A stretch of 64,000 bases of DNA from Macrostomum lignano (Eukaryota). Position 1 is the stretch's first letter, and each line of letters opens with the position of its first letter. Below, piece after piece: positions 1 to 64,000 of the stretch. The position numbers were made by a program, and so were the translations under genes. A model generated the notes under the pieces. It was not told the DNA's origin. It did not search any database and saw only the letters and a program-made list of their open reading frames with translations. The DNA lies in contig NIVC01000313.1 in assembly GCA_002269645.1 (NCBI GenBank), positions 5,492 through 69,491 of the forward strand. Direction: 5' to 3'.

Positions 1-357
1 AGTATCATAAAATGCTACTGCGAGTAGACTAATGTGAACGGCGTAGCAAAACTACGAGCGTATGATGGAAGATGAATCATGTTGCGACTTAAGATGAAAG
101 ATGAGTTATTTTACAACTTATGATGAAATATGAGTCATGTTACTAATAACATATCAAAAATTGTCTATAAATACAAACCAAAAATCCGAGCTGAAATCTC
201 AGACTCAGAGCAGCCTCAAAAGATCTTGTGCTTTGCCAGAGCAACTAATCGAGGCTATATCTCTGAGAGATAATATTATCAATTGATAAGCGTTGTTCAA
301 GTCTTTGTTATTTCGATTAATTGAGAGCGATTTTATTGCCGGTTGTTATTGTCCAAT

Positions 358-581
358 TTGACTTCTGCACTCGAGGAATAAATTGACTTCTGCACTCGAG
401 GAATACATTGACTTCTGCACTCGAGGAATAAATTGACTTCTGCACTCGAGGAATACATTGACTTCTGCACTCGAGGAATACATTGACTTCTGCACTCGAG
501 GAATACATTGACTTCTGCACTCGAGGAATACATTGACTTCTGCACTCGAGGAATACATTGACTTCTGCACTCGAGGAATAC
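358..581. repeat. 25-bp tandem minisatellite, 9 units
   Basis: Unit TTGACTTCTGCACTCGAGGAATACA at 25-bp period from 358; units 1 and 3 end in AA instead of CA; no spacers. Confidence 0.97.
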
Positions 582-1499
582 TTCGACGGAGTGTTACACT
601 CTCACATTCGGCCGATTTTGGACTTCAAGGACTTCAAGAGGACTACTCCGGAGGAAGCGGACTTAAGAAGATGAGCTCAGTAGACACGCGCGACAAAGAA
701 GAGGAGCCCGCAACAGTAAGTGATCACTGATTTTGTTCCCAGGCTTACGTGTCTGGAAGTGGGAGTTTTCGGGTGACTGATCACCACTCGACCAAACTCT
801 TCAGCGTGTTTAAACTCATCTAAGCTTTTAAGCTTCAAATTATAGATAAAAATCTGTTGTCTGTGCTTTATCCTCATAAAATTGCGCGAAGGGTCTACGA
901 TTGAGGTGCAACAGAATCTATAGGACTGTGCTCTATTGGAAAAATGTTTTGTTTGCATTGTAATTTGATGTAGCCCAGGAGCAGGCAAACTTTTTTTAAC
1001 TTAAGGGACATACATAAAATCTAGCGCATGTCTGCGGCCCAGAGAGAGAAGTTTTGAGAAGAGGGGAGAGGAAAGGAGAGAGGAGGGGAGAGAGGAGGCG
1101 AGAGAGGAGAGCTGAGAAGAGACCACTACAACAGGCCGCATTGATTATTGTGAAGTTGTGAAGTTTCAATGGATCCGAGGGCCGGATAGAGAGGCTTCGT
1201 GGAGTGCATGTGGCCCACTAGCCGGAGTTTTGCGACCCCTGATGTAGACGGTGCGGAGGGCAAGGTGGTAAATTGGCCGAGGATTTATTAGCCAATAAGT
1301 TTGAACTGTCTGGCCAATTACAATAAAAATGAAAATGTATTTGAATTGAGCAAAAATTAGAATCAGAATTCAGAATTTGCACGCAGCGGTTTTTTATTTG
1401 CTGCGCCAAATAAAAAAAGAAAATTCAAGCGGCTTTGATGAATAGCTGCAGTCAGTCTCCTATGGCTCGTATTAGCCAAAATTTATCACTTTGTTTTCC

Positions 1500-2660
1500 C
1501 CAGTTAAAAGCCACAGTGGAATTTAGATGCTGCATTCTTCCACGAGCCTGGGCAGAGGTGCTCCTCCCAACTTCTGTTGAAGGTCTCCAGCCATCTCTCA
1601 AGACACTGATCTGGCAGGTTTTTTATGAAGCGCACTTCGATACCCTCCACAACGCCCTTCATGTCCGTGGCCATTTGTTCGAGAGCGTCGTTTAGCTCTT
1701 CCTTGACGAACGGCACGCTAAATTCGGCTGCTTCGTTGTAGTCACTGAGACCCTTGGCCACCCGCCCTCGAAGCATCCTATCCTCTTTACCGATCTTGAC
1801 TTTGCTGTTACTAGCGTACATCTCCACAAACAGTTCCTTCACAACAATCTCATTCGAAATGTTTTCCTCTTTTACTGAGTGCAGCACCTTGATCGTCCTC
1901 CAGGTGCTCTTGCCAGCATCGCCTTCTTAAGGTTCTTTACGTGTTCTTTCCAGTTCAGCCTCTTTTCTCTGATCGTCGCGGCTAGCTGCTCGTTCGCCGC
2001 AATCCATGCAACTCTCTCTGCTGCTAGCGTCCCTGCGCGTCTAAGCATTCCCCTTTCTCTGAATGTCCGACAGCTCCTCGTCCCAGAACGGCATTTTGCG
2101 GTTAGATAATTTCTTCCTCGGGACGCACTCTTCGGCTACCTCCAACATCACTTTGCTGAGGCATTTAATCTCCTGCACCACTGATCCCTTGGGGATACCC
2201 CGGAACGTTGCCTCGCACCTCTCCTGAACATAGACTAGTCTGCCTTCTACCAAGCCTACGACAGCCGTTTTCAACTGTCTCTAACTTTACGCTGTGACCA
2301 CGGTGATGATAATAGGGTGGTGGTCAAACTGAGACCGCGAGTGACCTCCCATTGGCAGAGCGTTCCCAAGTTGGAGGCCGGAACAACACCGGTCCTCCAA
2401 TCAGTATGGGTTGCTGAACCATCTAGAATCTGGTAATCAAATTCAGCAATCCAACACAGCAGCGCCCTGGATTCTCTGCGATCCACTGCGCTCTGTTCCA
2501 GTGCGACTCTCCTTTCTCCACATTCAGGTTGAGATCTTCCAGAACAATCTCGCGGCTGTCGGGGCGAATCCAGCTCAAAATGTCTTCACTTTCTCTCGCG
2601 TCCTCACCTTGCATGCTCCTGACCAGAGGGAGATACACATTTATTATTGTGATTGTTTAA
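1500..2660 (-). mobile_element. Decayed non-LTR retrotransposon: APE endonuclease plus linker and start of RT
   Basis: Minus-strand fragments: MYLPL...EDLNLN..HW (ORF 2423-2638), SQFDHHPIIITV (SDH-type motif, ~2290-2330), PFWDEEL (2041-2274), FNRSWEEHLCPGSWKNA (1504-1887). Broken by stops and frameshifts. Confidence 0.75.
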
Positions 2661-3061
2661 GTCGATGACGGTTTTCATGCTTTCCGTGACATAACAAAGC
2701 CATGCATACTATCTATACTGTTACGTAGAGTGAACCAAATTCTGCCCAATTTTTTTCGAACGTCCACCCCTGACTGGACAAGGAGTGCGTCCCGCAACCG
2801 GCCATAGGCCACCCGGCGCCGCGCACCCTTGGGCGTACCAGACTGGCTGTACGAGCTATGCATCTGTCCGCACTTAATACTCGACCGAGTGCCGGACGAC
2901 CGAGTAAAAGGGTCGGACCAAATGTTTCTCTGCGATAGTTTGCTGTCTCCCAGGAACAACTAGGCGGTCTTGCTTTGTTGTCATAAGCTAGTTTTACGCT
3001 CGTATTGCTTTTCGTCGCTTTTTGTAAACCTAACAGTAAACATAGCACAGCAAGCAGCATT

Positions 3062-3334
3062 TCACTTAGCGATTATAAGCGGTTGGATGACCTCCCGGTA
3101 CGACAGCTTCGTTTTTGGCCTGCCCTTTAACTTTTAGTTCCTGTGAGTCTTGTTAAACATTGCTTGGAATCTTTTTGTAAGAAGGCAGTCGACCATGCCT
3201 GTGACTGATCTGTCACCTATGGAGTACACCTGTCGTCGCAGATAAGCTGTCTGAAAATCAAGAACACTGTTTTTAAAACATCTGACAAGCTTACTTTGCT
3301 TGCGCACTGAGTTAGCTCGACAAGTGCAGTACAC
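3062..3334 (-). pseudogene. Possible DUF4806/BEN-like fragment
   Basis: SVTGMVDCLLTKRFQAMFNKTHRN*KLKGRPKTKLSYREVIQPLIIA loosely follows the DUF4806 pattern, with one in-frame stop. Weak motif resemblance only. Confidence 0.25.
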
Positions 3335-6300
3335 GTACGTTCATTTGTACGCTCATTCGACTGAATCGTCTATGGCCACACCCAACAAAGAGAAATCATT
3401 GAAGTACCCCCAATGTACTTTTAGGGGTAAAACGCATAGCTGTCAGAGCTGTCAAACGCTTGAGTGAACACGAACAATAGGTCCTGACCTCATAAATTTG
3501 ATGGCCCTTCAAAAATGATGAGAAAAAAGCTACCGCCCGCATCTGCTCAGACCATCTGGCGCCAGCCTCAACACTAAGTAGGCGCAGGTGGCTGTCAGAC
3601 AAGCTCACAAACAGTGATTTTTGACCCCAAAAGTAGCGAAGACCGCGCCTATGTTATTATGACTACAGGTATGGCAAAAAGATATAGCTACAAAAATCCT
3701 ACTAATAGGAATTCTAGGAAAATCACATAAAAAGGAGAGAGCCTGCTGTTAGTAGGCTAACAGGTTCGGAACCCATGCTTGAGAGTGAAATTTGGAAAAA
3801 AGTGCATTTCTCATCATATGCCCCCCCCCTATTTGTGAGTTGATCGCAGATTAACTCAAACAAAGAAGAAAAATGAGCGCAGTTTTGTACTAAATCACAG
3901 CTTTCACATAAAAAGCTGTGAACTAGAGGCTTTCTACCTGGTAAGCCTCTTGATGGCTTAATTCCTTTGCCGCGGAGTCGACTCGAGCCAGGATGGGCGA
4001 GGAGTTTGGGAAATGCGTTGCACATTCTCCCCTCCCGCCTGTGAAGTCCACGTGCCGGGAGTTTCTGAGATCGATTGGCGGCTGCTGGCGAATGGCGACC
4101 CTCAGAGGATTAAGGGACCCTCGAATCATCTTCGTTGGCTGGCTGAGACGCTGCTGGGGGAGAATAGCATCTACCACCCCGAGTTTCAGAAGAATAAAGA
4201 CGACTGACACAGCCATCCACTCATGTCATCCACAATCTATCATTCTCGCCTTCGAATCTCGCAACAACATCTCGTTCGCCAGCCCGCGCCTCGCCACTTT
4301 CGCCGACTTTGCACCTCCCGATCTCCAATCGATAAGTCTCCTTTCGGCTTTGTGATTTTGTGATAATCTACCGTCCACTCCAATCAATTAGATAATCCCT
4401 GACCCATCCCACAATCCCAGCAACCTTCAGGGTACACTCCCTTCTACTCATTCGTCATTCAGTGCAGTACAGAATAGATATTTTAACATACAGTAGATCA
4501 TTGGTAGAGTTTCAGAACAGAGGCCGAATAATTTTTGGACATCAGTGTTTTATTATAAAAGTTCTTTCGAATGTTTCTGTCTTTATAACTCCGCTTGAAT
4601 CGCATTCTTTCTCAATTTAATTCACGCAATCATCCTATTTTGTTTTGCACTCAATATTACTACATGTCAGTAGTATCTCACGGCCACGAAATTCAACTTA
4701 GATTTGTCATTTCGAGAGCAATTAAAGATTTGGAGAATTTCGTATCAATTCAGGTTGACCGCCTAAACTTATTTAAAACTTCACTAATTTAGCCTAGATC
4801 TCTTTCTTCGCTTCAGCGAAGATATAGTAATGCGGGAAAACCGATTATTTCAATTCCGACCAAGCGTGCATTTTAATTATTGGGAAAAATATTCACAATA
4901 AATTAGACAAGCAGGCAAGTATTTACACATAATCAAGCACCGCACCTATTTTCGCCTCACGATTTGGAAAGGTAAAAAAGAGCAAATATGCAGAACGACT
5001 ACTAGTAGGAGGATAAATAGCAAAGCACAACAAGTAGTATGTACGCAGAAAAATAAGCTTTTGAGTATATGCGCATAAATAAATAGGAACACAACACATA
5101 ACGGTAAATAGGAGTACGCAAGCTTCATAGTATCACAACATTTATTCATCAATATAGATACTCAAAAACACCTTTTCAAAGCACCAGGGGGAAACTGTGG
5201 GGCATTTACAGGGGTCTCGATCAAGCATACTCCTTATAGCTAGTAATAGAAATAGCAAATTTTCCTTAATACTGAGAAAATCCCGAAATGGATGTAACGA
5301 ATTGATGACAGCGATTAAGATTAAAATAACCCTACAACAGATTTGGAGGCATCTGTAGGACTCGAACAGGCAGGAAAATTGGAACTATTACAACCTGATG
5401 AAAGCGGTGGGATAATCAACTCAAAAGAGCACCCAAGAACGTTCAACTATTGCACAAACAACGCTCTGTAGACGCAGAGCTGGACGCTGAAGCAAGAAAC
5501 ATACGAGCCATACGAGCGGATCTGCTTGTGCAGAGTTTTTATGGTTTAGCATGCATAAACTGACGGCTAATATAAGTTCAGCGGATAGTACAGCCGCAAC
5601 AAGATATAAAACAATTAACCAACTAACAAGCCACATTTAGAAGCTGTTGCAGCGTTTAAATTCTGTTTCTGCAGGTAAAATGTCAAGGAAGCATTTTGCA
5701 GCAACATTTATCAAGGCAGGTGCACTCAGAATTATTTGCACTCAGCTAGTTAGGAATGTCTTTTCTGTTTTTAAACGATTAGGTCTGAAGGGACCCTCGG
5801 GTCAGCCCGGGCTTATAATATATCAGCGAAAATATTGGATTAGCAAAGAATAAAAAGATTGTGAATTCGAAATGAGGTTTTGGTGTGTGCATTTGGGTGA
5901 TAAAATACTCGCACTGGTTCATAGAGGGGAAACCAGAATAAAGAGGGGGTCCTCAAGGGGGTATATTGAATATTGGATTATTGGAATGATGAAAAAGTAT
6001 GTAAAGCAAGCAGTCGGCGGAACACATTGACAGCAGGAATTACAGGAATCGCAGGAATGTCTTTACAAATTAAAAAGTTTTTATTTTAATTTTTTCTAAT
6101 TCCATAAAGGTAGTATTTACCATTTCACTTTTTTTAATTTTCAAAGCACTCAGGGCATTGACAAAACCTCCAAGAAATCGCTCAGAAAAAAATGTAATCC
6201 GACCTCCCATTCTCTTGGTTGAAACATTCAAATCATTTGAAAACTTTCGAATCCAAAGTCTTTTACGTAAAACAAATTCCAAAAATAAAATTTTAGTGGA

Positions 6301-6369
6301 TACAATTCAAAATTTAATAATTGTTTAACAGTCTATTGTGCTCATTACGAGCTAATAGCTACATGTAGA

Positions 6370-7574
6370 GGGGCGCTTTCATTAGGCCGAAATTTCACTT
6401 CGCCGAAAAGCAGCCTCTTTCACTAGGCCGAAATTTCACTAGGCCGAAACTTCACTTTGCCGAAAAATCATTTTAGCAGCCTCTTTCACTAGGCCGAAAC
6501 TTCACTTTGCCGAAAAATCATTTCAGCAGCCTCTTTCACTAGGCCGAAACTTCACTTTGCCGAAAAATCATTTCAGCTGCCTCTTTCACTAGGCCGAAAC
6601 TTCACTTTGCCGAAAAATCATTTTAGCAGCCTCTTTCACTAGGCCGAAACTTCACTTTGCCGAAAAATCATTTTAGCAGCATCCTTCTTACTAATGGTCG
6701 AAAGGGTGTGCACTTTAAGACTCCAAAATGGAACCGCAAGCAAGCAGTGGCGATTTCTCTGCACCAGTTTCTTTATTTTGACCTAAGCGTTACTGCTACT
6801 AAAGTGGGAGCACGATATTGTCACTCAGTTTTTGTATGGAATATTTTCGACGTTCCATAATTACTTCATTTTTAGGGTTAACTTTGATTGCTTATTTCCA
6901 TTGCATTTTTTGTCTCAGTCCGATGGACTTTTTAAGTTGTAGAGTGCTCGTTGTTTTAAGGCTCCTTTGAAAGTATGCAGATTTGCCTAGATTCCGATTC
7001 ATAGAATATGCATAGCTCTTAATCTCTAATTCTCTGGCTTCTGTGAACTGTCAGCATATACGCAAGCAAGATGATTGAAGACATTCACTGAAGACATTTC
7101 ATTTGTGAAGACAAATTCCAAAGATGGTAAATTTTTTCAAAGAGATCTTCGATCATTAAAGACTTTCGGAGATGTTTTGGAGTATATTTAAACTGAAAAA
7201 TATAGTATGTAACGGTAATAATTTTTAGTTTCATGATACCAGTATTTAGTAGTTTAGTAATTAAAAAAATTAATAGTTCGTATTTCGTATTTTTGAATCG
7301 CTATGAGTCGTTCTAAGTCACTGTTTCCCCATTACGCGATAGTCAGGCCCCCTTAGAATAGTCCGCCCCGTTTCCCTGGCAACTTTAGTCTATTTAGTCA
7401 ACCTACTCGGAGATAATCAGGAATAGTACTGCTCAGGCACTGAAACGCTAATGTCTTCTAACTAGTCTAGTCATTTCGGCAATGTGAAGTTTCGGCCTAG
7501 TGAAGTTTCGGCCATATGAAAGAGCATGCTAGTCATTTCGGCAAAGTGAAATTTCGGCCTAGTGAAACCCCCCC
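6370..7574. mobile_element. Non-autonomous foldback/MITE-like DNA transposon with 8-bp TSD
   Basis: Direct repeat CATGTAGA at 6362-6369 and 7575-7582. Left end GGGGCGCTTTCATTAGGCCGAAATTTCACT matches the reverse complement of the right end, GGGGGGGTTTCACTAGGCCGAAATTTCACT. No transposase ORF. Confidence 0.85.
6431..6680. repeat. 50-bp subterminal tandem repeat (~5 units) inside the MITE
   Basis: CTCTTTCACTAGGCCGAAACTTCACTTTGCC recurs at 6481, 6531, 6581 and 6631; inverted copies at ~7475-7567. Confidence 0.95.
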
Positions 7575-7721
7575 CATGTAGAAACATTTTAAAATCAAGC
7601 AAACTGCACACATGGTAGACACCCACTAAAACACCTGCAACCATGGTAGACACCCACTAAAACACCTGCATACATGACAGAAGCAAGGTACCTTCTGCAT
7701 CCCAATTACAAGCTGAAGCTT

Positions 7722-7932
7722 GGTAGGTGATTGGGGTGAGAGGCACAAGTGACTCATGGTTGGTGATCGGTGAGAGGCACAAGTGACTCATGGTTGGTGA
7801 TCGGTGAGAGGCACAAGTGACTCATGGTTGGTGATCGGTGAGAGGCACAAGTGATTTATGGTTGGTGATTGGTAAGAGGCACAAGTGACTCATGGTTGGT
7901 GATCGGTGAGAGGCACAAATGACTCATGGTTA
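7722..7932. repeat. 34-bp minisatellite, left part (~6 units)
   Basis: AGGCACAAGTGACTCATGGTTGGTGATCGGTGAG with period 34 (7741, 7775, 7809...). Confidence 0.95.
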
Positions 7933-13631
<5,699 letters not shown>

Positions 13632-13725
13632 TGACTCATGGTTAGTGATCGGTGAGAGGCACAAGTGACTCATGGTTGGTGATCGGTGAGGGGCACAAGT
13701 GACTCATGGCTGGTGATCGGTGAGA
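13632..13725. repeat. 34-bp minisatellite, right part (~3 units)
   Basis: Same unit as 7722-7932, resuming after the LINE 5' end. Confidence 0.93.
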
Positions 13726-14050
13726 GGGCCCCCCGATGGCGTTTCAAAATGCCTCTGTAGTACGAGACAGACTAGGCCTATGGGCTATGGTCTGCGATGT
13801 TTCACGCCCCCCCCCCAACTGTGCACGTAAAGGTTGGTATGAGATCTGCACTATCTATTTGTCTCTTTTTGCCACAGACTCCCCCAAGCTGTTTCGTTAG
13901 CCAACTTAGAGAACTCTTCCCCACTGGTGTGCAAGGCAGACCCTCGGTCTCTGGTGCTGGCGACCCATCCAGTAGCTCCGGCCGAACTGGGGTATGTGGC
14001 TTGCAGGCCTTGGTTCTGACAAACGTACCCGGCCCTATAACGCCTGAGGC

Positions 14051-14200
14051 GTTCTCTGCGCTGCTAGGCTGGAAGGCCGGGGAGTAGTCCGGTCGCTAGT
14101 GGTCCACCTTCTGGTGTCAAGCCAGCCTTGAGGAATCTTTTTTTGGCATCCTGCCTGGTCAGGTGGAGCGGCCAGATAGGTATCGCGGCCCTCGTGGGTA
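14051..14200. repeat. Dispersed repeat shared with ~27192-27360
   Basis: TTCTCTGCGCTGCTAGGCTGGAAGGCCGGGGAGTA and GAGGAATCTTTTTTGGCATCCTGCCTGGTCAGGTGGAGCGGCC occur at both sites. Confidence 0.8.
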
Positions 14201-14894
14201 ACTCATCAACTTGTATCATGGCTTCGAGCCGACTGTGGATAATGCACTCAAACTAGGGACGGGACCTTTCTAAACCCAACCTCGGTCCGAAAGACCGGCC
14301 GGCTCTACGGGCAGATCCCAACCGACTGACTCAACCATGGAGAACTGAAAAAAACAAGAACTGACGGGGTCTGCTTGCAGATCCAACTGGAGCCATAAAA
14401 CTAAAGATACCTGAAAACATGCCGGCCTTGCCAGTGGATCAAAGAGAACCTTGCGAGCTCTAAGCTCAAAGAACCGACCAGAGCTCGCAGATCAAAAAAA
14501 GCTCGACAGAGATCAGAAGATCACAAGTTAGTTGCAACAGGGGAAGATGAAAGAATGCTTAAGCCATGGGAGAAGTGTGTTGCTGCGAGTGAAGACTGTG
14601 ATGAGAAGGCTGCTTCGAAGGCTTCTGAATATAAGAATGACAGCAATTTCTTCCCATATGGACAAAGCGCCTCTTTGAATATTCTGCCACTTTCACTTAA
14701 AGACTATCAGTGCGAGTCGATGGTTATTTAATGAAAGAAAGAAATGACTCAATCATTTTTCATTGCATCAATTTTTATGCAGATCTTAGATTTTTCATTA
14801 AACAATGTTTATTGAGCTTGAACTGTTACATTCTGCTGTTAGATAGTGTGTTTAAAGTTTTGGTCAAATTCCAGCTAGTCAGTAGCTGTTCGGC

Positions 14895-15560
14895 TCAGAT
14901 AGGTGTAGTAAGCAAATCGAATACTTCCATTGCCTTAGGGCCACCACACGTTTCATTTTCAATGCCTTTCTTGCATCGAGCGTTACAGAGCCTGTTAGGC
15001 GCTGCTTTTCCTTGCAGTATTCTATTGCCACAGTGGCACTCGTTGCCTTTTGCTAGACCAAAATATTTGTATGACCATTGCAAGCAGCCTTCAGCACACA
15101 TTCTTTGGTTCATAGCCGCAAAATTTTGTTCCAACTCGAAGTCCAAGACTTTATCTTTTTTAAAATAATAACATCCCTTTGACGGTGCTGAAAAAACCAC
15201 AAAAGTGTGACTCTGTAAATTTTTGACAGCTAATAAATCAAACGGCTACGGCTGTCCACTTACCCGGCACTATTACAGCCGTAGTAGGTGGCACTTCGTA
15301 GATACTCATACCAAAACTGCCACCACAAGTTTCCCGGTTGTTTCCCGGACACCTGCGATCGCACTGTGATGGCAAAATCGGCTCTGATATGATCTGGTCT
15401 CCGCAATAGCAGTTTGTTTCTTGTACTCCAAAATATAGTTTTTTCATGTCTCGACATGCCCAAATGCATGAACGAAGAAACATGTTGGAGTCCTCTTTGG
15501 CGAATCTAATTAGAGCACTTTCATGCTCAAAATGCAAAAAGCAACCCTTATAATATGTTC
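14895..15560 (-). CDS. WSC-domain protein A: two WSC exons (15264-15560 and 14895-15187); 5' exon not resolved
   Basis: YKGC...C...C...YFGVQETNCYCG...C...CPGN..ETCGG and KGC...MCAEGC...YFGLAKGNECHCG...C...C...ETCGG. Canonical phase-1 GT-AG intron 15188-15263; stop at 14895; AATAAA ~85 nt downstream. Candidate hydrophobic leader ORF 15805-15972 (MPGDILTRLADFLVLLSLLCICALLQLL). Confidence 0.85.
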
Positions 15561-16979
15561 CTGAAATTTTTTGGTAAAAGTTCAATTATTGTTGGTAGGA
15601 AATGTACGCCAGTGCATTATAAATACATATGAATACAATTTCCAAGGCCACCGAGTCACAACACATCTGCAAGCAGATCAACTTGGCCGCATATAAGGTA
15701 GTGTTAGTCGCTGCGAAGCCCAGGGAGTGGTCGCTGTGGCGGCTAACTATTGATTCGAATAGTCAGACATATGCATTGGTTTTGCAGCTTCACTATGAAA
15801 CAAATTATGGTCCATCAGAAGGGCAAGACGCATTATGAAGGTAAGGCACTCTCGCAAAGGCGTGAGGAAGATAAGGGTCAACACGAGAGAGAAGCTGAAG
15901 AAGCGCACAAATACACAACAGACTCAACAGGACAAGGAAGTCAGCGAGTCGAGTCAAAATGTCACCTGGCATAACGGACCAAATTAAGATGCATTCTATC
16001 TAAGTAGCTGGAGAATGCTTGCTTTTATAAATGCGTACACCTATTTAACGTCTAGCCTATTTAGCCTAGCCGTTTATATGTTTTGGGGTTAATAGATACT
16101 TACCTAGTAAATCTGAAATTGAGATATGGGAACTCGGTTATTGTTGGTAAAATAGCACCGCAAATACTCAGAATTAAAATACGAAATCAGTGAAATACAT
16201 CCTAATTGTAAAGCCAAAATTAAATAAATGCGTAAATTAATTTTTACTTTCACTTAGTAATTAATCTATGAATAAATATCAATTGGCATTGGAATGACGC
16301 GTAGGCACTTACTGACGTAGCCTGAAAGTAAAGCCCGGTATAATTTTTAATGCAAATACACATAAGATAACACTAATATTATTTCAATTAAATTCATACT
16401 AATCCATCCCGAGTATAGAGGCTTACCTCCGAAGACGCTTGAAACCGCAACAAGAAGGAACAGAGCAAGAGTTGCAAACTGCATGATTGCTTCAATTGCT
16501 TTTTTGCTTCGAGAGTTTGTTTTACTAGACTCCTGTATTCGTCGAAAACTTGATTCGGCAGCCTCGAGCCTCTCTTTCTTTTATAGAGCTCGAATGCAAA
16601 TTCTTGAAATAAATTTGTGCCACGTTGCAAATTCCTACATCAACTACCACGTAGAAATTGAATTTTAGAATGTGAGTGGCTAAAAGTTTTCGTTCAACTT
16701 AAAGTTTTTCAACTCATTTTTATTTTAAATTTCAGGAAGTTGAAACTCGGATTCAATTACTAGAACTCTGTTTTAAGCGTTTTTAAAATAATTAAGATCT
16801 TCTTCAGAAATAAAAAAATGCAAAAAATTCAGAAAAAATGAAAACCAAGTATTGAAAGCAACTACGAATGGTGTTTCAAAAGTATTGCCGCATTTCTTTG
16901 CACTACCTTTCATGATCATAAATTGAAACAAAGGGAATAATCACTGAATAACGGCTTTAACTTTAACTGTGGGCGAAAG

Positions 16980-19206
16980 TCAGAGGACAGGGATTTTCAC
17001 AGCAGAGGCAAGTGACTGTTGCCATCAACAGAGACCCAGGGATCCAATTACAATTACAGCAAAAATACTGGAAGGACAACAGGAACATGCAATCCGATGT
17101 TAATTAGATACCGGAGCTGGTGTTTCAATAATGTCCGAAATGTTGTGGAACCAGTTGGGCAGGCCTAGACTGCAACCTTCAAGCACCAAGCTGGGTCGCT
17201 ATGCCAACAACCACACATTCCAAGTACTAGGACAGAAGTGACAGAAGTGTCAGCGAAATCATAGCAGGGCGTGGTTTCTAGGCCACATTCTAGACAATGG
17301 TCGCATCTACCCGAACGACGAGAAAGTCAGTGCAATCAAGGAAATGGAGCCACCAAAAAGTTTGGCAGAATTAGAGTCATTTCTGGGATTAGTAACATTC
17401 TGTTATCGCTTCATACCTAACTTGTCAGAAATGACAACCACACTGATTTAACTGAAGCAGAAAGGTTCAAAGTTCCACTGGGGTTCAGGACAAATGGAAG
17501 CTTTCAACAACATCAAAAGGTTAATTTCAAAAGACGCAGAGTTGTCCGCTTACGATCCGAAACTACCCGTAGAACTGGAGGTTGACGCATCGAAGAAAGC
17601 CTTGGGAGGGGTACTGAGTCAAGAAGGTCGCCCGTACTCTATATCAGTAAAGCTCTTTCCAAAGCAGAAAAAAACTACTCGAAAATTGAGCGTGAGGCAC
17701 TGGCCATAGTCTGGGGAATTCGCAGATGCCATCGATTTCTCTGTGGGAGGAAGTTCAGCTTGGTCACGGACCATAGATCCTTGATCTACATTTTAGCAGT
17801 CGACAAGGAACTTCCACCCCGAGTGTCTGCCAGACTACAGAGAGATGAGCGATTTTCCTTACAGCCTACGACTATGCAATCCAGTACCGGAACACAAAGG
17901 CTATGGCTTCTGATGCGCTATCTCGACTAGTCAAGACAGGGTTAGACGAAACTACTCTGGAAATTGGAAACGTAAATGTGTTTTGCTCGCTCGTGTCAGC
18001 TAATGAGATGGTACATGCTACGAATAGTTGTCAGGACATGCGGATGCTAAAGAAAGCTGTGACAACAGGGGACTCCAGGCATTAGGCACTGAGACCCTTC
18101 AAGCCTATCCAGGATGAACTAACTGTTCAAGATGATCTTGTTCTGAGGGGACAGAGAATCGTTGTTCCAAAATCGCTACGTGACAGAGTGATCAAGGCCG
18201 TTCATCAAACACACCTTGGAATCGTCAGGTCAACGTCTTTGACCAGAAAAAGAGTTCTGGTGGCCTGCTATGGACAAAGATCTCGAGAAAGCGATTGGCT
18301 TGTGTAAAATTTGCCGCTCTGCTAAGCCACAGAACCGAAATTTTCGTACATCTTGGCCGGAAGCAAATGTTCCGTGGGATCGAGTTCATGCGGATTTTGC
18401 CGGTCCCGTTGAGAACCTACATCTTCTAGTGATAGCAGACTCGTACACAGGCTACCCCGAGATCCACATCACTAAAGATATGACATCGCAAACGGTGATT
18501 CAATGTCTTCGACGAACATTTTCTCAACTGGGAATACCTCGCACCATAGTATCAGACAACGGTCCAAGCTTCACGAGCAGGGAGTTCAGAGAATGGCTTG
18601 ATGGACTCGATTGCAAACATTTGATGACTGCACCATACCATCCTCAGAGCAATGGAGCTGAAAGACTAGTACGAACACTGAAAGAGGCAATCAGAAGGTG
18701 GTGCTTCCTATCGGGCAGAGCATGGCGCTCATCAAGACAGATGAGGAACAACCAAAGTACTGGAAGGTTCACTTTGACCAAATTCAGCCATATGAACAGC
18801 CAAGTGAGCAAGCAGACGCAATGGCAGACCAACCGCGGACGGAAGAGCCTAGACCGGATGCAGAAGAAGACGCAAGTGCGAATAGTCCGGAGCCAGAACC
18901 GGATGGAGTTTAATGGGCTAAGGCGCAGTCAGCGATTAATGCAAAAACCGCGAGTTGACTATGGTTGCTGATGCTGACTTCAGCAGCGAATTGACTGTTT
19001 CCAGTCACTAACTGGCGTTACTTATTGTAAGGGGGAAGATGCTGTTTGTGGGCTCAATCAGTGCCATAGTGCCTTTTTGTATAAAATATAAGCTCTGCAG
19101 AGCGAAATAAAAAGTAATTCGTTTAGCAAGACTCCGAGCGCTGAAAATATACAAGCATAAGACTCGTGTTACCTTTATGACTCCGACTCCCTAGTGCTAC
19201 ATAACA
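16980..19206 (+). mobile_element. Decayed Gypsy LTR retrotransposon (protease, most of RT deleted, RNase H, integrase, 3' LTR)
   Basis: LDTGAGVS (~17104); FLGH; VDASKKALGGVLSQ; PWDRVHADFAGP...IVSDNGPSF...APYHPQSNGAER (18270-18700). Polypurine tract AAGGGGGAAGA at 19029-19039, then TG...CA segment 19040-19206. Confidence 0.88.
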
Positions 19207-20335
19207 GTTTGTGCTACACGTCTGCACTGCCCCAGCTCCACTAATACTTGCTTCTACCCAAAGTCGGAGTGGACTTTACGTCTGTGTAAATCTATAGCAC
19301 ATGAAACAATGGGAGATTATACATACGGTACTAGAGGTAAACAATAAGCAAAATCACGAGTGGCGTAAGCTGTTTTGCAGGCAAAGGTAATTATTTCTAG
19401 CACCTCATCAGAATAATGATGGCAAGCAAAAGCGACACTTTGGAGTAGTTCTTTCATTTATACGAGATTTACGTTTTTATTTTTAGTAACTAAAAATGAG
19501 TACTTCAGCACTTTTTAAAAGTAAGTAAAGACTTCTAGATGAAAATTGTGGAACATGATGTCTTGTTTACGAAATTAATGCCAATGACAAAAAGAACAAT
19601 TAATGTCAATAGATTTAGCTGAATGCATATATTAGCTGTCAGTTTACCTGTCACCTAAATTTTATGCAAAGTTGTGGATAAGGCGCTGTTAAAGGTACGC
19701 CCATTCTTAGAGTGCAGTGAGCTATGCATGCTTACTTCTAGCGACATTGCCATAAGGAATGGTATCTTTTTAGATTTGGGTTAAAACTGCTGCTTTGTAG
19801 GTGGTAAAACAAATCTATCCTAATTAGCAAGTAAGCTGCAAAGTTTAAGGAGGGAATTCAGCCTGCGAAGGTCCAGACGGAGAAAGGCATTCGGAGACAA
19901 GTATTTCGGTGTACTTCGCTGTAGACTAAGCCTCGTCGGTCATAATCATAAGCCAGGCTTCAATGCAAACAAGACTCGAATTATTTTTTGCAAATTGTAG
20001 CTACTTCCTTAATAAGACTCGCTTTACGGTTCTTTCTAAGAGCTCATCTTCTTGCATTACAGTAATGTAGTACAAGCTTCAATAAAAAAACAAACGGATG
20101 ATTTGCTTTGGCATCCCAAAGGAATCTAAAAGGGATCTGCTGGCACACTATCACTTCAGTTTATCCCTATTATTCCAGATTTACAGTGTAAGCACCTATT
20201 AGGTTACACCCGTTAATGTAAGGAGATTTACTCAGCAATATTTCAATCTGAACCATTGCTAATTCCGTGGTCTTCAAAAACTGTTTTAATAGAATTCCGC
20301 CAACGTGGCATCATGGCACTAGCGCTGCTGTACTA

Positions 20336-20509
20336 ACACCGGATGGCCTGTCGGATTTCTTTGAGACACCTCTGGGATGCTTCAGGGAGACACGCTTGCG
20401 CCGTGCACTCACTGGGTGCTCTTTCTTCTAACGACGACGGCTTCCTGCTGCATCGACGCGTGGTTCGACGCCAACTGGAGTGGCGGCCCTCAGCACGCTT
20501 GGCTACGCC
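20336..20509 (+). mobile_element. RTE-like LINE RT fragment, part 1
   Basis: LQGDTLAP motif; ends in STLGYA, which continues as DDL at 23542. Confidence 0.7.
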
Positions 20510-21379
20510 TGAAGAGTTTATTGGGTGGTGATCAGTCACTCAATAACTCCCACTTCTAGACACTGGGGAACAGGTATATACAAAATCGAATAACTCTTAC
20601 TGCAGCGGATCATCTTGTAGTTTGTAGACGTCTGGGTCTTGTAGTGTGTAGCGCTGTCCGACTTGGCTGAGCGGTGGCGGCGGCCGGTTCCGGTGAACCG
20701 CTGTTGTTTCTTGGAGTCCTTAACTTTATCTGTGGGTCGACCAAAACGAGAGCGAATTAGAATTCTTGACGGTCCTTGAGCTCGGAATTAACAATAGAAC
20801 GTATGAACAATTGTCTTCTCTGAATATCTGTAATAGGTCCTCCTGAAGGGCGTCTTCTTTGTTACGTCCGAAACGTAACGGACAACTCAATTCAAATCAA
20901 TAAATCCTTTAGGAATGTATCCTAGGAAACAAGGAGGCCTTTCTCAAATGTCTCGACAATAAATGGCTCTCGTAGACTGAATTAATCAACTTACTAGTGC
21001 TATAGGAAAGAACTAAATCGGGTAACGCTTGCCAATCTATCCGGATTTCTTCTTGGTTAACGTATTCCAAAGTCTTCATTAAGACCGCTCCGAGTCTGAA
21101 TTTTTGACTTGGATTTTCGCTTATATTTATAGTAAAATTTTGGTGAAAAACTGGTTTAAAATCGGTTATTTACTTAGGTAACGTAGGTTTGATCATTACC
21201 ATATATGGGATTAAGCAAATAAAACTCCCGAGAACCGGTTTCTTGATCAAATAAACGTTGGTCCTACGTGGGGCTCTGACTCACTTCTGTTTGCATATGC
21301 AACTAATTCTAAAAATAGATAATTACTCATCATGACTCATTCTAAAAATGGATTGTTTAGAATTGTTTAGATTGTTTAG

Positions 21380-23430
21380 ATAGCTGTAGGAATAAACTTG
21401 TCTCTGACTCTGATCAATTCTTTGCCCAGACTCACGCTATTGTGAGTAGCAAGAAGAACAGGTTGATTCATGAAACTTTGAAACAACTGAGGGCTAATAA
21501 AGAGATTAAGGTTGTTGGCTATGACAAGGGTTACGGAGTTGCCATTCTTGATAGTGATGACTATCATAGAAAGTTGAATGACATCGTTAGTGATCAATCC
21601 AAGTTTCGTTGCTTAGGTCCTAACGACGAGGTGACGATGATGCACCCTGTGCTAAAGGCTGAACGCAGTATCCAAACCTACATCAGAACTCAGGTGAAGA
21701 GGTATGTGAAAGAAGAAACGTACAAATGTATAATGCCCAGTGGTAGCCAGCCTGGCCAGTTGTATGGCCTGTGTTCAAAGTCCACAAAGAGGACAAGCCC
21801 CTGCGTCCCATCGTGTCTATGATTAATACTGCTGAGTATGAGTTGGCCAGGTTTTTAGACTCTATCATCAAGCCAAAAATGCGCCAAGAGTTTAGTGTCA
21901 ATTCTAACCATCAGTTCATTGAAGCTCTGAAATCTGTGAGGCCGGACGGTAATGACAGTGTGTTCAGCTTTGATGTCACTTCGCTATTAACGAACATTCC
22001 TCTCAAGCTTGCTTTAGATCTTGCCACTGACGTTGTCTTTGTTGAGTCTCCTCCTGAAATACCTAAAGCGGTGTTTAGGAAGCTGCTGACTTTAGCTACT
22101 TCGGGTATCTTTCTCTTTCAAGACAAATACTATCGCCAAGTTGACGGGTGTGCTATGGGTAGCTCGCTTGCTCCAACGCTGGCTAACGTCTGCATGGCTT
22201 ACTGGGAGAAGCAGTGGATGTCTCTTCCATGTGCTCCGACCTTTTATAGGAGGTATGTTGATGATATGGTACCTTTGCGATCTTCGATGAGGCTAGTAAG
22301 CAAAGTCAATTTCTCCAAGCGCTGAACTCTACTCACCCAAACATTCGGTTCACCGTGGAAGGGGGTGATAAGATAAGAAGTTGCCCTTTCTTGACATTGA
22401 GGTTGAGTTGAGTCTGGACACTGTTAGCACTAAGGTGTACCGCAAACCCACGTTTACTGGTCTGATGCTCAACTTTAATGCGTTGTGGCCCGCGCCAATG
22501 GAAGGCTGGTCTTGTCCGTTGCATGATGCACAGAGCGTTCAGTATCTGTAGTACCTGGCAATCTTTCCACCAAGAAGTGGTCGAGCTCACTGACATTTTT
22601 CAACGTAATGGTTTCCCTAGGGGTTTTGTTGGTAAAGTGCTGAACAGATTTCTGACTAAGAAAATGACTGAGTCTAGTTTGACTGACGAAGCTAAGAGGT
22701 CGAATTCCAGTGATGTGCTGATCAAACTCCCATTCCTTGGTGTCCCGTCCCTGAGTCTGGAAAAGAAGCTTAAAAGAACCGTCTTGAAGTATTTCAACTC
22801 TCGGGTCATGGTTGTGTTTCAGACCGCCAAAATCGGCCAGTTTGTTAGCAGGTTGAAGTCGAAGGCCCCTAGAGCTCTGTCTGCTGGTGTCATCTATCAA
22901 TTTTGTTGCTCTGGTGATCAGAGCATTTCCTACATAGGAAAAACCAAAAGGCACCTGTACACAGGGCTAGGGAGCATAGAATGAATAACTCTGCTGTGCA
23001 TGATCACTTGCTTAGTTGCAATGCTTGTTGTGAGCATGAGCCGACTGAGCTTTTCATCGTTTTGGATAGATGTAAAATTGATGGCAAACTCAGAATGCTG
23101 GAAGCCTTGCTTGCAGGTGTAGGAGCCAGTTCACAGCTCAAAGTTTTCTAGGCTTGGTGTGGGTTTGCGGCTCTCTCCTCGCCATTATTGTTTGCTCTGT
23201 GTTTGTTTGTTCTTTGTGATGGCTAAAAATTTAATTTATTTTCGTCTCTTAATGTACAATTATCGACCGGACTGAACGTCTTATTGCCCTGTACAGTTTT
23301 TGATTTTCTTTATTTATTTAAATATACGGAACTGTTAATCATGAGTGCAAGCCCTGAAGATGACCGCCAGTGTCGAAACGCGTTGGCTGTAATAACAATT
23401 TACTCATACGTTGGTGTTGGCCTTCATTTT
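21380..23430 (+). mobile_element. Penelope-like element (RT plus GIY-YIG endonuclease), frameshifted
   Basis: DKGYGVAILD; KVHKEDKPLRPIVS; SFDVTSLLTNIP; GCAMGSSLAP; RRYVDD; LPFLD; VYRKPT; IYQFCC...SYIGKTKRHL (ORFs 21442-22984). Confidence 0.88.
23346..23391 (+). ncRNA. Minimal type I hammerhead ribozyme in the Penelope 3' pseudo-LTR
   Basis: AGCC-CTGAAGA-T-GAC-cgccagt-GTC-GAAACGCGT-T-GGCT. Core CUGANGA at 23354-23360, GAAA at 23375-23378, stem II GAC/GUC, stem I AGCC/GGCU, palindromic ACGCGT stem III. Confidence 0.8.
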
Positions 23431-23537
23431 TCTATTATTTATTAAACGAGCATCTCTACCAGATTGTGAGTTTAAAATGGTTTTATTAGAATATTACTTG
23501 AAGTAGTGCATTACGGTATGACTAACGGCTCAATACA

Positions 23538-24270
23538 CGCCGACGATCTCGTCCTACTGTCATCGACCGTCAAGGCGCCCAACGCCAGCTGGAGCAGCTG
23601 GTAAATGTTGCGGCGAGCGTCGCCTTGTGGTCAAAACGCAGAAGACCGTCGTGCTCTGCGTGCAGGACGACATCGAGGCTGCTATTTTTTGCCGAGGCCG
23701 TGACGGACAGTTGACAAGGCTTCCGCGCTGTCAGCAGTTTTTCTATCTCGGCGGTCTGGTACCTGACGTTCGCCAGGATCTGCGACATCACCGTGGACTT
23801 TCCTGAGCTTCCTTCCGTTCCGCGAGGTCTGTCCTATAGTTCGAGGCCCTGTCTGACTTTGTAGGCGTCGATCGCGGTGTCGATCACTCCGAGGTTTATC
23901 ACTCCGAGACCTGGACGCTGACGGAATCGCTCGAACAGCAGATCGATGCGGCGTACGCTGACCAACTGCACGACGCCTTCAATATCGGCTACAAGCGAGT
24001 CAACAATGCGTCACTTTATCGCTGCACCGTCCCAGCGAACCGTTGCGCCGTCGGCGACTCCAGCTGGCAGGCTATTTCATGAGAGCCGAGTCGTACTGCC
24101 CGTAGCCGGTGTAGGAGGTGCTGCTGCTGACGCTGCAGGCACCCTACCGTCGACTGCCTGTCTGCTGATTCCGGCGCCCCGGAAACTGCTGGCGTTGCGG
24201 CCTACGTTCGCGCCCAAGCCTTGAAACGCGCCCTGTGACATTGTCCATAAGACACAGCCTGGCGTAATGA
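23538..24270 (+). mobile_element. RTE-like LINE RT fragment, part 2
   Basis: ADDLVLLSST...QRQLEQL...QKT...FYLGGLV...SETWTLTESLEQQIDAAY, with frameshifts. Confidence 0.75.
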
Positions 24271-27200
24271 CAAACTCAAGTGGCCATTGTGTGATTATGC
24301 TGTACGCACATTACTCAACGCTTAGGAATTATTATTTAAGGCTACTAAAAAACATTCACGAGACAATGTGTTTGTGCATACGATTTGTCCATCTCCAAAA
24401 CCTAATACACAGTCTATCATTATTTCAGTCCCTTACCTACTACGCAATCACCATTGTCTAACGCTTGACTGGCTGAACAAAGTTTTTTGTTGTTTTTTGT
24501 GCTTAACAGAATATTCTTCCTTGGGGAAGATAGACAGTCGCTTGGGAATGCAGTGGAATCTGCATGACCAATCGCGGGATGCTTTCGGCTCATGTATTCA
24601 TGGGTTCGGCCAGGCGTGGTAAAGGCGGCATCTAACAAAAGTTAATATTGGTATTATTGTTATGAAATATTAACTATACTTTTAGTATTATGATTATGAT
24701 TATTAATATGAATGTTATTATATTTTTTATTACTATATAGTGTTACTAGACAACCGCACGCACAGGGGTTATTAAAGCACCCTCTGGTGGAAAATAGCTG
24801 TGTCCAGCCTAGCTGTAGATTGTGGGGTAAGGCCCAGACCCCGCAAGTCAAGGAGAAAATTTTGGTCAGAGTGGTGCGGCTTGGCCCCGGCGGAGTCTCC
24901 CACAGCCCAGACGCCTTGCTGAGGCGGCTCTCAGCGCCTGAAAACTTAAAAACAAAAACAAAAACAAACACAAAAAACAGCTTGCAAGAAGATTTTGGAC
25001 AAAACCTAATGGTTTGGTCTGTCACTTGATGATCTGCCACTATCTGTCACTGTGACTTGATAATGTTCTGTCACTTGAAAAAAAGTTTAAAATAATGACA
25101 AGACCGATTTAACATGAAAAATCGATTAATGCGTCGTTAGAGCAGCATGTGAGGCACAAAATATTGTGATTAGAACTTTCTCTGACACTTAAGAGACCCG
25201 ATCACTGTTTTAGTGTTGAAAATCGTGAAATTTCCTATCTCCGTAGTGTATTATTTTGGTGAAACCTGCCTTTAAAACTATTTCTGAACAAAAAGCTTTA
25301 TGAATATCGATAGAGCTATAAGAAAGGCAGGCACAACATATCAAAAGATTAATACTGGATCTGCCTCCTCTCAAAAGCAATAACAATTTTTGTGCTGAAA
25401 AAATTAAAACCTGCATTCTCTGTAGTCTTTTTTTTCGGCGAAAAGTTGCCTTCAAAACATTTACCATAGATTTCGAGTGTTGCGTCCTACTACTTAAGTT
25501 GTCCTTGCACGGGTACACCGTGTTAACTTACTGTTCGAGCGAATCCCTCGAGCGGCTTCTAGCTCTTGCTACTAAAAAAAGAGGACGATCTGAACCACCA
25601 ACTAAAACAACGCCGCTTCCTCAAACAACAAAGCTCGTCGCGACGCTGCAGATTTTTGCAGACAAACTGGTAAAAGTTTTCGAACTTTTTATCGTCTGTT
25701 TGATAGAAGATTGATACAAGATTGAAGCTGACACGCACAGCACGCACGCCGTCACTGGGTGCTCAAAGATTAAGAACACCGAGACGAGACCAATTATGGG
25801 TCTAGCTATTGCTGCAGCAAAATTCGGTTCAGCTGACAGCTGACAAGTGTCAATAAGCTTGATAAAGCCAAAATCTTTGAATAGGAGAAAAATGGAGGCT
25901 ACAAGCAACTTAAAACCAATTAAGCCCCGGATATTAACAGCACACTGTGGAAATCTAGAATACTTCAAGCGTTGCTCACAGTTGCCGCCGTCCACCTGCA
26001 ATCGAGTCCATTATAGTTTTCCAAAAATCGTCCAATCCTGCGCGGACTGCGCCACTGGCATGTTTCTCTACGAAGTGTTAATGTTTTACAAAAAACAAAC
26101 CATTATTTTTTTTACCACATTTAATATATTATTATTAAAAATTTTTGGGCCCATACCAGGGTATCAGTGTATATTTCTGGGAGCCGAAATTTAATCTTCA
26201 ATGGAAATACTGAAAGTTCAACCCACCCGTTAGCCGCATGGCCATGGTATATGACAGTATTCACTCAGGTTTGATTCACGTCACCCAGAAAACTAAACTA
26301 TGGGCAAATAATTTTAACACGTAAAAAATCAGCTCAGTTGTTCAAACTTTTCAATTGCTAAGAAACTCGAAATTGAGGCTTAGCCTTAAATAAGGCTTTG
26401 GATTAGTTAGTAATGGAAAATATTTTACCGAAGCAATATTCACACGAACTGCACGAATCAGAAAATCATCGCTTGGAAATTGCCAGGAGATTTCGGACAA
26501 AACTTAATGGAAAATATTTTCAAGTTAGAAAGTTATTTTCAGACGAGTTTCAATGCACTCTTATTTTTGATGGATGCCAAAAAGCAGTAAAATTTGCCTG
26601 CCGACGAATTGTTTTAAATTTAAGTTTACAAGCCATAAAAATGCAAAAAATATCAATGAATAAAATGCGAAGAATTCTTCAGTAACTTAGATTGAAAGTT
26701 TTTATTTTAAATTCTACAAATCATAAAAAGTAAACTTGAACTTTTAAAATTTAAAAGTAAAAAGTAAAAATTTAAATTTACCATTTCATTTTTAAGCACT
26801 CAATCGGCGCATTGAAAAAAACCATAAAAATTCGATTCGATTTGAAGAAAATGAATTTCTCACCTCCCATTCTTTTGATTGAAACATGAATAATCTCGAA
26901 AACTTTCAAATCGATAGATTTGTTAATTTAAACAAAATTTGCACTTCAAAATTGATGAAATTCATAATTAAATTACATGAGCACACTAGATACATTTTAA
27001 TCATTGATACTAAACATCCGTACTTTCAAACACAAATATTTGACTTAATACATTATTTTCCGAATACATTTTAAACTAGAACAACCTGCACACAAGGCAG
27101 ACACATGCGAAAAAACCTGCACACATGACATACACCCACCGAAACACCTGCACACATGGTAGAAGTAAGGTACCTTCTGCGTCCAAATTAGTTCTCTGCG

Positions 27201-27739
27201 CTGCTAGGCTGGAAGGCCGGGGAGTATAGTCCGGTCGCTAGCGGTCAGAGCGGTCGCTAGCGGTCGGTGGTCACAAAAATCGCTTCTGAGCCACCAGAAG
27301 GTGTCGAGCCTGGAGGAATCTTTTTTGGCATCCTGCCTGGTCAGGTGGAGCGGCCGGATAGTTTTCCTACGATTTTGCGGGCCACAAGGCCCTCGAAATC
27401 GCCAGTGTCTGTCTGTGATTTTAGTCTATGGCATTTTTTATCAAGTGAAGAAATACATTGGGACAAATTTTTGATTAAATACACATTTGATCTTTGTTCT
27501 TTTTGCATTTTTGTATTGTTTGTCAAGTGAGCTACTCTCTCCGAATGCTACTTTGATAGTTATCGTCGCTGCCCGGACGCAACTGTCCCCTTTCTTCGGA
27601 AGTTTGAGCGCTACACCACCGCCTTTGGCAAGTGCCGTCGGACGGACGGTCAGTTCATTCAACATTAAATTTAGCTGCAGCCTGAGCACCCTGGGCTCCT
27701 TGGCCACTCCCTGTGAGCCACACCATGTAAGTAATTCCC

Positions 27740-28050
27740 CTTGAGCTTTGACATCTCAAAATTTCCCTTATAAGCCACAACATTTCAGGAATTCCCTCAT
27801 AAATCTCGTGACGTCTTAAAATTCCTCATGTGCTCTGACAACTTAACGATTCCCCATGAGTGTCTTGATACTTTGGAAATTCCCTATGAGCCTTGAGATA
27901 CGAAATTTCAGCAATTTCCTGCCTAAGCCATGGACTTTCTCTTCCTAGCTCGTAATGAGCCTTTACATCTTAGCAATTCCCTATAAGCCTTGATATCGTA
28001 GCTATATTGCCTCCGTGAGCATTGAGAACTTGACAATGCCTCCACCAATG
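27740..28050. repeat. Degenerate CTTGACATCTCAGCAATTCCC-type satellite
   Basis: Diverged copies of the ~24-bp motif that is abundant at 39.5-41.1 kb. Confidence 0.6.
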
Positions 28051-28809
28051 AGTCGCTTATGGCTGACAGGGCGATTACGTTATGGTTGAACCCTAACCCC
28101 AAACTTGAACTTCATCCTAGCTTTCAGCTGCATCAATACACATGTTAATTATTTTATGTTTGACAGAGCGATTATTTTATGATTGGCATGGATGGCTGAG
28201 AATCGCTATAATTATTCAAGTTATTTTACTTCTTTTTGATAAATCTGCATCAGTTTAAAAATTCTTTTGACTGGCTGGCCACGTCTTCCGAGCGGAAGCT
28301 CACTGCCCTGAGCGGCTGCACGAGGTGCTGCTGCCCAAGCTGCACAGACCGCGCAGGGCGAATAGCGAGAAATTCTGACAGGCTTTTGACCGATGCTGGC
28401 GCCCCGGATCAAGCTGGGGGTGAGTTCCAACATGAAGTCGGCTAAAGTAAAAGTCTCAGGAAGCAGTTCTGACAGTCTTTATTAAGCTTAACTACGTCGT
28501 ATATGATAAGACAATTGAATTATAAAATCCAAGTTGCAAATCAGTTAGTCTACTGACTGACTAAGGCGCTGCCTTAGTATGCAGTATTCATTATATTCCA
28601 ATCAGAATATCCCACCCATAGATCTTATATTCTTATGATCTTTGATCCCACCAATTCATTCATAGTGAAAACTCTGCTTAAACATTGCAAAAAAAGCATG
28701 TTTTTCCAAAAATGCGAGTAAAATCGTTCACATCGTCATAAAATAAGGCCAAATTTCGGTGATTACACAACATTACACAACAAATTTTGTTGTGATTACA
28801 CAACAAAAG

Positions 28810-29225
28810 CAAGCCATCATGGCCCAGCTCGGACGAGCACTTGGCACTTCTTGGGGTATTTCCCCAAAGCAACTTTGGTGAAGCTACACTTCCGTAGTTA
28901 GACCTGCCATTACGTACGCCTCGGTTGTCTGGGTTAGCGCTACCCAGGTCAAGTCATGCAGTTTTGGTCAACACGATCCAGGGCAGAGTGTGTAGGCTCA
29001 TCTGCAACGCCACCAGGTCCACGCCCTTTGCCGGCATGGGGCCTTCCTTAATCTACCGCCTCTCGACCTCTTCGTCAGGGTTGAGGCGGCTAGAACGACG
29101 CGGCGTCCATTGCCGGCGTCAAATTCCCCTACATGAGGGCACCTGCTAAGCGGAACTTCGTCCCGCATAGCGACCTGTGCCTCAAGATTCTCAACGAGTG
29201 TCAGGCCAATCGCGTCTTCACCGAT
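28810..29225 (+). mobile_element. LOA/R1-like LINE RT C-terminal fragment
   Basis: WGISPK, VRPAITYASVVW, IQGRVCRLICNATRSTP and LPPLDLFVR motifs across frames. Confidence 0.65.
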
Positions 29226-29229
29226 GGCA

Positions 29230-29690
29230 AATTATTGCCATTTCACGGTTTTCACGGCCATTTTGGCAAGACCGTTAAACTGCGGTGAATACAAAGGGGT
29301 CTCCATCTCTTGCACTCCATTGACTTCAAGCCAGGAAAGCAGAGGCGGGAGTAAACTCTGCTTCTTTGTCAGACCTAATCAAGTAAAGAAAGTACACAAG
29401 CAGTTTTATGACTTCATTATACAGGATCGAGGAAGCCTCAATCCAGCCCGAGTATGTGCCCAAAACGATGAGGATATTTCCCGCGTCGGATATAAAATCC
29501 CAATCTATGTGAAGACGTTAGAACGGAAAAGCTCGTAGGTGGCCAAACGTATCTTGAATTTTGTAGGCGAGGTCGCAGCCGAGTATAAAGGAGACATTGG
29601 TGCACAAATTTCTTGACATGGCGTTGCATTCCAGGCCACCAACAGGTCTGAACCAAAAGCCAAAGCGGTGGCATCCGAGTGTGTCATGGG
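29230..29690 (-). mobile_element. Gypsy integrase remnant
   Basis: CWWPGMQRHVKKFVHQC (zinc-binding part), YSGWIEA, TPLYSPQFNGLAKMAVKTVK. Confidence 0.65.
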
Positions 29691-30865
29691 CTGCTTAAAA
29701 AAGTCTCTCTACGAAGCCTCGGCGGTGCATGTTAAACAAGCATTCTGAGACTTTTTTAAAGCCGATTCCGCTTGCGATCAGTTGTGGCTATCATTAGACA
29801 AGACGCGACGGACGATTCTGGTCTGGTCTGGCTATTTTGGTCTGCTACTTTGTCGAGACTAGGAAGCAGTAAATGAAATGACTGCACATTTATTCAATTA
29901 GACTGCAATGAAATATTGGATGTAGCCTTTATTCTAATGTATTTTCGCCGTTTCCAGATGTAGATATAGAGTCAAAACACTGCATCATGTTAAAAAACAA
30001 AATTTTGAGCAACCTGGCGAAAAAAGTATCAATTTAAGCGCAATTAACCCGAAGTTAGAAGCTTTTAAATTTCATCTGCAATGCAAACAAGCGTGCCTTC
30101 AAAAAATTGTCATAGATTTCGAGCGTTGCGTCCTTCTACATGTACTTAAGTAGTCTTTGGAGATTATCAAAGGATTTTTAAACTATCTGACGCACTCTGC
30201 TTTATCTGGCTGCGTATTTTATTGTTGTTGTTTTTGTTGTTTGGGACTATCGAAACAATGAAATAGCCAAAGAAAAGATGGCAGAAGGCATACTGATTTA
30301 CAGAAACACTCCCATCTACGATAGACGTATTCTCTCCATCATGCTGTATTGACACCCGGCCAAAGATTCCCTCCCTACTTATCGACAAAACCTTAACCCT
30401 GAGTGGCACAGCACAATTCAAAAGATGGAGCAGCCCGCATCTGAGATTGACAAGACGGTGATGCAGCATCACGACCAAGAAGAGGTTATGGCCGAGTTTA
30501 TATACATGGCCAGTTCGGTTTCAATACAGCCGACTGTAGCAGTTGAAAGTTCAGTTTGTCGGGTTAATGAGGATCAATGACCTGAAAGGAGAGATGGTCT
30601 AGATGATGAGTTATCTTATATATATCTATGACCCCGACCTAAAGCCTACGTGCTAAGAGACAGGGCAGACAAATTTACAGTAACAAAATATTGGCTCGTT
30701 ATCAGAGCAGCCCACATATGTACGTGTACACTCCTAGATATAACACTCTGCATCAGCAGAGTTTGTCAGAGAAATTGTATCATCGGGAAACATAAAGGCT
30801 GAGATTGCAGGAAATCAGTTTATTTATTGGCTCACACAATATGAATGCTGTTTGGGGTTATTAGA

Positions 30866-31847
30866 TTATTCTGAGAAAAATATTTCAAACGCGAGCATTC
30901 CGATTTCTCCACCGCACTTTTCTTTTCTGTTGCCGGGACAGTTCAAGTTGCAGTATCGCTTATTAGTTAAATAGTCCTCCTTAACGATCTCGTTGCCACA
31001 GTAACATTTTGTGCCATTAAGAAGTCCGAAAAAGCTAGCAGTATATTGCTTGTTGCAAATTCTGGCACAGAATCTCTGATTCATGCTCACATCAGTGGCA
31101 GCCTGGGTGACTAGGATGTTGTTGGAGCCGTCGTCGACGAAGCAACCCACCATTGGTGCTGAAAATGTTAATTAGTTTAGGTTGCAAAAGACCAGTGTAG
31201 CTAGTGACTTTGTGGGGATGGGTGCATTAAGAAATGTTGCTAAGGAGAGAGGGTGCTGTAGGAAACGATGCTTAGGAGAGGGTGCTGCAGGAGAGGGTGC
31301 TGTAGGATAGGGTGCTGTAGGAGAGGATGCTGTAGGAGAGGGTGCTGTAGTAGAGTGATGCTGTAGTGGAGTGATGCTGTAGTGGAGTGATGCTGTAGTG
31401 GAGTGATGCTGTAGTGGAGTGATGCTGTAGTGGAGTGATGCTGTAGTGGAGTGATGCTGTAGTGGAGTGATGCTGTAGTGGAGTGATGCTGTAGTGGAGT
31501 GATGCTGTAGTGGAGTTGTGTTTCAACAATAGCACGCGACGCACCAGGTATCATCAAGCTGGCAGTCCTAACTCCCTTGTAAATTTGCACATAACCCTTT
31601 CCGCCGCATGTTTCGGCGGAGCTGCCGGTGCAGATCGTTTTGCAAAAGGATGGTAAAAGTTTGGGTGCCTTAATCCAGTTGCCGCACCAGCACTCTGAGC
31701 CCCTTTGTAGTCCGAAGTAAGCGTAGTCATTCAAGGCGCATTGCTCAGCGCAGACGTCCGCAGTCATTTTGGATGAGTTGTCAACTTTGTCCTTTAATGG
31801 CGCTACTTGTGCGTATGGGGCTTCTGGGAAGCAGCCTTGGTACTGAT
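30866..31847 (-). CDS. WSC-domain protein B: two WSC exons (31545-31847 and 30866-31158); 5' exon not resolved
   Basis: YQGCF...MTADVCAEQC...YFGLQRGSECWCG...C...C.G...ETCGG and VGCFVD...MNQRFCARIC...FFGLLNGTKCYCG...C...CPGN..EKCGG. Phase-1 GT-AG intron 31159-31544; AATAAA ~45 nt after the stop; same junction (PG|AP) as gene A. Confidence 0.85.
31245..31515. repeat. Intronic 16-bp tandem repeat (10 units, 31356-31515) plus degenerate 15-bp units
   Basis: TGATGCTGTAGTGGAG x10, preceded by GGAGAGGGTGCTGTA-like units. Confidence 0.95.
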
Positions 31848-34786
31848 CTGAAACAGAAGTAAATAACAAAAAGTGATAGTCTATGTGGCAAGCCTTTTAC
31901 TTCAGTATCGTCAGAACTAGACCCCAGAATATACATGACAATAATGCACTGGCGCACAGGGCATCCTCAATCAGCGAACTCAAAGACCAGTTGCACCTGC
32001 GTACTCTTCGGTAGCCTTTGAGATCCCCTGATAGAACCCAATTGAACGTGTGTGTGAATTCATCAAGCAGAGTATTCAACGGCAGAATCCGCCGCAGACA
32101 GTCGCTAAACTGCGAAAAGCTTTTGTTGTTGCGTGGTAGGAAATCCACACGATTTTTTCGACGCCTTGTTCTGGAAATGCTCGTCGAGTCAACGGCCATG
32201 TTACTTGCGATAGCAGGCTACACATGTCTCTGAAGCTCGATATGAACCATAGAGTTATGTGTTTTGACTCTACTCTTAATTTTCTCTCTGATTTTTCTTC
32301 TTTTTAGAGTGCTTGAGTTTTAAATGTTGCCAGTGTACTTCTAGAGAGAAATGATACACTTACAGTTTGAGTTGGTCTTGACTGAAATTGTTTTCGAATT
32401 GATTTTATTGCGGACCGGATGTAGTTCAAATGGTGATATTTTGTTAAGTATAGCGCATTTTGGATAACGTATTTAGCACCATGTCAGTCAGCGGTGGAAG
32501 AATTATCAAACTGCAGAATTAGAAGTGCGCTACACTCGCAACAAAAACATTCATTGAAAACTGGTTTCGGTTCAAAATACGCTAAGGAAATACGTATACA
32601 CTGACCTTTTGCCGGAACCTTGCTTGTCCGTTTTATAGGCTTTTGGGCACATTAGACAAAACAAATGCTTGCTTTATTTGCAATCCACAAGCTCATAACG
32701 CGATATTTTGTAAATTTAAAGCTAAAAATAAAAAAGACTGGTTTTGCCTAAAGCATTGAGAGCGAAAACCAGTCTTTAGCTTCAGTTGACCAACCTAAAA
32801 ATCTTTTTTAGGATTACTAGCAATTTTCGTCCCCAGTTGCAGAGGCAAGAAAAAGGAATTATGCATGCAGTTTTTACAGTCAATATTGTTAGTTTTTTAG
32901 CTATCTAGCCTAAAATATCAGCATTATCTTTAAGCTTTGTACTTAACGCCATTCATCACGCGTATCCCTATTAGCCAAAGTTTTTATCACTTCAGCCAAG
33001 AATACGTATCCTCATCAGCTAACGAAGTTTATCCAAATTAACCGACAAAATTTAATGTGAAGATTAGCCCAAACTGCCTAATTATAAAAGCAATAATTTC
33101 GTTTTTTGAGTAAAACGACTGTCCTTAACTGAACTGAGTGAATTATTCAGAGTGAAGCAAAAGGATAAAGCTACACAAATTCAACACAGCTTTCCGTTGC
33201 ACAAAGTCTCACGGATGCATTTTGGGCTAAATGTGCCAAAATAGTTATTTAGCTTGTACGAGCGTATGTTTAATCCTATGTGGACTCATGGCAGTTAATT
33301 ACTCGTAGTTAAATGTAGAATTGTCAGCATCTGTAATCTTAAGGCACGATCTCTTTCCTCAAGTTGACCGTAGCGAAAACAAGACAGAAATGAAACTACG
33401 AACTACGAGCGTATGTATCCATTTTGGCTTCTGTGGTGCAGTTTATGTATTTTATTCACGAGTGATTGTATTTAATTGTAGTTTTCCTGTGCATATGAAT
33501 TAAAACAACAGTTGGTAACTTACGGGACTCGACGTGTGTAAAGAAGTTGGCCAAGATGGCAGCGCTTATCAGCAAGACAGCAGTGCCCGTTGCTAAGGAC
33601 CTCTGCATCGCTTGTTTGTCTGTTTATTAAAAAAAAAAGTTATTGCTGGTTAAAACAGACTTGAAGATTTTTCATATCGAATGGTTCAAGCTTTTCAGGT
33701 AGTTTGTATTGAGTTTTTTTAGCAACAATGGAATGTGAATTTAAAGAAAAATTAACATTCTTTTCACTGAAAAAACTTCGATCTCGATTTAGTCACCAGT
33801 TTAACCGGAACATTCAGTTTGTTGAATGATACATTCTTGAGTTTAATACATGCAATAAATTACGATAAGTATTTTTTAATACGAAAGCAATGTCTCAAAT
33901 AACTATAATTGCAAAATTCACGAGTTGATAAGATCAAATACAAGTTGCTGGGTGAATTCTTCCTTCTAAAATGCAAGACCGTTTTTGCTAGGCAAATTTC
34001 TGAGGGTAAACATTCGATCTAGTCAGTTGAACACAATGATTTTAGTGCTACACCATGGATTGACACCTGTGTTTTTCCATTCTCTGCAACTGTTAGGGGG
34101 GCTTTTTCGTAACGGAAGCGGTTTTACCTCTTAAAACCGCTTCTCGTGATGCGCAAGCAACAGGAGACGCGACCCAGAAAAATAAAGGCATGCAGTCAGG
34201 GTTCAAGTTTCCAGTCGGTCGCAAATTAAGAACTTATATACGAATAATAATAACTAACCTCAGCCTTCGCTGTTCATTTTTTTCATATGGAAACAAACTC
34301 TTATTTTGAATAGTATATTTTGTGGTTTCGTCTTAGTATATTATATAAGTATATTAACGCAAGTCTTTATTGTATCCTATCTTGTCCTGCCCTAAAACAG
34401 TATATATCACTAAGTCATGGTAGTGCTCCGCCTCACCCTTGATCCACCGGGTCAGTAGAAGCGATTTAAAGCAATGTTACAGCTGTGCTCTCTGTTAAAG
34501 GACTTTGGTCGTGGCACTCTTTTCAGCTCAAAAGACCGCTCGAAAGCTGACGAGTGCGCTGAGCTGCTCCGAGTGCGCTGAGTCTAGCTGCTGTTCTACC
34601 CAGGCCGCCAGCGCCCACGCCTCGACTGTCTCGACAGATAGCAGGACTGTCTCGAGCACCGCCTGCCACAGCCTTCTGGTGGTCAGGCAGCGCTTCGGAC
34701 TGAAGAATGGCCCTGATGGATCTGTATGCCTCCAAGGTGAGTCATCATCTGCTACTGGATGTTCCTCCTCTATGTGGACACCACCA

Positions 34787-35870
34787 GACTTGACTTACTT
34801 GACTTAGCTGCAGGGCTGTCCTGGAGGGGACACAGCGGAAAGGCGCGGACGCCCATTCCGCAAATCCCTGAACGGTATCGCTATGGACGAAGGGTTGGCG
34901 CCGCCCAGGGAGGTCCCCCAGTGTCGCCAGCAGCTATGGTGCTCTCTGGAAAGGAGAGTTCAGCCCTGCGGGTGGCCCGGAGGTAGCGCATGAGCTGGTT
35001 AAAGTTTTCGGGTTTGCACGCTTCAGTAATAGATGTGTGTGGCCCGAGGTAAGTGAGTCTGGCCCGCGTAAAGGCGGGACAGATGCTGACGAAATGCTCA
35101 GCGGTTTCATCACCTGAGCTGCAGAAACTGCAGATGGCGTTGGTGGCGTTGCCTTGCCGGTACTGGTGCCTGAAGAAGCAGCCGTGATCTGAGAGGATCA
35201 TGATGGCAGCCCGGATGTCTCTTCGCGAGAGGCGCGAGAGGAGTTTCCGGAGCTGGTGAGAGGGCTGAGGGACAGCCCCTCTGGATTGCCTGCAGGTAGT
35301 GCAGTTCGCCCAGGCAGAGCGATGCTGGGTCCTGATCCACGCTTTGATGCGCGAGTCGATGACACAGCCGGGAATCGGGACAAGGGGTTAGTTCGGGCCC
35401 GAGGGAGGAGCCGGAGGCACGAAAATTTTCAAGGGCGTCAGCCAACTCATTCCCTCGGATCCCCACATGTCCCGGAACCCACTTAAGGATAATTTTGTTG
35501 GTGGAACCCAATATTTTGAAGAGTTTGATACAGTCGAGGACTGTAGCAGAATTGGTACTACAGCCACTGATGGCGTGCAAGGCAGCTTGGCTTTCCGAAT
35601 GGAAAATGATGTTCTTACCGGATACGCAAGTGGTGAGAAGCTCTGCAATGCAGGAGCTGATGGCGAGAACTTCATTTTGGAAGACACTGGAGTTGACCCC
35701 AGTGTACTGAGCGTGGGTTGCGATGACCCACCCGTTCAGGAAGATTCCAACACCAAAACCGGTGTTGGCTGACTGCTTAAAACCGTCGGTGTAGCAATGA
35801 AGCTCACCAAGGTTCGAGTCGTCATTGATGGTATCGTGCGAGTCGATAGCTACGGAGTAGCTTTGTCTCA
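34787..35870 (-). mobile_element. 5'-truncated LOA/R1-like LINE (RNase H plus Zn knuckle)
   Basis: CYTDG...GFGVGI...SVFQNEVLAI...WVPGHVGIRGNELAD; CSFCSSGDETAEHFVSICP; short AGT(A/C)A-type tandem tail at ~34787-34806. Confidence 0.85.
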
Positions 35871-36380
35871 GGTTGAGCGTTGAGGCACTTCAGCTAGGCC
35901 TTGACCCAACGCTGGGCTCACTTCACGTTTATTGCTTTTTGAAGAAGGCTGTTCGCGGGCGACAATCTCATGCTGACAGGAAAAAATCAACTGGGCCCAA
36001 AGATATAATCGACCCCAACGTTTTCTAGTCCAACGAAGAGACCTCGAGAAGAATCGCAAGGGTCCCACAAATTACCTGGCTGATATCAGCCGTAGGAAAA
36101 ATGAGCACAAAACTGATAGCTAAGCCAAAATTTTGATACCGACAGACACTTTAAAAAACATCACAAAGTTATTTCCATACGATAGAGGGTGATCTTTCGC
36201 CTTTTTAACCCTAACCAAAACCCTAAATTCAATATTTTGTCCATGAGTTTTTGCATGATCGATGCTTCTATGATTTTTGGCATGACGCTTCCATTGTTTT
36301 TGCATGACGCTTCCATTATTTTTGCATGATGCTTCCATGATAAACATTTTTAATAAGCTAAATGAGCCAAGTTATAAGCT

Positions 36381-36473
36381 ACCCTAACCCTAACCCTAAC
36401 CCGAATCTTAACGCAAAAACCCTGAACCTAACCCTAAACCTAAACCCTAATACCAACCCTAACACTAACCCTA
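36381..36473. repeat. Interstitial telomere-like (CCCTAA)n, degenerate
   Basis: ACCCTAACCCTAACCCTAACC... with variants. Confidence 0.8.
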
Positions 36474-36728
36474 CAGCCTGATATCTGCATAAGTTTGTGA
36501 AGAGCTAGTAGTATTTTTTAGCTTAGTATCTTAGCGTTAGGGAGCCAAAATACAGTACAAGTTTTGTAATAAACTACATGTAGCATCTCTTTGCAATATA
36601 CCTCAGAAGTCCCTTGTAAGCCTTGAAATGTCAGTAATTCCCCCACAAGCTTTAACAAATCAACTCCCCCTTGACATCTCAGCGATGCCCCAAATAAGCC
36701 TTGAAGTCTAAAAAAATCTGTCAACCTT

Positions 36729-36801
36729 CTAACCCTAACCCTAGCCTAACCCTAACCCTAACCCTAGCCTAACCCTAACCCTAACCCTAACCTAACCCTA
36801 A
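36729..36801. repeat. Interstitial telomere-like (CCCTAA)n
   Basis: About 12 CCCTAA/CCTAA/CCTAG units. Confidence 0.88.
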
Positions 36802-38349
36802 AGCATTGAAATTTCAGTAATTCTGAGTCATTATAGCACTACTACAGCATTATAGCGATTCCCTGCAAGCCTCGACATCGTAGGGATTCCCAAATGAATC
36901 TCTTAACTTCGACATGAAGCTTCTTTTATTTTTTACATTATGCTTTTTCTATCAGTGAGCCCTGAGGAGCCAACAAAAAATGTAATAAAAAGTTTTCATT
37001 AAACTACATGTAGCTTCTGACTTTAGCCTTGAAATCTCATTTATACCCCCGTGAGCCTTGACATCTCAGCTATTCCCCCCGTAAGCCTTGACATGTCAGC
37101 GATGCCCCCATAAATCTTGAAATCTAAAAAAATCCCCTGTTAACCTTGAAACCGCGATAAAATATAACCCTCAACCCACACCTGACCTAAACCTAACTTT
37201 AACCCAACCTAAAGCCTCGAAATCTCAGCAATTCTTCTCCCCTAAGCCTTGGCATCAGTGTATTCCTTCTTTAAGAATCACAGCACTATAATCGATTTCC
37301 ACCAAGCTTTGACATTGTAGCAATTCCCAAATGAATCTTTTAACTTCGACATGACTTTTCTTATATGTATACATAAGTGCTACTTTTATTTTTTACATGA
37401 CTCTGCTTCTCAGCGCCCCCCCTGTGGCGAGCACAACAATGAAAATAAAAAAAGTACATGAACTTCAGTAGCTTTTGACTTTTGCTTGACATCTCACCAT
37501 TTCGACCATTGTCATGACGAGATTTGCACGACTCAGTAATTCTCATGCGCTTGACGTACATAGCTTCATTCATTTTTATATGACACGCTTCATGTACACA
37601 CACTGGCAAACTTTTTTTTACATGACGCTTCTGATTGTTCTTCCACGCTTAATTTTTACAACGCTTTCATTAGTTTTGATTTTTTACATGAGCCTTCTAC
37701 ATGAGTTCTGACGCTGACGATTTTACCATTGAGCTTCCTGATTAACTTGTTTGAATGCGCATTTCGCCATCGTCGCTGCATGGCAGTTCAGTTTCACCTC
37801 TGGCTTCTCACTTTTGATAACATCAAATTTTGCACTTATATAATCAACACACCAAATCAGGTAGTCACACGAAGCAGTTATGACATAATCAAGTCTTCTC
37901 AGTCAGTCACGTATCAGTTAACAATATGGTCGCAATTTAAATCAAGTCGGTGCTACGCTTCCACACTGCATTTTCAATTCAAGTCGGATTACAATTCAGT
38001 GATGATGCAATCTATTTCAGAATCAGAATTCAACCAGTCAGTTTTTTTCTCTAGCATTCTTACAATGCATTTCAAGTCGAAAAGTTTGCTTGACCTTTGC
38101 AAAAAAGCATGTTTTTCGAATATTTAATGCCTTTAGCATCGAGCAATTTCTTAGCCACGATGCATGTACAGTCACGGGAAAATTTCTGATCGAACAGTGC
38201 AAGTTCGAACAAAATCGGTCCAGCCATTTTTTCTCTAATCGATTTCGTACAAACAAACAACTCATTTTTAGTATATAGGACTAGCCAATCCAACCCCCGT
38301 TGGGGCTTTCCGTCCAAACTCCAATCACAGTTTTCCCACGCAATAAAAT

Positions 38350-40360
38350 TTCACCCCACTGAATCCCACATCCAAAGAATCCCTCATCCAAAAAATCCCC
38401 CATCTATAAAATCTCTGATGCAAAGAATCTCACATGCAAAGAATTCCCTATCCAAAGAATCCGCCATCTTAAGAACCTCCATCGATAGAATCCACTCAAT
38501 TCCCCACTCCACACAATCCACACAATTCCCCACTCAAGGAATCCTCCTATCTGAAGAATTCCCCATCCAATGAATCGCCCATCCATAGAATCTCACATGC
38601 AAAAAATCCTATATCCAAAGAATCCTCCATTCAAAGAACCCCCCATTGATAGAATTCCGATTCGAAGAATCCCCATCCAATGAATTTCCTATCCAAGGAA
38701 TCCCCCATACACAGAATCCCCATCCAAAGAATCTCAAATCCATCCCTATCCAAAGAATCCCCCATCCTTCCATATCCAAAGAATCCCAAATCCATCCATA
38801 TCCAAAGAATCCCCATCCATCCCTATCCAAAAAATCCTCATCGATCCATATCCAAAGAATCCCAAATCCATCCCTATCCAATGAATCCCCCATCCATCCA
38901 TATCCAAAGAATCCCAAATCCATCCCTATCTAAAGAATCCCCCATCCATCCCTATCTAAAGAATCCTCCTATCCATCCCTATCCAGAAAAACCCGGCATC
39001 CATTCCTATCTAAAGAATCCCCCAATCCATCCATATCCAAAGAATCCCCATCTAAATAATCGACATCCAAATAATCCCCATCCACAAAATCCCCATCTAA
39101 ATAATCCAAAGATTCTCAAATCCAAATTATCCCTTATCTAAAAAATCATTGACAAAATAATCCCCTCATCTAAAGAACCCCCGTCCAAATAATCCCAATC
39201 CAAAGAATCCAAAGAATCCCCCTCTAGAAAACCACCCTCTAAAGAATCCACATCCAAATAATCCCCATTAACAGAAACCCCATCCAAAGAATCCAAAGAA
39301 TCCAAAGAATCCAAAGAATCTCCCATCCAAATAGAATCCTTGGCCAAAGAATCCCATCATCTACAGAACACCCATCCAAATAATCCCCATCTAAAGAATC
39401 CCCTCATGCAAATAATCTCCGTCCAAACAATCCAAATCCAATCCAATCCAATCCAAAAGATCCCTTTATCGGAAGAACCCTTCATCGAAAGAATCCCCCA
39501 TCGAAGGAAGTTCCCAATGAATCATTCTTACCAAGCCTTGAAATCTCAGTAATTCCCCTCCCCAAGACTTGACATCTCAAAAATTACCCTTAAGCCTTGA
39601 CATCTCAGTAATTCCCCCCCCCCTAAGACTTGACATCTTAGCAATTTCTCCCCGTCTCAAGTCTTGACATCTCAGAAATTCCCCCCCCCACGCCTTGACA
39701 TCCCAGAAATTCCCCCAGAAAGCCTTTATATCTCAGTAATTTCCCCAGTAAGTCTTGCCATCTCAGCAATTCCCCTCTATAAGACTTGACATCTAAGGAA
39801 TTTCCCATTAAGCAATGAAATCTCAGTAATTCCCCCCAGTAAATCTTGACATCTTAGCAATTTCTCCCAGTCAAAAGCGTTGACACCTCAGCAATTCCCC
39901 CCCTAAGACTTGACCTCCACAGAATCCCCGTTCAAAGAATCCCTCATCCAAAGAACCCCCCATCCATCCCTATCCAAAGAACCCCCATCCATCCCTATCC
40001 AAAGAATCCCCCATCCACCCCAATCCAAAGAATCCCCCTCTTAAGAATCTCCCATTCAAATAATCCCCCATCAAAAGAATCCTTCGCCAAAGAATCCCCT
40101 CATCTAAAGAACCACCGTCGAAATAGTCCCCATCCAAAGAATCCCCTCATAAAGAATCCCCCCAAATAATCTCATATCCAAAGGATCACTCTATAGAAAG
40201 AAGCCTTCATCTAAAGAATCCCCCATTCAAAGAACCCTTCATCGAAATAATAATCCCCCAACGAAGGAATTCCCCAATGAATCACTATCCAAAAATATAT
40301 ATTAGAAGCACCCTCCCTCATTCAAAGAATCCCCAATCCATAGAATTCCCCCCAAAGATA
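38350..40360. repeat. C/A-rich degenerate satellite (AAAGAATCCCCATCC-like), interrupted at ~39530-39915 by the CTTGACATCTCAG satellite
   Basis: Dozens of AAGAATCCCC / CATCCAAAG motifs with strong strand asymmetry. Confidence 0.9.
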
Positions 40361-41100
40361 TGACATCTCAGCAATTCGCCCTCAGGACTTGAAATCTCTG
40401 CAATTCCCTTCCCTAAGATTTTGACATCTCAGAAATTCCCCCAAGCCTTCACATCTCAGCAATTCGCCCTCAAGCCTTGGCATCTCAGTAATTCCCCCCC
40501 CCCCCCAAGCCTTGAAATCTCAGCAATTCCGTCTTACGTCTTGACATCTCGGCAAGTCCCTCTAAGCATTTGACATCTCAGGAATTTCCCCACCAAGCCT
40601 TGGCATCTCAGCAAGTCCCTCTTAAGCCTTGGCATCTCAGCAAGTCCCTCTTTAGCCTTGGCATCTCAGCAAGTCCCTCTTTAGCCTTGGCATCTCAGCA
40701 ATTCCCCCCCCCAAGACTTGACATCTCAGGAATTTCCCCACCAAGCCTTGTTATCTCAGCCTCTTAAGCATTGACATATCAGCAATTCCCTCTTAAGCCT
40801 TGACATCTCAGTAATTTCCTCAGTAACTCTTGACATCTTAGCGATTTCTAACCGTCCAAAGCCTTGACATCTCAGTGATTCCCCCGAAGCCTTGACATCT
40901 CAGTGATTCCCCCGAAGCCTTGACATCTCAGTGATTCCCCCGAAGCCTTGACATCTCAGTGATTCCCCCGAAGCCTTGACATCTCAGCAATTCCCTCCCC
41001 CCTCTAAGACTTGACATCTCAGGAATTCCCTCCCCCCCTCTAAGACTTGACATCTCAGGAATTTCCCCACCAAGCCTTGACATCTCAGTGATTCCCCCAG
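40360..41100. repeat. GCCTTGACATCTCAG(C/T)(A/G)ATTCCCC satellite (23-28 bp units)
   Basis: Purest part is the 28-bp unit GCCTTGACATCTCAGTGATTCCCCCGAA x4 at 40861-40972; related units at ~36600-37340 and ~39530-39915. Confidence 0.9.
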
Positions 41101-41770
41101 TTAGCAATCTCCCCCGAGCAAGCATTCCCAAAAGCAAGCGTCCTTCCGATAGCAAGCATCCCCTGATAGAAAGTACCCCCAGCAAGATTGTGAAACAATT
41201 TCGTCAGCTATTACAATAATTAATTTCTTATCTATTGGAATAGTCCTTTTTAAAACTTTTCAAAATTTAAAGTTGAATAAAATTTTTGATTATACTACAT
41301 GAACGCTCGTAGCTTCTTCTCTTTTACCTGATTTACTTGACGTTTTTAAGGTTCCTTTAGCTTTCTTGAACTTAAATTTTTTAATAAAAAACTTCAACAC
41401 TCTAAAAATTCGAACCCACGTCGCTGCATTAGCAGTTCAGTCTGTTTACCTCTAGGCTAGCTCTTATCGTTTTGATAACATGAATTGTAGCACTTATATA
41501 TTTCAACACTTTGAAAACTCCCAGCATAGTGTAGAAATCACTCGAAGCAGTTACGACGTAATCAATTTCTCAGGCAGTCAATATCAGTTTCAATTAATAA
41601 AGTCAACAATTAAAGTCAACAATATGGTTACGCAATCTAAATTTAGATCTAATGGCGCTGGCTTGAATTGTGGAGTTGCGATAAGTGGGGGTTTGCGATA
41701 TGAGAGAGCGTACAATGAGAATATAGAGTAAAAAGTATAGAAATTTCTTTTTAATGCTGTGCTTTTAATT

Positions 41771-41910
41771 TTTCAAATCTCAGCAAACAGATTATATTCT
41801 CGAACTCAGCGTTTTATTTTCAAATCTCAGCAAACAGATTATATTCTCGAACTCAGCGTTTCATTTTCAAATCTCAGCAAACAGATTATATTCTCGAACT
41901 CAGCGTTTCA
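41771..41910. repeat. 47-bp tandem repeat, 3 units
   Basis: CAAATCTCAGCAAACAGATTATATTCTCGAACTCAGCGTTT at 41774, 41821 and 41868. Confidence 0.93.
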
Positions 41911-43224
41911 AGCTCTTTCCAGCAATACAAGGCTCTCTTCTGAAAGTGAAAAACTCGAAGCACAAACAACGGTTGGACATTCCTGCTTTAAAGCAGTCAA
42001 ATTCATAAGGTGTACATTCAGCGCCAGCTACAGTGAGAGGCCTGCAGTTGATGCATTGAAATTCACAACCAAGCCAATGCCCGGGACTCATTGAATGGCA
42101 ATACCCGCCCCTCAATTCAATAACTAAAAGGGGTTGCGCAACCTTTCAACGCTTATAGCTCTCCACGCCAGTGTAGAGAACCAATGCTATAGTTGGCACT
42201 GAGTTATGATGCAATACAATTCCATCGGCAGTCAGAATGCTTCTCAATCAGAAAAAAACTGTTTGAACTTTAAAAAACAGGGCAAAAATCGAGTTTTTCG
42301 AACATTTAATCCCTAAAAATGAAGCAATTTCTTAGCAAAATTTTGTGTACCAGCGCACCATTAATACGCATCGAATGCAGAAAACCCCGCGAAATTCGGA
42401 CCACGCAGAGTCAAGTTAAACTAAGGTTCCTATAGATAGGTAGGTACATAGTTTTGATTTTTAGTATATTGGGAATGGGAATTGGGAATTCAATTCGTGT
42501 TGGATATCAGGATAAACAAAAAAGTTGAAAAGAAAACTGGGAAGACCAATAACTTGTTCCTTAATTGAGAAACTCATAGCAGTATTTAGTTCAGAAAATT
42601 GTCCATTATTTGTAGTAAATGTTGAAGGTGCAGCCGCAGAGTTCTCCGTCTCCACTGAAGCCACTAGACAATGATAATGTTGCAGCAGACGACAACGCAA
42701 TCAGGCCATTGGCCGCAAGCACTGCACTGCCGCCTGCGCTGGTGCTCTGTCCACTACGACTGATCGCATCAGATATGTTGGACAGTCGTGACTTCTTCTT
42801 GGAGTATCGAATGTAGCGTTGCGTTGAAACGAACAGAACGATGACTAGTCACGTGACCAATTTCCTTCATTTAAAATCCGGCATTGTGCAGCTCCGTGAA
42901 AACAGTCGCTCTGATGCAATGAGGTTTATGCCTCCTTGACAGTCCGGCTTTCTCCGAAATGGTCTGCATCATCGTGCCCAGTGTGTTGTGTCCAACAGCC
43001 TGCTTTCCGAAATACCACAAGTTTGATGTAGGTTTCGCCCAATTAAGCGCCGAACGACTGAACTGCTCGTAACACCCAAGTGCTTAGCAGTCAAAATCTT
43101 CTTCACAAAATACTTTAATAATAAAACCAGCAGCTAAAGCAATTGGATAAGAAACTGTCGTGCCGTGTAGTTGGCATAAAGAAACTTAAGGTTTATTTTA
43201 ACTAGCAAGTAGCCTAATTAATAT

Positions 43225-44810
43225 TGACACGAGCAGGGGCTGAGAGAACACGAAAATAGAGTCACGTGATGACAATCAACTACGTACAAGTACATGGAAG
43301 CTTAGGGGCATGGCCAGTCAGAGCGAAGGGAGAGGAAAGAATGGTGTGCACGTACGATGCACGTACATAGCATAAGTTAGTTAGTTAGTCAGTGCCTAGA
43401 GCTCAGCGCTCCGGCACCACATTCCGTCATCACCAACGAGCTGTCAAGCGATCAAGAGGAACTCCCTTGTTGCCGCGCTCGCTCCTTCTGGGCCGCGGAT
43501 CAGCCGTATCGAGTTCACCGGCTTGGGGACGCTCAACAGTCGCTGACTCTCTCGATCGTTAGACGCGCCTCCGGGACGTCGAGCTCCGGACGGCCTCCGT
43601 CGGCTTCCGGCCCGGCCGCGGCCAGAAGTGGCCAAAGCTGATCCCTGTGCGCCAGGACGGGCCGGTCCGACTCGGTCCGAGTGACGATCGCCGTGTTGTG
43701 CCCGGCCTGCACGACGAACTCGGCAAGTTCTGGCTGTGCGCTTTGGCGAGCTTGGTAAACAACCGGGGCGTCCGTCTCGAAGGTCAGCGTCAACGGGCTT
43801 CTCAGCTGCCGACCGAGGGGCTGCCTCGGCGAGCAGAGCACGAGCAGATTGCACGAGCAGAGCTACATCAGCGCCGAGGGGCTGCCTCGGCCGTCACTAC
43901 GTGGAGTCGCTCGGTAGTTCAGCAGGAGCTTGGACAGGTATGCGTCAAACGGTCCTTGATGAGCTGCAAACGCCTTGAGTCCTCGCTTGACAGTCTGCAC
44001 CATCCGCTCGGCGCAGCCATTGGACTGCGGGTGGTACGGCGTGAAGAGCTGATTGCAGCCGATCCGCTCCAGCCAGCCTTTTTTTTTATTTTTTTATTAG
44101 AGGCAGGGGGGTTGTGTGCACCCTGGCGCACTTTAAGCGACATTGTCACACAACCGGCGAGAGGCATTACTGCCCATTTCGCCGACTCCCCTGAGCAGGC
44201 ATACAAGCGCGCGGATACGTACGCAGGCACACACTCACACAGGAGTGTACAGCGGCCCTAACTTATTTTTATCGTTAGGCATGTACACTTCACTGCGATT
44301 TGGGGGTTGGCTCTCAAGGCCGTTAATTGCACGAGCAGAGCCAAGCCGAGATTCCAATTCAGCCCCAAACTAATGTGACTGCACTTGGAATCGAGCCTGG
44401 GTCGCTGGCACACCAGAGCCTGCGCTAGACCGCTGGGCTACGGCCCCCCTTCCAGCCAGCCTTGAAGCTCCTGATCGTGGAACTCGGGTGCGTTGTCAGA
44501 CACCAGAGTGAGCGGCATGCCTTGCCTCGCGAGGATGGCCCGTAGAACTCGAATCACTGTCCTCGCGCTCTTGTCTGCCACTTGTACGTCTTCCGGCCAG
44601 CCAGAGAAAGCGTCAACCAGCACCAAAATCAGGCCGACTCCCGACACGTGAGCATGGTCCATGTGTACCCGCTTCCAAGGCGTCTCCTCGATAGGCCACG
44701 TGTGCACCGTGCGGTTGGGCAGTGGTCGGATCCTCGTACATGTCGTGCACTGCTTCACATACCGCTCAACATCATCGCAGTGCCCCGGCCACCATGCTTC
44801 GCGACTCACG
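43225..44810 (-). mobile_element. Gypsy remnant (integrase plus probable 3' LTR)
   Basis: WWPGHCDDVERYVKQCTTC...PWKRVHMDHA...LVDAFSGWP...VSDNAPEF, resuming after the SINE as YHPQSNG.AERMVQTVK. LTR-like segment ending ...GTGTCA at 43225. Confidence 0.82.
44081..44450 (-). mobile_element. tRNA-derived SINE, second copy, inserted in the Gypsy integrase
   Basis: Reverse-complement match to 9234-9594; 13-bp TSD TCCAGCCAGCCTT at 44068-44080 and 44451-44463; A-rich tail. Confidence 0.9.
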
Positions 44811-45170
44811 AGCCATAGGCCATAGGCATAAAATAAAGTAAGAAAGTGGTGCTTCGCGTTCCTCCAACTTGGTCATAGACATAAAAAAATGGCAGCGGTC
44901 ATTGATCGAAATGGTAAATTGTATAGTATGCAACTGAGTTGAATAATGGCCAAAACATGAGTGCGCGTAGCATACTGTACAAGGGCATTGTATTTATACT
45001 TTTACCCAGCGCCATGTTATTATTTCGCACTTTTTGAGGTCACTATTCAACACTTTCAGGCTCTGCTGCTATTGGCTGTTTTGCGATTTAGTTTACCATA
45101 CACGAAACACACGAGAGCTATACGAGGTCTGCTATATAATTAGATGGGCCATAGACAAAACAATTTCCTC

Positions 45171-45300
45171 CCCAGTAGAAAAAACATTCCGCCTAATGTT
45201 CCGGCGACCGTCCGAATTTGGACGGGCGGACGGATTTTAGGCGGAAAAATGTCCGCCCGCCTGGCATGCCTGGCGGGCCCGCCCCGGGCGACTGCATTTT
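45171..45300. mobile_element. Possible end of an EnSpm/CMC-like DNA transposon
   Basis: Starts CCCAGTAG; GC-rich nested inverted repeats CCGCCTAA/TTAGGCGG, CCGTCC/GGACGG and CCCGCC/GGCGGG. The other end was not found. Confidence 0.35.
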
Positions 45301-46045
45301 ATTTTTTGGGATAAATTTTTTAGAGTCTACTGTAAGTAGTATGTTTTGAAAATTCAACATTCCTATACTCGTACGTAGCTAGCTGGATCGACCATGCCTC
45401 GATTTTTGCTTCTTTCCGCCCCTCTCCTTTTAGTAGAAAAATGTTGATTGATTGTTGATTGGTGATTGTTTCGACACTAGTTACTAAATATATATTACGA
45501 GTACGAGTGTATATTTTATAGTTTATCAATTGTAGATAATACAGAGAAAAGTTTCATCGACATAAGTAATATAGACGATAGTAATAACTAATTTCACAGT
45601 TTATCTTAGTAAAAACTGAATATTGAATAATTAATAAAGTTATTGATCCCATAAAAATCGGCCCACTTAATGTTGATGGCTTTTTTCAGCTCTCTTCTCA
45701 GTTATCTCCTCTCTCCCCTCTTATCTCTTATCTCGATCCTCTCCTCTCCTCTCTTATCTCCTCTCGTCTCTTCTCCCCTGCTCATATATATCTTCTCTCC
45801 TGCTATCTTTTCTCTCATCGCATCTCTAATCTCGCCTCTCACCTATCATCTCTTTCTTCTTCTCTCTCTCCTCTATTCCCGCTCTTTCTCGCTCATCTGG
45901 TCCGCAACAATAATCTAGAATTTTCATCTGGACTTCTAGTTTAAAAAGTTTGCCGACCTCTGATTTAATCAGTGCACATGATATACTAATTTAATCATCG
46001 GATGAGGATGAATCGTCAATGATGGGCCGGAAATGAGTCATTTGG

Positions 46046-48400
46046 CTAGATGATATCGTTTTTCTCTTCTTGGCTGCGGGCGAACGGCGCTGCTGCACCG
46101 GTGTCGTGACGCTGCGGTGTGGCTGGTGCAATTGACAAGCGTTGCTGCTGCTGTGCGGGCTGCTGCTGACATGTGCCGGTGAAATCGGTCACAGTTCGAC
46201 GCCTATGGGCTCTGGGAGTGACGCGATCGTTGGCGTGCTTCAACGTAGCCTTAATGGCCTCCTTCACATCGTGTTTCAGCGTTGAAGGCGGCTTCTCCGG
46301 CGGCACATAAAAGTGTTTAGCGGCGTCTGTTATAAAAAGATGAGTAAGAAATTTCTGAGCGCTTATCACTAGGCATGCCAATGATGCGTTTAGATATAGA
46401 ATATAAAATATTGAATATAGGTATAGTACTGTTGCCTAAATAAAATAGCTGTGTACATTGGACTGGCTGCTTAAAACAAAATTAAAATCGTTTAAAATAC
46501 GCTCATACGGCCTATGTTTGCGCCAAGGTCCTCTCATGACTCCCTTCACTGGCTGACAACGTATTTTTAGCTGTTGTTGTCCCGAGCTAAGTCTTTGAAG
46601 ATAGTTAATACTAGTAAGTTTACTTTTAGTAGCACGTTCCGAAAATTTACTTATGCGAATTTGCATCTCTCATTAATTTTTTAACCGCTCGAAAATTCTT
46701 ACCGAGAAAAAGATCCAGGAAATTTTTACGGAAGCTTAGCTGCTTGTCGGTCAAATCAGTAGGAACTTCGTGCTGCACCTTGGCTGCCATGTTTAGTCCC
46801 AAGAGATTTACACCCGTCTGTATGACCAGTGTCATGGCCGTGTCCAGCATTGCCCGGACGGATGATCGGAGGTCTGTTCCTTGGCAGCAGCGCAGCAACG
46901 CCACCTGTTTCAGATAATTCAAGTAACCGATATTGGTAATCATGCGAGTTTGCGTCAACATTTTATTGATTATTTAATAAACTCACCAGTTCCCGAATAT
47001 TATCCAATGGGGATTTTGCGAAGTGGACGTAGTCCTGCCAACTGGAAGTAGGCCAGAAGCGCCTCGGCTGGTCTGTGGAAGCAGAGTTTTCAACCGATGC
47101 GACAGGCGCTGAGGTCGCGATCGCCGATATGCTAGCAAAAGCAGCACGTAATCCTGCCATGTCTTGCTGAAGAGCAGATAAATGCTTTTCGAGAGTGGCA
47201 CGCGTCCGGTTCCCTTCTCTTAATAAACAGAGCAAGAATGTATGGCCCTCGGGACTTTTTAGGCTGCATTTAACCGCATCTTGTGCTTTCTGTCCCAGCC
47301 GATGGATGACATCGGGACCCCAGTTCAAAAAAGAAAAGTCGTCAATTTCTGCCGCTGCCATTGAAGCTGATGAATCAGCATCAGCACCGGAAGACTGTTG
47401 CTCGAATGCTAGCATCGTTGATTCTGCTGCTGCCGCAGACCCAGCTGGAGACTTTGGAAGGCAGGTCAAGTCGGCGCTGAGAGCTCGATTGACCGCTGAA
47501 CTCGTCGCTGCTGCCGCTGCCGCAGACCCAGCTGGAGACTCGGCAGCTGCAAGCGCCTGCTCGTTGGCCTCGGACCCCGAATGCGTCTCCCCTTCTTGAG
47601 AATCCTCCGAGTCTTGAGCCTGGGGCATGGGGAGAAGTTGAGCCTCTGTCTCCGGCCTTCGAAGCGAAACGACGGGCACCTGTTCGGCTGTCCTAACTTT
47701 GACGGCCCGACCATGCACGAAAGCGTCGCTGGCAGGCAGGCAGCTCAGACATCTCTGACCTCTTTGCCTGTGTAATAAAGAAATTATTTTTATACGTTAC
47801 TGCTACTGCTAGAAATTACGAAAGAAAACAGAGTACAGAGCCCTCTCTACCCCTGAAAACAAATGCATGCAAAGAATGTATAACAACAGCATATTTATTA
47901 AGAAACGAACCTGTGACTGCCATAAACGACGAGCCCCCCTGGCATCGGAAGACTCAAAGACACGCGGTTGTAGCCTCGTCAGGATGTCGGGGATGCTGAA
48001 CTTCTTCCGTAAGAGCTTTCGAACATACAAAATGCTAAGTGCGGTGTCATTTAAACCCGCCCCATCTGGTTCATGTAGGTGGACCTGGACAATTGACAGT
48101 GAAATAGATAAATGCGTTACAGATAGCTATAAATAGGGTTATAAGCAATTTTAAGCGTACCATAGCAAGTGAGAGATTGAAACATTAATAGGCAGACAGA
48201 TAACCAACCTGAACAATTATGGCGTTGTATACAATGCCTTCGTAGCTTGCGTCGCATATCCACGCCTGCTGCGAGAACTTCTTTTCAAGCCACTCATCCC
48301 GTGTCCAGTTTTCCATTTCTTCGGGTAGGAAGACATGGGATCCGTCCACCTAGACGAACTTTCTGTCCTTCTTAAGAATCACGATGAACTTCATCGTTTT
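46046..48400 (-). pseudogene. Multi-exon DUF4806-like gene, often transposon-associated
   Basis: QVALLRCCQGTDLRSSVRAMLDTAMTLVIQTGVNLLG (46647-46961) fits the DUF4806 pattern; preceded by an Ala/Ser-rich low-complexity and coiled-coil ORF (46963-47718). Exon structure not resolved. Confidence 0.45.
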
Positions 48401-48969
48401 TTGCTAATTGACGTCGACGAAACGAACTTCGTTGTCTAAATAAAACATATGCGCCTTATGTAATAAAACTGCTAGATGATGGCAGAGACGGGAGAGGAAA
48501 TCAGCGAGTGAACAAAGCTTCATATCTGAATTCGGGTTTGGGGAGGTAAAAACATGAGGTGGTTCCAGTCCCATTTCATTGGCTCCTAGAAGTAATGTGG
48601 CCCTCCCTTTAGCCAAGAATGAAAATTATGATGAATTTCAAAGAAGTTCAATTCCAAAGAATTCCTTATATCATAAATTTTTATCGTATTCACAGTGACA
48701 CTTCCTGAAATAAATTCTGTGAGAAAATCTCATCAAACAGCAGAAGAAATGGAGACGTATTGAGAGGCTGGCAGACACTCTATTCTGTGCAAATAACCAA
48801 AAAGATAACGAAGTGAAGCACTCCGAAAACATCGAATTCTTTGACGCACTACAGGACCCTGTTGCTGAAGCAACGCCAACGGACTCCGCTAGCTTGGAAA
48901 ATTTACCTGAGGAGCCACTGACAAGCGGCTTGGACTAAGAAGAAGACGTATTCCCAGAGGCCAACACAG

Positions 48970-49320
48970 ATGATCAGCGGAGCGAGGAAGAGAAACTACG
49001 GGACCTTCTCATTGTCTTCTTTATTCTTTACAATATCCCACGTGAAGGCATACACTTTCTCTGTCAACAAGCTTGAAGTACCGGCTCCAAAGTCTGCTCA
49101 CTACATTCAACGTTTTATTGACGATGGAAAATCTGGAGGAAAGGAGAGGAATATTTCGATGGAAAAAATGGATGACGGGTACTTTAAGTACGTTTCCATA
49201 GTCGACAATCTTAAATGGTTATTCTCTTTGATTATGTTTTGCGATTCTCACAAATTAAAACTCTCTCTACAAAGCAACTATGGCTGCGCTTATTAAATGG
49301 AAACATCTTCCCGTGGGCTC
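48970..49320 (+). pseudogene. Possible EnSpm-like transposase N-terminal remnant
   Basis: DGYFKYVSIVDNLKWLF resembles the F.YVPI..TL..L motif of animal EnSpm-like transposases; truncated. Confidence 0.3.
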
Positions 49321-49958
49321 GTTTTATTGAGTGATCTATTCAGCCCTCAGTGCCGGTGCACCCGACATTGCACTTTTCCTCACATGCCCGCCACCTGGCT
49401 TTGTCTGAAGGTTAACAAGTTTACTTAGTTATTAAAGATTAGGAAATTTACGCACACCGCCCAACCCCTTTCTGTGTGATTGTCTGAGCTGCCCGCCTAG
49501 CGTCCCACGTAGCGTCCCACCTTCACTCAGTTGTGACTTGTTCTTTGTGTACGCGCTCGCGCCGGCCAATCGGCGGCCGAGAAAGGTCTGTGGTTCCAAA
49601 CTCTCTAGTAAACTCTCGGCTCCTCTGGCACGCTCCTCTGAGAAGTAAACTGCCTTCGCTTAAATTTCTTGGGCAAACTGCCTACTAGAGCTTTCGAGTT
49701 GTGGGTTCCAGGGACGGAACGGCTCAGTGTTCGATGCGATGTCACGCTCAGATATTACAGTCAGTTCGGGCCAGTGGGCTGCAGCGATCCTTAGCTCGTC
49801 CGCTGAAGGGGATTCTGAGTCACACTAGATCAGGCCTAGTCACAACAGTGGTCGTCCTGGGACTGATGGATCTGATCGCCAGATGGGTCCTTCGTTGATC
49901 GCGTGATGACCCTGCTGAAGTAGAAGGCATGAGGGGGCTTTTGGGACAAAATTTTTCA

Positions 49959-50174
49959 CGTCCTCCATAATCCCATTAAATCCATCCATATTATCCCCGA
50001 CAGAATCAGAAAAAAGGGGGGTCGCACTCGCTCACAAAACGTCCTCCATAATCCCATTAAATCCATCCATATTATCCTTGACAGAATCATGAAAAAGGGG
50101 AGGGGCCGCACTTGCTCCGAAAAATTCGAACATAATCCCATTAAATCCATCCATATTATCCCTGACAGAATCAG
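49959..50174. repeat. 81-84-bp tandem repeat, 3 units
   Basis: CATAATCCCATTAAATCCATCCATATTATCC(C/T)GACAGAATCA at ~49966, 50047 and 50131. Confidence 0.9.
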
Positions 50175-50662
50175 AGCAGGTGTCCACTGATACCTGTTAT
50201 GCTCACTGACACAGACATAATCCACTGACATCCACCCATAGCATCTTCGAAACAATAAGAAAATAATCTGCATTCTTCTTCCCACATTCAATTTGCAACG
50301 CGAAACCAGATCCCTAAAACTTTAAATCAACTTCTTGCTGAAGTTATAAGGCAGTTGCATGTAGTTGCCAACTACAAGGTAGTACCTTGTAGAGTGTAGA
50401 CGTACGTTCTAAAAATAAAACCCATGCCACGCACTCCACATGTGCTTTCCATTTTACTTCCGCTTTGGCAACCATTAATTGTTATTAATTTTTAACCATA
50501 AATTGAAAATACTGCCTAGGTATAAATAAAAATGCCTATGCCTATAAATAGATTTCCGAACCCACACCAATTGTATATATACAGCCGATTCACACCGCCC
50601 CTCGCCTCACCCTGCCTGCTCCACCTCGCCCTTGCTAAACCTTACTCGAATTTTTTAATCTA

Positions 50663-51622
50663 ATGGCTTCCAAGACGCCAAGTAAAATTCTAAATAAAAT
50701 TAAAAACATCAATACAAAGCACACAACCAGCACAGCAATCACCATCTCGGCAATGACTGAGGAAGAACAAGCTGCATTATTGAAAAGCCTTGAAAAGATT
50801 GATGAGCAATCTTCTAAGAAGGAAAGATCCGAGAGGCCAAACGCGTTGATGTCGAGAATGAAAGAAGAGACGTACGGTTCATAGCAAAGTTAAAGGAAAC
50901 GATGAACAACATAAGAAAGGAAGAAATTGTGATCCAGACAAGGTAAGTCTTTTGCTTATTAGTTTACTTGTGAGCGATACTTGCTTATTACTTTTGCTCT
51001 CTACTAGTTTTTTAGTGAAACACATTGACAAAATTTCTCAAAATTCTTGATTGGGTGATTTAAACGTGATCAAACATGATTATAGATAGATTTGACATTA
51101 GATTAGAGATCTATGCAAGCAAACCTTTGATCTAATTCACATTATGATTGCATATTATTTCTTTTTAGATTTAACAACGCCAGGGAGTTGTGCACGGCCG
51201 ATGTGCCAGACGATGAAGAGAGCATGCGCACGCAATACATCAATCTGGACTTCTTTATCGCAGACGTTGAAGTTCTGGGGTGTCTAGCGAAGAAAAAACA
51301 AGCGGAAGTATTTGCAAAGTACAAGAACAAGTTTGGTCTAACAACGGAAGAGACAGCCAGACGCTTGGATACTCCGGTTAAATTTGGTCAGCGGCTTTTC
51401 ACATTTCATGGTTTATTAACCAAATTTCCTAACATCTTGTTCTCCGGCTACAGCATGGAGACATTGCTTACGTTCAAAAAGACCATCGAGAAGGAAGAAT
51501 TCAACGACGAAAACTTCCGATGCAAGCTAGAAACGGAGTTCACAATAATATGGGAAGGTGAAGACGAAGACGAAAGAAGCCTGTTGGAAGAGACAGAGGA
51601 GAAGATGGAGACATTTGTTTAA
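50663..51622 (+). CDS. Spliced ORF of unknown function (exon 1 50663-50942, exon 2 51169-51622); one frameshift in exon 1
   Basis: AG|GTAAGT donor at 50943 and TTTTTAG acceptor at 51168 join in frame (QTR|FNNARELC). Adding one A in the GGAAAG run (~50820) opens exon 1 fully. Confidence 0.6.
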
Positions 51623-51677
51623 GCAGTGAAGAGGAAGAAGGAAGACGATGGACAATATGAAGGTGACTCTGAAAAAA

Positions 51678-51877
51678 TACTATAAGTAACAAATATTTCC
51701 AGAAAATTCTGGACGGTCCAGAATTGAATGTAGTTTAGATTCAAGCCTACTATAAGTAACAAATATTTCCAGAAAATTCTGGACGGTCCAGAATTGAATG
51801 TAGTTTAGATTCAAGCCTACTATAAGTAACAAATTACTTATTTGTAATTTCCAGAAAATTCTGGACGGTCCAGAATT
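51678..51877. repeat. 70-bp palindrome-rich tandem repeat (2 full units plus 1 rearranged)
   Basis: TACTATAAGTAAC at 51678, 51748 and 51818; each unit carries AATTCTGGAC-G-GTCCAGAATT and TCCAGAA-AA-TTCTGGA. Confidence 0.93.
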
Positions 51878-52177
51878 ACATAGGTAATCATACACCTTAG
51901 TAGCTATAGTTATTAACTTATCCATTTTATAACTTTAAAATGCATTGTTAATAAATAGTAATATTAATTTAATATTTCAATAACTAAAAATTCAACTTCA
52001 TGTATTAAATGCAATGTATTGCTTTTAATGATTAAATATAATGAATTTAAACTAATAATAGTTTTCTTAAACACTAATAAATTTCAACTGTCTTTCATTT
52101 TATTTTGTTTTTGTAAAATTAGTGCTATTTTGTAACATTTAATATATCGATGAGTCTTTTTTTAAATCCTTCCCGAC

Positions 52178-52678
52178 TCAAGCGTCTCTCTCTACCCTTA
52201 TATCTTTCAAAAGTCTTCCCAATTCATTGTTAGGAGCGCACAAAATAAACCCCGCTCCTGAGCCTCCGCCCTCTCTCCTCGTGCACCAGCCCTCTCTCCC
52301 TGTGCACCCGCCCTCGCCTTCAACCCCCAACCCCAACTTTGTTTTACCAAAAATAACAGCTTTAACTAGCTTCCGAGCAATCGACTCACGAAATCCGCTT
52401 GAAGCCCCTATATTGTCTAGTCTCCTAAGCATTTCTTTGTCCCAACGATTCTTCTCCTCAGGAAAATCTCTATATTTAACATCGTGCCACATGCAGACAG
52501 AGTCTAGCTCGTTTACAGGCTCATGCCCAGGATTTGGGTTGTTGTTTCCATCCAGCTGTATTTCAAGTGGATTCAAAGGCCCGCAATATTTATAGCCGGG
52601 AAGTGTCCAGCCTTTGTTTGGATGAGGAAGCTTTTCTATCAGTCCATGTGAATCTAACTTACCACCAGAGCGTTGCAT
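52178..52678 (-). CDS. Parvovirus VP1u-type phospholipase A2 protein
   Basis: LPGYKYCGP Ca-binding loop, P.NELD, catalytic HD (CMWHDVKY), C-terminal K.KLGLG; open 166 aa. Confidence 0.88.
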   Translation of the reverse strand: MQRSGGKLDSHGLIEKLPHPNKGWTLPGYKYCGPLNPLEIQLDGNNNPNPGHEPVNELDSVCMWHDVKYRDFPEEKNRWDKEMLRRLDNIGASSGFRESIARKLVKAVIFGKTKLGLGVEGEGGCTGREGWCTRREGGGSGAGFILCAPNNELGRLLKDIRVERDA

Positions 52679-52709
52679 TATTTTATTTTAAATTTTCTTT
52701 TTAAAAAAA

Positions 52710-53693
52710 ATGACAGATCAGAAACTTAAAAAACTCTACTACAGCGACAAAGGAAAAACTGCAGTCACCAAACTCGCAGAACTAAGTAAGGAACCAAAAG
52801 CTAAAGTAGAAAAGTGGCTCTCTAAGCAGGCTCTCTTTCAAGTCTATTTCCCACCAGTAAAATTTACAAGACCTCACTTTAGCATCTATAAACCTAATGA
52901 AGCGCACCAAGCAGATCTTTTGTTTCTCCCCAACGACTCAGGCTACAAGTATGCTCTTACAATTACAGACGTTGCCTCCAGATATAAGGAAGCGAGACCG
53001 CTTAAGACGAAGAAGTCAGAAGCAGTTGCAGCCGCCCTCCAAGATATTTATAAAAACTCTCCGCTCACATACCCCCAAATCTTTATGACCGACCCGGGTA
53101 AAGAATTCTTTGGGGCAGTGAAATCACTTCTACATAAGTATGACGCAAAAATTCGCTATGGCAGAACTAAGCTCCACAGAGACCAGGCTTTTGTGGAAAG
53201 ATTCAATCTAACTCTAGCCAAGAGACTATTCACTAAGCAGACAGCAGAGGAGCTGAAACTAAAAGGTGGCCAATACTATACCGAGAGGACAGACCGGCTC
53301 CCCACTGTTATAGAGCAATTGAACAATGAAGTAACGCGCATGACTGGATTGAAACCGTCCCATGCAATTAAACAAGACACTGTCGAACTTAAGTCATCTC
53401 ATAGAACAGACACCTCAAACTACCCTAAGCTTCCAGGAGTTGAATCACCATACATACTGACAAACTCTGAGTTTCTACGCTTTTTATATCTACCTGGAGA
53501 GCTAGAGAAGGACACTAAAAGAAGAGCTACAGATCCATACTTCAGCCTTGATGTACATAAAATAGACAGACATTTTACCTCCGACTCTGGTGACTATTAC
53601 TTTTTATCTCAGGCCTTTAACCCTAAATCCCCCACGCGGTCATTCACTAGAGCTGAACTCCTAGTGATACCAGCTGACACAGAAATTAATTAA
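52710..53693 (+). CDS. Retroviral-type (rve) DDE integrase of Polinton, intact 327 aa
   Basis: HQADL, TITDVASRY, MTDPGKEF, VERFNLTL: all three DDE residues present and ORF uninterrupted. Confidence 0.95.
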   Translation: MTDQKLKKLYYSDKGKTAVTKLAELSKEPKAKVEKWLSKQALFQVYFPPVKFTRPHFSIYKPNEAHQADLLFLPNDSGYKYALTITDVASRYKEARPLKTKKSEAVAAALQDIYKNSPLTYPQIFMTDPGKEFFGAVKSLLHKYDAKIRYGRTKLHRDQAFVERFNLTLAKRLFTKQTAEELKLKGGQYYTERTDRLPTVIEQLNNEVTRMTGLKPSHAIKQDTVELKSSHRTDTSNYPKLPGVESPYILTNSEFLRFLYLPGELEKDTKRRATDPYFSLDVHKIDRHFTSDSGDYYFLSQAFNPKSPTRSFTRAELLVIPADTEIN

Positions 53694-53709
53694 AATATTA
53701 AAATAAAAA

Positions 53710-54165
53710 ATGACAAAGATTGAAACCAGAACCATCAATAAACTCAATAAAATCATTGAATCAAAGAAACCAGGTCTTATATCAATTAAAGGTATCAAAG
53801 TAAAAATCGATCCCACGCAGCAAATAGTTCAGTGTAATGAACAAAGACACAGCATCACAGATGAAAAGTTAGGAGGAATCCTACCATTAGCAGCTCTTAT
53901 TCCGATCATTGCAGGCGCTGTAAGTGCCGCAGGTGGTGTAGCTTGAGGTGTAGCAACTGCTGTTAAAGCTGGTAATGATAGAGCCCACCAGCTTGAATTG
54001 CAAAAGATTGCAAGAGATAAAGGTATAACAATTAAGGCAGGAGAGGGCTGCCCGGATTTTGATGATCGTGATGATTGTGAGCATGAAAATTCTGTAAGCA
54101 AGTCTGACATTGTCAAAGCCATCATGACACTGCACAATGCTGGGTTTACAATAATGCGCATGTGA
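53710..54165 (+). pseudogene. Adenovirus pX-like hydrophobic protein; in-frame TGA at 53944
   Basis: GGILPLAALIPIIAGAVSAAGG resembles adenovirus pX GGILPLLIPLIAAAIGAVPG; the same frame stays open after the TGA to 54165. Confidence 0.6.
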
Positions 54166-54287
54166 TGATGTTTAAAACCCCACTTTATCCAGCTTCATAA
54201 ACCTAACGCTACTGATAGGATGTAGAAACAGTTCAACTTTTCTATCAGGGTGGTCACCCTCAAAATTTTTTTTATTTTAGAGAAAAA

Positions 54288-57200
54288 ATGCCAAAAGCCA
54301 ATCCAGCAAAATATTTAGTCAACAAATATTTTTCGTTTCATTTACCCTACCCTACAACCTTAAAAGGCGTCTCATTTCAAGACAAAAGTAATTTACTAAG
54401 AGAAGCATGTAAACAAACGTTTAACACCGACCCTGGTCACCTGGGAAGCTATGAAAAACAGTTGGAAATCATCAATCAATTAGAATCCAACCAGTATGCG
54501 CCTATAAAAAATCCTGCAAAGGAACACCAAGAGAGGAGTCGCAACTTAGTTAACAAATACGAAACTCTCACTGGTGAAAAAGCAACGTACCCACAAAATA
54601 AGCAGGAACAAGAGAAATTAGAGCAATTAATCCATTTAAAAGAGTCGGAGCTTGCCACTGAAGAGATTAATTTTGCACAGAGGAAGTTTACAGAACATTA
54701 CATAGAGTACACAATCCCAATAAACGGCACCAACGGTACCACCGCAAATATCTACGACTATAAAGACAGCATCCAATCAGTTGTTGATCACACACTCAAA
54801 ACACGCAAGACCTTTAAACTACAGATATCATTCAAGATTGCGTTTTATATGCCTGCAAAACCCACTGAGCATCTCGAGTATTACATGACAACAAAGGCAA
54901 AGCCATTCACCCCAACAGACACACTGGATCCTTTCCTTCAAGATGTCACTAAGAAAATTGAAGCGTTTACATCCAGAGGTTCCGGATGGGTCGTGGGAGG
55001 GATTCAAAGAGCGACTGTCATGGTCATGAAATATGACCCACTTAAAGCCTCCTCTTATATAGAGCTCCCGCATAAGCTAGCCGGCAAAAAAGCTTGCATA
55101 AATGTTAAAAATAAAGACAATTGCTGTGCTCTATGGGCAGTTCTTTCTGCACTTTTTTATGATAGGGTACCTCACAACCCCGAAAGAACCTCAAATTATC
55201 AAAATTATTTCAATTACTATCTCATCGAATGCGAAAAGAAGGGAATCAGGTTTGACAAAGGAGGCTTGGCGATCTCTCAGATCTCAAAGCTAGAAGAAGT
55301 GTTTAATAACAAAATTAGAATCACAGTCTTTGAGTGGAGTGAAAAAACTGAGAAAGTTCAACCGGTCAGATGTAGCAAAGACGTTTTAGATCCTGAGGGG
55401 AAAAGGCGGACTGAAGTGGATCTTCTAGTGATTGGTAATTTACTAGAGGAGGCTCACTATGTTTGGATCAAAGATCTTTCAAGACTCATTCACAAGCAGT
55501 TGAATAATCATCACGAGGCTGTTGCCATCTGCCGCTTGTGCCTTAAGCATTACAGTGGACCTGAACGCTTTGAAAAACTAGCAGAGCATGAATTATCATG
55601 CGAGGATCACCCAACAAACTGCTCTCTTCCTTCAGCTGAAGAGAAGTATCTCCGGTTTAAGAACTATCACAAGATGGAGAAGCTCCCATTTGTTGTATAT
55701 GCTGATTTCGAATGCTCAATCGTGCCAGAAACTCAAAAACAAACTCAAACTCAAAAACATGTCCCCAATTCAGTAGCATATGCCTTTATTACTACCAAAG
55801 GACTTGTTGAGTATAATTATTTCTTTGGAGAGCAGTGTGTGGAGCAGTTTATTGCCAGAATGTTAGAGTTGCAAAAAGTGATTAGCACCCTTCAAACTGT
55901 TCCAATAATGATGACTGAGGAGGATGAAAGCAATTTCCTATCAGCAACTCATTGCCACATCTGCAGGAACCAGTTAACTCACACTAATATTAAAAACCCG
56001 ACCGTTAGAGACCACTGCCACTTTAGAAATTTAGAAATTTAGAGGTGCAGCGCATAAAACCTGTAATATAAAGCTAAAATCGAACATTCATGATCTAACA
56101 ATATTTTGTCACGACGCAAAGAACTATGACATGCATTTAATAGTTGAAAAAATCGGCATGATTCCAGACATACACCTTGATTGCATCGCAGAGAACAAGG
56201 AGAAGTTTAAGTGTGTTGATATTAAACAGGATAATTCGGGTACAGGTAAAATAAGACTGAAGGATTCATATCAATTTCTAGCTGCCAGTCTAGACGAACT
56301 AAGCAAGAATCTAAAAGATGAACAATGTACATATACAAAGATGTTTGCAAGTAAAATTAACAACACTGATGAATCATTTAAACTTTTAAGAAAGAAAGGC
56401 TTCTACCCCTATGAAAATAATACTGGGTATCACGTATTTGAAGAAGGTTTACCACCACAGGAGAAGTTCTTTTCAAAACTAACAGACTCTGGAATCTCTG
56501 ACAAAGACTATGAGCACGCGAAGCATGTCTATAATTACTTTAATTGTCAAAACTTCTTCCAGTATCACCTGCTTTACCTCTACACAGACGTGTTTCTGCT
56601 GGCCGATGTGTTTGAAACTTTCAGATACACCTGGTACACAGCATACGGCCTCGATCCAGCACATTATGTGTCTCTGCCTGCCACTAGCTGAGAATCTTTG
56701 CTTAAAATGAAATGGGATCAAGATCCAGATTGGTACATTGAACTTCTTACAGATATTGACATGTACAATTTTGTCGAATCGTCAAAGCGAGGAGGGATCT
56801 CAATTTGCACCCATAGATATGCAAAAGCAAACAATCCCTACATTGGATCTTACAATAAGGAGCAGCCCTCAAACTACATTACTTACTTAGACGCTAATAA
56901 TCTCTACGGGTGGGCGATGAGTCAAGATCTTCCAGTTAGAGATTTTCGATGGCTACCCTCATCAGAATTCAAACGGGACTTTTCATTGGCTGCCATTTAT
57001 GAGGTTGATGTTTACATTCCACCAAAGCTTCACGACTATTTCTCTGACTTTCCACCCTTCCCAGAGAACATCAAGTGCCCGAAAATAATCGAAACTCCCA
57101 ATGATAATAATGGAACTTGGCACCTGTCAGGAACAGAAAAAGAACATACAGAGAAACTAACACAGAATCTAAACAACAAGACACGTTACAAAATCCATTA

Positions 57201-58164
57201 CAAACTGCTTCAGTATTTTATCTCACTTGGTTGCAGGGTCACCAAAGTTCACAGGGCTCTTACATTTACAGAGGAAGCGTGGATGAAACCCTACATTGAT
57301 AAGAATACCCAGTTTAGGACCAAAGCAACCAACGACTTTGACAAGAACTTCTTTAAGTTAGCCAACAACTCTGTCTATGGCAAGACCCTTGAGAATGAGC
57401 GGAAAAGAACAAACCTGAAACTTGTTACCTCATCAGAGCCTGCTGTTATTCAGGCAAATATGTCAAAGCCAACATTCAAAGAACTCCACATCTTTAATAG
57501 CTACCTAGGTGTGATCATATTTTATAAAACCAAGGTGACGCTGCGCAAGCCGATCTATACAGGTGTCACTGTTCTCGACGAATCAAAACGTCTGATGTAC
57601 CACTTCTTCTATGGCATGAAGCAGCAGTACAAGGATAAAATGAAACTCTTGTACACTGACACAGACAGTTTTATTATGGACATTCAAACAGAAGACATTT
57701 ATCAGGACATGCTGCAGCAAAAAGATTTGTTTGACTTGTCTGAGTATGATGAATCTTTCAGGACACAGAATGGCGATCAAGTGTTTGACGCCACTAACAA
57801 GAAAGTGATTGGGAAAATGAAGGACGAGATTGCTGGCGACATAATAACTGAATTCATTGGGTTGAGAGCAAAGTCATATTTTGTAAAATGTGAGTCGTCA
57901 GACCCAATTAAAAAATCAAAGGGAATTCCGAAACGTGTGGTTAGGAAGGAACTTAATGAAGCTGAATACAGAGACGCCTTGAATTGCAACAAAAAGACAT
58001 CACATGATTTCTCAAAGCTACAATCTAAAAACCATATAATTCACACAATTCAGCAAAAGAAGATTGGACTCTCAGGTGCAGATAACAAGAGATTCATTTT
58101 TGATGACAATATCAACAGTCTACCGTTCGGGCATTGGAGATTAGGTTTAGGAGGTGGAGGTTAG
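54288..58164 (+). pseudogene. Protein-primed family B DNA polymerase (pPolB); frameshift at ~56030, nonsense codon at 56689
   Basis: GSGW..YIELP..KKACINVKNKDNCC; ExoI VVYADFEC; CHIC...RDHCH..FRGAAH..CN insert; HDAKNYD; ExoIII YTDVFLL; RGGIS; YLDANNLYG; KLANNSVYGK; YTDTDSF. Confidence 0.95.
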
Positions 58165-58250
58165 GTTCGGGCACTGGATATTAGGAGATTAGGAGGTGGA
58201 GATTAGGTTCGGGCACTGGAGGTTAGGTTCGGGCATTGGAGGTTAGGTTT
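58126..58250. repeat. G-rich degenerate repeats derived from the polB 3' end
   Basis: TTCGGGCA(T/C)TGGA x4 interleaved with GGAGGTTAGG/GGAGATTAGG. Confidence 0.8.
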
Positions 58251-58285
58251 AGTTTTAAGAGAAAGTTTAATAAACCTCATAAAAA

Positions 58286-58687
58286 ATGACAACAAATAAC
58301 TTTCTTGAAGATTTGGCTAACGAACTGGAAATCCCAAACTTTAAAGGAATATTTATGAGGGACACTCTGCCTGATTTTCCTCTAAGAAAAGAATGCGGCA
58401 TCATGAACTTTGACACCGCCGATAAGCCATGATCTCATTGGGTTTGCTGGGTGATTGATCCCGATCGCAAGCACAAGTGTTATTACTTCGATAGCTATGG
58501 GACGGCAGTACCAGAAAAGCTAAGAAATTATATGAAGGGAAAAAATAATAAAAAAATTTACCGCTCAGACTTTATTCTTCAAGGTCTTAGCAGTGATATT
58601 TGCGGTGAGCTGTGCATGACTGTTTTGTATGCAATGACCAAAACACGAAAGACCTACAAGGAAATTATTCTTGGCTGTGTTTCATAG
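58286..58687 (+). pseudogene. Adenain-like cysteine protease; in-frame TGA at 58430
   Basis: FKGIFMRD.LP...ECGIMNFD..KP*SHWV...YYFDSYG...Q....ICGELC: His, Asp, Gln and Cys in order; the stop lies at the usual G of G(S/T)HW. Confidence 0.9.
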
Positions 58688-58691
58688 GGGT

Positions 58692-59419
58692 TCATTGTGC
58701 ATTTCTCGTCGTCCTTCTTGCCGACTTTCTTGCCGACTTTCTTTCCACATAATGTTGAAGAACTTTCTCGAGTTCATTTTTCAGCTGACTCATGTCATCA
58801 GTACCGACCATGTTCAAGTTCATTCGAATTGATTGTTCATAAAGATCCTGAATGGTTTTAAACTCATCCTCTGAAATGAACTTATCCTCGATTGCCCTTG
58901 AAATGTACCCTATGATTGATGTGTGCACCCCTTTCTCTTTTACTTGCTTCTCCTGTAGCTGCTTTAGTTTTTTCGCCTGTTTCGCGCTACTGCTCCAGTA
59001 ATTGCTGAAATAAGTCCACATGCAGCACCTACTGAACCAAGTGGGATTGCGATTGGGGCTGTGATGACTGGCAACGTTGAGACAGCTGCAGCAGATCCAG
59101 ATAGAACAGACACAGATCCTAGAATCATATTGCTGTAGTCGAAAAATTTTCAGTGGCTGTCATAGCGCTTAATTTTCTTTGTGTTGTGGAAAATATTTTT
59201 TTCAAGATCATCTCGCATTTTTTGAATCTCCACCAGTCGAAACTGTTGAGAGTTCCAAGTAATGACGGGGTAGAGTTTTTGTTGCTCATATTGAGGTGCA
59301 TTCAGATTCGGTGCATTCAGGCTTTGTGTGTTCGAATTCGGTGCCATTGGGTTTGGTGCTGTCGGTATTTTAGGTTCAACGTATTGAGACTGATCGTATA
59401 GAGAATTTTGTTGGGCCAT
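58692..59419 (-). pseudogene. Membrane protein of Polinton-like architecture, frameshifted
   Basis: FRLVEIQKMRDDLEK...KRY, then hydrophobic ILGSVSVLSGSAAAVSTLPVITAPIAIPLGSVGAACGLISAITGAVA (in another frame), then ISRAIEDKFISEDEF. Confidence 0.6.
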
Positions 59420-59505
59420 TTTTTTCCCTAGAAAAAAAAATTATAAAACTATCCGGTTGAAAGATCTGTTTTCTTTTTGATAATTCCATCTGCACCGCCG
59501 GTTGT

Positions 59506-60315
59506 CTAGGCGGCTCTCGTGACGCCGGAGGATCGCGAGTCCAGCAGGCAGCGGCTGGGCGGCTGACGTTTGAGAGCGTGCCGGATTACTCCGGCGGGGT
59601 CCAGAGCTCCTTCTACTCGATCTGTAGACATGACCGGACGAGCAGCAGATTCTGCTTCATCAATAGCAATATCACGAAGATTGAGTGTTCTCTCCAGACG
59701 ATTAAGCCTCCTTAGTATTTTACCCCAAGAGCTATACATTCCGTTTAGATAGCTACTGTGTGATACATCGTTTCTCTTTAATGCTTCAAGTCTTTCTTTA
59801 ATTCTATCATGCAACGATGTTGACTGGTTCATGAACTCTTCTAAATTATTGACTTTAACTGTGTTGGTTGCGACGTTTTCTTTAATTCTATCATGCAACG
59901 CTGTTGACTGGTTCATGAACTCTTCTAAATTATTTACTTTAGCTGTGTTTGTGAAAACTCCTCCTTCAAGAATACGCATCCGTCTATCAATGGAATTTCC
60001 CAGAAGATTAACTGATGATCTCAAGCCGTTGATTAGCGAGACTATCGAAGTTATTTCTGACCTTAGTTCATTAGTTGCGTTTAACAACGGCACATAAAGC
60101 TTATCACTTTCAAACTTCTGCCTAGCTACTTTAAGCCTGAGATCTTCCATGTTGATTTGCAACTGGTGCATGGAGCGCTCTAGGGCTTTCAGTCTGTTTT
60201 TATTCAGTTTGATCTCTGGGATCTCTTCATCAGTGTTAATGTAGCGCTTGTCAAGGAAGGAAGTTGTGAGAGTGCTGTTGCCTGTAGTTGACTCACCTGC
60301 AAAATTAATAGACAT
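59506..60315 (-). CDS. Coiled-coil protein (269 aa) with an internal 28-aa duplication
   Basis: Open ORF with heptad character; 84-bp direct repeat starting at 59795 and 59879 (VNNLEEFMNQST.LHDRIKE x2). Confidence 0.7.
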   Translation of the reverse strand: MSINFAGESTTGNSTLTTSFLDKRYINTDEEIPEIKLNKNRLKALERSMHQLQINMEDLRLKVARQKFESDKLYVPLLNATNELRSEITSIVSLINGLRSSVNLLGNSIDRRMRILEGGVFTNTAKVNNLEEFMNQSTALHDRIKENVATNTVKVNNLEEFMNQSTSLHDRIKERLEALKRNDVSHSSYLNGMYSSWGKILRRLNRLERTLNLRDIAIDEAESAARPVMSTDRVEGALDPAGVIRHALKRQPPSRCLLDSRSSGVTRAA

Positions 60316-60331
60316 TTTTTTAAATAAAAAA

Positions 60332-61131
60332 TTAAAGTAAAATTCTTCTCTCCTTATTAATCAGGACAAACTGATAGGGTTGGTTCCACTTTTCATGGCA
60401 TATGTTAACAAATTCCTCCTGTGATATTGTTCTGTTAGAGTTCTTAGCTGGATATGTAATGTGAGCTGGGGCAATGACCTCATTATAAAATCGTTTCAGT
60501 CGATCCTGTGGTATGGTTGGGAAAAGGAGAATCAAATTACAGTTACCTCTAATTGTTTTATTTGGCAGTTCAAACCAGTTTTGGGCAATGTAAATAACAT
60601 TGCAATTATTATGTCTACCCGGGTGAAATAATTTTCTATCTGTTTCTGGGGACCGGTCATGCAGTCATCGAAGACAATCAGGTGCTTTCTCCCTTTTCTA
60701 GTTCATCAAGTTGAGGTAAGAGTTTAGTTTTAGGATCTATCTGTGGATCTCCATAAGTGAAAACTTTAATGCTTTTGCCATTTTTCATTGTCTGGGATGT
60801 GCTTTGCGTATTCAGTGGCTACAACTTCCGGGTTGCTGTTGAGGTCTTTTTGATGTCTAAAACATTGAATAATATCTTCCTTGTTGAGTTTGTTCTGTAG
60901 GCCCGCTACTAGCATTTTATACTCATCTTGATACAGAGTGGGTGAATAGATATGTAGTGTGTCATAATCGAGGAATCCAGGTCTGAGGAGCATGTTAAAA
61001 ACTCTGAAGGTTTTCCCTGACCCAGATGAGCCAACAACAATGCATCGGAAGTGCCCTGGAATTATCTCGTTGTGAGCAAATTTTATCTGATTGCGTGTCC
61101 AGTGGGGATGAAAGTCGTTTGTGAAGTCCAT
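60332..61131 (-). pseudogene. A32/FtsK-like genome-packaging ATPase, three frameshifts
   Basis: Walker A GSSGSGKT; Walker B HLIVFDD; FTR(G)RH and VIYIAQ recovered by single-base corrections in homopolymer runs. Confidence 0.9.
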
Positions 61132-61329
61132 TTTTTATGTAAAAAAACTTTTTCTTTTTAAACTTGTGTATTTAAAACGCGTGTGTCTTTTTTCGGGATG
61201 TGTATGTGTGTGTCTTTTTTCGGGTTGTGTGTGTCTCTTTGCGGGATGTGTGTGTCTCTTTTTTTTACTAGTCCTACATCCGACTAGTCCTACACCCTCA
61301 CACCTCTTTTACCGTCAGGGTGCACCAAA

Positions 61330-61710
61330 TTAGTCAAATTTAAAACCGCCTCCTTTCTTATATTCAGCTCTCATCTTTGCGTAGATGGCTGGATCGACAC
61401 TATCTGCACTCGGTGCAAGGGGTTGAATATCTGGTATTGATTTCCGGGTTTCATTAACCGTATCCTTTATCTTTTTGGCTGCTGTGGCTACACTGCCAGC
61501 CGCTTCGGCAACGTTCTTGATGTTCTCTTTGTTCTCTCCAATGACCTTAAAAATCTTGGCCCCTTGAGCGATCAAATCAGCAAGGCCATTCCCAGAGCGT
61601 TCTTTTCTTGGATAGTGGCCTGCAGGGAAAAGTCCAGATCCGCGTTTAATGAGATTAAGTTCCTCTTTGTCGTAGTATTTGTCAATGTCTTTTTCGAAAA
61701 TAATTGGCAT
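61330..61710 (-). CDS. Small putative virion core/cement protein (126 aa from ATG at 61710)
   Basis: Repeated basic-G-x-G motifs (KRGSG, RSGNG, KKGGG) and an amphipathic LADLIAQGAKIFKVIG segment. Confidence 0.55.
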   Translation of the reverse strand: MPIIFEKDIDKYYDKEELNLIKRGSGLFPAGHYPRKERSGNGLADLIAQGAKIFKVIGENKENIKNVAEAAGSVATAAKKIKDTVNETRKSIPDIQPLAPSADSVDPAIYAKMRAEYKKGGGFKFD

Positions 61711-61976
61711 CTTTTTAAATAGAAATTTATTTTTTGTTAAACCGTGAAAGCAAAAGTTCTCTTGCTCTTTTATCGATATATTTTCTCTCAAGCATTTTGT
61801 CCAGGATGTTGACAAATTCTTTTCTATTCTCGTCTTTCATTCCGGTCTTTGCCGCTCCTAGAAGAACAGCTAACCGCTTGTAGAATTCAGGCATGCCTTT
61901 TCCGGAAGAGCTTGGAGGTGATTCGAATGATTGGTCAGAGGAGGAACTGTCATGTGGCGCTTGTCTTTGTTAAGGT

Positions 61977-62965
61977 GTGAATACTCTGTCATTGATTCGC
62001 TTCATTCGTTCTGGGGAGAGCCGCTCTAATTGTCGCCAAGTATCAGGGTTTGTATCTTTGTACTGGGAAATCTCATTTGGCCCTGCTTTTTCAAGCGCTT
62101 CTAGTACTTGTTCGGGTGTGATTTGTTGCTGTGGCGGTGGAGGTTGTTGTGGTTGTGTTTGTGTTTGTGGTTGCTGCTGTTGTGGTTGCTGTGGTTGTTG
62201 TTGTTGTTGACTGCGGACCGAGCTCGGAATAACCGGACCAGGTGCTGTTGCTGGTTGTTGTGGCTGTGGTTGTTGTGTTGTGTTGTCTTAAGACCTCTTC
62301 TTGATCCGGCAAACCAAACCATTGTTTAAAGTATTTGTATTTTCTAAACCTGTTCAAGTCAATCCTGTTTTCATGTAAAATTTCAAAACACCGTCGTTCT
62401 TGAGCATATCTATATCCCTCTCTAAAGCGAAGGTAACAAGATCTTTGTAATTTTCGAACTGCTTTTTAGACGTTTTCTCTAGATTTTTAGTCATGTAGTC
62501 GAGTAAACTTTGAGTGAATGGGATTCGTTTAGTTTCTGCGCCTTTATTGATTAAAATATTTCCTTTTTCACTTCAATGTTGTAATCCGCCGTTCCCCGGT
62601 AATATTTTTTCGCCAGGCGCTAATTCCAAAAAATATATTTTCCATCATCCAATACGGGGCCAAAAAAGTTATCCGTCACTTTCATCTGCACTGGTTGTCC
62701 TGGTTGCTGAGCCTGTGGTTGTCCCGGTGAAGATGGGATTTTACCCAATGTGTTTTGCAAGTGGCTCTCTTGAATATCATCAACTGCTTCCTTCACAGTG
62801 TCGAGGTTTTTCTTCGCTTCTGTGTATCCGGGTTTGTGAAATTCGTGGCTGCTTGGACAAAATCATTGTAGGATTGTTGCTCCTTATTACTAGCCGGTAA
62901 CTCGTTTCTCTGCTTAGTGCTAGCTTCTCCAATTCAGATATCTGCTGTGTACTTTTTCGCTTCAT
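61977..62965 (-). pseudogene. Decayed Polinton-type ORF with a Gln/Pro-rich C-terminal tract
   Basis: ATG at 62965; fragments TDNFFGPVLDDGKYIF and IPFTQSLLDYMTKN..ENYKDLV; then QQPQPQQP...QQQQPQQPQQQQ...PPPPQQQ and a unique tail to TAA at ~61977. Multiple frameshifts. Confidence 0.5.
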
Positions 62966-62995
62966 TTCTTATTTATATTTTTTTTTAGTTGAAAA

Positions 62996-64000
62996 ATGAA
63001 CGACCCACTGACACCAGTTTTCTACAAAATAAACAAGCCTATTTTGAGTGATGATAGCACAATCAAAGCGATTCAGGTAAGAGTTCCAGTCAGGAAAATC
63101 AGAATGAAACTAATCTTGGTCCTGGCCAAACACTGACATTCACATACAATGGATGTTCGTCTTGGTTAGTGTGCACAGTCTTAAGAGCGGCTTCCATATG
63201 ACATTTCAATTCAAGACAAAGGGTGGTGCGGATGCGGCTCGTGCTAAACGTTGACAAGCATGATGCGGATGTGGCTCTGATTAGTAACTTTTAGGCGTAC
63301 ATGTTCAAGAGTTTAGTGTATCGAATGGAGCACAGAGCAATATCATCCATGTCTATGACGCTCATTGTTGATCGAGAATCCTGATTTTATTTCAGTTGGG
63401 AAGTGTGCGGTTTATTGCAGACGAAAAGAAGGAGATATCAATGACAGTGGTTAAAAATAGGAAGAAGAGATACGACTATGCATTGCAAGGTGCAGATGAT
63501 GCTGCTAAGAACCGCGCAGTATCGGTCTGTTGATGTATTTGTGCCACTTAGATTTATGAGTGGATTCTGTAATACATTTAATCGACTGACTAGTAACTTT
63601 AGCTACACATTTAGACTGACTAGAGATGATCGCAGTAGAGTGTTGTGGACTGGGCGACCACACTGGATGGCTGTGAAGCTAACCGGAATCGAGCTGTATT
63701 TGGAAGTCATTGAGCCAAAGACTGCACTAAAAGCGGATTATCTTAAGGCAATAGAGAAGGACATTGATGTTGCATACACCCCTACATGTGTCGAGATGAG
63801 CGAAACGAAACTAGAACAAACATCTGCATCAAAGAGGGATCATGCAGCAATCCAAGGTATATCATTATTAATATGAGAAACCCAAATAGCATTATACGCT
63901 ACATGCATGGAGACGTTCGGTCCATTCAGCATGAAATCAGTGATAATCTTTACCTGCGCACTGCCACAAAATGGAGATTTCAGTCAGAACAAGATTAGCA
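62996..64000 (+). pseudogene. Major capsid protein (double jelly-roll, Polinton PY/hexon-like), decayed and truncated by the window end
   Basis: DDSTIKA; VALISNF*AYMFKSLVY; VFVPLRFMSGFCNTF..L......FRLTRDD; VKLTGIELYL; PRYIII: colinear with the Polinton capsid motif order as I recall it, across frameshifts. Confidence 0.7.

Follow-up and report, generated by a model that had tools for sequence, protein, structure and literature searches.

An endogenous adintovirus of Macrostomum lignano belongs to a recombining family of about 240 copies, some of them palindromic

The last 14 kb of a 64,000-nucleotide stretch of Macrostomum lignano DNA (the whole stretch is called the window here) carry virus-like genes, which raises the question of what this element is and how it multiplies. 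Profile or fold matches of the core genes, together with the terminal inverted repeats (TIRs) and target-site duplications (TSDs) of sister copies, confirmed at the sequence level that it is an endogenous Polinton/adintovirus, as the initial annotation had proposed; it is Eupolintoviridae-like, with a polymerase probably of Alpha type. The gene identities given there also hold, with profile or fold support for the integrase, phospholipase A2 (PLA2), protein X (pX), protein-primed DNA polymerase B (pPolB), protease, A32 ATPase and double-jelly-roll capsid (Table 1); profile checks on pPolB, the ATPase and the double jelly-roll all returned matches. The element had been thought to start at 50,360; its true start is 49,919, where the TIR, overlooked before, begins in alignments to both ends of other copies. 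Inside the left TIR, one 84-bp repeat occurs 2.6 times (49958-50175). The contig stops at 64,000, within the capsid gene, leaving the left-hand 14 kb of a single copy in the window; the right TIR and the minor-capsid candidate are absent owing to the contig end. The "full virion gene set" described earlier was thus overstated, as the capsid gene is cut and the window covers nothing of the minor-capsid candidate. The full element is ~15-16 kb in size.

Table 1. Features of the element in the window
Feature	Position	Strand	Evidence	State in the window
Left TIR	49919..50330	.	starts AGTAG; aligns with both ends of other copies	
Variable left-slot gene	50663..51622	+	coiled coil and predicted helix-turn-helix	first part frameshifted
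Parvovirus-type PLA2	52178..52678	-	PF08398, E 1.9e-13, above gathering	open
Retrovirus-like DDE (rve) integrase	52710..53693	+	PF00665, E 7.4e-11, above gathering	open
Adenovirus protein X-like core protein	53710..54165	+	PF05829 (Adeno_PX), E 8.9e-6, above gathering	
pPolB, OTU-like N-terminal region	54288..58164	+	PF03175 (DNA_pol_B_2), E 1e-7, above gathering	
Adenain-like maturation protease	58286..58687	+	PF00770 (Peptidase_C5), E 0.024 on window piece, below gathering	
Membrane protein	58692..59419	-	translation; hydrophobic core	stop 59150-59152; frameshift near 58,956
Coiled-coil-like ORF, no assigned function	59506..60315	-	internal 84-bp duplication	open
A32/FtsK-type packaging ATPase	60332..61131	-	Walker A motif; PF04665 (Pox_A32), E 4e-4 on window piece, below gathering	
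Conserved small ORF (~127 aa), no assigned function	61330..61710	-	frame open in 24/29 copies	open
Conserved ~409-aa ORF, no assigned function	61727..62965	-	Q/P-rich middle	fragmented
Double-jelly-roll major capsid, 5' part alone	62996..64000	+		cut by contig end

The copy in the window is one of many. The terminal 20-mer of the TIR has 348 exact matches in the genome assembly (control 0), and exact 20-mer markers across the genome gave copy numbers of 235 and 241 (controls 0). Besides the window, 35 of the ~240 copies were fetched; the statistics on 29 copies omit seven short or palindromic loci. TIRs are present in the sister copies, the right end of the window copy being missing, and the 6-bp TSD that had been suggested as a check was found in perfect form in 23 of the 35, plus one further copy. 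TIR divergence is 0-12.4% (n=23); it was left unconverted to ages because the element ends recombine. This family, its mosaic structure and its palindromic copies had all escaped the initial annotation. The stretch is present in 20 of 24 sequencing-run rows, from 7 studies under one organism label, and no RNA run carries it among the runs listed. An IMG/VR scan with the capsid alignment yielded no relative. Of 598 pattern matches in JGI metagenomes, 247 were relatives; the 80 kept are only 20-26% identical, and gene order was not read from them.

Of 8,000 candidates scored for the catalytic piece of pPolB, 3,897 matched, the best at E 3e-126. The best match is 48% identical; the Corynactis adintovirus PolB, the only named adintovirus among the best 120 matches, is 41% identical. 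No near-identical catalogued element was found in these searches or in IMG/VR. The N-terminal part also aligns to the Corynactis PolB (29% over 449 aa), and from its Cys/His motifs we take it to be of OTU type. The probable Alpha placement combines the PF03175 match with the alignment to this Alpha-panel PolB. A Beta-type reading of the pPolB motifs was dropped, as the Corynactis PolB sits in the Alpha panel (Fig. S2, PMC8502044). In the window, pPolB is broken by one frameshift near 56,020-56,040 and one in-frame stop (56689-56691). Neither the window nor the 35 fetched copies contain an unbroken pPolB frame; the longest is 921 aa, relatives being ~1,280 aa. No single break is common to all copies, and the commonest site, within a 5-nt run, is broken in 12 of 24. 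The protease has a premature stop (58430-58432) in the window; an open sister copy passes the PF00770 gathering threshold (E 8.3e-5).

The integrase had been called intact. Its frame is indeed open, but according to the indel map it is shorter than in most copies by 12 nt and 42 nt, both in frame. The PLA2 translation shows the YCGP loop and HD motif, and Pfam finds no Adeno_PX match on it. The pX-like gene has a premature stop at codon 79 (53944-53946), its frame being open in 19 of 29 copies. Alpha adintoviruses (Eupolintoviridae, formerly Adintoviridae; Starrett et al. 2021, PMC8502044) share with this element a pPolB of the PF03175 class, whose N-terminal region is here probably of OTU type, the rve integrase, adenain, FtsK/A32 ATPase, double-jelly-roll capsid, PLA2, pX and terminal repeats. 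Since PLA2 and pX are known cargo of that group, PLA2 itself is not novel. Alpha adintoviruses carry a PLA2X fusion, whereas here both domains occur in separate genes, unfused, on opposite strands and flanking the integrase. The element also differs from them in its helix-turn-helix (HTH) slot gene without outside homologs and in having unnamed capsid relatives.

The ATPase contains three frameshifts in the window (near 60,612, 60,684 and 60,768), and an open sister passes the PF04665 gathering threshold (E 3.8e-6). An open sister capsid matches PF21738 (DJR-like_dom, E 9e-9). The predicted capsid model, which is modest in quality (pLDDT 60, TM about 0.5), resembles the Sputnik (virophage), PBCV-1 and adintovirus capsids in Foldseek, with E of 1e-11 to 6e-14. 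In a tree of unnamed proteins only, the capsid forms a supported clade with 10 of them, 41-78% identical; no named adintovirus capsid is among the 14 sequence matches. Alpha adintovirus capsids cluster with Mayetiola-class hexons, and the sequences retrieved here include no named reference hexon. Two capsid types occur in the family, their proteins being 84% identical. Directly after the capsid, sister copies contain one 285-aa ORF, with matches in 27 of 29 copies and no Pfam or PDB sequence match; by position and linkage, it is a candidate for the single-jelly-roll minor capsid (penton).

The slot at the left end exchanges unrelated genes among copies. In the window it holds a predicted HTH protein, whose gene has a putative GT-AG intron (50943-51168) and which is ~30% homologous to single-frame ORFs of 271-273 aa in other copies. 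Its model (pLDDT 74) resembles HTH folds, a common arrangement, with Z up to 7.7; it has no homolog outside the family and no viral fold match at E<=0.001, and its Atlas matches are weak. One family for all slot genes is unsupported: the profiles of two groups missed each other above reversed controls. Two runs guessed to be RNA are even in coverage and cross the putative intron without a joint; they behave as DNA would and are therefore uninformative on expression. In the Atlas, the membrane protein lies close (0.94) to unnamed clusters from molluscs and viruses, a weak match. All Pfam matches of the coiled-coil-like ORF are sub-threshold, and neither the small nor the ~409-aa ORF has a Pfam family; the latter, the most divergent gene among copies, is open in 20 of 29.

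The stops and frameshifts noted earlier in the replication and virion genes are real in the assembly, but the decay they seemed to mark is partly assembly error. The last 1 kb of the window contains 15 frameshifting indels, compared to none in 20 of 27 copies, so contig-end error is indicated. Frameshifts are mainly 1-nt deletions (in pPolB, 130 deletions and 14 insertions) and number 0-14 per copy, so the quality of the assembly is uneven. Many breaks in the window look like assembly error instead of decay, and the capsid-gene indels are likely mostly of this kind.

As read from the sequences, variants shared between copies are under purifying selection. For variants common to at least 3 copies, dN/dS is 0.11 overall and 0.06 for the capsid, compared to 0.36 for private variants. 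The gene blocks recombine, and the copies are recombinant mosaics: four-gamete incompatibility, measured at 1,342 sites in 29 copies, is 0.16 at distances <50 nt and climbs to 0.87-0.89 at >2 kb. Among the 20 TSD-perfect copies, the left block, ATPase and capsid show 0.84-0.95 with one another, but the capsid shows 0.03 with the adjacent minor-capsid candidate. Diversity is 0.013-0.029 over pPolB versus 0.08-0.15 on the right; pPolB hardly varies (about 2% divergence), whereas divergence among the alleles of the capsid, ATPase and PLA2/integrase reaches 12-27%, and these alleles reassort freely. In a long-read assembly, reads from several copies would get mixed in the middle of the element, an effect that could artificially lower pPolB diversity.

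Three copies (C975, C276 and C633) are palindromes of 11-13 kb, each mirroring one half-genome. Their arms, 4.75-5.45 kb in length, are 99.2-99.6% identical, their centres are unequal, and they have perfect TSDs and unrelated flanks. In C975 and C276, each arm is closest to its partner; the nearest other fetched copy reaches 96.4% and 98.4%, respectively. Three further loci were dropped as clean palindromes: C957 (no TSD, 94% identical arms, foreign centre), C827 (mispaired ends) and C1098 (nested). Strand-switch joints in short-read contigs disagree with the C975 junction, the one assembled junction placed on the window. In copy-back or snap-back defective genomes and adenovirus panhandle replication, one end and its neighbouring genes are inverted-duplicated around an unequal centre. 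The palindromes are alike in the inverted end duplication, but here DNA copies are fixed in the host chromosome with a TSD; they are likely integrated products of copy-back replication.

We consider it probable that the ~240 copies belong to one recombining adintovirus, which likely multiplies as unintegrated linear DNA through protein-primed strand displacement, likely forms double-jelly-roll virions and is re-inserted by its integrase. By analogy with known families, pPolB would prime itself at the TIRs, the ATPase would package the DNA, the protease would mature the capsid, pX would condense the core, and PLA2 may help cross a membrane at entry. Co-replicating genomes, we infer, would recombine, so that a single polymerase, successful of late, could have become combined with older alleles of the capsid, ATPase and slot. 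A polymerase that switches back onto its own product would produce a half-genome with a usable end on either side; the integrase could insert it just as it does a full genome, and copies of this sort would depend on a helper. Smaller events of such end-copying are likely behind the variable TIR length and the loss of slot genes in some copies. A fuller picture, for which we see about even chances, is that of a population in mid-sweep, with one polymerase, two co-adapted capsid types, a swappable HTH regulator slot and about 3-4% of insertions being copy-back defective genomes.

The same element could instead be a purely intragenomic, self-synthesising transposon without need of virions, its mosaics and palindromes being later products of gene conversion and repair between copies already integrated. 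With ~240 similar copies the substrate is ample, and mosaics of integrated copies could also come from gene conversion; TIR-primed repair could build a palindrome in place and would retain the TSD. Transcripts, free DNA and particles of the element were unseen. However, shared-variant dN/dS is 0.05-0.09 for the capsid, minor-capsid candidate and ATPase, a constraint that would not last in a virion-free element, and the capsid stays linked to its neighbour, the minor-capsid candidate (incompatibility 0.03), whereas the ATPase-capsid pair is unlinked (0.95). We therefore regard such a transposon as unlikely. Less likely still is that the family is real but that errors in assembling long reads through a 15-kb repeat produced its mosaics, uniform polymerase and palindromes. 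The uneven, deletion-rich frameshifts fit this, and similar virophage "pseudogenes" vanished on resequencing according to PMC8547959. Yet reassortment remains in copies with perfect TSDs at both flanks, and palindromes with distinct flanks, TSDs and an unequal centre are unlike adapter fold-back reads. Short-read contigs from four runs are also far deeper on the pPolB of the window than on its ATPase/slot allele (93% likeness), a weak point as depth is summed.

The family can be set beside two other systems. Vertebrate Mavericks (Barreat and Katzourakis 2021, PMC8097293) resemble it in 6-bp TSDs, TIRs, size (~17 kb), purifying selection on capsid genes and high copy number (>100, mostly defective, in some genomes). 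The Maverick architecture is conserved and intronless, whereas here the slot gene can be swapped and some of its alleles carry a putative intron; two capsid types and palindromic copies also set the present family apart. Replication and capsid modules also reassort in polintons and virophages, and truncated endogenous virophages regain TIRs, as described by Jeong et al. (10.1101/2023.08.22.554363), Barth et al. (10.64898/2026.10.13.758929) and Hackl et al. (PMC8547959). Those swaps are mostly between distant lineages, whereas here close copies recombine within one genome; the short copies here, unlike truncated virophages, are mirror duplications of one half.

The element is an additional adintovirus of a known class. 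Taken by itself, the copy in the window is ordinary; its value comes from the family, which supplies useful fossil evidence on replication. Virions of most animal Polintons are unseen, as the abstract of PMC8097293 says for Mavericks, and the way these elements replicate has been deduced indirectly. Being young and high in copy number, with selected capsids, measurable recombination and palindromes, the present family opens this route to cheap direct tests. Should the mid-sweep picture be true, the family would hold fossil evidence, the first of its kind, for animal Polintons replicating by strand displacement as free linear DNA and shedding defective-interfering particles.

The left end of the element is located at position 49,919 of the window, rather than at 50,360 as proposed in the initial annotation. 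The element stretch is high in coding density and, at GC 0.36–0.43, AT-richer than the 43–50 kb region. The window takes in the final 64 kb of contig C313, whose end truncates the element within the capsid gene. Pfam profiles were searched against 24 frames from the window (see table); the A32 ATPase and adenain gave weak matches only, on broken window pieces. With the unbroken natural frames of sister copies, the ATPase, protease and double jelly-roll capsid all scored above gathering, and the predicted capsid structure (pLDDT 60) resembles the adintovirus, virophage and PBCV-1 capsids. The annotated Polinton/adintovirus class is near certain. Of the annotated full virion gene set, ATPase, protease and capsid are supported by profiles, but the set is not complete in the window, which ends within the capsid gene.

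Pfam matches in the window copy
Feature	Position	Strand	Pfam E-value
rve integrase	52710–53693		7e-11
PLA2	52178–52678	minus	2e-13
Adeno_PX	from 53710		9e-6
DNA_pol_B_2 (pPolB, protein-primed DNA polymerase B)			1e-7

The gene set is already known. The lineage is new at the sequence level, because the best pPolB match is 48% identical and the capsid groups in a clade of unnamed proteins; closer relatives may stand in Table S1 of PMC8502044. That source gives PLA2X as a defining trait of Alpha adintoviruses, whereas PLA2 and pX are separate in the present element. PMC12451622 provides the family name Eupolintoviridae and PMC11161782 describes a terminal protein-vOTU-polymerase layout. Since named pPolB homologs come from corals, a mussel and a dragonfly, an animal host is suggested; all public sequencing runs with element DNA carry a single organism label.

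Integrase fragments of a Gypsy-type LTR retroelement (rve E 1e-10, Integrase_H2C2) lie at 43,800–44,900 and 9,200–9,600, with an inversely repeated LTR-like stretch near 9.2–9.6 kb. Degenerate telomere-like CTAACC/ACCCTA repeats followed by ∼4 kb of C-rich satellites (15–31 bp) occupy 36,380–41,100, resembling a subtelomeric block. In the 46,000–49,300 stretch, several ORFs on one strand or the other are broken and match no Pfam family; the stretch is probably an unclassified DNA transposon, immediately to the left of the Polinton. A 50-bp tandem array at 6,370–7,570, with inverted copies ∼1 kb off, is like a MITE or foldback end.

Exact 20-mers matched the genome 348 (termini), 235 (pPolB) and 241 (capsid) times, and reversed control 20-mers gave 0 matches. 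We fetched 29 facing end-pairs picked from the first 100 termini among the matches listed, five further loci and a second stretch via integrase search, plus the copy on contig C633. A perfect 6-bp target-site duplication (TSD) was found in 23 of 35 copies and additionally in C633. Without interruption a copy is ∼14–16.5 kb; longer ones hold other transposons. The gene order is terminal inverted repeat (TIR), variable slot gene, PLA2, integrase, pX, pPolB, protease, membrane protein, coil, ATPase, two unknown ORFs, capsid, minor-capsid candidate, small ORF and TIR. TIR length varies from ∼250 to 830 bp. The long form contains a 78–80 aa ORF (G000:C2068:133681-134393 and other copies), which is therefore present at both ends in some copies, where the slot gene is absent. 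Two short non-autonomous copies (3.6–3.8 kb; G000:C105:570682-574517 and G000:C544:473028-476600) have both TIRs and capsid-side DNA only, the latter with a perfect TSD. G000:C1604:1576-26704 holds a partial copy tandemly duplicated (10.5 kb, 99.7% identical, possibly assembly), and G000:C1098:18129-48745 three copies in a nested cluster.

The DNA between TIR and PLA2 in 32 copies sorts into five clusters of more than one copy and five singletons, and in some cases contains no gene. The window type encodes a coiled-coil protein with a predicted helix-turn-helix, for which no outside homolog was found; its gene is interrupted by a putative intron in the window copy and is a single frame in two other copies. 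One guess is that this protein binds TIR repeats.

In the window copy, PLA2, integrase, the coiled-coil ORF and the 127-aa ORF are open. The integrase, annotated as intact, is open but, relative to most copies, lacks 12 and 42 nt in frame. The annotated breakage of replication and virion genes was borne out in the assembly: pX, pPolB, protease and membrane protein each carry one premature stop, and frameshifts occur in pPolB (1), membrane protein (1), ATPase (3) and capsid (15 within 1 kb at the contig end). The same capsid stretch is free of frameshifts in 20 of 27 copies. Among 144 pPolB frameshifts across copies, 125 are 1 nt in size and 130 are deletions versus 14 insertions; copies carry 0–14 frameshifts each. 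We infer that much of the breakage is assembly error, which makes the present assembly a poor guide to the true decay of the family. Neither the 35 copies nor the window contained an uninterrupted pPolB frame; each other gene is open in 15–28 of 29 near-full copies.

Variants common to at least three copies gave a dN/dS of 0.11 (348 nonsynonymous, 857 synonymous; capsid 0.06, ATPase 0.05, integrase 0.08), and private variants 0.36. According to PMC8097293, vertebrate elements show TSDs, purifying selection and high counts of defective copies. Maximum pairwise divergence reaches 21.6% (capsid), 21.3% (ATPase), 26.9% (409-aa ORF) and 14.7% (PLA2), and the capsid splits into two classes with 84% protein identity between them. 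Distances correlate poorly between far-apart genes (rho 0.04–0.23) and well between the capsid and its adjoining gene (rho 0.78). Four-gamete conflicts grow with distance from 0.16 to 0.89; in 20 TSD-perfect copies conflicts remain, and the capsid and its neighbour are still linked (0.03). Median pPolB pairwise divergence is 1.6–2.4%, a trough that extends to synonymous positions (26 shared ones over 479 codons versus 160 over 431 in the capsid); it is consistent with a single polymerase block having spread recently, with the caveat that reads may be mixed at the element centre. Module swapping is documented in 10.1101/2023.08.22.554363, 10.64898/2026.10.13.758929 and PMC8547959, the last also describing truncated elements with regained TIRs; 10.1101/2023.10.06.561300 and PMC9863843 contributed no decisive information.

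Among the first 100 matches listed per marker, at least four close inverted marker pairs were found (pPolB, contigs C957 and C975; capsid, C276 and C633), three of them clean palindromes. The left half is duplicated in C975 (11.5 kb; arms 5.45 kb, 99.2% identity; centre 492 nt), and the right half in C276 (arms 4.75 kb, 99.6%) and C633 (4.85 kb, 99.3%); all three are bounded by a perfect TSD and sit between unrelated flanking sequences. In the simplest reading, template switching during protein-primed strand displacement would yield a half-genome with two usable ends, which the integrase would then insert; repair in place is also a possible origin. Strand-switch joints in short-read contigs at 55,753/55,793 (two studies) and 59,495/59,615 (one study) hint at further fold-backs (15 of 30 joints listed, with short sides); the C975 junction is not matched by them. 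A literature search, with most subscription journals and Repbase outside its reach, found no publication that describes integrated Polintons of palindromic form. The value of this family is carried by its recombining population and palindromic insertions, not by the window copy.
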